Part shown: piece by piece, positions 1 to 43,866 of the stretch
Layout of the letters: each line of letters begins with the position of its first letter
Numbering within the stretch: the first letter of the stretch is position 1
DNA from: an uncultured Candidatus Saccharibacteria bacterium
GTDB lineage: Bacteria; Patescibacteriota; Minisyncoccia; Phycocordibacterales; UBA10002
Assembly: GCA_964366535.1 (NCBI GenBank)
Contig: CAYIUC010000005.1
Location: 1 to 43,866 of the forward strand
Length of the DNA: 43,866 nucleotides
Direction of reading: 5' to 3'
Made by a program: the position numbers and the translations under genes
The notes under the pieces: generated by a model
Told to the model about the DNA's origin: nothing
What the model saw: the letters and a program-made list of their open reading frames with translations, nothing else
Database searches by the model: none

Positions 1-151
1 GGGGGGGGGGGGGGCCCCCCGACAAAAAATGGAAAGGAAATTTTTGGTTTTTGCTCCCGCGACCAAAGGGAGCGGACGAGGCGCGCAGATTCGAGCGTAC
101 GATTCAATTCAGAGCCACCACGCGCTCCGCGCGTGCGACACATCATTTGTT

Positions 152-179
152 TTGGAAATAGGTTCGGACTTGGTACAAT
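152..179 (+). promoter_or_regulatory. candidate sigma70-type promoter of cca
   Basis: TTGGAA at 152-157, a 16-nt spacer, and TACAAT at 174-179 preceded by TGg (extended -10). The ATG lies 15 nt downstream and no Shine-Dalgarno is visible. Confidence 0.4.
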
Positions 180-194
180 AAACACACATCAAAA

Positions 195-1796
195 ATGACA
201 AAAGAAAAAGACACTTTCTGTATTCCCGAGGAAGTCGCCAAAGTCGCAGAAACCATTGAAAAGAAAGGTTTTGAGGCGTATTTGGTAGGTGGGTGTGTGC
301 GCGACTTGCTACTAGAAAGGAAACCTTCCGATTGGGACATTACCACAAACGCTACTCCCGACGAGATACAAAAGCTTTTTGCGGAATCGTTTTATGAAAA
401 TGAGTATGGCACAGTAGGTGTAGTAACTGCATCCGAGGACCCGACGCTCAAGGTAGTCGAGGTTACCCCATACCGTCTTGAAGGGGCGTATTCCGACAAA
501 AGGCGGCCGGATTCGGTGTCTTTCAGTAAAAATCTAGAAGACGACCTTAAACGCCGCGACTTCACTATTAATGCTATCGCACTAAAGATAGAGCCCGTCA
601 ATGCTATAAACGACACTCTCACGGACATTTCTAAAGGACAAGAAATAATTCATAAAGGACAAAATAAAATGTCCGATAATGTCCGTGAGAATTCTAAAAG
701 ACATAACATAAATCATAAAGGACATCTTGTTGACCCATATAAAGGACAGGGTGACTTAAAGAAAACCCTTATAAAATCAGTCGGAAACCCACAAGAGCGA
801 TTTGCGGAGGACGGGTTGCGTCTTTTACGGGCGGTACGCATAGCCGCAGAGCTCGGTTTTACTATTGAAAATGAAACAGCAGACGCAATATTCAAACAAA
901 ATACGATTTTGAAAGAAATAGCTCCAGAGCGAATCCGAGACGAGTTTACAAAGATTCTTATGTCAGACCGTCCAATGGAGGGCATTATGTTGTGTAGCAA
1001 ATTGGGGCTTTTGCAACATTTTCTACCTGAAATTGAGCAATCGTTTCAGGTGAAACAAAACAAAGCGCACTCATTCGGTGTAGGAGAACATCTGCTAAAA
1101 ACCGTTTCGCATGCGGCAAAGAAAGGGTTTTCTTTGGAAATACGCCTCGCTTCCCTCTTGCACGACATATCTAAACCAGAAACGCGACGATGGTCTGAAG
1201 AAAAGAAGGACTGGACCTTCTACGGTCATGATGTTACAGGCGCCAGAACCACAGAAAGAATATTAACTCGCCTAAAGTTTCCCGTGAAACTTACCGAAAA
1301 GGTAGTAAAGTTGGTTCGTTGGCATATGTTCTTCTCGGATACAGAGGTCATAACGCATTCTGCGGTACGCCGACTACTTATGAATGTAGGCAAGGAAAAC
1401 ATATGGGACCTTATGAATGTGCGCGCCTGCGACCGTATAGGCACCGGTAGGCCAAAGGAAAGCCCGTACCGCCTCCGCAAGTACCACTCTCTTATAGAAG
1501 AAGTGATGCATGACCCAATAACGGTTGGCATGTTGAAAATCAAGGGTGGGGAAGTCGTGGAGATTGCAAAAATAAAGCCAAGCCCAAAAATTGGTTTCAT
1601 CCTTCATGCACTCCTTGAGGAGGTTTTGGATGATTCAAATAAGAACACCAAGGAGTATCTCACACAAAGAACCGTTGAATTATCTGCTCTTTCTGACAAA
1701 GAACTAGAGAAATTGGGTAAAAAGGGTAAAGAGAAACGAGTAGAAACGGAGGAGGCAAAGATAAGCGAGATTCGTGGTAAATACTGGGTAAAGTAA
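195..1796 (+). CDS. cca: CCA-adding tRNA nucleotidyltransferase (class II, with HD domain) carrying an in-frame repeat insertion
   Basis: 533-aa ORF. It shows GGCVRDLLL...DWDITT and RRDFTINA nucleotidyltransferase motifs and a C-terminal HD motif (LLHDISKP). About 40 extra residues of KGQ-type heptad repeats lie between RRDFTINA and DPYKGQGDL. Confidence 0.9.
   Translation: MTKEKDTFCIPEEVAKVAETIEKKGFEAYLVGGCVRDLLLERKPSDWDITTNATPDEIQKLFAESFYENEYGTVGVVTASEDPTLKVVEVTPYRLEGAYSDKRRPDSVSFSKNLEDDLKRRDFTINAIALKIEPVNAINDTLTDISKGQEIIHKGQNKMSDNVRENSKRHNINHKGHLVDPYKGQGDLKKTLIKSVGNPQERFAEDGLRLLRAVRIAAELGFTIENETADAIFKQNTILKEIAPERIRDEFTKILMSDRPMEGIMLCSKLGLLQHFLPEIEQSFQVKQNKAHSFGVGEHLLKTVSHAAKKGFSLEIRLASLLHDISKPETRRWSEEKKDWTFYGHDVTGARTTERILTRLKFPVKLTEKVVKLVRWHMFFSDTEVITHSAVRRLLMNVGKENIWDLMNVRACDRIGTGRPKESPYRLRKYHSLIEEVMHDPITVGMLKIKGGEVVEIAKIKPSPKIGFILHALLEEVLDDSNKNTKEYLTQRTVELSALSDKELEKLGKKGKEKRVETEEAKISEIRGKYWVK
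620..750 (+). repeat. tandem ~21-24 bp repeats carrying the TAAAGGACA motif, in frame inside cca
   Basis: Exact TAAAGGACA starts at 632, 653, 716 and 740. A variant TAAAAGACA starts at 694, and inverted TGTCC half-sites are at 670 and 680. The encoded peptides are SKGQEII/HKGQNKM/SDNVREN/SKRHNIN/HKGHLVDP/YKGQGDL. Confidence 0.85.
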
Positions 1797-2077
1797 GGCG
1801 AAGTTACACATGAAACAATAACTCCAGCAATAAAAACCGCCCAGTCATATTGGGCAATCTTCTTGATGCCCGGCGACTAGGCGGTATAGGAGATGGGGAA
1901 ACACAAAAATGGAATCTCAAGAAAAGCATTATCCAATTTTAGAAGTGTTTTTGGGGATATGTTTTCTTAGGAATAGAGCGGTAATGTTTCCCGTGTAACA
2001 TCGGCGCGGAAGGTTAACAACTAAAAAAAATTCTGCGCTAATGTCGAGAAAATGTTGCTGTCAAAGAACGAAAAGTG

Positions 2078-2262
2078 TCTAAAGGACATTATAAAGGACA
2101 TGTCCGTTACGCGTAAAGGACATTGTCCTTTAGAAACTGTGGATAAACTCCATAAATACGCAGAAAGACACACTTCTAATGGACATTCAAGGTTATAAAG
2201 GACAATTCTAAAGGACAGTGTCCTTTAGAATTGTCCTTTATAAATTGGTTGCTGTCCTTTAG
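2078..2262. promoter_or_regulatory. dense array of TAAAGGACA / TGTCCTTTA sites with nested palindromes and a consensus DnaA box
   Basis: Nine exact 9-mers occur: forward at 2080, 2092, 2114, 2196 and 2209; reverse at 2124, 2219, 2232 and 2253. There is a 19-nt palindrome at 2114-2132 and a 51-nt perfect palindrome at 2193-2243. TGTGGATAA at 2138-2146 is the reverse complement of TTATCCACA. Confidence 0.8.
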
Positions 2263-2297
2263 ATTTTGTGTCGTAACTACAAGATACGAGCCGAAGG

Positions 2298-2326
2298 TTG
2301 CAAAGAAAAAGGTTTTGTGCTATACT
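2298..2326 (+). promoter_or_regulatory. promoter of the rpsO-NYN-pnp cluster
   Basis: TTGCAA at 2298-2303, a 17-nt spacer, and TGcTATACT with TATACT at 2321-2326. The ATG lies 10 nt downstream. Confidence 0.6.
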
Positions 2327-2336
2327 TTGACTTACT

Positions 2337-2603
2337 ATGATAACCAAGAGAAAAAAGCAGAATGTAATTAAAGAGGTCGGCATGCACGATAAGGACACAG
2401 GGTCTCCGGAAGTGCAGGTCGGCATTTTGTCGCGCCGCATAGACGAACTTACACAGCACCTGAAAACGCACAAGAAGGATATACACTCGCGCCGAGGATT
2501 GCTCGGTATGGTGGCGGCACGCCAGTCGCATTTGCGTTATCTTCAAAAGAAGTACCCGAAACGCTATACTTCAGTAGTGCGAAAACTAGAACTAAAAAAG
2601 TAA
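2337..2603 (+). CDS. rpsO: 30S ribosomal protein S15
   Basis: 88 aa with the motifs DTGSPEVQVGILS...HLKTHKKDIHSRRGLL...YL typical of uS15. Confidence 0.95.
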   Translation: MITKRKKQNVIKEVGMHDKDTGSPEVQVGILSRRIDELTQHLKTHKKDIHSRRGLLGMVAARQSHLRYLQKKYPKRYTSVVRKLELKK

Positions 2604-3127
2604 TGTCGATTATAAAACACAAAGAACAGCGCGTTGCGGTGTTTATTGACACGCAAAATCTATATCACAGCGCAAAAAACCTGTACCGAGCGAATGTGAA
2701 CTTCGGCCAGGTGGTGAAGGATGCCGTTGCTGGAAGGCAGCTAGTACGCGCTCTCGCGTATGTTATTACTACTGAAAACGGCGAAGAAAAAGGGTTTTTT
2801 GACGCGCTTGCCAAGGTTGGCATTGAAACCAAGACGAAACCATTGCAAATTTTCGGTAGCGGCGCAAAAAAGGCGGACTGGGATGTGGGGTTGGCGATAG
2901 ATGCCGTAAAGATTGCGCCGAAGGTTAATGCCGTAGTATTGCTCTCGGGAGACGGCGATTTTATACCTCTTGTGGAATACCTGCAGACCAACCAAGGATG
3001 CCAAGTAGAGGTGGTGGCGTTTGGTAAATCCACTTCGCAAAAACTTATTGAGGCGGCAGACGACTTTACCGATTTGGATGAAAGCCCCCGCAAATATTTG
3101 CTCGGCAATAGCCGCGGCCGGCGATAG
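2603..3127 (+). CDS. NYN/LabA-like domain protein (predicted ribonuclease fold)
   Basis: 174 aa with motifs VFIDTQNL, DVGLAIDA and LLSGDGDFIPL. The start overlaps the rpsO stop as TAATG. Confidence 0.75.
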   Translation: MSIIKHKEQRVAVFIDTQNLYHSAKNLYRANVNFGQVVKDAVAGRQLVRALAYVITTENGEEKGFFDALAKVGIETKTKPLQIFGSGAKKADWDVGLAIDAVKIAPKVNAVVLLSGDGDFIPLVEYLQTNQGCQVEVVAFGKSTSQKLIEAADDFTDLDESPRKYLLGNSRGRR

Positions 3128-3153
3128 AAATCTTTTGTGCTACACTGTAGTGT

Positions 3154-5001
3154 ATGCAAAAAAGAGAATACTCGGTTGAGGTTGGCGGTAAGAAAATTAT
3201 TGCAGAGTTTAACGACTTGGCGGAGCAGGCAAACGGGAGCGTACTTATGCGCTCTGGAGATACGGCGGTGCTAGTAACCGCCGTGATGTCAAAAGATGAG
3301 GAAGATACGGATTACTTACCGCTTACCGTTGATTACGAGGAGCGGTTTTATGCAGTTGGAAAAATGCTAGGAAGCAGTTTTGTGCGCCGAGAGGGGAAAC
3401 CATCTGATGAGGCCGTTCTCGCGGGGCGCATCGTAGACCGAACCATTCGCCCGCTATTCGACCAACGAATACGCCACGACATACAGGTGGTGGCGCTTGT
3501 CCTAGCGCTTGGAAAGGATGCGTTTCCTGAAACACTCGCGACTATAGGCGCCTCGCTCGCGCTCGGCGCCTCCGACATTCCGTGGGGCGGGCCAGTTTCC
3601 GCAGTGCATATTGCCGAAGGTGCATTATCGCTGGTAGCGTGCGGCACTACAGGGCTTATCAATATGGTAGAAGCCGGCGGAATGGAAATTGAAGAAGCGG
3701 TGCTCGTAGCGTCGCTAGAGCATGCACAGAAAGAAATTGAAGTACTGCACAAGTGGCAAGAAAAAATAATCAAAGAAATAGGAAAGAGTAAACGCGTGAT
3801 CGCTTTCCAGAATCCTCCAGAAGAACTTGCGGAACTTTTCCACAAACACATTGAACCGAAGTTGGGAAATGCCGTGTTTTCAGGAACTCCTGGGCATAAA
3901 ACAATAGACGCTCTTAAGACCGAGTGGCTCACGCTTGCCGCGGAGAAATTCACGGGCGAAACGCGCGCACTCGCGTTTGCAGACGCGCATTTTGAACACG
4001 CGGTAAACAATCTTCTGCATCACGAGGCAATAGAAAACAGCCGGCGTGCCGATGGTAGGGGGGTAGATGAGGTGCGCCCACTCTTCGCGCAGGCGGGCGG
4101 CATATCGCCCGTACTACATGGCTCGGGCGTGTTTTACCGCGGCGGGACGCACATTCTGTCAACGCTCACGCTCGGCGGGCCGAAGGATGCGCAAATTTTA
4201 GACGCGCTACAAACGCACGGACAAAAAAAGCATTTTATGCACCATTACAACTTCCCGCCGTTTGGAACGGGCGAGACGGGAAAACTCGGGGGCAAGAATC
4301 GCCGCATGATAGGCCACGGCGCGCTTGCGGAAAAAGCGCTTATACCGGTACTGCCATCTCCAGAAATATTTCCGTACACAATTCGCGTCGTGTCTGAAGC
4401 CCTTTCTTCCAACGGTTCAACTTCTATGGGCAGCGTATGCGCCTCCTCACTCGCGCTTATGGACGGCGGCGTGCCGATCACGGCTCCAGTAGCCGGTATT
4501 GCATCGGGGCTTATGTTGAGCGCAGCGAAATCCGCCTCTGGCGGAATGGAATACCGCTACAAAATACTCACCGACATTCAAGGACCGGAAGACCACCACG
4601 GCGACATGGACCTAAAGGTAGCCGGGACGCGTAAGGGAGTAACGGCGGTACAGATGGATGTAAAAGTAGACGGCGTACCTAACGGAATACTAGCCGAAGC
4701 GCTTCAAAAGGCGCGCACGGCGCGACACTACATTTTAGACACAATGGAAAAGGTGCTCGGAGCGCCGCGCGCGGATATTGCGCCGTCGGCGCCAAAAATA
4801 CTAGTTGTGCGCGTACGCAAAGAGCAAGTAGGACTTGTGATTGGGAGCGGAGGAAAAACAATAAATGAAATAAAAGCTCGGACGGAAGTGGACGCGATAG
4901 ACATAGAAGACGATGGACGCGTCTTTATTACAGGCAAAAACGGCTCCGCCGAAAAAGCCGCCGCTGTCATCAAACACCTAATAGAGAGCGCCAGGAGGTG
5001 A
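3154..5001 (+). CDS. pnp: polyribonucleotide nucleotidyltransferase (PNPase), short form lacking the C-terminal S1 domain
   Basis: 615 aa with two RNase PH-like cores and a KH GxxG motif (GSGGKTINEI). The protein ends about 40 aa after KH. TACACT at 3141-3146 lies 7 nt upstream of the ATG. Confidence 0.9.
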   Translation: MQKREYSVEVGGKKIIAEFNDLAEQANGSVLMRSGDTAVLVTAVMSKDEEDTDYLPLTVDYEERFYAVGKMLGSSFVRREGKPSDEAVLAGRIVDRTIRPLFDQRIRHDIQVVALVLALGKDAFPETLATIGASLALGASDIPWGGPVSAVHIAEGALSLVACGTTGLINMVEAGGMEIEEAVLVASLEHAQKEIEVLHKWQEKIIKEIGKSKRVIAFQNPPEELAELFHKHIEPKLGNAVFSGTPGHKTIDALKTEWLTLAAEKFTGETRALAFADAHFEHAVNNLLHHEAIENSRRADGRGVDEVRPLFAQAGGISPVLHGSGVFYRGGTHILSTLTLGGPKDAQILDALQTHGQKKHFMHHYNFPPFGTGETGKLGGKNRRMIGHGALAEKALIPVLPSPEIFPYTIRVVSEALSSNGSTSMGSVCASSLALMDGGVPITAPVAGIASGLMLSAAKSASGGMEYRYKILTDIQGPEDHHGDMDLKVAGTRKGVTAVQMDVKVDGVPNGILAEALQKARTARHYILDTMEKVLGAPRADIAPSAPKILVVRVRKEQVGLVIGSGGKTINEIKARTEVDAIDIEDDGRVFITGKNGSAEKAAAVIKHLIESARR

Positions 5002-5043
5002 TAATGCAATTCGCCATATTGTTGAATACGCTATAATAGGCGT

Positions 5044-5982
5044 ATGGAGGATGAAGTAAAAAAAGAAAATGCTCCGAGTGGCGCGCCGCGCGTGCGCACC
5101 TACGAGCGCGATGTAGCGGAGTTTATGGAGCGCGAGGGTGGGACTGCGGCGAAAATTGCGCTTGCGGAGCAAGAGAAAAGAATTGACCGAGAACAAAAAC
5201 CACCCCTCCTTCCAGAGCGCGATTTTTCTTTTCCTGCTCCCTACCCTTCGGGGAGGGCGGGGGGAGGGGTGGTCTCTATTCCATCTCCTTCCGCCGAACG
5301 CCTTCGCGTGTCTGCGCGAGTGCTTGTGTTATGGAGTATCGCACTGGTCTTCCTAGTGGGAGCAACGGGAATAGGATACTGGTATTGGAGCAACCTGCCG
5401 GAAACGGTGGCTGTTCTACCAACCACGCCAAACTCGAGTACGCAAAAAATACTGATTGCCGACGCGGAAAAGCAATTGAACACGGCACAGCTCACTCGCG
5501 ATTCGTTTATCGCCGCTTTCGCGCGCGAGCGAACATCCGCTTTAGCACTCTCTTCATTTACGCTTGTAGTACCTGTGGCGGCGCGCTCTCTCACAACCGC
5601 CGAATTCCTATCGCTTCTCAATGCTGGAGTAGACGGAACATTCGCGCGCGCGCTCGCGCCAGAGTTTGTACTTGGATTGCGCGGACTTCCGCAAAACCGC
5701 GCATTTCTCATTTTTAAAACCAATTATTATCAAACGGCGCTAGCCGGCATGCTACAGTGGGAAGATACGCTATTTAATGATGCTGGTCCGCTGTTTGGGC
5801 AAGCGATTGGAGGTGTGCAATTTGCCGACAAGACCATTAAAAACCGCGATACGCGCATACTTCTTGATTCTTCCGGAAAAACCTTGCTTATATGGGGGTT
5901 TGCAAACAAAGAAACCATTATTATAACAACAGATGAAGATACATTTACCCAAGTTATTGGAAAATTGGTGCAAACGGAGTAA
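5044..5982 (+). CDS. hypothetical single-pass membrane protein
   Basis: 312 aa with one hydrophobic helix (VLVLWSIALVFLVGATGIGYWYW). TATAAT at 5032-5037 lies 6 nt upstream of the ATG. The ORF contains a palindromic-element segment. Confidence 0.6.
   Translation: MEDEVKKENAPSGAPRVRTYERDVAEFMEREGGTAAKIALAEQEKRIDREQKPPLLPERDFSFPAPYPSGRAGGGVVSIPSPSAERLRVSARVLVLWSIALVFLVGATGIGYWYWSNLPETVAVLPTTPNSSTQKILIADAEKQLNTAQLTRDSFIAAFARERTSALALSSFTLVVPVAARSLTTAEFLSLLNAGVDGTFARALAPEFVLGLRGLPQNRAFLIFKTNYYQTALAGMLQWEDTLFNDAGPLFGQAIGGVQFADKTIKNRDTRILLDSSGKTLLIWGFANKETIIITTDEDTFTQVIGKLVQTE
5236..5273. repeat. G/C-rich palindromic element copy inside a CDS
   Basis: GCTCCCTACCCTTCGGGGAGGGCGGGGGGAGGGGTGGT is 34/38 identical to 22154-22191. 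Both are read in the same frame (..GRAGGGVV..). Confidence 0.85.
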
Positions 5983-6005
5983 GTGTATGGTATAATTACG
6001 CAACA

Positions 6006-6365
6006 ATGGACAAAAAGACGATAAAACATTTTGAAGAAAAATTAAATGCGGAATTCGCGGAATTGCGCTCGGAGCTTGAAGGTATCGGGCGCAAAAACCC
6101 CGACAACCCGAAAGATTGGGAGGCGACGCCGGAAAAAATGGACACGCTCGCCTCGGACGAAACAGAAATAGCCGATAGTTTGGAGGCATTTGAGGGAAAT
6201 ACGGCAATTCTGAAACAATTGGAAATCCGCTACAACGAAGTCAAAGCGGCGCTCGCGCGCGTAAAGGCGGGCTCGTACGGGCTGTGCGAAAAGGGTGGGG
6301 AAGTGATAGAGAGGGACCGCCTTGATGCAAACCCTGCAGCAACGACTTGCAAAAAACACCTATAG
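6006..6365 (+). CDS. DksA/TraR-family-like protein with a degenerate C-terminal zinc finger
   Basis: 119 aa with a coiled-coil N-terminus and a C-terminal YGLCEKGGEVI...RLDANPAATTCKKH layout. The usual CxxC pairs read CxxG and CxxH. TATAAT at 5991-5996 lies 9 nt upstream. Confidence 0.55.
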   Translation: MDKKTIKHFEEKLNAEFAELRSELEGIGRKNPDNPKDWEATPEKMDTLASDETEIADSLEAFEGNTAILKQLEIRYNEVKAALARVKAGSYGLCEKGGEVIERDRLDANPAATTCKKHL

Positions 6366-6381
6366 CGATACGCTATTTTTT

Positions 6382-7959
6382 ATGAGTTTCGCCAAAGTTT
6401 GGAGCGCGGAAACACACCTGCTCGCGCCGCATCTAATATCTGTTGAAACAGACATTGCGCCAGGACTACATTCGTTTTCCGTCGTTGGGCTACCCGACAA
6501 GGCGGTAGAAGAATCGCGCGATCGCGTGTCGGCAGCAATTAAAAACAGCGGGTTCAAGTCGCCGAAGCAGAAAAACCAGAAAGTAACCGTCTCGCTCGCG
6601 CCGGCAGACCTAAAGAAAGAGGGGCCGGCGTTTGATTTGCCAATGGCGCTCGCGTACCTCAAAGCCGTTGGCGCTATCCGATTTGAAACGGAAAAGCGTT
6701 TGTTCCTAGGCGAACTTTCGCTTGATGGCGCACTACGCTCGGTTGCAGGCGTGTTACCGCTTGTAGAAGAAGCACGGAGGCGCGGATTTACAGAAGTATT
6801 CGTGCCACAAGAGAATGCGCGCGAAGCGGCGCTCGTGCGAGGAATTACGGTGTTTGCCGCGCAGACGCTTTCTGCGGTGATCGCGCATTTGATTCCAAAA
6901 GATCTGCCGGGAGACGGCGAGGACGCGCCGTTTGTAAAAAAGCGCGCTATAAAACCAACACCAGAAACGCCGATTCCTGACGAGCCGCCAGAAGCACAGA
7001 TTGATTTTTCAGACATTAAAGGGCAGGAAACCGCGAAGCGCGGGCTAGAAATTGCTGCGGCGGGAGGACACAACATATTGCTCTGGGGTCCGCCTGGGAC
7101 GGGCAAGACAATGCTCGCAAAAGCGTTTGCGGGAATCCTTCCGCCGCTTTCGTTTCAAGAAATGCTAGAGGTAACGGGCATACATTCTGTCGCGGGAAAA
7201 ATTCGCGACACACTAATAGCACACCCTCCCGTGCGAAGCCCGCACCATACTGCCTCGTATGTTTCCATAACAGGTGGAGGAGCGATACCGAAGCCGGGCG
7301 AGGCGACGCTAGCGCATAGGGGAGTGCTTTTCCTAGACGAATTCCCAGAGTTTGACAGGCGAGTGATAGATACCCTCCGCGAGCCATTGGAAGAACGAAT
7401 GATTTCCGTATCGCGTGCGCGCGGCTCGGCACACTTTCCTGCGCATTTTATATTGATTGCGGCGATGAATCCGTGCCCATGCGGAAACAAAGGCGTGAAA
7501 GGGAAATCGTGCGTGTGCGCGCCGAATGCGGCGGAACGCTACCGCAGGAAAATATCTGGACCGGTGATTGACCGCATTGACCTTGCAATTGAAGTGTCTG
7601 CCGTAGAGCACGGCAAGCTCTCGGAGGAGGCGCGAGACGGCTCGCTTTCGCGCGAGGTACGCGCGCGCGTCCTTGCGGCGCGCGCGCGGCAGGCAGAACG
7701 GTTTGCGAAGGCGAAACTTTCGGTAAAGACAAATGCCGATACTCCGGCAAAGCATATCGCCAAGCTTATTCCACTGGATGAAAAAACTAAGGGAATGTTA
7801 AACAGCAACGCGCGGCGCTTAGACCTATCGGCGCGCTCGTACCACCGCGTGATGAAGCTCGCGCGCACGATTGCCGACCTTGCCGAGCGCGAGCGCGTTT
7901 CCGAAGACGACATTTTAGAAGCCCTCCGCTACCGCCCGAAGCAGGTGCTGAATCAGTAA
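6382..7959 (+). CDS. comM: YifB/ComM family Mg-chelatase-like AAA+ ATPase
   Basis: N-terminal Lon-like domain (VVGLPDKAVEESRDRV...LAPADLKKEG), Walker A GPPGTGKT and Walker B LFLDEFPEF. I prefer the internal start MSFAKVW at 6382, which removes the overlap with the upstream gene. The track ORF starts at 6322. Confidence 0.85.
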   Translation: MSFAKVWSAETHLLAPHLISVETDIAPGLHSFSVVGLPDKAVEESRDRVSAAIKNSGFKSPKQKNQKVTVSLAPADLKKEGPAFDLPMALAYLKAVGAIRFETEKRLFLGELSLDGALRSVAGVLPLVEEARRRGFTEVFVPQENAREAALVRGITVFAAQTLSAVIAHLIPKDLPGDGEDAPFVKKRAIKPTPETPIPDEPPEAQIDFSDIKGQETAKRGLEIAAAGGHNILLWGPPGTGKTMLAKAFAGILPPLSFQEMLEVTGIHSVAGKIRDTLIAHPPVRSPHHTASYVSITGGGAIPKPGEATLAHRGVLFLDEFPEFDRRVIDTLREPLEERMISVSRARGSAHFPAHFILIAAMNPCPCGNKGVKGKSCVCAPNAAERYRRKISGPVIDRIDLAIEVSAVEHGKLSEEARDGSLSREVRARVLAARARQAERFAKAKLSVKTNADTPAKHIAKLIPLDEKTKGMLNSNARRLDLSARSYHRVMKLARTIADLAERERVSEDDILEALRYRPKQVLNQ

Positions 7960-8042
7960 ATTATGCATCTTATATGGTTTATATTGACTTATCCACAACG
8001 AAGAGTAAGTGAAATAAAAAACCTAAAACGGATTTTTTACCC

Positions 8043-9014
8043 CTAAAAGGGGTTTTTTGCTCCGCGAATTTCAAAGTGGAGGTGGGGGCCTGTGGAATTG
8101 CCCGTAGAACCGATGTTGCCGATAATTTCGCCGCGCGTAACTTGCTTGCCGATGTAGGTGAGTACTTGCGAAAGGTGCGAGTAGAGCGTCTGCGTGCCGT
8201 TTGGATGCGCCACGACGATATATTTGCCGTACCCGCCGTTCCAGCCGTCGTAGCGTGCAACAATAACCTCTCCTTCGGCTGAAGCGAAAATAGGCGCGCC
8301 GAAGTAATTGGCGAGGTCTACGCCATTGAAACCATGGAGCCCCTGCGTTTTGCGCCCGCCGAGTATGGGGCGAAGGTAGTACCCTTGGTACTCAGGGCCG
8401 CCTGCGCCGCGCACGCGCGATGGTATGGAGAGCGACACTTGCGCGAGCTCGCCGTCGGGGATAATTACTTCATCACCCACTGCAAGCGTAGCGTTTGTAG
8501 AAAGATTGTTAAAGAGCGCCACCTCGCGCGCGTCCGCCTTATACTGCTTCGCAATACTTGCGAGCGTATCGCCCTTTTTTACCATATGTCGCACGCCGGA
8601 AATTGGAAGAATGACAAGCGTTTCGCCCGGGCGAATGATGCCGTTCTTAATATTGTTTGCCCACACTACCGTATTGACGGAGACGCCAAACATTTTTGCA
8701 ATTTGCGAGAGCGTGTCGCCCTGCCGCACTACATATACGCTGATAGAGCCGTGCTCGCCGCTTGCGGAAATATCGGCAAGCGTACCTGAAGGGCCTGACT
8801 CGGGGAGTAGCGCCATTCCTCCTACAATAGCGATGTCGCCGCCGCCCTTGCCTGCGTTCGGGTCGGAATTTAAGGCAGAGCGCAAAAGCTCAATCGTTTG
8901 CGAGTTGCCTATGCCCGCCCCTTGCGACTCCTGCGCGTTTGCTTCCGAAGAAATGAGCGATTCTATAAAAGAAAATACGCCGGCTTCAACTGAAGCGGGC
9001 GCAAAAGAGAACAC
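8043..9014 (-). CDS. LysM-domain M23 family peptidoglycan endopeptidase
   Basis: Two LysM repeats (DTLSQIAKMFGVSVNTVVWANNI; DTLASIAKQYKADAREVALFNNL) and M23 motifs (HGFNGVDLA...GNSTGPHLHFEI). The track start is a GTG, and a signal-peptide-like segment continues in frame upstream of it. Confidence 0.85.
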   Translation of the reverse strand: MFSFAPASVEAGVFSFIESLISSEANAQESQGAGIGNSQTIELLRSALNSDPNAGKGGGDIAIVGGMALLPESGPSGTLADISASGEHGSISVYVVRQGDTLSQIAKMFGVSVNTVVWANNIKNGIIRPGETLVILPISGVRHMVKKGDTLASIAKQYKADAREVALFNNLSTNATLAVGDEVIIPDGELAQVSLSIPSRVRGAGGPEYQGYYLRPILGGRKTQGLHGFNGVDLANYFGAPIFASAEGEVIVARYDGWNGGYGKYIVVAHPNGTQTLYSHLSQVLTYIGKQVTRGEIIGNIGSTGNSTGPHLHFEIRGAKNPF

Positions 9015-9302
9015 TAGGGCAGAAACAATGAGTATAGAAGAAACACCCTTAGTCCAAAGGGTAAAACGCGTACTATACTTTGTCGCCTGGGAGGAATTGG
9101 CTACGGAAGAATCGCCAGGTTCATGTGAGGTAAATACTATAAGTTTTTTCTAATTGCTAATCGTTCTGATGGCGGAAATTACAACCGAAAAACGATACAG
9201 AAGCACATTCGTTACTAACCTCTTTATACTATCAGAGGTAGAACGAAAGGGCAACCCTGCAAGTACGGGTTTTCCACAGGTAAATATGCTATAATAAAGT
9301 GT

Positions 9303-9539
9303 ATGAAAGAAGAAATGCCACGCCGCCAATCGCTCTTTTGGGATGTGGACCCGAAAACAATTGACCCAGAAAAGCACGGCCGCTATATCATTGAGCGGAT
9401 TTTGGACTTCGGCGATGATGCGGAGGTGCGGTGGGTATGGCGATACTACGACCACGCGCTCATACGCGATGTGGTGCAGCGTTCGCGCGCGCTTTTCCCA
9501 GAAACGCGCTCTTTTTGGAACCTAATGTTTGCAACATAA
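9303..9539 (+). CDS. small conserved-looking protein upstream of the AbiEii-type gene (possible antitoxin partner)
   Basis: 78 aa. TGcTATAAT at 9287-9295 lies 7 nt upstream of the ATG. The stop is 5 nt before the next start. Confidence 0.55.
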   Translation: MKEEMPRRQSLFWDVDPKTIDPEKHGRYIIERILDFGDDAEVRWVWRYYDHALIRDVVQRSRALFPETRSFWNLMFAT

Positions 9540-9544
9540 ACAAC

Positions 9545-10207
9545 ATGAATGAATGGATTCCTAAACGCGAAGTTTTACCTGCATCCACGCAAAAGGCATT
9601 GGAATATGCCCGCAAAGAACACTGGCTGGAAAAAAGCACTTGGTACCTAGCTGGTGGCACAGCGCTCGCGCTACAGGTCGGACATCGGCAATCGGTTGAC
9701 CTGGACTTCTTTACACAAGAAAAAACCTTTGCCCCCGCGGAAGTAACGCGGCATTTCCCCGATACGGTGTGGAAAAGTACAATAGTTAAAGAAGGCACCG
9801 TGTACGGTACGCTATGCAAAGCAAAAGTAAGTTTTATCGCATATCCGTTCTTTATCCCCGCCGTTCCTTTTTTAAGATATGGCGCTGTCGCCGTGCTTGA
9901 TAAAGACGACATTGCCGTTATGAAAATAATTGCGCTCAGTCAGCGCGGACGCAAACGCGATTTCGTTGATTTGTATTGGTACGCGAAACATAACGCCCCA
10001 CTAGAATCGGTGCTTACCAAATTACCTAGGCAATACCCGACCGTTGCGCATAACTTCCAGCATATTATCAAGAGTTTAACCTATTTCAACGACGCAGACG
10101 CCGACCAAATGCCTGCATTGCTTTTTGACGCGACATGGGAGGACATTAAAGAGTATTTCCGCGCGGAAGTGCCGGCGATTGCGAGAAAACTTATCGGGCT
10201 AGATTAG
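9545..10207 (+). CDS. nucleotidyltransferase of the AbiEii/AbiGii toxin family
   Basis: Contains the motif WYLAGGTALALQVGHRQSVDLDFF. I chose the start MNEWIPK at 9545 to avoid overlap with the upstream gene. The track ORF starts at 9431. Confidence 0.7.
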   Translation: MNEWIPKREVLPASTQKALEYARKEHWLEKSTWYLAGGTALALQVGHRQSVDLDFFTQEKTFAPAEVTRHFPDTVWKSTIVKEGTVYGTLCKAKVSFIAYPFFIPAVPFLRYGAVAVLDKDDIAVMKIIALSQRGRKRDFVDLYWYAKHNAPLESVLTKLPRQYPTVAHNFQHIIKSLTYFNDADADQMPALLFDATWEDIKEYFRAEVPAIARKLIGLD

Positions 10208-10226
10208 CGGAGTTATACACAGGCGC

Positions 10227-10256
10227 TTATAGCACGCCCCCCCCCAGTGGTATACT
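10227..10256 (+). promoter_or_regulatory. candidate promoter with a C9 homopolymer in the -35/-10 spacer
   Basis: TTATAG at 10227-10232 and an 18-nt spacer containing nine C (10237-10245). The -10 is TGgTATACT with TATACT at 10251-10256. Confidence 0.45.
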
Positions 10257-10270
10257 GGAAAAATACATAA

Positions 10271-10339
10271 ACCACCCCCTCTGTATCTCCCCCTTAATCA
10301 AGGGGGAGAAGCCCGAGCAGAGCGAGGGAGAGGGGGTGA
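10271..10339. repeat. nested G/C-rich palindromic element in the leader of the secreted-protein gene
   Basis: The outer arms CACCCCCTCT and AGAGGGGGTG pair perfectly. The inner hairpin is TCTCCCCCTTaatcAAGGGGGAGA. Confidence 0.85.
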
Positions 10340-10377
10340 TGTATTTTAGCAAGTTATTATTACGCAATAGCATAAGT

Positions 10378-12408
10378 ATGAAAAAACTTCTATGGTTGGG
10401 TGCGGTTGGCATTTCGGTATTTGCATTTGTCTCAGTTGCGCAAGCGCAAGATGTCGGGTTTGAGAATATCTTTGAGAGCGTATCGGTAGACCTAAAGGTA
10501 AACGGGCAAGATGGACCAGTAACGGTCAATTCTGGAGATCGCATCGTCGTCTCATGGCTTTCCGAAGGAGCAGCGAGATGCAAGGGAAACTGGAGCAAGA
10601 ACGACATTAAGACGAGCGGCACCGTATCGGGGCGCATCTCGCGCTCTGTTGTGATTAAAGCCGCTTGCATAGACAAGGAAAACAATCGCGATGATGATGC
10701 GGTAGTTGTAAATGTTACCGGCAAGCCGGCTGTTACTACACCTGTGCCTGTGACCCCCACCACCTCCGCGCAGCCGAGACAGCTGGTTTGCGGCTCTGTG
10801 GGAGATGTCAACGGTGATGGAGTGATTTCGCAAACAGATGCAGATTTGGTCGCACAACTTGTTGCTGGGTCACGCACGCCGTCTGCAGTTGAATTAGTTC
10901 GAGCAGATGTAAGCGGCGATGGAGAGTTAAAGGCAAACGATATAACCCTTATAAACCGTTATCTCGCTGGGATGGACTCTACATTTCCGCGTTGTACCGG
11001 AGCCTCAACCACCACCTCCGCGCAGGAATTGCCGAACATGACATTAAGCAAGGCAACGGTGAACTCAGGCGAGATGTTTAAGGTTAATTTTACTTTTCCG
11101 AGAAATGGCTTGGGCTCTCGACTATATATCACCTGCCCTGCTTCAGTGAGCACGCGCACTACTTCTGAATTATGCAACTCAAGCGTTGATGTAACTTCCA
11201 ATACTGACTGGACGCTCATTTTCTACAACACCTCTACACAAACTCAACGGGTTCAGTTAAGTTACAATGTAACTTTGCCGAACAATGCCGGTGTAGGTGG
11301 AGTCGGTGGTTTTGTAGATGTGTTACCCGCCCCCACCACCTCCGCGCAGCCGAAGATTACGGTGCTCAGTCCGAATGGGGGGGAGAACTACAAGGTTGGG
11401 GATACAATAAATGTCCGGTGGAATGTGGCAAATATCCCCGCAAATACGACCGTTGGGTTGCAGATTTCATACAGTTCAAATGCTGTCGTATATGAGGATG
11501 TGATTGTTTCAGAAAACCTACAACCAGATTTGAAAGGCGGGCATTCGTGGGTAATACCGACAAAATATGGGGGAAGCAGTATGAATCCTAATTTGTTCAA
11601 GATGCGGGCGATTCTATACGGTTCTGCAATTAAGGACACAAGCCAATTTCAAGATTATAGCGACTCTTATTTCACCATCACCGCCCCCGCACCAACCGCA
11701 AGCCCGATTACCGTAGACCTCAAAGCAAACAAAGGAGACGGGGCGAACGATGGGCCGATAACTGTTGCCGCAGGAACCTCCATCGGGCTCTTGTACACGA
11801 CTACTGGTAAGGTAGAACGGTGCACGGGTGATGTAGAAGGCGGCTCAAATGGGAGCAAACGAATCATTGCAAGCGAATCAAAGACCTACACAGTTAGCTG
11901 TACGCAAGACGGCGGCACTGGAACTGCGAGCGACTCTGTGCGCGTAGAAGTAACGCAGGCGATTACCGAAATTACCCCCGCAACCGCTCCTGTACTAAGC
12001 GCAAGCGCGCCCACAATCTCCGGCACGCGCACGGCAGCGGGCGACAAGCTCTACCCGGGTTCCATGTCCATTACCTCAACGATACAAAATAGCGGCGGAC
12101 CACTCACCACTTCCGTATCAGCTCGCTTCCAGTACTCGCCCAACAATGGCGCAAATTGGTACGACTTCCAGGAAGTAGGCCCGATTAGCACTACCCCCAA
12201 GAATGTCTCGCACACATGGGATGGCGGCGTTGGGAATTTCTGTTTCCGTGTCGCGATAGATAGCGGCACCGACAATATCGGACCTTCTGCTTGTATAGAA
12301 ATTCTCCCGCAAGCGGGGGCGTTTATCGGCGTATCGCGCGAACTAGCCGCGACTGCAGTACCCGATACGGATGTGTGGAACTTCTTGAAGGCGTTTTTTG
12401 GGAGGTGA
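10378..12408 (+). CDS. large secreted protein with dockerin-like repeats and Ig-like modules
   Basis: Signal peptide MKKLLWLGAVGISVFAFVSVAQA from 10378. Dockerin-type pairs are DVNGDGVISQTDADLV and DVSGDGELKANDITLINRYLAG. Three TTSAQ(P) linkers are each encoded by an identical 17-nt sequence. Confidence 0.75.
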   Translation: MKKLLWLGAVGISVFAFVSVAQAQDVGFENIFESVSVDLKVNGQDGPVTVNSGDRIVVSWLSEGAARCKGNWSKNDIKTSGTVSGRISRSVVIKAACIDKENNRDDDAVVVNVTGKPAVTTPVPVTPTTSAQPRQLVCGSVGDVNGDGVISQTDADLVAQLVAGSRTPSAVELVRADVSGDGELKANDITLINRYLAGMDSTFPRCTGASTTTSAQELPNMTLSKATVNSGEMFKVNFTFPRNGLGSRLYITCPASVSTRTTSELCNSSVDVTSNTDWTLIFYNTSTQTQRVQLSYNVTLPNNAGVGGVGGFVDVLPAPTTSAQPKITVLSPNGGENYKVGDTINVRWNVANIPANTTVGLQISYSSNAVVYEDVIVSENLQPDLKGGHSWVIPTKYGGSSMNPNLFKMRAILYGSAIKDTSQFQDYSDSYFTITAPAPTASPITVDLKANKGDGANDGPITVAAGTSIGLLYTTTGKVERCTGDVEGGSNGSKRIIASESKTYTVSCTQDGGTGTASDSVRVEVTQAITEITPATAPVLSASAPTISGTRTAAGDKLYPGSMSITSTIQNSGGPLTTSVSARFQYSPNNGANWYDFQEVGPISTTPKNVSHTWDGGVGNFCFRVAIDSGTDNIGPSACIEILPQAGAFIGVSRELAATAVPDTDVWNFLKAFFGR

Positions 12409-12425
12409 TAAATCTTTTCTTAAAT

Positions 12426-12569
12426 CTCCCCCTCGGTTGAGGGGGAGTACTCCGACTTTAGTCGGAGGGAGGGGGTGGGTCAGCAAAACACCACCCCTCC
12501 GCTTCGCAGACTCAGCACCTCCCCTTAGGTAAAGGGCAGGTTAAAAGAGAGGCAGGGTGAGGGGGTGTT
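12426..12569. repeat. two adjacent G/C-rich palindromic elements
   Basis: 12426-12480 contains hairpins CTCCCCCTCggttGAGGGGGAG and CTCCGACtttaGTCGGAG. 12488-12569 has outer arms ACACCACCCCTC and GAGGGGGTGT. Both end in GAGGGGGTG. Confidence 0.8.
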
Positions 12570-12622
12570 TTACAAAATCCGACCAAAAGTGTCGGATTTT
12601 TGTTTGTGCTATGCTTTCGCGT

Positions 12623-14548
12623 ATGTCGCACCTAGACCAACTGAATCCGCGCCAGCGCGAGGCGGCAGAGCATCGCGACGGGCCGCTTCTCATTATCGCT
12701 GGCGCGGGGGCGGGCAAGACACGCGTGATTGCGCACAGAATTTTGCATCTTATACAAAGCGGAGTTGCGCCGGAATCCATTCTCGCGATTACCTTCACGA
12801 ACAAGGCGGCACAAGAGATGCGGGAGCGCGTATACACCCTATTATCATCAGACCGCGCCAGATGTTTGCAGCCCACAACATCTGGCGCGGGAGACACGGA
12901 AGAGCTTCCTTTCATCTCCACCTTTCACTCACTTGGAGCTACACTCCTCCGCAACCATCCAGAGATTGCCGGGCTACCAAAACGCTTCACAATCTTTGAC
13001 CGAGGCGACTCCGTGCGCGCGGTGAAAAAGGCGACTGCGCTTGCCGGCTTTGACCCGAAGAACTTTGAGCCGCCGAAAATACTTTCTGCAATCAGCCGCC
13101 AAAAAGGGGAGGGGGTTACTGCAGACGCCTTCGCAGAGCAAGCGAGCGACTTCTTCCCGCGCGTCGTGTCGCGCGTGTGGGACGCATACGAAAAGATTCT
13201 CGCCGAAGAAAAGGCGGTTGACTTCGATGACCTTCTACTCAAGACATCGCTTCTCTTAAAGAAAGAATCCGCGCTACGAGAGCGCTATCAAAACCAGTGG
13301 CGTTTCGTGCATATAGACGAATACCAGGACACAAACCGCGTGCAGTACGACATCGCACGCCTCCTTGCCGAGAGCCATCGCAACATTGCGGTTGTAGGCG
13401 ATGCGGACCAGAATATTTACCAGTGGCGCGGAGCATCTATGCGCAATATTTTGGACTTTGAAAAGGATTGGCCTAATGCAAAAGTGGTAACGCTTGAAGA
13501 AAATTACCGCTCCACGCAAACGATTCTAAACGCCGCCAATCGGGTGATTGAGAAAAACAAACACCGCCTACCGAAAACGCTTTTTACGAAAAACGGCGGC
13601 GGGGAGCCGATTGGGCTTTTCGCTGGGCTAGACGAAGCGCACGAAGCGCAGTTTGTCGCAAGCACTTCCCAAGCGCTCATTGCGCACGGCACTATGGCTA
13701 GGGAAATCGCCGTTTTGTTTCGCGCCAACTTCCAAAGCCGCGCGTTGGAAGAAGCGTTTCTCAATGCCGACATTCCGTACCAAGTAGTCGGCGTGCGATT
13801 TTTTGAACGAAAAGAAGTAAAAGACATACTTTCATATGTTCGTGCGGCACTAGACGCACAAAATACAGCTGATTTTGCGCGCATTGTGAATGTTCCAACG
13901 CGAGGAATCGGCAAAGTAACACTGCTGAAGATTCTTGCGGGGCGGGAAGGCGAACTGCCGTTTGGTATGCGGCAAAAAGTTTCCGGGCTCCGCGCACTTC
14001 TAGCCAAAATAAAAGAAAAACTTGAGCATGAACAGATTTCAGTCGCTCTGAAATATATTCTTACTGCAAGCGGGTTGGAAAAAACGCTTCGCGAGGGAAG
14101 TGAAGAAGACGAGGAGCGGCTCTTAAACATCCGCGAGCTTATTGTCTTTGCAATGCGCTATGACGCGCGGGAGGGGGAGCGCAGCACGCTTGTGGAAGCG
14201 TTTTTGCAAGACGCAGCACTCCAGAGCGACCAAGATGAACTGAAAGAAGAGAAGAACGCCGTTCGGCTTATGACTGTGCACGCCGCGAAAGGACTTGAGT
14301 TTGATATCGTGTTTATCACAGGTCTTGAAGACGGGTTATTCCCGCATGCGCGACTATTTGCCGAAAGCGTTACTGCGGAAGCTGCCGAAGAGGAACGGCG
14401 GCTTTTCTATGTGGCGCTTACTCGAGCAAAGAAAAAGGTGTACCTCTCATATGCCGGTATGCGGAGCGTATTCGGCTCGCGGCAAGCAAACCTCCCCTCG
14501 GAGTTTATCTTTGACATTCCGGAGGAATTGCTAGAAGCTGAAACCTAG
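12623..14548 (+). CDS. uvrD: UvrD/PcrA-type superfamily 1 DNA helicase
   Basis: Motifs AGAGAGKTRV, FTNKAA, VHIDEYQDTN, LEENYRST and VHAAKGLEF. I chose the start MSHLDQLNPRQ at 12623, with TATGCT at 12609-12614 lying 8 nt upstream. Confidence 0.9.
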   Translation: MSHLDQLNPRQREAAEHRDGPLLIIAGAGAGKTRVIAHRILHLIQSGVAPESILAITFTNKAAQEMRERVYTLLSSDRARCLQPTTSGAGDTEELPFISTFHSLGATLLRNHPEIAGLPKRFTIFDRGDSVRAVKKATALAGFDPKNFEPPKILSAISRQKGEGVTADAFAEQASDFFPRVVSRVWDAYEKILAEEKAVDFDDLLLKTSLLLKKESALRERYQNQWRFVHIDEYQDTNRVQYDIARLLAESHRNIAVVGDADQNIYQWRGASMRNILDFEKDWPNAKVVTLEENYRSTQTILNAANRVIEKNKHRLPKTLFTKNGGGEPIGLFAGLDEAHEAQFVASTSQALIAHGTMAREIAVLFRANFQSRALEEAFLNADIPYQVVGVRFFERKEVKDILSYVRAALDAQNTADFARIVNVPTRGIGKVTLLKILAGREGELPFGMRQKVSGLRALLAKIKEKLEHEQISVALKYILTASGLEKTLREGSEEDEERLLNIRELIVFAMRYDAREGERSTLVEAFLQDAALQSDQDELKEEKNAVRLMTVHAAKGLEFDIVFITGLEDGLFPHARLFAESVTAEAAEEERRLFYVALTRAKKKVYLSYAGMRSVFGSRQANLPSEFIFDIPEELLEAET

Positions 14549-14554
14549 CGCTTT

Positions 14555-14626
14555 GCGGAAGGCAAAATTTCGTCCTCTTTACCCTCTCTACGGGGGTCCT
14601 ACGAGATACGAAATTTCGCCTTCCGC
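14555..14626. repeat. 72-nt hairpin element, copy 1 (19-bp stem, conserved 34-nt loop)
   Basis: GCGGAAGGCAAAATTTCGT, then a 34-nt loop, then ACGAAATTTCGCCTTCCGC. The loop is identical to that of 30291-30362. The element lies between the uvrD stop and the rsmA start. Confidence 0.85.
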
Positions 14627-14654
14627 TTCGCGCTCAACGAGTTTTGTTATTATT

Positions 14655-15488
14655 ATGTTTGCAAAAAAATCACTGGGTCAACATTTTCTACGAAGCCGCG
14701 CCGCATTAGAAAAAATCGCGGCGGCCCCAGCGCTTACGCCGACTGATGTTGTGTTGGAGGTTGGACCAGGGGAGGGAGCGCTTACCGTTCTTCTCTTAGA
14801 ACGAGCAGGGAAAGTCGTTGCTGTAGAAAAAGATGCGCGGCTTATACCGATTTTGCAAGAAAAGTTTGCGCGCGAGATTGCTGCAGGAAAATTGGGACTC
14901 GTGCACGCTGATATTCTCGAAATCAAGACGCCCCAGATGTTTAGAAAAACCGCGCCAGATGTTGATGGGCTTCAAACATCTGGTGCGGTTTTTCCGGCCG
15001 CCGCATACAAAATCGTCGCCAATCTTCCGTACTACATCACTGGGCAATTCTTGCGTAAGTTTCTGCAAACCGAAACACAACCGAGTATGATGGTTTTACT
15101 GCTGCAAAGAGAAGTGGCGAAACGCATCACAGCGACCGACAAAAAAGAATCTATTCTTTCGCTTAGCGTTAAGTGCTACGGGGCTCCGCGCTACATAACA
15201 ACAGTTAAAGCCGGCTCCTTCTCGCCGCCGCCGAAGGTGGATTCGGCGATACTAGCGATTGAAGATATTTCTAAAGATTTCTTCACGGGTGGAGGGGTTG
15301 TCTTCTCCGAAGAAACATTTTTTACTATTATTAAAAAGGGCTTCGCGCATCCGCGTAAACTACTTTCTAACAACCTCGACATCAGTGCATCTGTGCTGGA
15401 ACAATGCGGCATACACGCGCGGGCGCGTGCCGAAAATGTTTCTTTGGAACAATGGAAGTGTATCGCAAGTGCATCACGAAGTGCCTAG
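14655..15488 (+). CDS. rsmA: 16S rRNA (adenine1518/1519-N6)-dimethyltransferase
   Basis: MFAKKSLGQHFL start and the SAM motif VLEVGPGEGALT. The longer track ORF from 14553 merely reads through the hairpin element. Confidence 0.85.
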   Translation: MFAKKSLGQHFLRSRAALEKIAAAPALTPTDVVLEVGPGEGALTVLLLERAGKVVAVEKDARLIPILQEKFAREIAAGKLGLVHADILEIKTPQMFRKTAPDVDGLQTSGAVFPAAAYKIVANLPYYITGQFLRKFLQTETQPSMMVLLLQREVAKRITATDKKESILSLSVKCYGAPRYITTVKAGSFSPPPKVDSAILAIEDISKDFFTGGGVVFSEETFFTIIKKGFAHPRKLLSNNLDISASVLEQCGIHARARAENVSLEQWKCIASASRSA

Positions 15489-16415
15489 CATGGGCACGGT
15501 CTGTGCTTGTGATGGTAGAGGGAAACATCCGAATACTGCATACATTAAACACGGGGCTCCTTGCGGTATGTAGCTTCCAAGCATAAATAGGGTAAACGGC
15601 GCATTGAAATTAAGAAACGCTTGCGAACCGGTGTAATGCGTCATTAGTGCAAGTGGTGGTACCGAAAGAGGTACCATACCAACTAGCCAGTTGCCGCTAC
15701 AGGTGCAAGGAAAAACATACACGACCATCCCTCCAAACCCGGGTATCTGCGCATCTGCGCGCGGCATAAGTGCGTCCGTAAGTTTCTGAAACAAAGATGT
15801 AACTCTATGCCGCCACGGCGACTCCCAAGAGATAGTACGCACATTTTTTCGCGACTCGCTTACAAATTGCGTAAGAAAGTCGGTTGTTGTAGCTAGGGCA
15901 AGCGAGCGCATGTCGCCCGCAAGTTTTTCCAATTCTTCCGCAGAGCGGCCTTGTTCTCCTCCAACTCGCTTAACTATTTCCAGAAATTGCTCCAGATTGC
16001 GCGAGTTTGGATTTTCTTTTTTTGTCTCTTCTCCTGCCCTTAACTTAAGGGGAGGTGCCCCGACGCTTTGGTCGGGGCGGAGGGGTGTTTTCTTTTCGTA
16101 TAAAAAAACATTCAGAGCCGCTAGGGTTTTTGGCCCAACCACTCCTAGTTCGCCCTTAATCGCATGCTCGCGTTGAAACACCGCGACCGACCTTGCCGTG
16201 GCAGCGCCAAAATAATTTGTTTCCTTGCTAGGCGAGCCAGCACCGGTATTAGCAACGCGCGTTTCCGCTCGTTCGTTCAAAAGTCTCTGGAGAGCGAACA
16301 CATCGGGGCCGCGCGAACCAAATTGGAGATCGCGCGCAAAGCGCCATTCTCCTGCATACGCGGGCTGAAACGCCACGACACACAAAATAGCGGATATAAA
16401 TACGCGAGACATCAT
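15474..16415 (-). CDS. secreted protein with a PG_binding_1-like peptidoglycan-binding domain
   Basis: Signal peptide MMSRVFISAILCVVAFQPAYA and the motif GSRGPDVFALQRLLN...YFGAATARSVAVFQ. It contains an in-frame palindromic element. Its 3' end overlaps rsmA by 15 nt in convergent orientation. Confidence 0.65.
   Translation of the reverse strand: MMSRVFISAILCVVAFQPAYAGEWRFARDLQFGSRGPDVFALQRLLNERAETRVANTGAGSPSKETNYFGAATARSVAVFQREHAIKGELGVVGPKTLAALNVFLYEKKTPLRPDQSVGAPPLKLRAGEETKKENPNSRNLEQFLEIVKRVGGEQGRSAEELEKLAGDMRSLALATTTDFLTQFVSESRKNVRTISWESPWRHRVTSLFQKLTDALMPRADAQIPGFGGMVVYVFPCTCSGNWLVGMVPLSVPPLALMTHYTGSQAFLNFNAPFTLFMLGSYIPQGAPCLMYAVFGCFPLPSQAQTVPMLGTS
16031..16089. repeat. G/C-rich palindromic element inside a minus-strand CDS
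   Basis: CCCTTAAcTTAAGGG and GCCCCGACgctttgGTCGGGGC hairpins followed by GGAGGGGTGTT. On the minus strand it is translated as ..RPDQSVGAPPLKLRAGEE.. Confidence 0.8.
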
Positions 16416-16440
16416 ATATTCAAGTATACTATACTCATAA

Positions 16441-17430
16441 ATGATGCGGACACGCCCAATTACAATATCCGCCGTTATATTTCTCGCCGCACTCGTCGGC
16501 TTCTTTGCCTATTCTGAATACATAAATCAAGGTGAAGAGGTTGCGGCGCGAGAAGAAGCGCCCGCGAGCGTTCTCGGTTCTGCGGCGCTTATCGCCGACA
16601 GCGACCGCGACGGATTAAAGGATTGGGAGGAAGAACTTTGGCGCACTGCTCCCGACAAACCAGATACAGATGCCGACGGCACGAATGATGCGGAGGAAAT
16701 AAAAAACGGAAGGAATCCGCTTATTGCAGGCCCTGAAGATAAGCTAGATGCCGCAACCGCCGCGACTAAGGTGAACCCAGACGCAAAAACGACTACAACC
16801 GACACCGAGCGCCTTGCGAGAGAAATCTTTGGCACCTACCTTTCCACCAGGCAAGAAGGTCTGCCCCTTTCGCAAAATGAAATTGCAAACATAATAGACA
16901 CGGTATCTGCAAGCGTACCAGAAGAAAGCCCTAAAATATTTACCGCTACGGATGTGAAAACATTTGCCGATGAAAATAGCGCGGCGTTACGCGCGTACGG
17001 AAATGCACTCGGCTCAGTGCTCAAAAAGCCATGGCCCGCGCGCGAAAACGAAATTGCCGTCTTTGAACGCGCAATACAAGACGAAAACCCCGAGACGGCG
17101 CGGCTAGACCTTGCCAACCTCACGCCCATTTCGCTCGCATACGGCAATATGGGGAAAGACATCGCACGCATACAAGCCCCCGCGGGCGCGCTAGCTTCGC
17201 ACCTGCGCGCCGCAAACGCCACAATGGAGATAGGCGAGAGCGTGCGCGGTATGAGCTCTGCTCTAGATGATCCCATCAAGGCAGTATCAAGTGTCGCTCG
17301 CTACTTCGGCGCAGGCCCTCGACTAGGAGACGCGCTTGCGGAATTGCGAGCATACCTAGAAAACCGAGGTATTTCGTACACAGAAGACGAAGATGGTTAC
17401 GCGCTGTGGAATGCGACCGCTAACCAGTAA
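16441..17430 (+). CDS. membrane-anchored protein with thrombospondin type-3-like calcium-binding repeats
   Basis: N-terminal TM helix ITISAVIFLAALVGFFAY. Repeats are DSDRDGLKDWEE and DTDADGTNDAEE. TATACT at 16430-16435 lies 5 nt upstream of the ATG. Confidence 0.6.
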   Translation: MMRTRPITISAVIFLAALVGFFAYSEYINQGEEVAAREEAPASVLGSAALIADSDRDGLKDWEEELWRTAPDKPDTDADGTNDAEEIKNGRNPLIAGPEDKLDAATAATKVNPDAKTTTTDTERLAREIFGTYLSTRQEGLPLSQNEIANIIDTVSASVPEESPKIFTATDVKTFADENSAALRAYGNALGSVLKKPWPARENEIAVFERAIQDENPETARLDLANLTPISLAYGNMGKDIARIQAPAGALASHLRAANATMEIGESVRGMSSALDDPIKAVSSVARYFGAGPRLGDALAELRAYLENRGISYTEDEDGYALWNATANQ

Positions 17431-17446
17431 ATTAACCGCCCAGAGA

Positions 17447-17526
17447 CAACCCCTCCTGCCTCCCCCAAGGGGAGGTTCTGACCCTCCCTTCCCTTTGGGG
17501 AGGGAGTAGGAGGGAGGGGTGGTGTG
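17447..17526. repeat. nested G/C-rich palindromic element
   Basis: Hairpins CCTCCCCcaaGGGGAGG and CCCTCCCttccctttGGGGAGGG lie within CCCCTCCT...AGGAGGGAGGGG arms. The element ends in GGGGTGGTG. Confidence 0.8.
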
Positions 17527-17614
17527 TTTGATTGGGTTTTCCACTTCCGCACACAAAACAAACCCTCTATAATAAGGGCACGGAAGACGCCTCGCTAAAC
17601 GCGACAGGCGAATT

Positions 17615-19705
17615 ATGCGTTGCAAACACATTACAACTCTGCTCATCGTCTCTCTTTTCGTAACTGGCTCGCTATTTACGCCGACGAAGCGCGCCCATGC
17701 GCTTGTGAGCTGTATTCCAGCCATCGCCCCTATTCCAGATATACCACTAGCCGTACCTGTACAAAACTTCGGAGAAATGACGCGGCAAAATATTGCCAAT
17801 ACTTTCAGTGCCTCCAATTTCACCAAAGAGTGCATTCTGGATGCGATGGTTACATTCCTCAAAGAAGCGCTGATACAAAACATCACCGGCTCCATTGTGG
17901 ATTGGATAAACAACGACTTTGAGGGCGGTCCGGCGTTCGTAACCGACCCCGCAGGGTTTTTCGTAAATATTGCCGACGAGACCGCCGGGCGGTTTATAGA
18001 AAATCAATTAGGTCCCATCGGACAACTGCTTTGCAGTCCGTTTGACTTGCGACTGCGTTTGAATCTTTGGCTTGCAACAAGCGCCTCGCGCAAGCAGTAC
18101 ATCGGCTGTCGCCTTACCGATGTGCAGATGAATGTGCACGATGCGTTTACACAAGGTTCGTTTATCGCTTCCGGCGGTTGGAAAACATTTAACGCAATAA
18201 CTTCCGACCCTCGCAACAACCAATACGGCGCGTTCCTCTACGCCTCGGACGCTCTTAACAATGAATTCGTCAAAAGGGCGAATGAAACACTTCGCGATCT
18301 CTCGTACGGTAGGGGATTTCTGTCGTTTAAAAAATGTTCTGAGTGGGTAGATGCATCAAGTGAGGGAACGGGCGAGGGGAGCGGAAAAAGATGCGCAAAA
18401 TACAAAGTGGAAACCCCTGGCTCTCTTATCAACAACCAACTAAATAATGCGTTCGGCTCGGAATTGCGCAAATTTGAGTTGGCGGACGAAATAAACGAGG
18501 TGTTTCAAGCGCTTGTAAACTATGGGCTTCGGCAAGTGTTTACAGCGACAGGCGGCGGACTCCGTGGCGCGAGCAAGGCGGCGGCGGGACAAGAAAGCGC
18601 GGCGTCGCGCCTGCGAAGGTCAGAGGGTACGATAATGAACGAGGTATATGCAAACACGCAAACCGACACAACCGGTGGATTTATAACTACAAAATATGAT
18701 TTGGCTTCTAAGGACGACAATACGCTCACAAAAGTTGTGGCGGAAACAAAATCAGGAAGCGCGGGCGGCAGTAATGGAGAGCGGTTGTCGCCAGACCGAA
18801 ATCTTGCGCTTAATAGGCCGGCATCACAATCGGGATATTATGCCTTACCGCGCTATGATGCCGACAAAGCAGTCAATGGAGGCAAGGACGCGGTCAAGGG
18901 CGATTGTTATGGCTTCAACTGCGCCGCAGTAACCTCCAAATCATCCCCGATATACTGGGAAGTTGCGCTAGGGAAAACATATTCCATAAAAGAAGTGTGG
19001 ATACACAAGGCAAACGACCTTTCTTATGATGCAGCGTTGGGGACATTTAAACTTTCTATCTTAAAGCCGGACCGCGGTATCGCGTACACGAAAGAAGTTG
19101 CGGCCAATTCTGCCACTGCGATTCCACTCGTGATGCCGAACATCAATACCGCTGGCGCGATTGTGCGCATTGAGCGCGCGAATGGAGACGAACTTGCGCT
19201 TGCAGAAGTAGAAGTGTACGGCACGGAATGGGAGACGGCGACTGCAAACACGCCGCCGCCAACTGGCGTTACCGCTCCTCCACCTAGTGCAACTCCAGTG
19301 GTTTCGGTACAACGAAATGTGGAACTGAAAATTGACGGTCCGGTATTTACCATCAATGAACCGATCGTAAATGCGCATATAGGCATCTCAATGGACCAAC
19401 AAGTGGGTACGACATACAAGCCGTTTGCGCCACAGCAAGCGTTTTCAAAAATCCTCGTGCGGGTAAAAAATCAGGAAACGGGTGTGGAGAAGTTTACTGA
19501 GGAGTTTACCAATACGGAAATAAAAACATACCGCACCACCCAAACCTTTAGTGCCACGGCGGGAGAAAAAATAACCGTCGGATACGAGTTTACTCCACAA
19601 AGCGGCGCAAAGGGAAACTACGCGCTTAACACCGAAATAATCGGCTCGGATGGAAATCAGGTTCCCGGTGCCGTAAGCACAATGAGAATTCAAGCACCAA
19701 ATTAA
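17615..19705 (+). CDS. secreted protein with a C-terminal F5/8 type C (discoidin)-like domain; first gene of the T4SS-like operon
   Basis: Signal peptide MRCKHITTLLIVSLFVTGSLFTPTKRAHA. Discoidin-like block: NLALNRPASQSGYY...AVNG...YWEVALGKTYSIKEVWIH...LALAEVEVYG. Confidence 0.6.
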   Translation: MRCKHITTLLIVSLFVTGSLFTPTKRAHALVSCIPAIAPIPDIPLAVPVQNFGEMTRQNIANTFSASNFTKECILDAMVTFLKEALIQNITGSIVDWINNDFEGGPAFVTDPAGFFVNIADETAGRFIENQLGPIGQLLCSPFDLRLRLNLWLATSASRKQYIGCRLTDVQMNVHDAFTQGSFIASGGWKTFNAITSDPRNNQYGAFLYASDALNNEFVKRANETLRDLSYGRGFLSFKKCSEWVDASSEGTGEGSGKRCAKYKVETPGSLINNQLNNAFGSELRKFELADEINEVFQALVNYGLRQVFTATGGGLRGASKAAAGQESAASRLRRSEGTIMNEVYANTQTDTTGGFITTKYDLASKDDNTLTKVVAETKSGSAGGSNGERLSPDRNLALNRPASQSGYYALPRYDADKAVNGGKDAVKGDCYGFNCAAVTSKSSPIYWEVALGKTYSIKEVWIHKANDLSYDAALGTFKLSILKPDRGIAYTKEVAANSATAIPLVMPNINTAGAIVRIERANGDELALAEVEVYGTEWETATANTPPPTGVTAPPPSATPVVSVQRNVELKIDGPVFTINEPIVNAHIGISMDQQVGTTYKPFAPQQAFSKILVRVKNQETGVEKFTEEFTNTEIKTYRTTQTFSATAGEKITVGYEFTPQSGAKGNYALNTEIIGSDGNQVPGAVSTMRIQAPN

Positions 19706-19708
19706 CCA

Positions 19709-21652
19709 ATGAAAAAACTTATTATCATCGTTTTGTTGCTCGGCATCGCACTCGCTCCGGTGGGCGGGGGGGTGGCTTTTGCAGTGGAAACCGGCGGAAA
19801 TGCCCCGCAAACAAACGGCGAGGTGAATGGCGGGTGCGGGATGTTTTCTATAGGCGACTGCATCACCTTCTTTATTGCCCAAATGGGCAATATGGTAATG
19901 ACGCTTGTCTCTAGCGTGCTCAGTATAGCGGGCGCGGCGCTGAACTTCTCGGTGGACCTTACCGTCAATATGAGCGCGTTTCTTGCAAAGGTAAAAATTG
20001 TGGATGTGGGGTGGAAGATAATGCGCGATATTGCAAACCTTTTCTTCATCTTCATACTCCTCTGGGTCGGAATACGCACTATTTTGCAAATGGGAAGCGA
20101 CAACGAGGTGCGTAAGACGCTTCTATGGGTAGTAGTAATGGCACTTCTTATAAACTTCTCGCTCTTTATCACCAAAGCGGTGGTGGATATGGGAAACATT
20201 GCAACACTCCACTTCTACGACGCTATGCGCCCCGACCTATATGAGAACGGGCAACCAGTAAAGGATGCGCAAGGAAAACAAGTAAAGGCGGGTCTTTCCG
20301 ACATATATATGGAAGGGCTAAAAATGCAGACCTTTATGGGGAGCGGTAGCTCTGTGAACAACTTAGTCGCAACTGCAGGCGGCTTCACCAACCAATTTAT
20401 CAAAATTGGGTTGGTAACAATTCTCGGCTCCGTCTTCTTCCTTGTGGCGGCGTTTGTTTTCTTCGCCGCCGCATTTCTCTTTATCGGTCGCGCGGTTGTG
20501 CTTATGTTCCTTATGTTACTCTCGCCACTCGCATTTGCGGCGCAGGTGATACCAAGCATGCAGGGACAAGCTAAGCGTTTTTGGGATACACTTCTCAAAC
20601 AAACCTTCTTCGCTCCGCTCTATATGGCGCTCACTTATGTCGTGGCCAAGGCAATACAAAGTAACGGATTTTCGGACCTTACCAACATTACCGGCAACCA
20701 AGCATCGTTTGCCGCGCTCCTTACTGGCGAACCGTCTGACAATATCGGCATTGTTGTCAACTACATCTTCCTCATCGGCGCGATGGTGTACACGCTCGTT
20801 ATCGCAAGCCAGGGTGGCGCGTATGGAAGCAAGATGGTCATCGGCTGGGGCAAATCGCTCCAAGGGTGGGGGCAGGGGCTCGTTACAGGTGCCGCGGGAG
20901 GGGTTGCCGCGCGCGCTTTGGGCGGTCTTTCCAAGGCGGCGACGGGCGGCTTGTCGGGAACCACGAGTGCCTTTGGGCGCGCGGCGCTCCGCACTGCCGA
21001 CCGTTTGCAAAATATGAAAATCGGCGGCAAGTCATACAAGGAGATGCAAGAGAAGGGGACTTTCTTTGGAGTGGGGGAGGAGGAGATAGAACGAAACATG
21101 AAGCAGTTTAAGAGCCGACCGCAAGAACAAGCGGCGTACCTCTCGCGACTTTCCGAAGGCCAACGGCGTAAGGCATATGAGAAGTTGTCGGCACGAGATA
21201 GGGTTGCAATTGAGCGTACTGGCGTATTGCAACAAGCGCAGATAAACGATATGTATGGACGCCTCAATCCAGAGGAGCGTGACAAGGTTGACGAGGCGCG
21301 ACGCAAGGTACGACAAGAAGAGGGTAATGAACAACGAATGGCTACCGTGGAAACAATCACTGCGGTTCCAGTTGGTACGCCGCTTACTGCCGACCAAATA
21401 ACAGCGGTTACTCAACTCCGCCCAAATCAAGCGCGCGATCTTTCACACGAAGCGCGTACAAACCCTGAAATTATTCGCCGTTTGCGTCCACAACACCTAC
21501 GCGATTTGATGGAAAATGGAAACCTACTTCCGGATGAAATACAGGCAATAATGAATGAGATAGGAGTAGTGGGTGCACCGATAACATATCCAGCGCAGAA
21601 TGCCCAACGCACTTATGTTCAAAATCCGGCAAATGCGGTCTTATGGACGTAA
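19709..21652 (+). CDS. polytopic membrane protein, VirB6/TrbL-like
   Basis: 647 aa with a signal peptide, at least six hydrophobic helices and a charged cytoplasmic tail. The start is 3 nt after the upstream stop. Confidence 0.5.
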   Translation: MKKLIIIVLLLGIALAPVGGGVAFAVETGGNAPQTNGEVNGGCGMFSIGDCITFFIAQMGNMVMTLVSSVLSIAGAALNFSVDLTVNMSAFLAKVKIVDVGWKIMRDIANLFFIFILLWVGIRTILQMGSDNEVRKTLLWVVVMALLINFSLFITKAVVDMGNIATLHFYDAMRPDLYENGQPVKDAQGKQVKAGLSDIYMEGLKMQTFMGSGSSVNNLVATAGGFTNQFIKIGLVTILGSVFFLVAAFVFFAAAFLFIGRAVVLMFLMLLSPLAFAAQVIPSMQGQAKRFWDTLLKQTFFAPLYMALTYVVAKAIQSNGFSDLTNITGNQASFAALLTGEPSDNIGIVVNYIFLIGAMVYTLVIASQGGAYGSKMVIGWGKSLQGWGQGLVTGAAGGVAARALGGLSKAATGGLSGTTSAFGRAALRTADRLQNMKIGGKSYKEMQEKGTFFGVGEEEIERNMKQFKSRPQEQAAYLSRLSEGQRRKAYEKLSARDRVAIERTGVLQQAQINDMYGRLNPEERDKVDEARRKVRQEEGNEQRMATVETITAVPVGTPLTADQITAVTQLRPNQARDLSHEARTNPEIIRRLRPQHLRDLMENGNLLPDEIQAIMNEIGVVGAPITYPAQNAQRTYVQNPANAVLWT

Positions 21653-21658
21653 CCTCAT

Positions 21659-22702
21659 ATGAAATTTACACATACACAAGCCCTAGAATCTCTTAACAAA
21701 CTCCCGCAAGAGACGCGCGAGCGCGTCACTTCGCAAGAAATAACCGACGCGACTATTCGTATCGCGGAAAGAAATGTAGTTCCAAAAGAAAAGATCCTTG
21801 CTTTTAGTTCTGCAGTAGGAACTGTACTACTCGGTTTGATTCAAAAAGAAAAACTTGCCGAGCAGTTGGTTGCAGAGTTGCAACTGCCGCCAGAAAAAGC
21901 CGCCGCGATTGCGGGGGAGGTGGAGAAAGAGATTTTTAATAGTTCTCCCTCTGCCCCTTTTTCAAAGGGGAAGTCCCCGAGTCCGTCTAAGGCGGACGAG
22001 GGGGTAGGGGTTGGTCACGCACAAGGCATACCCCTCCGCCCCGCCCCGCCAGTCGGCGAGGCGGGGCACCTCCCCTCTCAAAGAGGGGAGGGGGAACAAA
22101 AACAAATTTCTCCCCCTCGCCCCGTCCCCATCCGCAAGCCACTACCCCCTCTTGCTCCCTCCCTTTTGGGGAGGGCGGGGGGAGGGGTTGTACCCTCTCT
22201 CCAATCCCTCCTCGCCGACATTCGCCGCGGCACGGCATACGACGAGAATCGTATAGCCGATGCCTTCCGAAAAACGCCGATTGAAGTCAAGCAGTCGCTA
22301 GAGAGTGTCGGGTTTCTATCACGAATGGAAGGCGTTGCGAAAAAGTTTGGTTTAAATGTGGAAGAAACTGGGGAGCTCGTGAGCGAGTCGGGGCTCGTAA
22401 TGCTCGGGCTAACACAACCAATGAACTTCGTAGACAATCTCACGAAACGATTGCGACTGCCGCGCGACCGCGCGATGGCGGTAGGGCAAGCGGTAAATAT
22501 GGAGGTACTGCGCCCAGTGCGGGAAATTTTGCGGAAGATGAGTGTGCCGTCGGAGGAGCTGCGATTTGCGCCGCCCGCCACCCCTGCTCCTTCACAAAAT
22601 CCTCCCCCAACCCCCTCCTTTAGTAAAGGAGGGGGCGGAGGGGGCGGATTTTCTCCAGTGCAAAAATACACTACCGACCCCTACCGCGAACCAATAAACT
22701 AA
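21659..22702 (+). CDS. hypothetical protein with two homologous ~60-aa modules separated by a repeat-element-derived Pro/Gly linker
   Basis: IAERNVVPKEK...GTVLLGLIQ...LQLPPEKAAAIAGEV aligns with VAKKFGLNVEE...GLVMLGLTQ...LRLPRDRAMAVGQAV. The linker at 21945-22191 consists of palindromic elements. Confidence 0.6.
   Translation: MKFTHTQALESLNKLPQETRERVTSQEITDATIRIAERNVVPKEKILAFSSAVGTVLLGLIQKEKLAEQLVAELQLPPEKAAAIAGEVEKEIFNSSPSAPFSKGKSPSPSKADEGVGVGHAQGIPLRPAPPVGEAGHLPSQRGEGEQKQISPPRPVPIRKPLPPLAPSLLGRAGGGVVPSLQSLLADIRRGTAYDENRIADAFRKTPIEVKQSLESVGFLSRMEGVAKKFGLNVEETGELVSESGLVMLGLTQPMNFVDNLTKRLRLPRDRAMAVGQAVNMEVLRPVREILRKMSVPSEELRFAPPATPAPSQNPPPTPSFSKGGGGGGGFSPVQKYTTDPYREPIN
21945..22191. repeat. 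three tandem G/C-rich palindromic elements, in frame in a CDS
   Basis: Copies at 21945-22016, 22031-22097 (opposite arm order) and 22108-22191. Each contains CCCC...GGGG hairpins. Confidence 0.8.
22596..22652. repeat. 57-nt nested palindrome (AAAATCC-type element) in frame in a CDS
   Basis: AAAATCCTCCCCCaaCCCCCTCCTTTAgTAAAGGAGGGGGcgGAGGGGGcGGATTTT. It is translated as NPPPTPSFSKGGGGGGGFS. Confidence 0.85.
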
Positions 22703-22703
22703 T

Positions 22704-23105
22704 ATGAAGTATCAGACACCGCAATTTATAGACATAGAAGACAAGCTATTTGGGCCGTTTACGGTCAAACAATTCATCTACCTAGTCGGTGGAGCTGGAC
22801 TTTCGTTTATCGCATATCGTTTTTTGCCGACCGTTATAAATATAATCGTCATCCTGCCGATTGCCGCACTCGCACTCGCACTCGCGTTTTGGAAAATCAA
22901 CGGCAAACCGTTTGTGTTTATCTTAGAATCCGCTATTCGTTATTACTTCTCCGACAAGCTCTACCTCTGGCGCAAGGTGCCTAAAACCATGTTGGCAAAG
23001 AGTGTCGCGCCAAACGCCCCCCCAACAATACCGAAATTAAATGAAGGCAAGTTGCGCGACCTCACTTGGACGCTAGACATTTCGCATACGACAACGCGAA
23101 AGTAA
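22704..23105 (+). CDS. PrgI-family-like (VirB3-like) small two-TM protein
   Basis: FIDIEDKLFGPFTVKQFIYLVGGAGLSF followed by a second helix. The start is 1 nt after the upstream stop. Confidence 0.6.
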   Translation: MKYQTPQFIDIEDKLFGPFTVKQFIYLVGGAGLSFIAYRFLPTVINIIVILPIAALALALAFWKINGKPFVFILESAIRYYFSDKLYLWRKVPKTMLAKSVAPNAPPTIPKLNEGKLRDLTWTLDISHTTTRK

Positions 23106-23123
23106 GCGGGGTATACTATCACC

Positions 23124-23750
23124 ATGCCACCACATACGAAACCAACACAGGAGTTCGTCCCAATCTCTGAAATACGAGACGGGGTGCTCATTTTGCGAGA
23201 CGGCGGGTTGCGCGCTTTGCTTATGGTCTCATCTGTCAACTTCGCGCTCAAATCCGAAGACAACCAAGAAGCGATACTTCTGCAGTTTCAAAACTTCCTT
23301 AATACGCTGGATTTTTCGGTACAAATTGTAGTACATTCGCGCCGTTTTGATGTGCGTCCTTACCTTGCCCTATTAGAAGAACGAGTGAAGGCGCAAGAAA
23401 CGGAACTCTTGAAAATCCAAACGCGCGAGTATATCGGCTTCGTGCGCTCGTTTACCGAAAGCACTGCAATTATGTCCAAAACCTTCTTTATCACCGTGCC
23501 GTATTCGCCTACTCCAGTTAAACTTAAGGGCGGGCTTCCTGTCGGGTTCCGCAAAAACCAATCAAAAAGCGCTACGGCCAGCGACTTCAACGAAACCAGA
23601 ACGCAATTGGAGCAGCGTATCTCTATTGTGGAGCAGGGGCTTACGCGGTGCGGGCTGCGCACCGCGCGGCTTGGAACAGACGAAGAGATAGAGTTGTTTT
23701 ATAAATTGTTTAACCCTGGCGAAGAACAGCATGCGGCAGTTACCGCATAA
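23124..23750 (+). CDS. T4SS-associated protein resembling a VirB4/TraC N-terminal (non-ATPase) domain
   Basis: Contains EFVPISEIRDGVLILRDGGLRALLMVSSVNFALKSEDNQ. TATACT at 23112-23117 lies 6 nt upstream of the ATG. Confidence 0.45.
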   Translation: MPPHTKPTQEFVPISEIRDGVLILRDGGLRALLMVSSVNFALKSEDNQEAILLQFQNFLNTLDFSVQIVVHSRRFDVRPYLALLEERVKAQETELLKIQTREYIGFVRSFTESTAIMSKTFFITVPYSPTPVKLKGGLPVGFRKNQSKSATASDFNETRTQLEQRISIVEQGLTRCGLRTARLGTDEEIELFYKLFNPGEEQHAAVTA

Positions 23751-23757
23751 AAATACT

Positions 23758-25572
23758 ATGGGAATCTTTGATTTTCTAAAACCAAAAAGGAAAGAGACGG
23801 ACGAGGTAACCCCGATACTACCCGAACAAATCTACCAGTCGGGAGTTTTGGAATTGCGCGATGTGCTCGCGCCCGCCGCGCTCAAAATCTCTCCAAAAAT
23901 CCTAAATCTCGGCGAGAAAATAGCGCGTTCATACTTTGTCATCTCATATCCGCGCTTTCTCACCGCAGGGTGGTTCTCACCAATTATCAATTTGGACAAA
24001 GTATTTGATGTTTCCATCTTCGTACACCCAGTGGAGACAGGAAAGGTGCTGAAGCAATTCCAAAAGAAAGTCGCCGAGGTGCAAAGCCAAATACACACTA
24101 GGGAGGAAAAGGGGTTCGTGCGCGACCCGCAGTTGGAAACCGCCTACCAAGACCTAGAGAAACTGCGCGATGAACTGCAACAGGCGCAGGAAAAGATTTT
24201 TGATGTTGGGCTCTACCTCACGCTCTATGCGGACTCGGAAGAAGAGTTGGAAAAGGTGGAGAGCGAGGTGAAGTCCATTATGGAAGCGAAGCTCGTGTAT
24301 ATGAAGCCCGCGCTCTTCCAGCAGGCAGAAGGGTTCCGCTCGGTAGCGCCTTTAGCCACCGACGAACTCCTAGTGCACTCTAAACTAAACTCCGGACCGC
24401 TTTCTTCCATCTTTCCATTTATTTCGTTTGACCTCTCGTCCGACAAAGGCATTCTATACGGCATAAACAGACACAACTCGTCGCTAGTGCTGTTTGACCG
24501 ATTTTCTCTGGAAAACTACAACTCTGTCGTCTTCGCAAAGTCCGGCGCGGGCAAGTCGTATATGATGAAGCTGGAAATTCTCCGCACGCTTATGTTTGGT
24601 ACGGAAGTTATTGTGATTGACCCCGAAAAAGAGTACGCGTTTCTCGCAGAATCGGTGGGAGGAAAATTCTTTTCCATCTCGCTTACATCCGAACACCACA
24701 TAAACCCATTTGACCTACCGCTCCCGCGCGAAGACGAGTCGCCAGCGGATATATTGCGAAGCCATATAATTTCCTTGGTCGGGCTTTTCCGCATTATGCT
24801 CGGAGGTCTATCACCCGAAGAAGATGCACTCGTAGACCGCGCGATTACAGAAACATACGCGCTCAAAGACATTACGCCCGACTCGGACTTTGGAAAAACC
24901 GAGCCGCCGCTACTTTCCGATTTTGAACTGGTGCTCGCGGGTATGGAAGGCGCAGAAAGTATCCGCGTACGGCTCACCAAATATACGAAGGGCACCTGGT
25001 CAAACTTCATAAACCGCCCATCCAATGTTTCCATAGACGGAAACCTTGTCGTGTTTTCTTTGCGAGACATGGAAGACGAGCTAAAATCGGTCGCTACTTA
25101 CATCGTAACGCACCACATCTGGAACGCGGTACGCAGAAACCTGAAGCGCCGCCTACTGATTGTAGACGAGGCGTGGTGGATGATGAGGAGCGAAGATACT
25201 GCATCTTTCCTTTTATCTGTAGCAAAACGCGGGCGCAAATATTTCTTGGGGGTGGCAACTATTACGCAAGATGTGGACGACTTCCTCTCTTCGCCATACG
25301 GATTGCCGATTGTTACAAACTCTTCTATCCAGATGCTACTTAAGCAGTCGCCGGCAGTGATAGATCGCATCCAAAAAGTATTTAACCTGACAGATGAGGA
25401 AAAGTACCTGCTCTTGGAGTCGGATGTGGGGGAGGGGCTTTTCTTCGTAGGGCTGAAGCATGTTGCGATAAAAATCGTTGCTTCCTATACCGAAGATCAG
25501 ATTATTACCAGCGACCCATCGCAACTTTTGGCGATTAAGAAAGCGAAAGACGAATTGAAAGCAGCTTCATAG
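23758..25572 (+). CDS. VirB4/TrbE/TraC-like type IV secretion ATPase
   Basis: Walker A is FAKSGAGKSYMMK and Walker B is LLIVDEAWWM, with the motif GVATITQD. I prefer the start MGIFDF at 23758; the track ORF starts at 23731. Confidence 0.75.
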   Translation: MGIFDFLKPKRKETDEVTPILPEQIYQSGVLELRDVLAPAALKISPKILNLGEKIARSYFVISYPRFLTAGWFSPIINLDKVFDVSIFVHPVETGKVLKQFQKKVAEVQSQIHTREEKGFVRDPQLETAYQDLEKLRDELQQAQEKIFDVGLYLTLYADSEEELEKVESEVKSIMEAKLVYMKPALFQQAEGFRSVAPLATDELLVHSKLNSGPLSSIFPFISFDLSSDKGILYGINRHNSSLVLFDRFSLENYNSVVFAKSGAGKSYMMKLEILRTLMFGTEVIVIDPEKEYAFLAESVGGKFFSISLTSEHHINPFDLPLPREDESPADILRSHIISLVGLFRIMLGGLSPEEDALVDRAITETYALKDITPDSDFGKTEPPLLSDFELVLAGMEGAESIRVRLTKYTKGTWSNFINRPSNVSIDGNLVVFSLRDMEDELKSVATYIVTHHIWNAVRRNLKRRLLIVDEAWWMMRSEDTASFLLSVAKRGRKYFLGVATITQDVDDFLSSPYGLPIVTNSSIQMLLKQSPAVIDRIQKVFNLTDEEKYLLLESDVGEGLFFVGLKHVAIKIVASYTEDQIITSDPSQLLAIKKAKDELKAAS

Positions 25573-25579
25573 ATAAAGT

Positions 25580-25936
25580 ATGGAAGAAAATGCAAAACAA
25601 GAACCAAAAATAGACAAAGCAACTGGCATTGTGATGATTGCCGTCGCGGCGCTTTTTGATATTGCGAATGCCGGTATTAACCTAATACCCGTACTAGGGC
25701 AAATTCTCGCAGTGCTAATTTCTATAGTCGGGTACTGCACATTTACACTATGGTTCTGGAAGCGAGGTATCGGATTTGTAAATCCTAAGCGTACTGCAAC
25801 ATTTTTCGGTTCAGGAATTATTGAAGCGATTCCGGTACTAAATATTCTTCCCGCGCTCACGGTCGGGGTGGCGCTCACTGTCGGCATGGTACAATTAGAA
25901 GACAGAACCGGGATTAAATTACCGGAAAAAGTATGA
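25580..25936 (+). CDS. small polytopic membrane protein
   Basis: 118 aa with three to four hydrophobic helices. Tightly packed within the operon. Confidence 0.55.
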   Translation: MEENAKQEPKIDKATGIVMIAVAALFDIANAGINLIPVLGQILAVLISIVGYCTFTLWFWKRGIGFVNPKRTATFFGSGIIEAIPVLNILPALTVGVALTVGMVQLEDRTGIKLPEKV

Positions 25937-26889
25937 AGAGAATATTTTTTCTTATCGTCTTTCTCGCCGCCGTGCCGGCTTTTGCCGCGCTGCCGCCTTC
26001 GCCAGACGCGGTGGTCATAACGCTATCGCCAGAAAAGCCCGCGCCAGATACGACGGTGCAGGCAACGCTCTCCATTTTGAGCGGCGGCAGCGCGGCGGAT
26101 ATGGATATAGAGTGGCTTGTAAACGGAACATCGATACGGAAAGGGAAGGGGGTATCTTCTATTTCGTTCCGCACCGGGAAGCTCGGCGCCCGAACTACGC
26201 TCACAGCGCGGATTTCAGAAGGCGAAGAAAAAGTTGAGAAGACGCTCGTGCTTTCTCCCGCATCAGTCGTGCTTGTAGCAGAATCAGACGGCAATGTGCC
26301 GCCTTTCTACCGCGGCAAAACGCTTTTTTCTTACCATGGCTCAACTCGCATTGCGGCAATTCCATTCTTTGCAAGCGCAAACGGCGCGCGCGCGAACCCA
26401 AAAACGCTCAGCTACACTTGGCGTATTGCCGACAGAGTACCCGAGGGCTCGTCTGGAATTGGGCGCGATGTGTTTACATTCTACGCAAAAGTGCCGTTCC
26501 GACCGACGGAAATAGAAGTGGAAGTTGCGACAGTAGATGGGAGCGCAATCGCCGAAGGGCGCATTCTTGCCGAAGCGAAAGCGCCTGAAATAGTACTCTA
26601 CGAAACACACCCGCTATACGGGACGCTCTGGAACAAGGCGCTCTCGGAACTAACGCTAGTTGCGCCAGAGGTGCGCGTGCTTGCAGAGCCGCTCTTCTTC
26701 AACAAAGCCGATGCGCCATTTCTCAAATATGACTGGACGCTATCCGGCAAAAAGGTCGGCGCCCAGTCTGACGCGAGCGTAGTATTTCGCAAAGAGGGCG
26801 CGGAAGGCACAGCGGGCGTTACCGTCGAGATAACCAACCCGCGCGCAATGTTTCAGTTTGGCGAAGCGCGTGGAGTGATACATTTTTAA
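25933..26889 (+). CDS. secreted hypothetical protein
   Basis: Signal peptide MKRIFFLIVFLAAVPAFA. The start overlaps the upstream stop as ATGA. Confidence 0.6.
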   Translation: MKRIFFLIVFLAAVPAFAALPPSPDAVVITLSPEKPAPDTTVQATLSILSGGSAADMDIEWLVNGTSIRKGKGVSSISFRTGKLGARTTLTARISEGEEKVEKTLVLSPASVVLVAESDGNVPPFYRGKTLFSYHGSTRIAAIPFFASANGARANPKTLSYTWRIADRVPEGSSGIGRDVFTFYAKVPFRPTEIEVEVATVDGSAIAEGRILAEAKAPEIVLYETHPLYGTLWNKALSELTLVAPEVRVLAEPLFFNKADAPFLKYDWTLSGKKVGAQSDASVVFRKEGAEGTAGVTVEITNPRAMFQFGEARGVIHF

Positions 26890-26921
26890 TATACGAATAT
26901 ACGAATTATACGAATCTACAA

Positions 26922-27971
26922 ATGTCTACGAATAAAACAAAATTGGTTGGAATAATTGCGGGCACAGGCACGCTGATTTTGTTTGTTCTCCCGTTCTTTG
27001 TCTTTGCCGCCGATTATATTCCGCTTGCGTCAATTCCTGGCACCACTGAAGTTGGGAAAACAACCGCATCGCTCTCGTCTTACCTTACCGGTATGTACCG
27101 AGTGGGCATAGGCGCTGCGGGAATACTTGCCGTACTTATGCTCGTCTGGGGCGGATTCCAGTATGCGACTACGGAAGCGGTAATGGGAAAAAGCGAAAGT
27201 AGGGGTATTATTATGAATGTCGTATGGGGTCTCGCGGTAATTCTAGGCTCGTACCTTCTTCTCGTCACCATCAACCCGCGTCTAGTAGACATCGGCCTCA
27301 CGATTGGGAATTTGAATAGGGTGAATCGTACTAGAATACCAACACCGGAAGAAACTTACGGTAAATTTCTTGATAGTATGCTCCAAAGAGTACAGGCGAC
27401 ATCTCAAAAAGCACGGGACATAAAAAAACTTTCTGACGATAAGCGACTAGAGCGTGGTTTACTTCAACAAAAAATTGACGAGGGGAATTATGAGAACGAC
27501 GCGGAACTTGAATCTCTTCAATCACAAATAAACTTACTGGACAAAGAAGTTGGTTTTTTGGATGTACAAGAAGTTAATGTGCGAAATTATGAAAACGCGC
27601 TTGATCAAATTGATTTGAATAGCAAAAACATGTTGGATTGTCTTACCGGATATGGGTCTTGCCAAAGATATGTTAGCAATAGCGCGGTATCAAGATTTAT
27701 TAGAAATAAGATCCTTGGGGGAAGATCAGAAACGCAACTACAAGCAGACGAAGCGGAAGCCGCGAAGTTTTTAGATGGCGCACAAAAAGATGCTAATAAA
27801 CGCATGGCGGAATTGCGCGCGGCGGGTTTAACACAAAGAGCAGATGCGTTGCAGACAAAAATAAATGGTATGACTGATCAATTCACTCGAGGAAAAGATT
27901 TCGGGAGGGCGTGTGATGGGGCCACTAAACCTATGCCAACGAATTGGAGATCGGGAGACGCGTGCCCATAA
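26922..27971 (+). CDS. T4SS pilin-like (TrbC/VirB2-like) N-terminal module fused to an AT-rich coiled-coil C-terminal half
   Basis: A signal peptide is followed by two hydrophobic helices (GIGAAGILAVLMLVWGGFQY; VVWGLAVILGSYLLLVTINP). The C-terminus is rich in heptad-like charged sequence. Confidence 0.55.
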   Translation: MSTNKTKLVGIIAGTGTLILFVLPFFVFAADYIPLASIPGTTEVGKTTASLSSYLTGMYRVGIGAAGILAVLMLVWGGFQYATTEAVMGKSESRGIIMNVVWGLAVILGSYLLLVTINPRLVDIGLTIGNLNRVNRTRIPTPEETYGKFLDSMLQRVQATSQKARDIKKLSDDKRLERGLLQQKIDEGNYENDAELESLQSQINLLDKEVGFLDVQEVNVRNYENALDQIDLNSKNMLDCLTGYGSCQRYVSNSAVSRFIRNKILGGRSETQLQADEAEAAKFLDGAQKDANKRMAELRAAGLTQRADALQTKINGMTDQFTRGKDFGRACDGATKPMPTNWRSGDACP

Positions 27972-27975
27972 TTTT

Positions 27976-29193
27976 ATGCAAAACAAAACCAAAAAAATAA
28001 TCTGGGGGGTTCTGATTGTACTACTAGCGGCGGCTGGAGCATTTGCGTATTGGTGGTTCTTTATGCGTCCCAGTGCCGAAGTTGCCGTGAGTGAGCCCGT
28101 GACATTTCCAACAGGAGAAAATATCGGCATCGACGAAGGTAGTCCAGAGTTGCTCGGCGGACAAGGCAATATCGGGATAGAGGAAGGAGAGGCCCCGCTC
28201 CTACGGCAACTTACCAAAAACCCCGTTGCTGGAGCAGTAATTTTCTCGCGCGCCGGCTCTACACTCGTGCGCTATGCCGAGCGCGGCACTGGGCATTTAT
28301 TTGAAATCGGCGCAGACGATGCCGAACCAAAACGCATCTCCAACCAGACAATTCCAGAAATCGGCGAGGTGCTTTGGAAGCCAGATGGGTTGGGTATTAT
28401 CGTACGCTACGCAAAGGAATCGGCGGGTACGGAATACATTGAGAGTTTTTATGCAAGCGTTCCCGCCGACGCTACAGAAGACGCGCCGCTCCGCGCATCT
28501 TTCCTCCCGCGCAATATCCGAACGCTTGCGTTCTCGCCTACCGGCAATACGCTCTTTTATCTTTCGGAAAACTCTTCCGGCTCCTCCGGTATTCTCGCTG
28601 CGCCCGACGGCACGCGCAAAAACACCTTGTTTGAACTGCCTCTAAAAGATCTTGCAGTAATATGGTCGGTAAACGATTCGCTCTTCCTCACGACGCGCGC
28701 GTCGTCGGGCGCTCCCGGGCACCTCTTCTCTGTCGGTACACAAAGCGGAGCAGTTGATGTTGTCGCAAGCGACACTGGGCTCACAGCGCTTACAAGCCGA
28801 GGAGGAACTCTAGCGCTTCTTGCATCAAGCGGGGAAGGCGGCTCGGGTCTTTCGCTCTTTAATCGCTCTTTGGGAGACATAACACCGCTCGGGCTACAAA
28901 CACTCGCCGATAAGTGCGTATGGGGCAAGCGTACGCGCACAAACGCATATTGCGCGGTACCAAGCGGAATACCAGGAAACAACTTCCCCGATAGTTGGTA
29001 CCAAGGGGTTATACAAACAGAAGACGCTTTGTGGGCAATTGATGCCGAAGACGCGCGCGCTTCTATTGTCGCAGACATAAGCGAGGTTGCGCGTGAGAGC
29101 ATTGATGCTTTTAATTTTGATATCAGCCCAGACGACAAATATCTACTTTTCCAAAACAAAAACGATTTAAGCTTGTGGCTGCTTAAGATTTAG
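27976..29193 (+). CDS. membrane-anchored beta-propeller-like (TolB/PD40-like) protein
   Basis: I prefer the start MQNKTKKIIWGVLIVLLAAAGAFAYWWFF at 27976. Repeated segments of the type LAFSPTGNTLFYLSE and WKPDGLGIIVRY are present. Confidence 0.55.
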   Translation: MQNKTKKIIWGVLIVLLAAAGAFAYWWFFMRPSAEVAVSEPVTFPTGENIGIDEGSPELLGGQGNIGIEEGEAPLLRQLTKNPVAGAVIFSRAGSTLVRYAERGTGHLFEIGADDAEPKRISNQTIPEIGEVLWKPDGLGIIVRYAKESAGTEYIESFYASVPADATEDAPLRASFLPRNIRTLAFSPTGNTLFYLSENSSGSSGILAAPDGTRKNTLFELPLKDLAVIWSVNDSLFLTTRASSGAPGHLFSVGTQSGAVDVVASDTGLTALTSRGGTLALLASSGEGGSGLSLFNRSLGDITPLGLQTLADKCVWGKRTRTNAYCAVPSGIPGNNFPDSWYQGVIQTEDALWAIDAEDARASIVADISEVARESIDAFNFDISPDDKYLLFQNKNDLSLWLLKI

Positions 29194-29935
29194 AGACACC
29201 CGATGTTTGCCGCCTATCAACATCGGGTGTCAGGCGGCGCCGCACTACAACCTCCTGCACAATCGCAAAAAGGTTAGAAGTGGTCCAGTAGAGCGCGACT
29301 GCGCCGGAGATGGTATATGCAGCGATTGCCGCCACAATCGGCATTACATACTTCATTTGCATATGCATACCGTGCATCAACTCCCCTTGAAATGATCCGT
29401 CGCGCGAGCCGGGAGTCGGTGGCGGCATAACTAACTTTACCTGGAAAAATTGCGTGATGCCGGCAAGCGCCGCAAGAAAGATACTTTTCCCAGCAATGTC
29501 TATAAGACCTAAAAATTCCATATTCACTTCTGGGCGTGGGATAAAGGAGTAGCGAAGCGCCTCGTTGATGTCTGGGAGCCCGCCGCGAAAGAACACATAG
29601 TAGAGCGAAATAATAACAGGAAGTTGTATAAGAAGAAGGAAAAACCCCGCGAACGGGTTGATGCGCTTTTCTTTGTAGAACGCCATCGTAGCGCGCGCGT
29701 ACCCCTCGCGGTCGCCATCAAATTTCTTTTTTAGCGCGTCTAGCTCTGGTTGGAACTTACGCATAGCAAATTGCGTTTCAATAGAGCGTTTAGAGAGGGG
29801 AAAGAGTATAAGCTTCACCGCTATTGTGAGGATAATAACCGCGAGACCGGCATCAGCTCCCGGTAGAATGTCCATCAAAAAAACCAACCCATTATAGAGC
29901 GGTTGGTAGAATACTTCCTTAAACAATTCTAGCAT
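29183..29935 (-). CDS. yidC: membrane protein insertase YidC/Oxa1 (short form)
   Basis: 250 aa with GLAVIILTIAVKLILFPLSKRS...MRKFQPELDALKKKF. It lies downstream of rnpA as in the canonical operon. Confidence 0.9.
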   Translation of the reverse strand: MLELFKEVFYQPLYNGLVFLMDILPGADAGLAVIILTIAVKLILFPLSKRSIETQFAMRKFQPELDALKKKFDGDREGYARATMAFYKEKRINPFAGFFLLLIQLPVIISLYYVFFRGGLPDINEALRYSFIPRPEVNMEFLGLIDIAGKSIFLAALAGITQFFQVKLVMPPPTPGSRDGSFQGELMHGMHMQMKYVMPIVAAIAAYTISGAVALYWTTSNLFAIVQEVVVRRRLTPDVDRRQTSGVSKS

Positions 29936-29953
29936 TTGCTTATCGTAGCAAAA

Positions 29954-30280
29954 TTAACGCTCGCCGTACACTTCAGAAAGCGCTTTTTGTATCGCCGCAA
30001 ACGAAGCGCCTACTCCACCTTTGGTAACCATTACCACCGATGCGGTATACGCTTGCATGCTTGCTAAATTGGCGTATAACGCCTCGTAGAAGCGGCGGCG
30101 CGCCAAGTTGCGTGCGACCGCAGTCGCCGCCGCTTTTTTTGACACAACTACGGCGCATTTCGGCTTTTCGCTATCTGTATTGTATAGCCGTATGCTAAAT
30201 AAAGGCGAATGGAAAACTCTAAGCGGCCTTCCGAGGCGCTTAAACTCCGCAATAGTGATGCGATTTATTTTTTTTAGCAT
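29954..30280 (-). CDS. rnpA: ribonuclease P protein component
   Basis: 108 aa with motifs VVSKKAAATAVARNLARRRF. It lies downstream of rpmH. Confidence 0.85.
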   Translation of the reverse strand: MLKKINRITIAEFKRLGRPLRVFHSPLFSIRLYNTDSEKPKCAVVVSKKAAATAVARNLARRRFYEALYANLASMQAYTASVVMVTKGGVGASFAAIQKALSEVYGER

Positions 30281-30290
30281 GTGTCACTTC

Positions 30291-30362
30291 GCAGAAAGCG
30301 GAATTTTTTCCTCTTTACCCTCTCTACGGGGGTCCTACGAGATAAAAAATTCCGCTTTCTGC
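30291..30362. repeat. 72-nt hairpin element, copy 2 (perfect 19-bp stem, conserved 34-nt loop)
   Basis: GCAGAAAGCGGAATTTTTT, then a 34-nt loop, then AAAAAATTCCGCTTTCTGC. It fills the rpmH-rnpA spacer. Confidence 0.85.
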
Positions 30363-30366
30363 TTCG

Positions 30367-30501
30367 TTACACCGTAAGACGCTTACGACCTTTCTGCCTG
30401 CGGCGAGCGATTACGCGCTTTCCGGAGGTGCGGCTCATACGCGCGAGGAAGCCGTGCGTCCTCGCGCGCTTTTTCTTCTTTGGTTTGTAGGTAAAGCTCA
30501 T
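30367..30501 (-). CDS. rpmH: 50S ribosomal protein L34
   Basis: My own translation gives [44 protein letters not shown]. The ORF is below the track length cutoff. Confidence 0.9.
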
Positions 30502-30616
30502 AGAAAATGTTGTACACCGGCTGTACACATATTATTAACACAACGGGGCTTTCCGCGCAACTTACGCGCTCGCCGTAGCGCGCTATACTTCTGTAATTGC
30601 CGCACTCGCAAAAAAT

Positions 30617-31963
30617 ATGATGCCAAAACAATTATGGGATAGCGCGCTTGTGGAAGTTGGGTTGTCTGTGTCCAAAGCGAACTTCCAAACATGGTTTAAA
30701 GATACCGCCATTTCCAGAATGGAAGACGGTGTGGCGTATCTTGCTGTGCCAAACGCTTTCGTGCGCGACTGGCTTTCTGACAAGTACCACAAGATGATTA
30801 TGCATGCATTGCGCGGCCTATCGGAGAGCGTTCGCTCTGTAGAGTATGTAATCTCTAAAGACGAGCCGAAGAAGGCGCTAGAAGCGGCGGCGTGGGTACC
30901 TGGGGTTACCCAAGGAAACAACGAGTTGCCGCTTAAAGAGCATTATATAAATAAAGAAAGCAACTTAAACCCGCGCTACACATTTGATTCTTTTGTAGTC
31001 GGGCCTTTCAACGAACTAGCGCACGCCGCAGCGCAAGCGATTATGAAAAAACCCGCCGTGTACAATCCGCTCTTTTTTTACGGCAACACCGGGCATGGAA
31101 AGACGCACCTCATTCAAGCCGTTGGGAACCATCTAGCCAAAGCAGACCCGTCAAAAAAAGCGTTTTATATCACCTCGGAAAAGTTTCAGATTGAGTTTGT
31201 CGCAGCGATGCAGGCAAACCGCATAAACCAATTTAAAGAAAAGTACCGCGTGTACGACCTGTTTATAATGGACGACATACAATTCCTTTCGGAAAAATGG
31301 AAGACGCAAGAAGAACTTTTTCATCTCTTCAATACGCTCTACGAAAACAACCGTCAAATTATATTTTCTGCAGATGTGCATCCAAATTTCATCTCTGATA
31401 TTCAAGACCGCCTAAAGTCGCGCTTTGCATCCGGTATGGTAGTAGACCTGCCGGCACCCGACTTTGAGTCGCGCATCGCCATCTTACAATCAAAAGCAAA
31501 ACAAGCCGGATTCCAAATGTCACTTGATACAGCGCAGTATCTAGCAGGAATTATAGAAGGGAATATTCGCGAACTGGAGGGACTTCTCAATGCTATTGTA
31601 TGCAATTCACAGTTAAAGGGTAGGGAACTTACGCTAAATGAAGTAAAGGGGATTGTAAAGGCAAACGAAAAACCAAAGAAAACAACTTCGGTTAAAGATG
31701 TCTTGCGTGTAATTTCACATTTTTACCAAATAGAAGAGAGTAGTATTTATGAAAAGACGCGGCGAAAGGAAGTGGTGCGCCCTCGGCAAATTGCAATGTT
31801 TCTACTTCGTGAAGATTGCAGTGTGTCGTACCCGCTAATAGGGCAGAAATTAGGCGGGAGAGACCATACTACGGTTATACATTCGTATGAGAAAATAAAA
31901 GAGGAGTTAAAACATAACAGCGAATTGGAACAGGAGATCAAACAATTGCGCGCAATGTTGTAG
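30617..31963 (+). CDS. dnaA: chromosomal replication initiator protein DnaA
   Basis: Walker A GNTGHGKTHL, Walker B LFIMDDIQF, and the C-terminal DNA-binding motif GGRDHTTVIHSYEKI. Confidence 0.95.
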   Translation: MMPKQLWDSALVEVGLSVSKANFQTWFKDTAISRMEDGVAYLAVPNAFVRDWLSDKYHKMIMHALRGLSESVRSVEYVISKDEPKKALEAAAWVPGVTQGNNELPLKEHYINKESNLNPRYTFDSFVVGPFNELAHAAAQAIMKKPAVYNPLFFYGNTGHGKTHLIQAVGNHLAKADPSKKAFYITSEKFQIEFVAAMQANRINQFKEKYRVYDLFIMDDIQFLSEKWKTQEELFHLFNTLYENNRQIIFSADVHPNFISDIQDRLKSRFASGMVVDLPAPDFESRIAILQSKAKQAGFQMSLDTAQYLAGIIEGNIRELEGLLNAIVCNSQLKGRELTLNEVKGIVKANEKPKKTTSVKDVLRVISHFYQIEESSIYEKTRRKEVVRPRQIAMFLLREDCSVSYPLIGQKLGGRDHTTVIHSYEKIKEELKHNSELEQEIKQLRAML

Positions 31964-32171
31964 TGGGGAAAAGATATAGAAAGATTGTGGAAAAGTTAAT
32001 TATAAAAAATATAAAACGAAAATATCCCAGTTATATTCAAAGATACAACAAAGATATGAACATCAAAAAAGAAAAAATAAGCAATAAATATAAATATAAA
32101 ATGCGTTTTTCCACATATACACATAACCATACTCATACTCTTAATCTTTATTTACTAAAAATATAAATACT
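31964..32171. other. candidate oriC / DNA unwinding region in the dnaA-dnaN spacer
   Basis: A strongly AT-rich 208 bp spacer. Two inverted near-consensus DnaA boxes occur: TGTGGAAAA at 31986-31994 and TTTTCCACA at 32107-32115. A/T tracts lie between them. Confidence 0.5.
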
Positions 32172-33269
32172 ATGAAAGGAGAATGTTTCAAAGATAAACT
32201 AGAACAGGCGATGCGGCACGCAAGCCGTATGACCAGCAAAAACCCATCTCTTCCTGTGCTTGCCTGCGTGCTAGTAGAGGCAAAGAAGGGGTCGCTTCTT
32301 GTGCGCGCCACCAACATAGATGTGTCTTACGAGGCAAGCGTACCTGCACGCGTTGAGAAAGATGGAGTTGTCGCTCTTTCCGGCGCGGCGCTTACTTCGT
32401 TTTTGTCCGGATCTTCGGCGCAGAATATTTCTTTTAGTTCTACAGCTGGAGGTATATCGGTGCGCGTAGGAAACTCAAACGCAACATTCAAAGTGTTTCC
32501 TCACGAGGATTTTCCAAATTTTTCGCACCCGAAAGAGTCCGCAAACCAAATTCCTGTGTCGCAAGTGCTTTCTGGCCTAAAGTCGGTACTCTACAGCGCT
32601 TCCATGTCGTCGGTGCGCCCAGAACTTTCCAGTATTTATATATTTTCAGAGGGGAATGGCGTGGTGTTTGTGGCAACCGACTCTTTCCGCCTTGCGGAAA
32701 AGCACATAACACTTCAGAAAAACATTCAGTTTACACCGACACTTGTGCCCGCCAAAAACGCATCGGAACTTCTGCGTGTGCTTTCTGAAATGGAGCAGGA
32801 ATTATGTTTTGTGTCTAGCGAAAAAGGTCAGTTTGCGGTGCAAGGTGGAGGAATGCTCTTTACCTCGCGGACCATAGACGGCTCATTTCCCGACTACAAG
32901 CAAATTATTCCAAAGGATTTTGTAACGACCATTACCATCTTAAGAGATGATTTTCTAAAGGCGCTTCAACTTATTGCCGGGCTTTCCGAAAAATCAAACC
33001 AGATTGTTCTCAATGTGCCGAAGGAGGAGGGTGAGATTTCTTTGTTTGTGAAAAACGCAGAGGTGGGGGAGGGGACGAGCAAAATAAAAGCGGCTGTTTC
33101 CGGTGAGCCGTTTGAGATGAGCTTCAACGCGAGATATCTCTTGGACTGCCTAAACGCTATTTCCGAGCCGTCCGTATCGCTCTTATTCTCAGGCGCTGCA
33201 AAACCATTGATGCTCACAGGCACAGGCAACGCCTCCTTCCGCTACATCGTAATGCCGATGAATAGGTAG
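32172..33269 (+). CDS. dnaN: DNA polymerase III beta sliding clamp
   Basis: 365 aa with a three-domain layout and a C-terminal ...RYIVMPM motif. It lies immediately downstream of dnaA. Confidence 0.9.
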   Translation: MKGECFKDKLEQAMRHASRMTSKNPSLPVLACVLVEAKKGSLLVRATNIDVSYEASVPARVEKDGVVALSGAALTSFLSGSSAQNISFSSTAGGISVRVGNSNATFKVFPHEDFPNFSHPKESANQIPVSQVLSGLKSVLYSASMSSVRPELSSIYIFSEGNGVVFVATDSFRLAEKHITLQKNIQFTPTLVPAKNASELLRVLSEMEQELCFVSSEKGQFAVQGGGMLFTSRTIDGSFPDYKQIIPKDFVTTITILRDDFLKALQLIAGLSEKSNQIVLNVPKEEGEISLFVKNAEVGEGTSKIKAAVSGEPFEMSFNARYLLDCLNAISEPSVSLLFSGAAKPLMLTGTGNASFRYIVMPMNR

Positions 33270-33275
33270 CGGTTT

Positions 33276-35801
33276 TTACTCAGTAACATAAAAACTCACG
33301 CTTGCCTCGGAGCGGTTCAGGGCGGTGTCGTATACGACTACTTTGAGATCGTTTGCTTCTTGGATTCCGTTCGTATCTTTTGGGATAAAAGAGAATGAGA
33401 ACGGAGTAGAAAACGAGGAATCGGCAAACACTCCGTTTATATAAAGTTCCGCTTTGAGCAAGCCGTACTTTTTCGGCGCGGCGAGTATAGACACCGCAAC
33501 GCGCGCAGTTTTTCCGAACGCCACGCCCGCCGCGGGCGCGGCTATAGAAACAGTCGGTGCAAATTCCGGCTTGTGAATCTGGTCTGTATCGGTAGGTATC
33601 ACTGCATCCGTCTCGTCATTTAATTTCTGTTCTTCCGCCCACTTGCGCACTGGCGTTTCCCAAAGCAAGAATTGCGGGTCCGCTTCAGGATTAAAAGGTT
33701 TTATGCCGTTTCGAGGAGAATCTTTATCTATCCAATACAAGATATCATGCACCTCGCGCACAACGCGCTCCTCGCGCGTTTCCGCGGGCGTGTACTCCGT
33801 CGCGAGCTTTCCAGACATTCGATCTACTGTAAATGCTTTGCCTCCGCGCCATTCGCCCTTAAGTACTGGCGGTAAACCTTCTATGCTTTCTGTGGGCGGC
33901 GGCGGAAATGCTTCGCGCGGCATAAGCGGAAGAGCTTCGCGTATAAATTCGTTCCAGAGCGGCGCGACTATAAACCCCGCCACTTTTTTCTCCATAGGCG
34001 TTGCATCATTGTTGCCCGCCCACGCGCCTACAGCGAGAGTGGGCGAGTACCCCACGATCCACGCGTCTTTGTAGTCGTTGGTGGTACCTGTCTTTGCTGC
34101 GACAGAAAACCCTGGGACATATAGGTATGAGTGGACACCGAAGGCGGGCGCTCGTGCTTTGTCATCGGAAAGCACATCGGAGATTTGCAGTGCTACTGCT
34201 TCGGGTAGAACGCGCTCGGTATTTGGGCGCGGCTCTTTTAGCAGTTCATTTGATGGGTTAAATATTTGCCGTACGCTGTGTGCCTCGTTTTTCTCTCCTT
34301 TGTTTGCAAACACCGCATACGCTCCGGTGAGTTCCAAAAGCTTCACCTCGCCGCCGCCGAGTACCAGAGTCAATCCGTACTGATTCGCGTTTGTGAGGGT
34401 TGATAGCCCCATAAGCGATGCGAGCGCGAAAGTGTCTTGCTGGCCCGCAAGGTAGAGCGTCTTTACCGAAGGTATGTTTACCGATTGAGCGAGCGCTTCG
34501 CGCATAGTAATAGGTCCTCGGTATTTTTCGTCATAATTTCCCGGCGAGTAGCAAACTTCCTCCGGATTGTCAGACTCGTTTAATGGCTTGCCCTCTGCGT
34601 CACAGCGTGCGCTAAATTGCGTTGGAAGATCAAAGAGCGCGGTATCGGGCGTGTAGCCCTTTAAAAACGCCTCCGCGTACGCAAAGGGCTTAAACGCCGA
34701 GCCGGGCTGCCTCCCAGGTCCAGTCGCCACATTGAAGTTACCGTCTATTGCAGTATCAAAGTAGTCGCGGGAGCCGACGAGTGCTAGCACATCGCCTGTT
34801 TTAGGGTCTATGGCTACGAGCGACGCGTTTTCTGCGTTGTATTTTTGTTCGTTTTCCAGTGCGTGCTTTTTCACAATTTTCTCTGCGAGTTCTTGCAAGC
34901 GCCAGTCCAAAGTTGTGATGACGCGAAGCCCCGCTTCGGCGACGCTCTCTCCGTACTCGCGCACCAGTTCATCGCGAACCATAAGCGTGAAGTGCGGCGC
35001 ACGGATGCCGTACGGGTCCATCGGTTGGAACGCCACCTCTTCGTTTTGCGCCACTGCATATTCGGCTTCTGTAATAAAACCAGCTCCGCGCATACGCAGA
35101 AGCGCGAGATTTTTCCTGTCTTCCAATTGTTTTTTATTAACTCCGTAGGGCGAGAAGTACGATGGCGCGTTGGGAAGCGCCGCTAGGTACGCCGATTCTG
35201 CAAGAGTAAGATCTTTTGCCGTTTTATTAAAATATGCCTTGCTCGCTTCCTCAATGCCATAAATATTGCCGCCGTACGGAGCTTCGTTTAGGTAGAGTTC
35301 CAGTATTTCATCTTTCGTAAGCACCTTTTCCAGTTTAAGCGCTAAGACCCACTCTTTGAGTTTGCGCGAGATTTTCTTCTCTCCTGTAAGAAGCGAATTC
35401 TTAACAACTTGCTGTGTGATTGTAGAGCCGCCCTGTCCGTAGCTTCGACTTACTAGGTTTGCTAGTACGGCGCGCAGTATCGCTTTCGGTTCAATGCCGT
35501 TATGTTCGTAAAACCGCGCGTCTTCCAGCGCCACAGCCGCATTGCGTACGAACGGAGAAATGTCGTCAAAGGAAACAACACGCCGCTTGACGCCGCGGTG
35601 TAGGTCGTAGAGTAGCACCGTGCCTGTGCGGTCGTATATTTTGGTGGACTCGCTAATGCGTCTTTCGTGAAGCGATGCAAGGTCTGGAATGCGAAAACTG
35701 GAAATCCAAAGCGCCGCGCCTCCCGCCGCGAGGAGCGCGAGCGAGGCGGAGAAAATGAAGAGTCGTTTGAAAAGCCCGTGTTTTTTGTTCCGCCGTTGCA
35801 T
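33276..35801 (-). CDS. bifunctional class A penicillin-binding protein (PBP1A-type) with a C-terminal extension
   Basis: GT51 motifs are EDARFYEHNGI, GGSTITQQ and RKLKEW. Transpeptidase motifs are SAFKPF, SVN and KTGTT. I prefer the start MQRRNKK at 35801; the track ORF starts at 35819. Confidence 0.9.
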   Translation of the reverse strand: MQRRNKKHGLFKRLFIFSASLALLAAGGAALWISSFRIPDLASLHERRISESTKIYDRTGTVLLYDLHRGVKRRVVSFDDISPFVRNAAVALEDARFYEHNGIEPKAILRAVLANLVSRSYGQGGSTITQQVVKNSLLTGEKKISRKLKEWVLALKLEKVLTKDEILELYLNEAPYGGNIYGIEEASKAYFNKTAKDLTLAESAYLAALPNAPSYFSPYGVNKKQLEDRKNLALLRMRGAGFITEAEYAVAQNEEVAFQPMDPYGIRAPHFTLMVRDELVREYGESVAEAGLRVITTLDWRLQELAEKIVKKHALENEQKYNAENASLVAIDPKTGDVLALVGSRDYFDTAIDGNFNVATGPGRQPGSAFKPFAYAEAFLKGYTPDTALFDLPTQFSARCDAEGKPLNESDNPEEVCYSPGNYDEKYRGPITMREALAQSVNIPSVKTLYLAGQQDTFALASLMGLSTLTNANQYGLTLVLGGGEVKLLELTGAYAVFANKGEKNEAHSVRQIFNPSNELLKEPRPNTERVLPEAVALQISDVLSDDKARAPAFGVHSYLYVPGFSVAAKTGTTNDYKDAWIVGYSPTLAVGAWAGNNDATPMEKKVAGFIVAPLWNEFIREALPLMPREAFPPPPTESIEGLPPVLKGEWRGGKAFTVDRMSGKLATEYTPAETREERVVREVHDILYWIDKDSPRNGIKPFNPEADPQFLLWETPVRKWAEEQKLNDETDAVIPTDTDQIHKPEFAPTVSIAAPAAGVAFGKTARVAVSILAAPKKYGLLKAELYINGVFADSSFSTPFSFSFIPKDTNGIQEANDLKVVVYDTALNRSEASVSFYVTE

Positions 35802-35833
35802 GCAAAGAAATACTAGCACATACTATGATTTGT

Positions 35834-37036
35834 ATGGAGAAAATAAATACTAATAGGATAGCAATAGAACAGGCCACAGAACGAAGCATCGCGACGATCT
35901 TACCTTCGCGTGAGGCGCTCATAAACGAATTGATGAGCGGAAAGAAAATGAAGTTTTACATTGGATGCGACGCAACGGGTCCAGATTTGCACATAGGGCA
36001 TGCAACAAATTTTCTTTTGCTTGAACGTTTGAGGAAACTTGGCCATGAAATCATTGTTCTCTTTGGAGATTTTACTGCGCGCATTGGAGACCCTACAGGG
36101 AGAGATACGGAACGCAAAATGCTTTCTGAAGCAGAGGTGGGGGAGAATATATCGAATTGGACACATCAGGTTGGCCGTGCGCTTAATTTAAATGATGCGC
36201 ATAATCCTGTGCGCATAGAAAAAAATAGTTCGTGGTTGGGGAAACTTGGTTTTGCAGAAGTGCTTGATCTCGCATCTTCGTTCACCGCACAGCAAATGAT
36301 TGAGCGCGACATGTTCGAGAAAAGGTGGAAGAATAAAAAACCGATTTATCTGCACGAGTTTTTGTATCCATTAATGCAGGGCTATGACAGTGTTGCGCTT
36401 GGGGTGGACGGTGAAGTGGGGGGGAACGATCAGACATTCAATATGTTGACCGGCAGAACATTGCTCAAGAAATACAAAAACACAGAAAAGTTTGTGATTG
36501 CAACAACGCTCTTAATCAATCCAAAGACGGGGAAAAAGTTGATGAGTAAAAGCGAAGGCCGATATGTCGCTCTCTCAGCGACGCCGCATGATATGTTTGG
36601 CGGTGTAATGGCTCTCCCAGATGAGGCAATCAGCCAGTTATTTATTGACTGCACCGAAGTTCCAATTACTGAAGTTGGACAATGGGAACAAAAATTAAAA
36701 GACGGCGTCAATCCACGCGATGTCAAAATACACCTTGCTACAGAAATAGTGACTCGTTTCCATAGTCGAACAGACGCCGAGAAAGCGCGCGCAAGCTTCC
36801 GCGCAACATTTGGCGAAGGCAGGCCACAGGAGTTTGTAGATGTGCCGCAAGCAAGCGCAGTGGAAACACTTCTTGAAAATGGGATTATTACTTCAAAGAC
36901 CGACCTACGCCGACTCATTGCAGAGGGTGCGGTAACAGAAGTCGGAAGCGGCAAAAAGCAGGGGGAGGATTTTCTGAAAAATCCTCCCCCTGGGGAATAC
37001 CGGCTCGGCAAGCACCGCTTTGTGCGGATTGTTTAG
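35834..37036 (+). CDS. tyrS: tyrosine--tRNA ligase
   Basis: HIGH motif (LHIGHATN), KMSKS-like motif (KLMSKSEG) and a C-terminal S4-like domain. I prefer the start MEKINTN at 35834, with TACTAT at 35821-35826 lying 7 nt upstream. The track ORF starts at 35825. Confidence 0.85.
   Translation: MEKINTNRIAIEQATERSIATILPSREALINELMSGKKMKFYIGCDATGPDLHIGHATNFLLLERLRKLGHEIIVLFGDFTARIGDPTGRDTERKMLSEAEVGENISNWTHQVGRALNLNDAHNPVRIEKNSSWLGKLGFAEVLDLASSFTAQQMIERDMFEKRWKNKKPIYLHEFLYPLMQGYDSVALGVDGEVGGNDQTFNMLTGRTLLKKYKNTEKFVIATTLLINPKTGKKLMSKSEGRYVALSATPHDMFGGVMALPDEAISQLFIDCTEVPITEVGQWEQKLKDGVNPRDVKIHLATEIVTRFHSRTDAEKARASFRATFGEGRPQEFVDVPQASAVETLLENGIITSKTDLRRLIAEGAVTEVGSGKKQGEDFLKNPPPGEYRLGKHRFVRIV
36961..36990. 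repeat. perfect 13-bp-stem palindrome inside tyrS, related to the AAAATCC-type element arms
   Basis: GGGGGAGGATTTTctgaAAAATCCTCCCCC, which encodes GEDFLKNPPP. Confidence 0.8.
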
Positions 37037-37175
37037 ATTGCCTCGTCTTCGCTCTCGTCTCCAATTTCTGGAGCCGTTTCCTCCTCTTCTTCCACACTTA
37101 AAATCGGATCCAATTGTTCTTCATCCATACCTCTTGTAGGTTATCTTATAAAAGGTACGGGATAGTTGTAACAGA

Positions 37176-37679
37176 TTAGGTTTTCTTTGCAACATGCTCG
37201 CTTGTGGAAAACTTTTCAGTGGCGAGACAAGTTAGGCCTATCGCGAGCGCGTCGTATTCGTCGTCTAGGCGTTTCTTTTTTGAGAGAGGAACAAGTTTCT
37301 GCACCATTTCGGTAACTTGCTTTTTGTCGCTCTTGCCGTAACCCGTCACCGCTATTTTGATTTGGAGCGGCGTGTATTCAAAAATCTTTAGTCCTGCGCG
37401 CGCGGCCTCGTAGAGTACGACGCCGCGCGCTTCCGCTACTTTCATTGCTGTTTTTTGGTTAGAGAATAGAAACAGGGTTTCTATAGCAAGCGCGTTTGGT
37501 TTCCATTTTCGTATCGCATCTTGTACCGCGCCGCCTATTGTCGCGAGCCGCTCGCCGTGCGTTTGTTTTTTGTCGGTAATAGCGCACGCAGAAAAAAGTG
37601 CAATCTCTTGCCCGTTCTGTTTTTCCAGCACTGCAATTCCCAATCTGTCATACCCTGGATCTATAGCGAGCACGCGCAT
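37176..37679 (-). CDS. ruvC: crossover junction endodeoxyribonuclease RuvC
   Basis: MRVLAIDPGYDRLGIAVLE start with catalytic acidic residues in context. TACACT lies 6 nt upstream on the minus strand. Confidence 0.9.
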   Translation of the reverse strand: MRVLAIDPGYDRLGIAVLEKQNGQEIALFSACAITDKKQTHGERLATIGGAVQDAIRKWKPNALAIETLFLFSNQKTAMKVAEARGVVLYEAARAGLKIFEYTPLQIKIAVTGYGKSDKKQVTEMVQKLVPLSKKKRLDDEYDALAIGLTCLATEKFSTSEHVAKKT

Positions 37680-37836
37680 ATTGGTAGTGTAGCAAGTTAT
37701 CGGGCGGTTTTTAAATCCATCCCCCGGCCCCTTCCTTTACAAAGGAAGGGGAAAAATGCAACACACAGGAACATTAATTAAATCTTTACTATAAAACATA
37801 TATTTTATATAATGTAGAAATTAAAAGTTAAAAAAA

Positions 37837-38064
37837 GTGAGTATGAATAATTTTGCAAAAGAGCAAACGAATAAAGAAGTTGTAGGTTTTGGTAGGGTTT
37901 TGAGAGGTTTTCTTATATTTTGTGTTATTTGGTGGGTATTGATGGGCTTTTCTATTATATTTATATCCCCAAATATATGGTTAGCTGGGGTTGTTTTCTT
38001 GGCGGGTGCAGGATATCTTGGATACCGTTTGTGGGGGAAGAAAAAGAATAAAATTGTTAGTTAG
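37837..38064 (+). CDS. small two-TM membrane protein (islet gene)
   Basis: 75 aa with the hydrophobic helices FLIFCVIWWVLMGFSIIFI and LAGVVFLAGAGYLGY. AT-rich codon usage. Confidence 0.45.
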   Translation: MSMNNFAKEQTNKEVVGFGRVLRGFLIFCVIWWVLMGFSIIFISPNIWLAGVVFLAGAGYLGYRLWGKKKNKIVS

Positions 38065-38070
38065 AGTAAT

Positions 38071-38427
38071 ATGGTTCTCATCTACAACCAAAAACTTAAA
38101 CCCAGAGCCCGTGAATTAAGAAAAAATCAGACACCCGCAGAAGCGTTGTTGTGGGAACAAATCAGAGGTAAAAAAATTAAAAATTGCCAATTTGTTAGGC
38201 AAAGAGCGATCGCTAGTTTTATTGTTGATTTTGTGTGCCTACAGTCAAAGTTGGTGATAGAAATTGACGGACCAATTCATCTGCAACATAGAAACACCGA
38301 TACTTTTCGTCAGGAACAACTAGAGTTGCTCGGATTTAGAGTTTTGCGTTTTTCTAATAAAGAAGTTGAGGCAGATATTAACTCAGTGATTGGAGTGATT
38401 GCTTGGAATTTAAATCCAACCTCCTAG
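38071..38427 (+). CDS. DUF559 / Vsr-like endonuclease-domain protein (islet gene)
   Basis: Contains RELRKNQTPAEALLWEQIRGKK...QFVRQ...IVDFVC...LVIEIDGPIH...R...L...GFRVLRFSNKEV. Its last codons run into the flanking repeat. Confidence 0.7.
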   Translation: MVLIYNQKLKPRARELRKNQTPAEALLWEQIRGKKIKNCQFVRQRAIASFIVDFVCLQSKLVIEIDGPIHLQHRNTDTFRQEQLELLGFRVLRFSNKEVEADINSVIGVIAWNLNPTS

Positions 38428-38474
38428 CCCCCCTTCCTTTATAAAGGAAGGGGGGGTGGGGGGATGGATTTTTC

Positions 38475-39008
38475 TCATTCTGCGTTGGTGAAAACCTCTT
38501 GCACATCTTCGTATGCTTCCAGTTTTTCTACTAGTGCAGATAGTTTTGCAAGGTCTTCGTCGGAGAGCGGGGTAGTGGTCGTTGGTTTCCATCCGTCCGC
38601 CGTTTTCTCAAACGCCCACGCCGCGGCGCCTGGCCCAGCCAAGTTGCCGCCATTTTCCGATAGTAGGTGTTTAATTTCTTGCGAGACGCGATTTCGGCTA
38701 TCGGTGAGCACTTCTATAATAAGCGCCACACCGCCCGGCCCGTACGCTTCGTAGCGCACTTGTTCTAACGCCGCGCCGCCGCCCTCCTCCGTCGCTTTCT
38801 TAATTGCGCGCTCAATGTTGTCGCTCGGCATATTTTCCTTACGCGCGCGCTCTATGGCGGCGCGGAGCGCCGGAGCGTTTTTGTCGCCTTTCGCGCGCCG
38901 TGCTTCGTCTCCAATCAGTCGCGCGAACTTGCTAAACACGCGGCTCTTAACCGCATCGGTTTTGCCTTTTTTCTCTTTTATCTGACTCCATTTGTTGTGT
39001 CCGGACAT
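38475..39008 (-). CDS. yebC: YebC/PmpR family protein, shortened form
   Basis: MSGHNKWSQIKEKKGK start, YEAYGPGGVALIIEVLTDSRNR, and C-terminal EDVQEVFTN. At 177 aa it is shorter than the roughly 240 aa typical of the family. TATAAT lies 8 nt upstream on the minus strand. Confidence 0.85.
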   Translation of the reverse strand: MSGHNKWSQIKEKKGKTDAVKSRVFSKFARLIGDEARRAKGDKNAPALRAAIERARKENMPSDNIERAIKKATEEGGGAALEQVRYEAYGPGGVALIIEVLTDSRNRVSQEIKHLLSENGGNLAGPGAAAWAFEKTADGWKPTTTTPLSDEDLAKLSALVEKLEAYEDVQEVFTNAE

Positions 39009-39053
39009 GTTTTGTGATTATATGCCTATAGAATTGAAAAGCAAAGGATCTTT

Positions 39054-39491
39054 ATGAGTGTTGTATATATTGATCGTCGCGCGAGTTATGGTTTCCCTGA
39101 CTGGGTATTACAGTGGGAAATGCACGATTTGCAAAACAATGGCCCGGAATCAATCAATTTGAAAAAATTAGGCGCGTTCACTAACCCACAAGACCAGCAT
39201 AGCCGGTTGGTCACTGGGCGCGTTCTTTTTGCGCATCTTAGACAATCTGGTCTTATAACTAATTGTCTCAACATTCAAGATGCAAAATCTCTCATGGCGG
39301 ACTCAATTTTTCGTAAACCGCCCTTTACGGGTACACGGACGCTCTTGTGGAAATCAACGGTATTGGGTATGTGCAGAAACCTGTATGTTCCATATATACA
39401 GAACATTTTCGGACAAACGCCAATAATTTACTACTACTGGCTTGAGTACCAAGTGAATCTTGATGTTCATTGGGGGTTATTAAACCCGTGA
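39054..39491 (+). CDS. hypothetical protein (orphan, lower GC)
   Basis: 145-aa ORF. Unlike its neighbours it has an AAGGA Shine-Dalgarno-like site about 6 nt upstream of the ATG, and it is followed by a clear terminator. Confidence 0.45.
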   Translation: MSVVYIDRRASYGFPDWVLQWEMHDLQNNGPESINLKKLGAFTNPQDQHSRLVTGRVLFAHLRQSGLITNCLNIQDAKSLMADSIFRKPPFTGTRTLLWKSTVLGMCRNLYVPYIQNIFGQTPIIYYYWLEYQVNLDVHWGLLNP

Positions 39492-39502
39492 ACAAAATCA
39501 AA

Positions 39503-39530
39503 AGCACCCGCAGCAATGCGGGCTTTTTTA
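39503..39530. terminator. bidirectional intrinsic terminator
   Basis: AGCaCCCGCagcaatGCGGGCT hairpin flanked by AAAA on the left and TTTTTT on the right. It lies between convergent genes. Confidence 0.7.
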
Positions 39531-39534
39531 TTTC

Positions 39535-39807
39535 CTACCAATGTAATTTATAAATCCAGTCGTGCGGGCCAACAGTCAGTAGAAGCGCAGTTTTACCATC
39601 AAGAAATCTGAATGCGATGCGGTACCGGCGGTCAATGCGGAATGTCCACCGCGCCTTTTCTTTCGGCTCAAGTTTTTCAGTGTTCAGCGAAGGATGAAAA
39701 GGGTTAATGGAAAACAGCCCTTGTTGTTTGGTCGCTTTCTGTTGGATTTCGTTCGGTAACGAGCGGAAACGGCGTTCAAACTCTTCGGTGGCTAATAATA
39801 TAATCAT
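39535..39807 (-). CDS. RelE/ParE-superfamily toxin
   Basis: 90 aa from MIILLATEEF. The pattern F..RFRSLP...NPFHPSLNTEKLEP...WTFRIDRRYRIAFRF....LLLTVGPHDWIY is typical of the family. The longer track ORF start at 39888 would overlap the antitoxin gene. Confidence 0.65.
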   Translation of the reverse strand: MIILLATEEFERRFRSLPNEIQQKATKQQGLFSINPFHPSLNTEKLEPKEKARWTFRIDRRYRIAFRFLDGKTALLLTVGPHDWIYKLHW

Positions 39808-39814
39808 AATCTGC

Positions 39815-40060
39815 TTAGCGCGCGAGCGTTCGTAGCGAAGAAATTCTGCGCACGCGCCCGGCGCGGTAGTCAGCCTCGGCGCGCTCAACGCTGTTTAGAA
39901 AATCCGGATTAAACATTTCAAAAGCCGCTGCCATTTTTTCCAAACGGTCAGCATCCATTTCCACCACAACCCTCTTCGTGGTCTTCGTTGTTTTTTGTTT
40001 TATATTAAGCGTTAAAGTCATACAGCCATCATAGCATATTTTTTTATTTGTATCTATCAA
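39815..40060 (-). CDS. putative antitoxin
   Basis: Small ORF of 81 aa, or 68 aa from MTLTLNIK at 40021. It ends 7 nt before the toxin start and begins directly after the ruvB stop. Confidence 0.5.
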   Translation of the reverse strand: MIDTNKKICYDGCMTLTLNIKQKTTKTTKRVVVEMDADRLEKMAAAFEMFNPDFLNSVERAEADYRAGRVRRISSLRTLAR

Positions 40061-40062
40061 AA

Positions 40063-41079
40063 CTATATCAAAGTGTTTTTAACTCCGTGCACATGTTCAT
40101 GCGCTTTGGGGGTGGCGCGGCGGCCGCGTGGTGTGCGTTCAATGAGGCCGAGTTGTAGTAAGTAGGGCTCGTTTACTTCTTCAAGAGTCGCTTCCTCTTC
40201 CGATAGCGCGGCCGCCAATGTGTTTAGCCCAACAGGCCCACCCCCAAACTTCTGAATAAGAGTTTCCAAAAGCGCGCGGTCGGACGCATTGAGCCCCAAT
40301 GTATCAACGCCTAGAAGCGCGAGCGCATCTTCTACAATCTCTTCCGTAAGCGCCCCGCGCTTTAGTTGAGCAAAATCGCGGCATCGTTTAAGTAGGTAAT
40401 TGCCTACGCGCGGGGTAGCGCGGCTTCGCTCTGCTATGGCGCGCACGGCGTTTTCATCTATAGCAATTTCTAATAGGCGCGCGGAACGGCGGATAATTTT
40501 CTCAATTTCTTCTGTAGAATAAAACTCCAACCGATGCACACCGCCGCCAAAGCGCGAGCGGAGCGGCGAAGAGAGAAGCGCGATGCGCGTCGTAGCGGCA
40601 ATAAGCGTAAAGGGCGGCAGTTCCAGTTGTATCGTGCGCGCCGAAGGTCCTTTACCGATAATGATGTGCAGCTCGCCGGTTTCCATTGCCGGGTAGAGCA
40701 CTTCTTCAATAGAGCGGTTCAGTCGGTGAATTTCGTCTATAAACAAAATGTCGCCGGCAGAAAGGTTTGTGAGGATTGACGCAAGGTCGCCAACCTTCTC
40801 AATTGCAGGTCCAGAGGTGGACTTCATTTGCGCGCCCATTTCTTTCGCAATCAAATGCGCCAAGGTGGTCTTACCAAGCCCAGGCGGACCGTAAAAGAGG
40901 ATATGCTCTGGCGGATGTTTGCGTTCCGCCGCCGCAGAAAGGAGTATTTTTAGGTTTCCGGTAATTTGTTTCTGCCCGATATATTCGTTCCACGAGGCAG
41001 GGCGGAGCGCGGAGTCCAAAAACGCATCGCGCTTTGCCCCCGTTTCTTCTCCTTGTTTTTTGCTTTTTGGGGTTGACAT
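40063..41079 (-). CDS. ruvB: Holliday junction branch migration ATPase RuvB
   Basis: Walker A GPPGLGKTTLA, Walker B LFIDEIHRL and the motif TLIAATT. Confidence 0.95.
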   Translation of the reverse strand: MSTPKSKKQGEETGAKRDAFLDSALRPASWNEYIGQKQITGNLKILLSAAAERKHPPEHILFYGPPGLGKTTLAHLIAKEMGAQMKSTSGPAIEKVGDLASILTNLSAGDILFIDEIHRLNRSIEEVLYPAMETGELHIIIGKGPSARTIQLELPPFTLIAATTRIALLSSPLRSRFGGGVHRLEFYSTEEIEKIIRRSARLLEIAIDENAVRAIAERSRATPRVGNYLLKRCRDFAQLKRGALTEEIVEDALALLGVDTLGLNASDRALLETLIQKFGGGPVGLNTLAAALSEEEATLEEVNEPYLLQLGLIERTPRGRRATPKAHEHVHGVKNTLI

Positions 41080-41118
41080 TTTAATTGCACTATGCTAGGA
41101 TACTTTTGGTTTCAAGCT

Positions 41119-41268
41119 CGCGAATCTCTAAGCAATAGAATCTTCGGGTTTTTTGACGCTTCGTCATGGATGTTCCGGTCGGGTGCTTCACGGCCTCCTA
41201 CGGGAACACCCCACAGAGCTGTGTTTTGCTTTTCATCTTGTATGAAAAGTATTGCTTAGAGATTCGCG
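41119..41268. repeat. 150-bp unit bounded by perfect 19-nt inverted repeats (MITE-like or long-stem RNA)
   Basis: CGCGAATCTCTAAGCAATA at 41119-41137 is the exact reverse complement of TATTGCTTAGAGATTCGCG at 41250-41268. An internal hairpin CTTTTCATcttgtATGAAAAG is present. Confidence 0.6.
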
Positions 41269-41349
41269 TTCTGGAAATCGCTTTTGCAAATCTATCTCGC
41301 CTTTGCACGCGCCGCCACTGCCTCACGCGCATTTTTTGTTTTCTAATAC

Positions 41350-43023
41350 CTATTCATTAAACCCGACCACGCGCTCGACCTCTTCAAACGACGAAATGCC
41401 CGCGAGCGCCTTCAAAATGCCGTCTTGCGGCATAGTCATAAGCCCTTGCGGAAGCGCAGCGGCGCGGATTTCGCGCTCGCTCGGGTTTTCGCGGATAATT
41501 TTCTCAATAGCGGCATCCATTGCTATGCCTTCAAATACGCCGATGCGCCCTTTATAGCCCGTCTCGGAACATTTACTGCATCCTACTGGTTTCCAAAGCT
41601 TCATTTGCGGCGGTACCGCTTCGCCCGCCGGCATATTTGCGAGTGTTTGTTCAATCTGTTTCTTTTCTTCTGCTGTTGGCGCGGTCTCCTTTTTGCAATG
41701 CGGGCAAAGTTTCCGCACCAGGCGCTGGGCGAGCGTGAGCGTTACCGCCGAAGACATAATTTTCGGGTCAATGCCTAGGTCCATAAGGCGGGGGAATGAG
41801 CCCGCGGCATTGTTGGTATGCAGAGTAGAAAATACCATATGCCCCGTGAGTGAGGCGTTCAGAGCGACTCCTGCGGTCTCGTTGTCGCGGATCTCGCCGA
41901 CCATAATCACATCCGGGTCTTGCCGTAAGGCGGAGCGCAGGCCTTCCAAAAAGGTATACTCTTCTTTCGGATGTACTTGCGTCTGCACGATGCCTTTCAG
42001 ATGATACTCAACCGGGTCTTCAATAGTGATCACCTTCACTCCAGGCGTATAAATGGCGCGCAAAAATGCGTACAGGGTGGTTGTCTTGCCGCTCCCAGTA
42101 GGGCCCGTAGTCAAAATCATCCCATTTGGTTTCTTGATCTCTTTTTCAACAAGTGTGCGCAAGCGCGCGGGCATACCGAGCTCTTCCATCTTGACGGCAA
42201 TAGTTGCGGGGTTCAACACGCGCAGCACTACCGATTCGCCATAGGCGCCGGGAATTACCGAAGTTCGTATTTCAATTTCCGTACCTTCCAGCCGTACGCT
42301 AAACCGCCCGTCTTGCGCTTCCTCGCGGACATTCAAGAGAAGCCCCGATACAAGTTTTACTCGCGAGAGGATAAGTGCGAAAGCATCGCTATCGATTGAC
42401 GCGAGGTCGTTCAACACGCCGTCTAGCCGTATGCGTACGCGAACACCCGACTCCTCCGGTTCTAGGTGGATGTCGGAGGCGTTGGTAGAAAGCGCCCCAG
42501 CGAGCAATGTCTCCACGGTGCGCGAGATGCGCGATGCTTGCTTGGAAGCAAGCTCGTTACGGAGCACCTGCGCAATGTCGGCAACTGTTTTCAGATTTTT
42601 TGCCTGCGCCGATACCTCGCTTTCGGAAATTGTGATGGAGCCGGAATGCTCCTCACGCGCAAACGACAGGTCTTTGTAGCGTCCCCACGCTTTTTCTAGC
42701 CCTTTTCGCTCTGACATAAAGAGCTCTACCTCGTAGCCCGCTCCAGAAAGTTTCTTGAGCGCTGCTTTCGTTTCTTTTTGTTCGGGCGAAAACACAGCAA
42801 CGCTTACTTTCTTGCCGTTTAATCCAAAACCCGCCGCGAGTGCAGTGCGCGCTTCTGTTTCGGGGATGAGCCGCAAGGCATCTAGCTCAATGGGGGTAGG
42901 GATGAGGTCTATATAGGGGATACCAGCTTTTTCCGCCTGGGTTTGCACAAGCTCGCGCTCCTCGCGCTCGCGTAGGTCTTTCAGTTGTTCGCCCTGCTTT
43001 TCTTCCGAAAATGAGATAGGCAT
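41350..43023 (-). CDS. pilB: GspE/PilB-family type II secretion / type IV pilus assembly ATPase
   Basis: N-terminal GSPII_E_N-like domain, Walker A GPTGSGKTTT and a tetracysteine motif CPHCKK...CSKCSETGYKGR. TATACT lies 8 nt upstream on the minus strand. Confidence 0.9.
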   Translation of the reverse strand: MPISFSEEKQGEQLKDLREREERELVQTQAEKAGIPYIDLIPTPIELDALRLIPETEARTALAAGFGLNGKKVSVAVFSPEQKETKAALKKLSGAGYEVELFMSERKGLEKAWGRYKDLSFAREEHSGSITISESEVSAQAKNLKTVADIAQVLRNELASKQASRISRTVETLLAGALSTNASDIHLEPEESGVRVRIRLDGVLNDLASIDSDAFALILSRVKLVSGLLLNVREEAQDGRFSVRLEGTEIEIRTSVIPGAYGESVVLRVLNPATIAVKMEELGMPARLRTLVEKEIKKPNGMILTTGPTGSGKTTTLYAFLRAIYTPGVKVITIEDPVEYHLKGIVQTQVHPKEEYTFLEGLRSALRQDPDVIMVGEIRDNETAGVALNASLTGHMVFSTLHTNNAAGSFPRLMDLGIDPKIMSSAVTLTLAQRLVRKLCPHCKKETAPTAEEKKQIEQTLANMPAGEAVPPQMKLWKPVGCSKCSETGYKGRIGVFEGIAMDAAIEKIIRENPSEREIRAAALPQGLMTMPQDGILKALAGISSFEEVERVVGFNE

Positions 43024-43073
43024 ATGTGTAAAGTATATCCCATAAAGACGCCAAAAGCCCCTGTTTCAGGGGC

Positions 43074-43102
43074 TTGACTTTTAATACAGGAGGTGCTATA
43101 CT
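43074..43102 (+). promoter_or_regulatory. near-consensus sigma70 promoter of the lipoprotein gene
   Basis: TTGACT at 43074-43079, a 17-nt spacer, and TGcTATACT with TATACT at 43097-43102. The -10 sits within the palindrome CTATACtGTATAG. Confidence 0.65.
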
Positions 43103-43162
43103 GTATAGTAGATAGCGGTCAACTGAATGACTGAAATCTGAAACCTTTTACGGAGAGAGAAA

Positions 43163-43567
43163 ATGAAAAATCTGGTTTTGTTTGTTGTTGTTTCAATTTT
43201 GTTGGTTGGGTGCGCCACCGCGCAAAAAAGCGCGAGTACGCGCTCGCCGATGTATGTGGTGACAAACACCACTTCATCGGTGACCACCACAGGCACCAAT
43301 GTGGTGTCGGTAGTGAACTCACAAACCCAGAGCTTCCTGAAACCGCAGAGGCGATGGAGTGTGATGGGGTTGGTGTTCGGGGAGAAAGACCCAATTCCAA
43401 CGCAAGTGCCGTCGGGGCAGAGTGTTCAGCAGGGGGAACCCGCACCGAACATCATCGTGGTGGAGCAGCCATACGGATATGGATACTATCGGTATCCGTA
43501 CGCCAGAGTACCGGCATACTCAGGTGAACAACGAAGGTTGTTCGGGAGAAAGTTTCGGATACCATAG
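43163..43567 (+). CDS. small lipoprotein
   Basis: Signal peptide with lipobox MKNLVLFVVVSILLVGC. GGAGAGAG Shine-Dalgarno-like sequence lies upstream. Confidence 0.65.
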   Translation: MKNLVLFVVVSILLVGCATAQKSASTRSPMYVVTNTTSSVTTTGTNVVSVVNSQTQSFLKPQRRWSVMGLVFGEKDPIPTQVPSGQSVQQGEPAPNIIVVEQPYGYGYYRYPYARVPAYSGEQRRLFGRKFRIP

Positions 43568-43581
43568 TGGACAATGTCCGC

Positions 43582-43619
43582 GAGGCGCACAAACGAAGTT
43601 TGCGCGCCTCTTCTTTTGT
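43582..43619 (+). terminator. intrinsic terminator after the lipoprotein gene
   Basis: GAGGCGCACAAAcgaagTTTGCGCGCCTC hairpin (one mismatch) followed by TTCTTTTGTG. Confidence 0.65.
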
Positions 43620-43674
43620 GCGCATACTAGGCGGCACCAGATGTTTGAGGCCTATCAACATCTAGCGCCGCCAC

Positions 43675-43866
43675 TATGACTAGCACAAGCATCTCCGACA
43701 CCGCTAATTTTGCGCGCGAGTTTCTCGCGCGATTATATCCTAGCGCAAAGGGCGCGACTACTGTCGGTCTGTACGGCGATTTAGGTAGTGGTAAAACTAC
43801 ATTCGTTCAGCAAGTCGCAAGGGCGCTTGGTGTCGCCGGCTCCGTCCAGAGCCCTACTTTTGAGAT
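43675..43866 (+). CDS. tsaE: tRNA threonylcarbamoyladenosine biosynthesis ATPase TsaE (5' part; runs off the window)
   Basis: My own translation gives MTSTSISDTANFAREFLARL...VGLYGDLGSGKTTFVQQVARALGV...VQSPTFEI. It contains the P-loop and SPTF motifs. Confidence 0.75.

What the first reader, a model, noticed from the sequence alone, without database searches (positions are those of the whole stretch)
21945..22191. About 250 bp of tandem palindromic repeat elements form an in-frame Pro/Gly linker between two homologous modules of one protein
ORF 21659-22702 has two clearly homologous ~60-aa modules. By eye 17 of 59 positions are identical, including G.V.LGL.Q...L...L.LP...A.A.G..V.

The roughly 82 codons between the modules consist entirely of three G/C-rich palindromic elements (21945-22016, 22031-22097, 22108-22191). 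They belong to the same family found in intergenic DNA at 10271, 12426, 12488 and 17447.

The reading frame stays open through all three and gives ..SPSAPFSKGKSPSPSKADEGVGVG...PPVGEAGHLPSQRGEGE...LAPSLLGRAGGGVV.. This is the pattern established for Rickettsia palindromic elements, which are selfish DNA tolerated inside coding sequences. I am not aware of it being characterised for this kind of genome.
Basis: partly seen in the sequence, partly recalled or inferred. Interest (0 to 1): 0.8.

Follow-up and report, generated by a model that had tools for sequence, protein, structure and literature searches.

The report
Palindromic repeat DNA translated inside genes
In this small-genome candidate-phyla-radiation (CPR) bacterium, about a quarter of a secretion-cluster gene is G/C-rich hairpin repeat DNA that also lies between genes, read in frame as floppy Pro/Gly-rich protein as in Rickettsia.

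Summary
ORF 21659-22702 is one gene. It has two homologous helical modules joined by a linker that is predicted to be disordered.

A profile built only from copies in other genomes finds it (E 4e-11), together with copies at 12418-12549, 10285-10346 and inside another gene (16024-16117).

The left part of element 3 (22112-22150) is native coding sequence for the conserved motif PPRPVPIRK. Only 22150-22191 is a repeat unit. A fourth element lies in the C-terminal tail (22596-22652).

The palindromy exceeds what the peptide requires (synonymous resampling z about -6). Conservation is flat across codon positions.

Complete orthologues keep one open frame, but they fill the linker and tail with different repeat families. 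The same families occur in frame in unrelated proteins. A second hairpin family is inserted in frame in UvrD and KsgA.

The Rickettsia-palindromic-element-like reading is supported. It is a new member of a known kind, in Parcubacteria (CPR bacteria), and I found no prior description. The mobility mechanism is unknown, and whether the elements are selfish or functional is unresolved.

The parts
21659..22702 (+). Host gene (347 aa) of unknown function. It lies in a type IV secretion-like cluster, between a large membrane protein (19709-21652) and PrgI (22704-23105).
   Evidence: ORF listing. PrgI and TraC/VirB4-like neighbours by Pfam. Nine complete single-ORF orthologues, with the same gene order in the longer contigs.
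21659..21937 (+). N-terminal helical module (aa 1-93).
   Evidence: AlphaFold2 pLDDT about 88, six helices. Homologous to the C module.
21943..22100 (+). It is translated as SPSAPFSKGKSPSPSKADEGVGVGHAQGIPLRPAPPVGEAGHLPSQRGEGEQK.
   Evidence: nhmmer with a profile from foreign copies only: E 3.7e-11, model positions 4-143. The covariance-model hit (113.5 bits) is expected, because this copy was in the model's seed. DNA fold z -6.2. Collinear with the L006 and L007 orthologue linkers and with intergenic copies in L001.
22112..22150 (+). Native conserved linker motif PPRPVPIRKPLPP.
   Evidence: V156, K160 and P163 are invariant. The DNA of 22108-22137 matches orthologues that lack the repeat unit at this site.
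22150..22191 (+). Short repeat unit: a hairpin (CCCTCCC/GGGAGGG) followed by a G-tract tail, translated as LAPSLLGRAGGGVV.
   Evidence: 95% identical over 38 nt to the L004 linker. 92% to a copy at a different linker position in L003. 92% to 5235-5270 in another gene. Synonymous sites between the same genomes are only 44-49% identical.
22205..22543 (+). C-terminal helical module (aa ~183-295).
   Evidence: pLDDT about 85 for aa 207-295. Most of the invariant columns lie here.
22596..22652 (+). Fourth element: a long hairpin in the C-terminal tail, translated as QNPPPTPSFSKGGGGGGGF.
   Evidence: DNA fold z -5.6. 97.5% identical over 40 nt to a copy in the linker of L012. Also present in the L004 tail and the L008 linker, and similar to the intergenic copy at 38412-38471.
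12418..12570 (+). Intergenic copy of the composite, upstream of the UvrD-like gene.
   Evidence: nhmmer with the foreign-copy profile: E 2.9e-16. The covariance-model hit (120.7 bits) is expected, because this copy was in the seed. Fold z -5.5.
10279..10346 (+). Intergenic partial copy (first half of the composite).
   Evidence: nhmmer E 4.4e-10. Fold z -7.7.
16024..16117 (-). In-frame partial copy (second half of the composite). It lies in the linker after the PG_binding_1 domain of gene 15474-16415 and is translated as TPLRPDQSVGAPPLKLRAGEE.
   Evidence: nhmmer E 2e-12. Covariance model E 1e-8. Pfam and translation.
17444..17532 (.). Intergenic copy of a related sub-family.
   Evidence: 91% identical over 77 nt to the L003 orthologue linker, in the opposite orientation.
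5235..5270 (+). In-frame copy of the short hairpin plus G-tail unit in gene 5044-5982, translated as PYPSGRAGGGVV in the same frame.
   Evidence: 92% identical over 36 nt. It lies in a hypervariable segment that other orthologues fill with other repeat families.
38412..38471 (.). Intergenic long hairpin of the same type as the tail element, lying between convergent genes. A shorter relative lies at 37728-37751.
   Evidence: (z -6.5).

Best explanation
**What it is.** The linker and the C-terminal tail of this protein carry non-autonomous, G/C-rich nested-palindromic repeat elements. The same families populate intergenic DNA in this Parcubacteria (Taylorbacteria-like) lineage.

**How it works.**
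- Copies that land in, or spread by recombination or conversion into, structurally tolerant segments survive when they keep the frame and carry no stop codon. Such segments are disordered linkers, tails and surface loops.
- The surviving copies are then translated. The C-rich arm reads as Pro/Ser/Leu, the A/T-rich loop as Phe/Lys/Ser, and the G-rich arm as Gly/Glu/Arg/Ala. The result is a floppy Pro/Gly-rich spacer.
- The sequence continues to evolve as a DNA element. Hairpins are maintained, there is no codon periodicity, and it changes much more slowly than synonymous sites. It does not evolve as a protein.

**Shown:** repeat family membership, the in-frame position, DNA-level rather than protein-level constraint, turnover between orthologues, and recurrence in unrelated genes.

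**Inferred:** that the elements move or are copied, by an unknown mechanism with no transposase in view, and that the peptide is made and tolerated.
For: - **Profile search.** A profile built from foreign copies only hits 21943-22099 (E 3.7e-11). It also hits 12424-12545, 16027-16110 and 10285-10346.
- **Covariance model R1.** Outside its four seed copies it finds two more full-length intergenic copies in L001 and a full-length copy in the L007 orthologue linker. Including the seeds, L001 holds three full-length copies, all intergenic, and the L006 and L007 linkers hold one each.
- **Hairpins are kept.** Pairing is 89.5% against 49-67% when partners are slid. Seven pairs carry changes on both sides, against 3.2 in shuffles. 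In L007 all five stems differ in sequence but still pair.
- **More structure than the peptide needs.** MFE z -5.7 against synonymous resampling and -6.0 against same-codon permutation, with 0 of 100 controls reaching it. The two modules give z about -1 to -2.
- **Codon skew.** CCC and GGG are over-used, p about 4e-4 and 5e-4.
- **No codon periodicity.** Identity to other copies is flat over codon positions.70/.51/.69. In the C module nucleotide identity is .76 but third positions are only .48.
- **Slower than synonymous change.** The short unit is 95% identical between genomes whose synonymous sites are 44-49% identical. The same unit also occurs at a different site in L003.
- **Turnover between orthologues.** Linkers and tails carry different families, including an AT-rich TACGAAT repeat with at least 14 copies in the 21 kb of L001.
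- **Recurrence in an unrelated protein family.** The same element families, in the same frame, fill the variable segment of the 5044-5982 family.
- **Clean present/absent cases.** A second hairpin family is inserted in UvrD and KsgA relative to the L001 orthologues and to solved structures.
- **Tolerant sites.** The linker and tail have pLDDT below 50.
Against: - No target-site duplication or consistent terminal repeats were found. No transposase occurs among the Pfam-scanned ORFs of the window. Mobility is therefore only inferred.
- Copies at orthologous positions, including intergenic ones, are far better conserved than synonymous sites, and they keep their hairpins. Selection for a function would explain this as well as selfish spread does.
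- Only 43.9 kb of this genome and about 100 kb of related loci were available, so the comparison of coding with intergenic density rests on few copies.
- No expression or peptide data exist.
- The composite 21943-22100 may have been inherited vertically with L006 and L007 rather than inserted recently.
Confidence: 0.72

Rival explanations
1. The structured elements are functional nucleic-acid modules kept by selection. They might, for example, stabilise mRNA, pause transcription or translation between domains, or provide recombination or protein-binding sites in DNA. On this view the in-gene copies are there because of that function and are not merely tolerated.
For: - Hairpins are preserved with compensatory changes.
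- Elements are much better conserved than synonymous sites.
- Elements occupy equivalent positions in distant genomes. Both the window (12418-12549) and L001 (712-848) carry a composite upstream of UvrD.
- The PG-binding protein linker holds a nested palindrome of completely different sequence, but the same length, in L001.
- The three full-length copies in L001 lie in gaps between genes. Two of them start at the base after a stop codon.
Against: - Orthologue linkers carry unrelated repeat families, including a non-palindromic AT-rich one. This argues against one required structure at this site.
- The elements do not match the intrinsic-terminator pattern, and a canonical-looking terminator follows one of them at 12574-12600.
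- No Rfam family matches.
- Structure conservation is also expected if the hairpins are needed for the element's own propagation, as for REP sequences and their RAYT transposases (background knowledge).
Confidence: 0.2
2. This is an ordinary low-complexity Pro/Gly-rich linker selected at the protein level. The palindromes are a by-product of Pro (CCN) runs followed by Gly (GGN) runs.
For: The peptide is Pro/Gly/Ser-rich and predicted to be disordered. C-runs and G-runs are complementary by nature.
Against: - Folding energy far exceeds synonymous controls (z about -6).
- CCC and GGG usage is abnormal for this genome.
- There is no codon periodicity in conservation.
- The matches to non-coding copies are significant.
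- The peptide sequence is not conserved among orthologues.
Confidence: 0.04
3. This is an artefact: two genes fused by misassembly across repeats, or two genes separated by a non-coding spacer.
For: Repeats do break assemblies here. In Parcubacteria Gr01-1014_17 this gene is split over two contigs, and the copy on L012 carries a frameshift.
Against: - Nine independent assemblies give the same single ORF with both modules.
- A conserved motif, PVPIRK, lies in frame inside the linker.
- Gene order is conserved in the longer contigs.
Confidence: 0.02

Closest known systems
Rickettsia palindromic elements (RPEs; Ogata et al. 2000 and 2002, as summarised in PMC10969869)
   Same: - Repeated palindromic elements about 100-150 bp long.
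- Found both between genes and in frame inside unrelated genes, including housekeeping enzymes, of a small-genome bacterium.
- The encoded peptide sits in structurally tolerant positions.
- No transposase is in view.
   Different: - The lineage is unrelated (Parcubacteria, CPR).
- The arms are G/C-rich C-tracts and G-tracts that give Pro/Gly-rich disordered peptides.
- The architecture is a string of five hairpins, and half-units also occur alone.
- Several families take turns in the same linker.
- Sequence homology to RPE families was not tested.
REP/BIME elements of enterobacteria and pseudomonads
   Same: Short imperfect palindromes are combined into mosaics. They are often placed just after stop codons. 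Structure is conserved across copies.
   Different: REP/BIME elements are extragenic by definition and are associated with RAYT transposases. Here copies are translated, and no RAYT was seen, although only 44 kb was available.
Intragenic MITEs and small mobile sequences (ERIC, Correia, BOX, Nezha; Delihas, PMC2229807; review PMC10969869)
   Same: They are non-autonomous repeats that can form in-frame fusions with host ORFs.
   Different: No terminal inverted repeats with target-site duplications, and no parent insertion sequence, could be identified here.
Coding palindromes and mobile GC clusters of organelle genomes (Nematomorpha mitochondrial genes, PMC6649704; yeast var1 GC clusters and Neurospora PstI palindromes, from my own knowledge)
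   Same: Hairpin-forming inverted repeats are embedded in frame in protein-coding genes. In yeast and Neurospora the palindromes are G/C-rich within a lower-GC genome.
   Different: Those are organelle genomes. The Nematomorpha palindromes are long perfect inverted repeats, not a dispersed multi-copy family.

Membership tests
RPE-like protein-coding palindromic repeats (the kind, not the Rickettsia families) | A dispersed multi-copy family of palindromic elements roughly 100-150 bp long. | tested here: met
   Composite copies of 131-158 nt: two full and two partial in the window, three in L001, and one each in the L006 and L007 linkers. Fold z from -4.6 to -6.2.
RPE-like protein-coding palindromic repeats (the kind, not the Rickettsia families) | Copies lie in frame inside unrelated protein-coding genes as well as in intergenic DNA. 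| tested here: met
   Genes 21659-22702, 15474-16415 and 5044-5982. A second family is inserted in UvrD and KsgA. Intergenic copies lie at 10279, 12418, 17444 and 38412.
RPE-like protein-coding palindromic repeats (the kind, not the Rickettsia families) | Orthologues in related genomes lack the insert (present/absent comparison). | tested here: met
   - Orthologue linkers differ in content and length.
- There are clean gaps of 12 residues (UvrD) and 20 residues (KsgA) against the L001 orthologues, and of 12 residues in each against solved structures.
- For the composite itself, L001, L003, L004, L005 and L008 lack it at that site, while L006 and L007 have it.
RPE-like protein-coding palindromic repeats (the kind, not the Rickettsia families) | The insert lies where the protein structure tolerates it. 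| tested here: met
   By prediction only. pLDDT is below 50 for aa 96-150, 157-179, 181-206 and 297-337, and 85-90 in the modules. The UvrD insert falls in a gap of the PcrA alignment.
Rickettsia RPE families 1-10 | Sequence homology to a Rickettsia RPE consensus. | not testable with these tools
   No RPE sequences were on hand. Homology is unlikely given the composition.
MITE | Terminal inverted repeats flanked by target-site duplications, and relatedness to the ends of an autonomous insertion sequence. | tested here: inconclusive
   Outer complementary arms exist (ACACCACCCCTC / GAGGGGGTGT). By eye I found no consistent direct repeat at the copy ends. No transposase was found in the window.
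REP/BIME | Extragenic location and association with a RAYT (Y1 transposase) gene. | tested here: not met
   Several copies are intragenic. No Y1 transposase is present in the 44-kb window. The rest of the genome was not available.
Intrinsic (Rho-independent) terminator | A G/C-rich hairpin followed directly by a T-run. | tested here: not met
   No element in 9000-23500 is flagged. The terminator count equals the shuffle expectation (21 against 20.2). The tail element has only TTTT after its stem.
Rfam RNA families | A match at the gathering threshold. | tested here: not met
   No match in the whole window. In 21900-22700 there are only chance-level hairpin matches.

The most novel reading that the evidence does not exclude
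Parcubacteria may maintain a toolkit of multi-hairpin DNA/RNA modules under selection for their nucleic-acid structure. The modules would be placed after stop codons and also between protein domains, where the same sequence serves as a disordered peptide linker. If so, domain boundaries in these reduced genomes would be marked by structured elements that have a function in transcription, translation pacing or recombination. These would then be dual-use sequences and not merely tolerated selfish DNA. The hairpin plus four-G-tract tail could form a G-quadruplex. Its occurrence in contigs of 34-72% GC would then point to a widespread motif.
Probability: 0.18. Interest if true: 0.8.

Novelty: new member of a known kind. 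Interest (0 to 1): 0.55.

Why it matters
- **A second lineage for a rare phenomenon.** In-frame palindromic repeats in bacterial genes are best known from Rickettsia. Here the same thing appears in an unrelated lineage that also has a reduced genome (CPR bacteria, Parcubacteria). It involves several repeat families and at least five genes in 44 kb. This suggests that selfish or structural repeats are a regular source of disordered linkers and of protein-length variation in these organisms.
- **Practical consequences.** The repeats break metagenome assemblies and create frameshifts, as seen in Gr01-1014_17. They inflate "hypothetical protein" diversity. They also confound homology searches through peptides such as GRAGGGV, SLEGG..EDV and IRMNTN.
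- **A usable model system.** The elements keep their hairpins and change much more slowly than synonymous sites. That makes them suitable for asking whether such repeats are parasites or functional modules.

Tried and rejected
- **Orientation bias.** All hairpins have the C-arm first. I dropped this as evidence, because such a hairpin reads the same way on both strands.
- **TyrRS palindrome, 36959-36992.** It causes no length change relative to the solved TyrRS 6byq, so it is probably not an insertion.
- **BLAST of elements 1 and 2 separately.** This found nothing outside the ORF. Membership emerged only with a profile of the whole composite.
- **Rfam.** No family matched.
- **Terminator scan.** It did not flag the elements.
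- **Function of the host protein.** Pfam found nothing. A Foldseek search of the model against PDB gave only hits with E above 1.
- **Viral contigs.** No exact match to the core pattern of hairpin 5.
- **Target-site duplications.** The composite is bracketed by TTCTCCC at 21943 and 22108. Other copies show no such repeat, and the second site is native conserved sequence, so I do not count it.
- **Literature.** Five searches, including "Candidate Phyla Radiation", Patescibacteria or Parcubacteria combined with palindromic, MITE or repeat terms, returned nothing on this subject.
- **Genome-collection scan.** It returned only 5 loci, so the phylogenetic breadth of the orthologue comparison is modest.

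Full report
**Setting**

The window is chromosomal DNA of a CPR bacterium close to Candidatus Taylorbacteria (Parcubacteria). It carries rnpA, yidC, dnaA and dnaN at 29.2-33.3 kb, together with housekeeping genes. The closest named relatives of the focal protein come from Taylorbacteria and Parcubacteria metagenome-assembled genomes.

ORF 21659-22702 (347 aa) lies in a type IV secretion-like cluster. A large membrane protein precedes it. PrgI, a TraC-like protein and a VirB4/TraG-type ATPase follow it. The same gene order is found in the related contigs long enough to show neighbours.

**The ORF and its modules**

Nine complete orthologues (323-370 aa, 45-64% identity) are single ORFs. The N module (aa 1-93) and the C module (aa ~196-295) are homologous:
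- BLASTP gives E 5e-7.
- Profile-profile comparison gives probability 97.6%, E 4e-12 over 87 columns.

AlphaFold2 predicts two helical modules with pLDDT of about 85-90. It gives pLDDT below 50 for aa 96-206 (apart from a few residues) and for aa 297-337. No Pfam family and no solved fold matches the protein.

**The palindromes are real and lie in the DNA**

- Strict C-arm/G-arm hairpins number 9 in the window, against 0.07 in dinucleotide shuffles. Three of them lie in this ORF and six lie between genes.
- As single-stranded DNA, 21940-22102 folds into five consecutive hairpins (z -6.2).
- The tail segment 22590-22658 folds into one long hairpin (z -5.6).
- The structure is not a side effect of Pro and Gly codons. 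Back-translating the same linker peptide with the genome's codon usage, or permuting its own synonymous codons, never reaches the observed energy (z -5.7 and -6.0, 0 of 100). The two modules behave normally.
- The linker uses CCC for 10 of 18 prolines and GGG for 9 of 13 glycines. The background frequencies are 0.18 and 0.23.

**What the elements are**

I built a profile HMM from only two foreign copies: the linker of orthologue L006 and an intergenic copy in Taylorbacteria L001. In the window it finds:
- 12424-12545 (E 2.9e-16);
- 16027-16110 on the minus strand (E 2e-12);
- 21943-22099 (E 3.7e-11, covering nearly the whole model);
- 10285-10346 (E 4.4e-10).

*Covariance model.* A model was seeded from four copies: window 21943-22100, window 12420-12550, the L006 linker and L001 18440-18578. 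Besides those seeds it recovers two further intergenic full-length copies in L001 (712-848 and 5679-5811) and a full-length copy in the linker of orthologue L007.

*Hairpins are conserved.*
- 89.5% of cells pair, against 49-67% when partners are slid.
- Seven pairs have changes on both sides, against 3.2 in shuffles.
- The L007 copy has different sequence in all five stems yet keeps all five hairpins.

*Element 3 is only partly a repeat.* 22112-22150 encodes PPRPVPIRKPLPP, which contains invariant residues. The DNA of 22108-22137 is also conserved in orthologues that lack the repeat. The real unit is about 22150-22191: a hairpin followed by a G-tract tail. This unit is:
- 95% identical to the same position in L004;
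- 92% identical to a copy at a different linker position in L003;
- 92% identical to 5235-5270 inside another gene, in the same frame (..GRAGGGVV).

*A fourth element.* The long hairpin at 22596-22652 lies in the tail. Near-identical copies lie in the tail of L004 but in the linkers of L008 and L012. A similar hairpin lies between convergent genes at 38412-38471. Together the repeats make up about 257 of the 1044 nt of the gene.

**The DNA evolves as an element, not as protein**

- Identity between the in-gene composite and other copies is flat across codon positions (for example .70/.51/.69). It is as high against intergenic copies in another genome as against the orthologous in-gene copy.
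- In the C module of the same genes, nucleotide identity is .71-.81 but third positions are only .44-.56.
- The short unit is 95% identical between genomes whose synonymous sites are near saturation.

**Orthologue test**

The orthologues do not share a linker sequence.
- L001 has no G/C-rich palindrome in this gene. Instead it has an AT-rich TACGAAT repeat (peptide NTNIRMNTNLRMSTNKTE) in both linker and tail. That repeat has at least 14 copies in the 21 kb of L001.
- L003 carries the TACGAAT repeat. It also carries a copy 91% identical to the window's intergenic element 17444-17532, in reverse orientation.
- L004 and L012 carry a different multi-hairpin family (ACATCCCC...GGAGGATGT). Its peptide reads NIPPTP..SLEGG..EDV.

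**The phenomenon is not confined to this gene**

- *PG_binding_1 protein (15474-16415).* Half a composite lies in frame in its linker. The L001 orthologue has, at the same place and with the same length, a nested palindrome of unrelated sequence.
- *The 5044-5982 family.* It has a hypervariable segment before its membrane helix. Different genomes fill it with the same families in the same frames.
- *A second hairpin family (CGCGCCAGATGTT...AACATCTGGCGCG).* It is inserted in frame in the UvrD/PcrA-like helicase (12853-12890) and in KsgA (14929-14994).
  - The UvrD insert is 12 residues. It is absent from the L001 orthologue and from PcrA 1pjr.
  - The KsgA insert is 20 residues relative to L001 and 12 relative to 6ifs.

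**Interpretation**

These are Rickettsia-palindromic-element-like repeats that are tolerated in frame where the protein is disordered or loop-like.

What is not shown is how they spread. I found no target-site duplications and no transposase in the window.

Their strong conservation and maintained hairpins leave room for a functional role. I rate that at about 0.2. They do not look like canonical terminators, and they match no Rfam family.

**Breadth and literature**

An exact 21-nt pattern from the G-tail of the short unit occurs in 56 metagenome contigs with GC of 0.34-0.72. In most of them a complementary C-arm lies upstream and the loop is variable. Whether this reflects common descent, transfer or convergence is unexplained.

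Full-text searches found nothing on such elements in CPR bacteria, Patescibacteria or Parcubacteria. The known parallels are:
- RPEs and intragenic MITEs (PMC10969869, PMC2229807);
- organelle coding palindromes (PMC6649704).

**Verdict**

- Observation: partly confirmed, with corrected boundaries.
- Interpretation: supported.
- Novelty: a new member of a known kind.
- Interest: moderate.

Noticed in passing
window 12853-12890 (UvrD-like gene 12557-14548) and 14929-14994 (KsgA gene 14553-15488); further copies at 29195-29231 and 43585-43668: A second palindrome family (CGCGCCAGATGTT..loop..AACATCTGGCGCG) is inserted in frame in two conserved enzymes. The UvrD insert is 12 residues, absent from the L001 orthologue and from PcrA 1pjr. 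The KsgA insert is 20 residues relative to L001 and 12 relative to 6ifs.
   Followed up: partly
L001 10280-10354, 10820-10872 and at least 12 more sites in 21 kb; L003 4479-4534; L005 1049-1103; window 26891-26939: An AT-rich, non-palindromic repeat built on TACGAAT. It is very abundant in the intergenic gaps of the Taylorbacteria contig. It is translated as NTNIRMNTNLRMSTNKTE in the linker and tail of the orthologous gene.
   Followed up: partly
L001 about 4255-4345 (minus strand), in the PG_binding_1 gene 3703-4650: The window carries half a G/C-rich composite in this protein's linker. At the same place L001 has a nested palindrome of unrelated sequence and the same length (an outer stem, CCCGTTAGAAGT/ACTTCTAACGGG, enclosing two inner hairpins). 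RNA-parameter MFE is -48 kcal/mol for 123 nt.
   Followed up: partly
L014-L069 (metagenome contigs): The 21-nt G-tract tail GGGGAGGGCKGGGGGAGGGGT occurs in 56 contigs with GC of 0.34-0.72. Usually a complementary CTCCCTCCCC arm lies upstream and the loop is variable. Some contigs have clusters of such hairpins (L045 6640-6840, L034 8945-9030, L058). The tail has four G-tracts and could form a G-quadruplex. The origin of this breadth is unexplained.
   Followed up: partly
window 14547-14634 and 30281-30372: Two copies of another element of about 90 nt, flanked by inverted repeats (89% identical over 65 nt). One lies right after the UvrD stop codon. The other lies in the rnpA-dnaA intergenic region.
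   Followed up: no
window 617-724 and 2074-2266: Clusters of direct and inverted TAAAGGACA / TGTCCTTTA repeats in intergenic DNA around the CCA-adding enzyme and NYN-domain genes. They may be a protein-binding array.
   Followed up: no
L012 3673-4513 and L013 1-228 (Parcubacteria bacterium Gr01-1014_17): The orthologous gene is split across two overlapping contigs, with the break in the repeat-bearing tail. The copy on L012 has a frameshift just after the linker repeats. This is an assembly error or a pseudogene caused by the repeats.
   Followed up: partly
window 36959-36992 (TyrRS gene 35825-37036): A perfect 15-bp-arm palindrome with the G-rich arm first (CAGGGGGAGGATTTT / AAAATCCTCCCCCTG) lies inside the C-terminal domain of TyrRS. 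There is no length change relative to the solved TyrRS 6byq, so it is probably not an insertion.
   Followed up: partly
window 12574-12600: A canonical-looking intrinsic terminator (AAAATCCGAC..GTCGGATTTT followed by a T-run) lies directly after the intergenic composite element and before the UvrD-like gene.
   Followed up: no

Follow-up and report, generated by a model that had tools for sequence, protein, structure and literature searches.

A directional hairpin repeat found in several bacterial phyla and its possible link to DUF559 nuclease genes

Several described systems resemble the hairpin repeat that we report here. Rickettsia palindromic elements (RPEs; Ogata et al. 2000), which are about 100-150 bp long and restricted to Rickettsia, reportedly lie in-frame in protein-coding genes, housekeeping genes included, and we know of no gene associated with them. 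In REP/BIME systems, a Y1 transposase gene, RAYT (TnpA-REP), is flanked by the repeats. These are imperfect palindromes of 20-40 bp that fold into stable hairpins, bear a conserved GTAG or CGTC tail on the 5' side, and have a conserved stem imperfection; they are directional and mostly intergenic, often at gene 3' ends. MITEs (e.g., Correia and ERIC), deletion derivatives of autonomous elements, end in terminal inverted repeats. Integron attC sites are imperfect palindromes bounding gene cassettes; when their single strand is folded, its extrahelical bases determine which strand is chosen. Homing endonucleases, free-standing as well as intron-borne, include the Vsr-like I-Bth0305I family, and DUF559 ranks among the commonest small nuclease families of bacteria that still lack characterisation. 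With these systems we compare a repeat from an uncultured groundwater Candidatus Saccharibacteria bacterium, taking as our basis one stretch of 43,866 nt (the window, from whose first letter all positions are counted).

The focal copy occupies positions 22596-22652 on the plus strand (AAAATCCTCCCCCAACCCCCTCCTTTAGTAAAGGAGGGGGCGGAGGGGGCGGATTTT) and is read in-frame within ORF 21659-22702, where it encodes the peptide NPPPTPSFSKGGGGGGGFS. A two-tier palindrome had been pointed out here in a preliminary description, and folding bears it out: as single-stranded DNA the segment reaches -22.2 kcal/mol (z -5.55), and none of 200 shuffles folded equally well. The outer stem pairs AAAATCC (22596-22602) with GGATTTT (22646-22652) and is followed, at position 7, by an unpaired T22603 opposite C22645. 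A second-tier stem of CCCCC (22604-22608) and GGGGG (22640-22644) comes next, then an asymmetric internal loop (AA at 22609-22610 versus CGGA at 22636-22639) and finally the inner stem, in which CCCCCTCCTTTA (22611-22622) pairs with TAAAGGAGGGGG (22624-22635). The copy sits in a variable, probably disordered linker of the protein.

It is not the only hairpin in this ORF. A second family of two-tier hairpins, likewise with the C-arm first, is represented on the plus strand at 22145-22190 (the 'PSLLGRAGGGV' type, CTCCCTCCCTTTTGGGGAGGGCGGGGGGAGGGG); a relative lies at 5239-5275, and the contig of the 5240 copy cross-matches. Smaller C-first hairpins occur on the same strand in the first variable linker (21951-21973 and 22067-22093, within the region 21947-22093). 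As a side observation, such hairpins break short-read assemblies and inflate ORF calls; one contig (L003) is chimeric at a hairpin and others end at them. An apparent empty site among contigs of the same population was rejected on inspection, as all four contigs (L001-L004) bear the element and the divergence of L003 at its 5' end results from a chimeric assembly at a GC-rich repeat. The contigs of four groundwater runs, which are fragmented and broken at hairpins, contained the 5240 copy of the second family (family B), a further AAATCC-type copy elsewhere in the community, and no precise deletion or insertion variants.

The focal copy belongs to a repeat family with the consensus AAATCC, one base, a C-run and CCCC(T)TCCTTTA-loop-AAAGGA(A)GGGG. 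Searched as AAATCC-N7-17-CCCYTCCTTTA-N1-2-AAAGGARGGG, the family matches the window at three loci (22597, 37713, and 38412; five strand matches), against no match in 100 dinucleotide shuffles. The full copy at 38409-38473 and the copy consisting of left arm plus core at 37710-37751, both proposed earlier as relatives, are confirmed as members by this pattern. At least 117 genomic stretches contain the family, from Patescibacteria, Dehalococcoidales, Thermodesulfobacteriota, Sericytochromatia, and Acinetobacter; among the matches listed, near-identical sequence occurs in at least five phylum-level groups. Some metagenome-assembled genomes gave at least ten of the fetched loci (again among the matches listed), and the genome of the window is represented by one contig. 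A copy in another genome (L022) matches the window copy except at 3 of 55 nt, although housekeeping proteins, judged from that genome's contig L007, reach no more than about 71-78% identity. Most copies (108 of 124) are intergenic, and those in Acinetobacter are located at conserved loci, in some species beside truA. Clustering of the genes beside about 120 copies revealed no recurrent neighbour in Dehalococcoidales, Thermodesulfobacteriota, Sericytochromatia, or Acinetobacter. No Rfam family covered the element in the window or in 14 family loci, the viral contigs scanned with the pattern gave no matches, and a BLAST search of plasmids with the 57-mer gave none either, possibly owing to low-complexity masking.

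The family module measures 36-41 nt and the full form 49-64 nt, with hairpin folds at z -5.6 to -6.7. Every copy begins with AAATCC and has neither a GTAG nor a CGTC tag, and the outer arms, AAA(A)TCC...GGAT(T)TT, form terminal inverted repeats. Across copies, the Y/R positions of the core pair as C-G (97), T-A (40), T·G (4), and C·A (2), and the lengths of the stem runs co-vary from copy to copy. One outer-arm position, a T·C mismatch in the window copy, is an A-T pair in an orthologue (L005). Judged from the pairing of the Y/R positions, the co-varying stems, and this outer-arm pair, the palindromic structure is maintained.

The full copies are also directional. Of 20 distinct full copies, 17 leave position 7 unpaired, and 46 of the 47 strand-wise matches with a right arm downstream have a non-Watson-Crick combination there; in full copies the base beside AAATCC/GGATTT is almost never paired, T·T being usual. 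The 3' (right) spacer is longer than the left one in every full copy. All true members have the C-arm first, a polarity that inverting the DNA cannot alter. The T-orientation coincides with the sense strand in 8 of the 9 copies within ORFs and shares the strand of the upstream gene in 10 of the 13 intergenic copies. About 20 full copies show no visible target-site duplication, and the solo copies yielded neither a clean empty site nor a target duplication.

Besides ORF 21659, in-frame copies lie between the domains of transketolase, PolA, GAPDH, and a type IV secretion (T4SS) coupling protein, an arrangement that recalls RPEs. Orthologues of ORF 21659 were compared, as had been proposed earlier, and their linkers bear differing hairpins: the element is present in L005 and absent in L006. 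The L005 protein is 51% identical, and its copy sits at the same place and matches the window copy at 53 of 57 bases; the element's nucleotides are more strongly conserved than the surrounding linker. Conservation at the amino-acid level only, which would have spoken against the earlier proposal, is thereby refuted. The shared position in the two orthologues agrees with long retention, and perhaps a function, no less than with mobility. In an orthologue of ORF 5044 (L099), an AAATCC-family copy stands where the window has another palindrome. A tandem profile of the element's peptide, a very short query, returned only eight candidates, none of them scoring.

Two members of the family bound a gene cassette between ruvC and yebC (37710-38473), all of whose features lie on the plus strand. 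On the left, at 37710-37751, is the half element, separated by 31 nt from the start codon of ruvC, with the left arm AAATCC (37713-37718), the C-run, and the core CCCCTTCCTTTAcAAAGGAAGGGG (37728-37751), and with the right arm absent. The interior (37752-38408) has a GC content of 33.9% versus 49.8% for the window and holds a promoter-like site (TTTACT-17-TATAAT, 37785-37813), an ORF for a predicted small membrane protein (ORF75, 37837-38064), and most of a gene at 38071-38427 for a 118-residue DUF559 endonuclease (Vsr-like, PD-(D/E)XK). The latter assignment draws on Pfam PF04480 (E 6e-34; 116.6 bits, cut-off 20.6) and on PDB 3HRL, an 'endonuclease-like protein' (E 3.5e-16). The full element at 38409-38473 closes the cassette on the right, between the convergent 3' ends of the DUF559 gene (+) and yebC (-); the single strand from 38405 to 38478 folds at -25.6 kcal/mol (z -6.66). 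This copy had been described as complete and non-coding. Complete it is, but its left arm holds the last six DUF559 codons and the TAG stop and thus overlaps the end of the ORF; on the right, the element runs up to the stop codon of yebC (38475-38477).

In a syntenic relative (L007), ruvC and yebC are 1 nt apart, whereas the cassette is present in the window and in two further stretches (L009 and L127), where a half and a full element bound it likewise. These three cassettes are probably one inherited insertion, and in the source population the exact DUF559 protein occurs at this single locus only. Presence or absence among syntenic genomes, together with foreign GC, is what is expected of a free-standing homing endonuclease gene. 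A check for association with a transposase or RAYT-like gene had been suggested, and none emerged: the 44-kb window holds no transposase, RAYT-like gene, or integrase, nor does any transposase or RAYT-like gene lie beside the approximately 120 copies, and DUF559 is the sole associated nuclease gene.

DUF559 genes from other metagenomes keep similar company. At 76 distinct metagenomic loci, C-first hairpins occur at 4.1 per kb within 200 nt of DUF559 versus 0.15 per kb farther off (28-fold); G-first hairpins reach 0.21 per kb around these genes, and mixed hairpins are not enriched there. The arms CTCAYCCC upstream and GGGRTGAG downstream flank DUF559 together in 14 loci and in reversed order in 2, and they recur at DUF559 genes from many different metagenomes, which suggests that the arms travel with the gene and are not host-specific repeats. 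Direct repeats flank DUF559 in 18 of 65 loci and in none of the shuffled controls. At L055, direct repeats made up of the core plus right arm stand on both sides of the gene. L154 has a second copy, 41 nt long, of the beginning of the gene downstream (by eye, valS), and L157 has a 133-nt repeat. Literature searches found no paper linking DUF559 to palindromes, and nothing relevant on palindromic repeats in candidate phyla or on the literal sequences.

Its presence in several phyla, in in-frame linkers, and at the boundaries of DUF559 cassettes makes the repeat look like selfish DNA that may travel with DUF559. We give an even chance to the reading that the 57-nt sequence is a directional selfish hairpin repeat of the REP/MITE/RPE kind, and more precisely the miniature, gene-less form of a DUF559-bearing element. 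The family would plausibly be the miniature of larger elements in which the same outer arms and inner hairpins surround a DUF559 gene, as at 37710-38473, and we infer that DUF559 would be the mobilising enzyme. In such a scheme, the element would extrude as a single-strand hairpin or a cruciform, one strand of which may be marked by the asymmetric internal loop and by the conserved unpaired base beside AAATCC/GGATTT (T·T, T·C, or T·G). The DUF559 nuclease would nick this extruded form, and repair of the break by copying an element-bearing template would spread either the whole cassette or the palindrome alone. A copy such as the focal one could be tolerated in a disordered linker as a Pro-rich and then Gly-rich peptide, and intergenic copies may later have been co-opted as terminators or 3'-end stabilisers. 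The earlier proposal of a structured mobile or recombinogenic element thus gains from the further copies in many genomes, the differences between orthologous sites, and the cassette missing from a relative; its extension to a palindrome in tyrS as an inserted copy, treated below, is not supported.

The hairpins might instead be functional RNA or transcription signals in the main, that is, intrinsic and often bidirectional terminators or 3'-end stabilisers kept by selection, with the in-frame copy, close to the end of ORF 21659, tuning expression of the PrgI/TraC-like genes downstream and with mobility secondary or absent. The GC-rich stem is indeed bordered by a 5' A-run and a 3' T-run, the T-run being part of the outer stem, and a role of 38409-38473, which lies exactly between the DUF559 and yebC 3' ends, as a bidirectional terminator is plausible from its position and fold. 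Moreover, copies are enriched where gene ends converge (30) and rare where gene starts diverge (9), their orientation is biased relative to transcription, and both the L005 copy and those of Acinetobacter keep their sites. We nevertheless consider such an account of the whole family unlikely: terminators normally lack sequence conservation across phyla, in-frame ones would be harmful in transketolase, GAPDH, and PolA, a simple consensus terminator scan did not call the elements, and neither the conserved unpaired base nor the boundaries of the DUF559 cassette would be explained.

Equally improbable, in our judgement, is that another enzyme encoded elsewhere (e.g., a RAYT/IS200-like single-strand transposase) moves the palindromes, while DUF559 genes are independent selfish genes that land or survive in hairpins, for instance as free-standing homing endonuclease genes targeting palindromes. 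The hairpins of REP-RAYT and IS200/IS605 systems are indeed imperfect and have a conserved tail on the 5' side, and most family copies have no DUF559 nearby: outside the window, the gene was within the fetched stretches (up to 8 kb) at only 2 of about 120 loci. DUF559 cassettes also occupy non-palindromic sites with long target duplications, as in L154 and L157. Set against this are the lack of such a transposase in the window or next to the approximately 120 copies, and the CTCAYCCC/GGGRTGAG arms that recur around DUF559.

Far less probable is an origin in place, whereby quasi-palindromes in Pro/Gly-coding DNA or in purine/pyrimidine runs are perfected by template-switching at replication and nothing is transferred between sites. 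In its favour is tyrS, at 36959-36992 on the plus strand (CAGGGGGAGGATTTT-ctga-AAAATCCTCCCCCTG), with 15-nt arms of 100% complementarity (z -6.30) and the G-arm first (GGGG...CCCC). The 13-mer AAAATCCTCCCCC occurs exactly at 22596, 36961 (minus strand), and 36978; the tyrS arms had earlier been taken for a relative of the focal copy. Comparison with 36 orthologues revealed no change in length; four codons were replaced, and the new arm exactly complements the pre-existing arm that codes for GEDFLK. The palindrome arose in place within a sub-clade, which, with its opposite polarity, speaks against an inserted copy, and its membership in the AAATCC family is doubtful because the 13-15-nt arm sequence is common to both and the architecture is not. 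(A compensatory AGC codon predicted for the tyrS of L210 was ruled out, the position being a G·T pair.) The variable linkers of ORF 21659 orthologues, as mosaics of small hairpins, suit the same process. For the main family it is rejected, since it cannot give the same 40-55-nt sequence at unrelated loci in different phyla, down to the loop-proximal TCCTTTA/TAAAGGA, the AAATCC tail, and the same asymmetries. Least credible of all is a by-product of selection for a flexible Pro-rich and then Gly-rich linker, to which the complementarity of CCN and GGN codons and the variable, probably disordered location lend some appeal, and which is contradicted by the same nucleotides in non-coding DNA (37710, 38409, and most of the 124 copies), by an S-F-S-K core (TCCTTTAGTAAAGGA) that is palindromic as well, and by nucleotide conservation beyond that of the surrounding linker.

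We return to a selfish hairpin repeat, possibly mobilised by DUF559. Should the link hold, DUF559 would be the nuclease of a selfish hairpin element, a second enzyme class would join the REP-RAYT paradigm, and the Pro/Gly 'hairpin peptides' at predicted protein ends and inside candidate-phyla enzymes would be explained. Having hardly changed from phylum to phylum, and with its conserved unpaired base, the 40-nt sequence would make a very specific candidate substrate. A wider generalisation, which we put forward only tentatively and hold to be somewhat doubtful, is that DUF559 nucleases are the enzymes of widespread, undescribed hairpin-based selfish elements. These two-tier palindromes would have the pyrimidine arm always first, a conserved unpaired base, and gene-bearing as well as gene-less miniature forms; they would move inside a phylum and from one phylum to another, giving rise to Pro/Gly linkers in essential proteins, as a nuclease-driven counterpart of REP-RAYT.

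Among the known systems, MITEs resemble the family in their terminal inverted repeats, and the arm-hairpin-DUF559-hairpin-arm form next to the gene-less form recalls an autonomous element and its miniature; the differences are that neither a transposase nor a short target-site duplication was seen and that the duplications at DUF559 cassettes are long (41-133 nt). With attC sites the family shares imperfect palindromes that bound gene cassettes, and by analogy the conserved unpaired position 7 and the asymmetric loop could play a similar role in strand choice, yet its ends are AAATCC/GGATTT, with no RYYYAAC/GTTRRRY core sites, no cassette array, and no integrase in the window. RPEs are alike in being in-frame palindromes where an extra peptide is tolerated, whereas the present family is shorter (36-65 nt), occurs in several phyla, and bounds DUF559 cassettes. 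I-Bth0305I-type genes offer the parallel of a small Vsr-like nuclease gene of foreign composition between conserved host genes and absent in a syntenic relative, but here a structured palindrome surrounds the gene, and gene-less copies of that palindrome are dispersed. REP/BIME repeats share with the family their size, 5' tail, stem imperfection, directionality, location, and flanked nuclease-type gene. They differ in the tail itself (AAATCC in the family) and in the flanked gene (DUF559 in place of a Y1 transposase), and the family is, unlike REPs, two-tier (its 5' arms being homopyrimidine and its 3' arms homopurine), conserved across phyla, and present in-frame within genes as well.

The 57-nt two-tier palindrome at 22596-22652 is present within ORF 21659-22702 just as the preliminary description had it, and is translated in frame as NPPPTPSFSKGGGGGGGFS. 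Its outer stem pairs AAAATCC with GGATTTT and is followed by an unpaired position (T22603 opposite C22645), a second-tier stem of CCCCC and GGGGG, an asymmetric internal loop with AA in its left side and CGGA in its right, and a 12-bp inner stem formed by CCCCCTCCTTTA and TAAAGGAGGGGG. Folded as single-stranded DNA, the element reaches -22.2 kcal/mol (z -5.55), a stability equaled by none of 200 shuffles, and the copy at 38405-38478 reaches -25.6 kcal/mol (z -6.66). The window has three loci that match the family pattern AAATCC-N7-17-CCCYTCCTTTA-N1-2-AAAGGARGGG, whereas 100 shuffles gave no match.

The host gene, which found no match in a Pfam search, lies upstream of PrgI-like, TraC-like, and VirB4-like genes. 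Its orthologues (n=10) all have three conserved blocks in common, separated by hypervariable linkers that are mosaics of small hairpins with the pyrimidine arm first (C-first), varying from one orthologue to another. At the focal site, an orthologue of 64% identity (L006) carries different hairpins, and a more distant one of 51% identity (L005) has the same element in the same place. The latter matches the window copy at 53 of 57 bases, with differences mainly in run length and with the position adjoining AAATCC/GGATTT (position 7) paired as A-T, whereas DNA identity between the two is just 75% even in the block of the gene that is conserved best; the segment is thus conserved as nucleotide sequence rather than at the amino-acid level alone. 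A second hairpin family ('PSLLGRAGGGV') is placed differently relative to the PPRPVPIRK motif, after it in L005 and the window but before it in L006. The family is also present in ORF 5044. In L099, a contig that shares synteny with window positions 195-5982 (protein identity 74-84%), the orthologue of ORF 5044 has an AAATCC-family copy where the window carries a different compound palindrome. In a contig of the same population (L003:1-109), which is chimeric, unrelated sequence begins exactly at the GC-rich hairpin region near window position 22030, and Logan contigs likewise terminate at the hairpins; these elements are thus a cause of breaks in short-read assemblies.

The window holds further palindromes of other types. 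Compound palindromes, also C-first, have one or two small hairpins between outer arms CCACCCC(C)TC...GAGGGGGTGG and occur at 5196-5280, 10262-10347 (-26.6 kcal/mol, z -7.1), 12426-12447, and 17444-17526, one in frame in ORF 5044-5982 and three in intergenic positions beside large surface-protein genes. A different inverted repeat, with arms of about 27 nt (GCGCTTTGCGGAAGGCAAAATTTCGT / ACGAAATTTCGCCTTCCGC) and a 34-nt centre, lies at 14547-14634 and 30281-30372 and is probably the 'first element type' of the preliminary description; a related form sits directly downstream of tyrS in Parcubacteria Gr01-1014_17 (L007:11215-11300). The latter contig also has a unit of about 62 nt made of three mini-hairpins (GTCTCCCTACGGGAGAC, CCCCCTTnnAAGGGGG, and CCTCCCTTGAGGGAGG), with two copies within 1.5 kb (19553-19614 and 21001-21061), one intergenic and one inside the polA reading frame. 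Between the window's CCA-adding enzyme and NYN-domain genes, the stretch 2074-2266 is densely packed with TAAAGGACA / TGTCCTTTA in inverted and direct orientation; one part of it, at 2193-2243, is a perfect 25-nt palindrome. The remainder of the contig is housekeeping and type IV secretion-like, apart from small accessory genes for an AbiEii-type nucleotidyltransferase toxin (9431-10207) and a weak HigB-like toxin match (39535-39888). The genes yidC, rnpA, dnaA, and dnaN (29183-33269) stand in classic origin-region order; the cumulative GC skew does not turn there, and AT skew changes sign at about 32-34 kb, together with a switch in gene orientation.

Across the 20 distinct full copies parsed from the window and other genomes, position 7 is T·T in 15, T·C in two, and paired in only three (T·T becomes A·A when read on the opposite strand). 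Among strand-wise matches with the right arm downstream in the fetched loci, it is non-Watson-Crick in 46 of 47, including a T·G in a Thermodesulfobacteriota genome. The right spacer is longer than the left in every parsed full copy; together with the unpaired position, this gives the element a direction, and it is therefore not a true palindrome. The pyrimidine arm comes first in all members, a property that is identical on either strand. The stems of the family are maintained: at the variable core pair, 97 copies have C-G, 40 have T-A, four have T·G, and two have C·A, and C-run and G-run lengths change together. As several copies come from the same genome and are not independent, such counts are not probabilities.

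The family is by no means confined to this contig, with at least 117 stretches in species-representative genomes. Among the matches listed (MAG taxa as in the record titles), hosts include Patescibacteria (Parcubacteria, Taylorbacteria, and Saccharibacteria), many Dehalococcoidales/Chloroflexi MAGs, one Thermodesulfobacteriota and one Sericytochromatia MAG (each with at least 10 fetched loci), Smithella, and several Acinetobacter species, cultured isolates included. What they have in common is the module AAATCC-N-C-run-core hairpin; full two-tier forms are chiefly found in Patescibacteria among these matches, and elsewhere the module forms part of longer repeats particular to each lineage, in some of which the same outer arms enclose two inner hairpins. 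One copy (L022) differs from the focal one at three of 55 nt; its locus is unrelated, and protein identity for that genome is about 71-78%. In three Acinetobacter species (L013, L043, and L066), the module occupies one shared locus between genes that read by eye as truA-like and AraC-like regulator genes, which suggests vertical retention rather than recent movement. The family pattern had no hits in viral contigs, and a plasmid BLAST search with the 57-mer gave no match, possibly owing to low-complexity masking; no Rfam family matches the element.

Most copies among the matches listed are intergenic (108 of 124), with enrichment between convergent gene ends (30) and depletion between divergent starts (nine). 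Intergenic copies are likely to act as terminators or stabilisers, which is compatible with their being a repeat, but such a role leaves both the coding copies and the conservation across phyla unexplained. In-frame copies lie between Transket_pyr and Transketolase_C in transketolase, after the 5'-3' exonuclease domain in PolA, before Gp_dh_C in GAPDH, and in the tail of a T4SS coupling protein. In the long credible ORFs (window, L061, L096, and L107), they share one orientation and one frame (N-P-P-P-x-P-S-F-I/S-K-E/G-G); four of the six reading frames are open when read by eye, and the GAPDH half element is translated in another frame. Taken together, the focal element is well supported as one copy of a repeat that has a direction, keeps its structure, shows turnover at orthologous sites, and can be accommodated in frame in linkers, and the earlier proposal of a structured mobile or recombinogenic element is supported in this sense, in coding and intergenic contexts alike.

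The proposed relative in tyrS, on the other hand, is not an inserted copy, as it shows no length change against 36 orthologues and runs G-arm first, opposite to the family. This palindrome has perfect 15-nt arms (fold z -6.30), has AAAATCCTCCCCC(TG) in common with the family arms, and is confined to a sub-clade. Its arms read GAT...AAT in the window, GAC...AGT (a compensated pair) in L009, and GGC...AGT (a G·T pair) in L210, and two relatives (L007 and L211) have only left arm-like GEEFLK/GEAFLK coding sequence. It arose in place, most simply with one arm serving as the template for the other; the identity with the family arms may be coincidental, or an element may have converted a short stretch.

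A possible link to a gene comes from the 795-bp gap between ruvC (37176-37679) and yebC (38475-39008), both on the minus strand. In order, the gap holds a half element lacking the right arm (37710-37751), a promoter-like site (37785-37813), a predicted small membrane protein (ORF75), a DUF559 gene (38071-38427; PF04480, E 6e-34; PDB 3HRL, E 3.5e-16), and a full element (38409-38473). GC content of the interior is 33.9% (window 49.8%), the syntenic L007 has ruvC and yebC 1 nt apart without element or DUF559, and L009 and L127 repeat the layout at the same site; this is therefore a cassette of foreign origin that was inserted here, with direct repeats of left arm and core at its borders, and the three lineages probably inherited it from a single event. 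A Saccharibacteria MAG (L055) has an apparently frameshifted DUF559 gene (1715-2062; two tblastn pieces in different frames) that still has direct repeats of core and right arm on its two sides. The same MAG carries the GAPDH half element (L039).

DUF559 genes are surrounded by such hairpins more generally. Around 76 distinct metagenomic genes (38-67% identical to the window protein), C-first homopyrimidine/homopurine hairpins reach 4.1/kb within 200 nt versus 0.15/kb farther off, with none inside the genes; they lie upstream of 52, downstream of 47, and on both sides of 35. Neither G-first hairpins (0.21/kb) nor mixed GC hairpins (2.75 vs 2.39/kb) are comparably enriched. CTCAYCCC upstream and GGGRTGAG downstream bracket the gene in 14 loci versus two reversed, and the gene thus sits within a two-tier palindrome. 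Direct repeats, one of 133 nt, occur on both sides in 18 of 65 loci and in none of the shuffled controls. One of these loci is in L154 (metagenome contig Ga0209521_10001302, about 1880-2400), where the cassette is inserted a few codons into the downstream gene (valS, by eye). On either side stand 41 nt duplicated from that gene, comprising its ribosome-binding site and initial codons; inspection by eye suggests that the DUF559 ORF is joined to the duplicated start and reads through its upstream hairpin. Downstream of DUF559 in L135:2376-2511 and L133:916-1024, five to six copies of the right-arm motif GGGGTGAGG follow one another with a 27-nt period. AAATCC arms surround only the closest relative among the survey loci (L127), so arm families differ among DUF559 lineages.

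The link to DUF559 draws on the cassette architecture in three related genomes and one Saccharibacteria genome, the strong, polarity-specific enrichment of such hairpins around DUF559 genes, and the lack of a transposase near the element in the window. Against it, most solo copies have no DUF559 within fetched stretches of up to 8 kb, and no recurrent neighbor gene accompanies copies in other phyla. Recognition of a folded single strand, as with REP hairpins (by RAYT), IS200/IS605 ends, and attC bottom strands, is suggested by the asymmetric loop together with the unpaired base that is conserved. The best-known Vsr-like relative cuts at a mismatch, and the Vsr-like DUF559 nuclease would be a natural candidate for such recognition. 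The searched literature describes neither the element sequence nor a DUF559-palindrome association; that the element marks a new nuclease-driven class seems to us a tentative and rather doubtful proposition. The element differs from attC (no core sites, no integrase), from MITEs (no transposase parent, no short duplication), and from REPs (no GTAG/CGTC tag, no RAYT seen in the window), yet in its behavior it resembles REP, MITE, and RPE elements.

Follow-up and report, generated by a model that had tools for sequence, protein, structure and literature searches.

BoxC, PIT and TM repeats have been recognised in E. coli since the 1990s and are present in hundreds of genomes, yet we know of no established function, origin or protein partner for these repeats. 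The large nuclease family DUF559 has a solved structure but no role that we are aware of. In REP/REPIN-RAYT (TnpA-REP) systems, a single-copy nuclease gene sits between inverted short palindromic repeats that are also dispersed over the genome, and the REP repeats themselves occur solo, as inverted pairs and in clusters. The seg and mob homing genes of phage T4 are intergenic nuclease genes between conserved phage genes, present or absent, tied to their site and in some instances possibly carrying a promoter. REPs and BIMEs are summarised in the same paper that describes the BoxC/PIT/TM repeats as multi-copy elements of many phyla, found singly or as inverted pairs at variable loci (Holder et al. 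2015, PMC4666352). In these repeats a pyrimidine stem and a purine stem enclose a loop, and a second, short loop (often TTA, CTA or CCG) leads into a G-rich third strand that mirrors the purine stem; triplex formation was demonstrated for TMECO oligonucleotides only, and no mobility or nuclease gene was found near the repeats (PMC4666352). Finally, I-Bth0305I is a Vsr-like (EDxHD) homing endonuclease whose gene lies inside a group I intron and which was shown to cut the intron-less allele (PMC3239194, PMC2677866).

In the window (the whole stretch of 43,866 nucleotides that was analysed), an insertion with precise boundaries (37683-38476, 794 bp) splits the normally contiguous, translationally coupled yebC-ruvC pair. 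Both host genes lie on the minus strand and are spaced by 795 bp: yebC (38475-39008, 177 aa; Pfam TACO1_YebC_N and Transcrip_reg) is upstream of the insert and ruvC (37176-37679, 167 aa; Pfam RuvC, E = 4e-37) downstream of it, the RuvC protein scoring 157.9 bits against the NCBIfam equivalog model NF000711, slightly under its curated cut-off of 163. The insert was delimited against the empty allele of the closest relative, L007 (RuvC 94%, YebC 98% identical), whose contiguous junction aligned by blastn with both sides of the insert (window 37000-37682 with L007 521-1206, and 38477-38984 with L007 1207-1711), leaving the boundary ambiguous by 2-3 nt. In this comparison the insertion had cost the L007-type junction no bases, we found no target-site duplication at the insert boundaries, and there was no co-conversion tract beside the junction, the adjoining 60-nt flanks being 98% and 95% identical. 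A second relative, L008, is also empty, and in both empty alleles the ruvC ATG and the yebC stop are separated by 1 nt (CAT-A-TTA), a spacing shared by most other Parcubacteria. Besides, yebC is directly upstream of ruvC in about 64 of 80 more distant relatives, and none of the 80 RuvC relatives from metagenomes carried the cassette. In four groundwater metagenome runs, with low-depth contigs only, no reads or contigs joined across the insert. A preliminary description of this locus had proposed that an AT-rich insert of foreign composition splits the gene pair, which is borne out by the empty alleles and by a GC content, in 200-nt windows, of 0.28-0.40 within the gap vs 0.49-0.62 in the flanks. 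We also recovered in place its gap of about 800 bp with an open reading frame of 75 aa and a DUF559 gene on the plus strand.

The same junction holds unrelated inserts in other lineages: in L170 and L185 a 23S-IVS-type protein (PF05635) accompanied by AT-rich inverted repeats, in L165 a Fic-like protein, and in L142 and L157 other open reading frames.

At its ruvC side, the insert carries a left end unit (37710-37751, minus strand). This triplex-motif repeat comprises a hairpin (37728-37738/37741-37751) with 11-bp arms, one all-pyrimidine and one all-purine (CCCCTTCCTTT/AAAGGAAGGGG), and a third strand (37714-37724; GGGGGATGGATT on the minus strand) that points towards ruvC; the triplex-unit detector returned a stem of 11, a third strand of 11 and a mirror match of 11/11. 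The right end unit (38409-38473, plus strand), found by repeat search, unit detector and fold, is a double-armed version with a degenerate C-rich arm (38412-38424), a hairpin (38428-38440/38443-38455) with all-pyrimidine and all-purine arms of 13 bp (CCCCCCTTCCTTT/AAAGGAAGGGGGG) and a G-rich third strand (38458-38470); here the detector gave a stem and a third strand of 13, with GGGGGGATGGATT matching reversed AAAGGAAGGGGGG at 13/13 positions. The third strand mirrors the purine arm, with G opposite G and A or T opposite A. The linker TAG (38425-38427) of the right unit is the DUF559 stop codon, the last codons of that gene (AAT TTA AAT CCA ACC TCC TAG) fall within the right repeat, as had been stated before, and the T run after the third strand abuts the yebC stop. 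An intrinsic-terminator scan called neither end unit. The sequence TTTTTCT stands directly after the right unit.

The two units share a 24-nt hairpin, CCCCTTCCTTTAYAAAGGAAGGGG, at 37728-37751 and 38430-38453 (23/24 identical), and TTTAAATCCAWCC is found at 37710 and 38409, whereas only the right copy continues into GGGGGGATGGATTT, which yields a 60-nt palindrome (38412-38471; 87% complementary, DNA fold -25.6 kcal/mol, z = -6.7). The preliminary description was thus right in placing repeat copies at 37710-37751 and 38409-38455 with the complementary arm only on the right, but it took them for direct copies. Their sequence fits better with a pair of cassette end units in inverted orientation, third strands outward; the direct appearance comes solely from the self-complementary hairpin core and from the degenerate second arm of the right unit. 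The hairpin core CCTTCCTTTAYAAAGGAAGG had no further match in the window at up to three mismatches (0 expected by chance). There is, though, a third full unit of the repeat family at 22597-22655, AAAATCCTCCCCC-hairpin-GGGGGCGGATTTT, with another stem subtype (CCCCCTCCTTT...; fold -22.5 kcal/mol, z = -5.5), lying in frame inside an open reading frame (21659-22702). Altogether, the detector found seven triplex units in the 43.9 kb of the window vs 0.05 in shuffled sequence, and most of the dispersed units have arm sequences unlike those of the cassette units.

How the repeats came to flank the insert had been explained by integration into, and partial duplication of, a nested palindrome already present at the junction, with the expectation that an empty site would hold a single complete palindrome. 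The right copy is indeed a complete nested palindrome and the left a partial one, and solo complete units exist elsewhere (at 22597-22655 in the window, and between rpsE and rplO in L033). Against this explanation, which we now regard as hardly credible, the empty sites turned up as predicted but consist of the 1-nt junction with no palindrome in either L007 or L008, and none of the 80 RuvC relatives has a repeat unit there. Nor is the second, supposedly duplicated, arm present in the right units of L009 and L011, and the left units of different genomes are closer to each other than to the right unit of their own genome. Since the empty alleles lack the palindrome, the repeats arrived together with the insert.

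Judged by sequence, the cassette repeats belong to the BoxC/PIT/TM intrastrand-triplex family, sharing its C-rich/G-rich hairpin and mirror third strand. Across 132 units taken from many genomes, the third-strand base follows that of the stem in 127, and the family is dispersed over at least 119 loci in many phyla and at many unrelated junctions, as solo units and inverted pairs. The preliminary description had held that independent copies at many unrelated junctions would speak against its interpretation, and such copies do occur, in many phyla and elsewhere in the window. Compared with the E. coli elements, the window units (CCCCTTCCTTT/AAAGGAAGGGG/GGGGGATGGATT) contain A/T and do not match the TMECO consensus (CCCTCNCCC N3-6 GGGNGAGGG N3 GGGNGAGGG, with arms CCCTCNCCC/GGGNGAGGG): the geometry is the same, the sequence subfamily a different one. 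Further differences are that the cassette units form the two ends of a gene cassette, unlike TMECO units, and that the unit at 22597-22655 lies in frame within an open reading frame, while TMECO units were reported to be always intergenic (PMC4666352). Other identities were considered and rejected. The Rfam matches, all to generic miRNA hairpin models, stayed below threshold, and therefore no known RNA family applies. Sequestration of a Shine-Dalgarno sequence was considered for the CCTCC-subfamily hairpin (AAAGGAGG paired to CCTCCTTT), but the window units are of the GGAAGG subtype, and the covariation of the third strand is better matched by the triplex-motif description than by ribosome-binding-site sequestration. 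Likewise, the unit ends (AAATCCA.../...TGGATTT) lack the GTTRRRY/RYYYAAC core expected of an integron attC site, with no adjacent IntI integrase, and an IS or MITE is disfavoured by the content of only two open reading frames, no transposase and no target-site duplication.

The conserved core of the cassette is the DUF559 gene (38071-38427, plus strand), which encodes a single-domain protein of 118 aa. It matches PF04480 at E = 6e-34 (116.6 bits vs a cut-off of 20.6) and PDB 3HRL at E = 3.5e-16, while the DUF559 family profile matches PDB 3R3P (I-Bth0305I) at E = 7.5e-5, in keeping with the placement of VSR, DUF559 and 3R3P in one group (PMC3424549). The protein has every invariant residue of the family (T21, E24, W28, Q44, D53, E64, D66, G67, D77, R80, R93, F94), and the core D53, E64, D66, H70, D77 and R93 occupies columns that are invariant or near-invariant in 37 homologues. 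The protein thus qualifies as a DUF559 member and predicted nuclease of the Vsr-fold PD-(D/E)XK type. PHROGs matches in the cassette search were to families of unknown function only, PADLOC gave a weak match to methyl-directed restriction enzymes (E = 0.002), and the cassette contains neither a methyltransferase nor another defence partner. In the literature we found no published DUF559 activity, on triplex repeats or otherwise.

This predicted nuclease invites comparison with homing enzymes. It shares its catalytic fold and clade with I-Bth0305I, whose gene likewise resides in an insertion present or absent at one precise site of conserved genes (PMC3239194, PMC2677866). I-Bth0305I is a longer, intron-encoded protein (PMC3239194), whereas the putative nuclease of the window has 118 aa and is free-standing, intergenic and enclosed by repeat ends. 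As in free-standing homing genes, the insertion that carries this nuclease-family gene occupies one precise site between conserved sequences in some genomes and is missing there in others; yet the seg and mob genes belong to the GIY-YIG or HNH type, occur in phages and have no terminal repeats, unlike the DUF559 cassette. With REP/RAYT systems, the locus has in common that a nuclease gene is flanked by inverted, dispersed palindromic repeats. The gene itself is no RAYT, given a DUF559/Vsr fold of the PD-(D/E)XK type rather than HUH Y1, and a third-strand arm takes the place of the REP GTAG tag, so that the resemblance is functional at most.

Between the host genes and the nuclease gene lie further candidate elements. 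An extended -10 box that faces outward (TGCTACACT on the minus strand, 37686-37694) stands 6 nt upstream of the ruvC ATG. When the six cassette-bearing lineages were aligned, each had TGnTAnAnT at a distance of 6-7 nt from the ruvC ATG, from which we infer a promoter for a leaderless ruvC mRNA. A candidate inward sigma-70-like promoter for the cargo and DUF559 genes (TTTACT-17-TATAAT, 37785-37813, plus strand) matched the consensus at 10 of 12 positions, in a scan in which promoter-like sites were no more numerous than in shuffled sequence. It precedes an orphan cargo gene of 75 aa (37837-38064, plus strand; gene callers start at ATG 37843, giving 73 aa), whose product has hydrophobic stretches that, judged by eye, resemble two membrane helices. 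Of the two open reading frames that had been put forward for HMM searches, only the DUF559 one found a family; the cargo protein had no match in Pfam, NCBIfam, PADLOC or PHROG. A search of 5.8 billion proteins found a single homologue of it, the cargo protein of the L017 cassette (72% identity).

Five further Parcubacteria lineages carry the cassette at the yebC|ruvC junction (L006, L009, L011/12, L013-16 and L017-20). Their DUF559 homologues are 63-74% identical, and all those with readable context lie between ruvC and yebC in an orientation opposite to both; the next homologues, at 52% identity or less, belong to other phyla. The order of elements is outward -10 box, left unit, candidate inward promoter, variable cargo slot, DUF559 gene and right unit. 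The slot, between left unit and DUF559 gene, is empty in L006 and L011, holds a membrane-type open reading frame in the window and L017, and encodes a SET-domain protein in L013. The non-coding layout of TGnTAnAnT box, left unit and right unit is kept across hosts whose RuvC proteins are only 52% identical, the right unit abuts the yebC stop across cassette-bearing lineages, and the left units of the window and L006 are identical at 41 of 42 nt.

In all lineages the cassette is AT-richer than its host, and in four hosts of about 50% GC the GC3 of DUF559 (0.29-0.42) lies below that of ruvC and yebC (0.50-0.62); a profile of GC and codon usage was among the checks suggested by the preliminary description. 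That description had also named, as a finding that would count against it, relatives carrying the same genes with native composition; DUF559 is indeed at the site in relatives, but its composition there is non-native. Moreover, on the sequences compared, DUF559 divergence does not scale with host divergence. Between the window and L009, RuvC is 52%, YebC 57% and DUF559 74% identical, whereas between the window and L006 the corresponding values are 82%, 84% and 65-68%. Similarly, L009 and L011 (hosts 80-88%) have the same DUF559 identity of 75% as L009 and L017 (hosts 52-54%).

These data bear on the question of whether the cassette is simply an old resident that entered once in a deep Parcubacteria ancestor and descended vertically, with DUF559 as a fast-evolving, AT-biased accessory gene and the empty alleles stemming from recombination with cassette-free relatives. 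A bootstrapped neighbour-joining tree of six DUF559 sequences has a roughly host-like topology, grouping L009 with L011 (62%) and L006 with L013 and the window (46%), and conflicts clearly with the host tree only in joining L006 and L013 (81% vs 1%). L009 and L011 also share clearly orthologous non-coding cassette sequence, and DUF559 GC3 partly follows the host (0.17 in a host of 33% GC, 0.42 in one of 51% GC). With a topology that is mostly host-like, it is the distance ratios and the composition that argue for horizontal spread, rather than a clean topological conflict. However, vertical descent would require many independent, base-perfect restorations of the 1-nt junction, one of them between genomes about 90% identical. 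It would also leave a flat DUF559 identity of 60-75% across a host range of 46-88%, and a GC3 still 0.15-0.27 under that of the host genes despite the supposed very long residence. We therefore regard a single ancient entry as rather unlikely.

Our preferred explanation, to which we would give about an even chance, is a compact, self-contained, nuclease-driven mobile cassette whose ends are its cognate triplex repeats. The cassette would have entered the translationally coupled yebC|ruvC junction, and its DUF559 nuclease may recognise and cut the triplex-motif ends of the cassette or, alternatively, the empty junction. Repair by recombination could then copy the cassette into empty alleles in a homing-like manner, which would explain the fixed site. 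The outward -10 box would restart ruvC, severed from yebC, as a leaderless transcript. The units might also punctuate the DNA structurally where convergent or divergent transcription units meet, a role made doubtful by earlier work, summarised in PMC4666352, in which PIT elements had neither promoter nor terminator activity in E. coli. What speaks against this reading is that the junction has no co-conversion tract beside it, that no reads or contigs joined across the insert in the low-depth metagenome contigs, that the DUF559 tree is roughly host-like and that a single-domain nuclease of 118 aa is small for a long, unique homing site.

Alternatively, the cassette might be a passive islet at a permissive or fragile recombination hotspot open to any small gene; its hairpins would then be terminators or insulators of a generic kind, and DUF559 a nuclease acting alone in restriction or defence. 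The unrelated inserts at this junction in five other lineages (L142, L157, L165, L170, L185) would fit such a hotspot, as would the association of triplex motifs with local genome rearrangement in E. coli (PMC4666352), and the weak PADLOC match would suit a nuclease of this type. We nonetheless consider it improbable, because the full cassette architecture is kept in distant hosts, a defence partner is absent from the cassette, the terminator activity of PIT elements was reported to be absent and the pairing of DUF559 with triplex units is specific across phyla.

This pairing extends well beyond the yebC|ruvC junction. At least one triplex unit was found within about 300 nt of 23 of 29 DUF559 loci, against a background of 0.006 units per kb, so that the search for other DUF559 copies flanked by the repeat, recommended at the outset, was fruitful. 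The 29 loci come from Parcubacteria, Absconditabacterales, Proteobacteria, Deinococcus, Cyanobacteria, Chloroflexi and Syntrophales, and at the sequence level DUF559 genes in general are bracketed by triplex units. Conversely, DUF559 genes were near only 3 of 119 triplex-unit loci and 1 of 18 E. coli sites. The latter is ycjD, a DUF559 gene 168 nt from TMECO no. 9. Together with its triplex unit, ycjD occupies a fixed slot between fabI and sapF, a slot that in other lineages is filled by eefRABCD, genes that were lost on two or more occasions (PMC12817139). Host, unit sequence and alternating genes all differ from those of the cassette, and PMC12817139 offers no mobile-cassette interpretation. 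Among evenly sampled E. coli genomes, the 37 ycjD-positive ones had 11-24 unit matches (median 17) and the 23 ycjD-negative ones 1-15 (median 3; two each in UTI89 and Nissle), a contrast confounded by lineage. Match counts were 14-24 in most ycjD-positive genomes, 11-13 in the three whose ycjD is most divergent, and 12 in O157:H7, which lacks ycjD.

An asymmetric link of this kind is reminiscent of RAYTs and REPs, with most DUF559 genes near units and most units without DUF559. DUF559 could accordingly be a domesticated single-copy gene that spreads, trims or resolves dispersed triplex repeats, its position between yebC and ruvC being incidental; this overlaps and is compatible with the mobile-cassette reading. 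The E. coli medians, within the limits of that lineage confounding, point in the same direction, as does the contrast between the 7 units in 43.9 kb of the window and the 2 units in 309 kb from related genomes that lack the cassette. On the other hand, no further triplex units were present in 26.7 kb around five other cassettes, and therefore a link of the cassette to dispersed units was not seen there. Most dispersed window units also differ in arm sequence from the cassette units, and the constant, single junction of this DUF559 clade is left unaccounted for. Taken on its own, we judge such a partnership unlikely.

A broader idea, which we put forward tentatively and hold to be possible rather than probable, is that DUF559 may be the long-missing protein partner of BoxC/PIT/TM repeats throughout bacteria, a nuclease that would recognise the triplex-capable structure and create, move or erase units and cassettes. 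Recognition of the structure by DUF559 would account for triplex-motif loci being rearrangement hotspots. We found no link between DUF559 and triplex repeats in PMC4666352 or the other papers searched. If true, there would be a DUF559-triplex system, analogous to REP/RAYT yet built on a Vsr-fold nuclease and a non-B (triplex) DNA element, to which the Parcubacteria cassette between yebC and ruvC would belong as an autonomous member faithful to its site. With the physical coupling in 23 of 29 loci, two long-standing puzzles, the triplex repeats and DUF559, merge into one hypothesis testable in E. coli K-12 with ycjD and TMECO no. 9. For genomes of the candidate phyla radiation, the locus illustrates how a tiny selfish cassette can split a coupled operon, apparently compensating by an outward promoter. 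Even the conservative reading alone leaves a clean, well-delimited, site-specific cassette polymorphism in uncultured bacteria.

The neighbours of the cassette in the window are ruvC, yebC and tyrS. The last of these contains a palindrome of its own (36963-36992); the length of this stretch is unchanged compared with four relatives, and the palindrome therefore arose in place and not by in-frame insertion.

The window derives from an uncultured member of the Parcubacteria (candidate phyla radiation) whose genes recur on three assemblies from a groundwater well, the nearest named RuvC being that of 'Parcubacteria group bacterium Gr01-1014_17'. As described preliminarily, ruvC (37176-37679) and yebC (38475-39008) both lie on the minus strand and are set apart, by 795 bp, and the AT-rich gap (GC 0.28-0.40 vs 0.49-0.62 in the flanks) holds two plus-strand ORFs, one of 75 aa with hydrophobic stretches and one encoding a DUF559 protein (PF04480, E 6e-34). 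Each border carries TTTAAATCCAWCC followed by the hairpin CCCCTTCCTTTAYAAAGGAAGGGG, and solely the right copy extends into GGGGGGATGGATTT to give a 60-nt palindrome. In the closest relative found (L007; RuvC 94% and YebC 98% identical), sampled at a different well in this aquifer, a single nucleotide separates the ruvC start from the yebC stop (...GCGCAT-A-TTATTCTGCG...) and there is no palindrome; the arrangement in L008 (GCA_007376285.1) is the same. The blastn alignment of the window with L007 ends at 37682 and restarts at 38477, while the L007 sequence is contiguous there, which defines an insert of 794 bp with exact boundaries and no target duplication. The proposed insertion thus proved correct. 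Besides, scanning metagenome contigs by RuvC alignment returned 80 relatives (45-82% identity), in about 64 of which yebC immediately precedes ruvC, in most cases by 0-200 nt, and none of the 80 carries DUF559 or the repeat at this junction. Together with the palindrome-free empty alleles, this contradicts the further proposal that the DNA had integrated into, and partly duplicated, a pre-existing nested palindrome: the repeats arrived with the insert.

The yebC-ruvC junction is an insertion hotspot. In other Parcubacteria, the gap holds unrelated inserts, namely a gene for a PF05635 '23S rRNA intervening sequence protein' between AT-rich inverted repeats (L170, L185), a Fic-like 362-aa gene (L165), a membrane ORF (L142), or a 189-aa ORF adjoining the hairpin CCCCTCTCCTTGACTAAGGAGAGGGG (L157). 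At 177 aa, YebC itself is short in the window; against YebC models of ~245 positions it matches 1-137 and, in addition, a C-terminal piece, and every relative examined shows the same (176-184 aa). The region past yebC is strain-variable (window 39054-39888 vs 2218-3185 of L002, an otherwise identical contig): the window and the contig L003 have a 117-aa HigB-like ORF (39535-39888, weak Pfam match) where L002 has ORFs of 90 and 68 aa before ruvB.

The ten closest DUF559 homologues share 63-74% identity with the window protein (the next best, from other phyla, at most 52%), and all those with readable context (L006, L009, L011/12, L013-16, L017-20) lie between ruvC and yebC, antisense to both. 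Read in window orientation, the cassette-bearing lineages have a common architecture: the ruvC ATG; an extended -10 box (TGnTAnAnT) on the ruvC strand, 6-7 nt past this ATG; AAAATCCAYCCCC, joined to a hairpin by a linker of 1-3 nt; a variable stretch; the DUF559 gene; a hairpin, linker and GGGGRTGGATTTT; and the yebC stop, 0-5 nt away in five of six lineages. From the position of the -10 box, transcription would start at or beside the ruvC ATG, and the predicted promoter may replace the translational coupling of yebC and ruvC broken by the insertion. The variable stretch is empty in L006 and L011, encodes a SET-domain protein in L013 and a different small ORF in L009, and in the window and L017 contains an orphan membrane ORF; these two versions are 72% identical, and no further homologue was found among 5.8 billion proteins. 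Additional partial arm copies occur immediately outside the left unit in L006 (3950-4003, AAAATCCATCCCCGTTCCCCC...) and L013 (2560-2620, TTTTTAAATCCACCTACACACC...); they may be traces left by repeated events or by cargo turnover at the left end.

The flanking element falls into an already described class of repeats, variously called BoxC, PIT (potential intrastrand triplex) element or TM/TMECO motif (Holder et al. 2015, PMC4666352). In this motif a pyrimidine stem, a loop and a purine stem are followed, after a short second loop, by a third strand rich in G; the motif is present in 23 copies in E. coli K-12 and in more than 260 genomes, forms triplexes in vitro, and has been linked to loci with local rearrangement (PMC4666352). 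The 'arm' in the window is this third strand: GGGGGGATGGATT of the right unit is the mirror image of the purine arm AAAGGAAGGGGGG at 13/13 positions, with G facing G and either A or T facing A, and the left unit matches at 11/11 positions on the other strand, so that both third strands are directed outwards. A pattern derived from twelve cassette ends and scanned on one genome per GTDB species, with about 0.1 chance matches expected from the number of specified bases, hit at least 119 loci, often several per genome, in Omnitrophota, Deferribacterales, many Patescibacteria, Dehalococcoidales, Methylococcaceae, Acinetobacter, Psychrobacter, Smithella, Sericytochromatia and others, with units arranged solo, in tandem, head-to-head or tail-to-tail. 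The stem pair left unspecified by this pattern is C-G or T-A in 130 of 132 units, and the arm base follows it in 127, a correlation that comes largely from there being two subfamilies and not from numerous independent changes. Seven triplex units occur in the window (0.05 in shuffled sequence), against two in 309 kb of related loci.

The association of DUF559 with such repeats extends well beyond this junction. Where the pattern scan hit loci bearing DUF559 (L073 twice, L087, L135), the gene abuts the units, and in three of three distant homologues picked by taxon (Methylomonas, Dehalococcoidia, Syntrophales) units lie within tens of nucleotides of the gene ends. Among IMG/VR contigs, C-rich hairpins border five of seven close homologues (E below 1e-30) and none of 24 distant phage DUF559-like genes. 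By eye, hairpin repeats flank all nine of E. coli ycjD and eight complete-replicon matches (Synechocystis, Picosynechococcus, Deinococcus, Pseudanabaena, Azospirillum, Sinorhizobium, Neisseria gonorrhoeae, Sphingomonas); a strict detector called units in seven of these, missing Picosynechococcus and Pseudanabaena, whose cyanobacterial units are too short for it. With this detector, 23 of 29 loci had at least one unit within ~300 nt of the DUF559 gene, against a background of 0.006 per kb. Another conserved gene pair, sufB and sufC, is divided by such a cassette on a plasmid of Sphingomonas parapaucimobilis (NZ_CP155753.1, 112110-113409), where each end of the DUF559 gene has a unit. The unit 168 nt from ycjD, in the stretch 1346000-1354000 of E. 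coli K-12, is TMECO no. 9 in Holder's Table 1. According to a recent study, the position between fabI and sapF that ycjD fills is precisely that of eefRABCD in other E. coli, an operon lost on at least two occasions (PMC12817139). C-terminal tails like ...SPL..GEG in many DUF559 proteins are the translated downstream unit.

The gene belongs to a known, uncharacterised nuclease family, which sequence comparison places in the Vsr clade of PD-(D/E)XK nucleases (PMC3424549). The family profile matches PDB 3HRL (E 1.7e-36) and I-Bth0305I (3R3P, E 7.5e-5), a proven homing endonuclease (PMC3239194), and the window's protein retains the conserved acidic and histidine residues of the family. Since DUF559 is the cassette's one conserved protein and the same repeat class lies beside it in bacteria of very different kinds, the simplest hypothesis is that it recognises and nicks triplex units or the structures these adopt. 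For this cassette, recombinational repair of breaks that the nuclease makes, either in the units or in the empty junction, would carry the module to alleles that lack it. In another reading, the nuclease might service dispersed repeats, much as in REP/RAYT systems. Two observations support this: the DUF559-unit association is asymmetric, and TM-unit matches number 11-24 per genome in ycjD-positive E. coli (n=37) versus 1-15 in ycjD-negative strains (n=23; UTI89 2, Nissle 2, O157:H7 12), with medians of 17 and 3 in an evenly spread sample. However, this contrast tracks strain lineages, so that it is suggestive only and not independent evidence, and no additional units were found near the other five cassette loci. 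What is new is the discrete cassette with its fixed site, predicted outward promoter and cargo slot and, most importantly, the coupling of DUF559 with triplex repeats in general, which joins two long-standing puzzles in a single hypothesis open to testing; a full-text literature search found no paper tying DUF559 or ycjD to triplex repeats.

Several observations argue for mobility of the cassette. In four hosts of ~50% GC, DUF559 has a GC3 of 0.29-0.42 against 0.50-0.62 in flanking genes; it comes nearest to the host value in the AT-rich hosts L009 and L011. Its identity stays flat at 60-75% whatever the host distance: 74% between the window and L009 (RuvC 52%, YebC 57%), 65-68% between the window and L006 (82%, 84%), and 75% both between L009 and L011 (80%, 88%) and between L009 and L017 (52%, 54%). 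The cassette is also scarce among relatives and absent from the nearest one. On the other hand, a bootstrap neighbour-joining tree of six DUF559 sequences resembles the host topology, the sole clear conflict being the pair L006 and L013 (81% in the DUF559 tree, 1% in the host tree), no co-conversion tract was found beside the junction, and no empty-allele joints appeared in the low-depth contigs of four public runs. On balance, the cassette more probably spread horizontally into a fixed site than entered once in the distant past and was then lost, base-perfectly, many times.

Further units lie elsewhere in the window. An ORF of 347 aa without Pfam match (21659-22702), followed by the gene for a PrgI-family protein (22704-23105), contains several in-frame C-rich hairpins or triplex units, especially at 21951-21973, 22067-22093, 22155-22186 and 22597-22655, the last a full unit encoding ...SQNPPPTPSFSKGGGGGGGFSP... 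This is reminiscent of Rickettsia palindromic elements, which reside inside genes, and differs from the TMECO units of E. coli, reported as always intergenic. A second, GC-richer subfamily forms intergenic composites of one or two C-rich hairpins between arms CACCACCCCTCC and GGAGGGGTGGTG at no fewer than five sites in 44 kb (5239-5257, 10274-10309, 12426-12541, 16033-16055, 17450-17506). Within the coding 3' end of tyrS (...GEDFLKNPPPGE...), 'arm' sequence forms a perfect 13-bp inverted repeat (GGGGGAGGATTTT-CTGA-AAAATCCTCCCCC, 36963-36992); an insertion was rejected here, as the length is unchanged in alignment with four relatives, and the repeat thus arose in place. Finally, a contig of Candidatus Taylorbacteria (MHSA01000001.1, 4215-4249) bears a solo double-armed unit of the cassette's subfamily, which overlaps the 3' end of an S5 (rpsE)-like ORF just ahead of an L15 (rplO)-like one, both named by eye from their translations; it therefore sits within an operon of ribosomal proteins, where a terminator would be unlikely.
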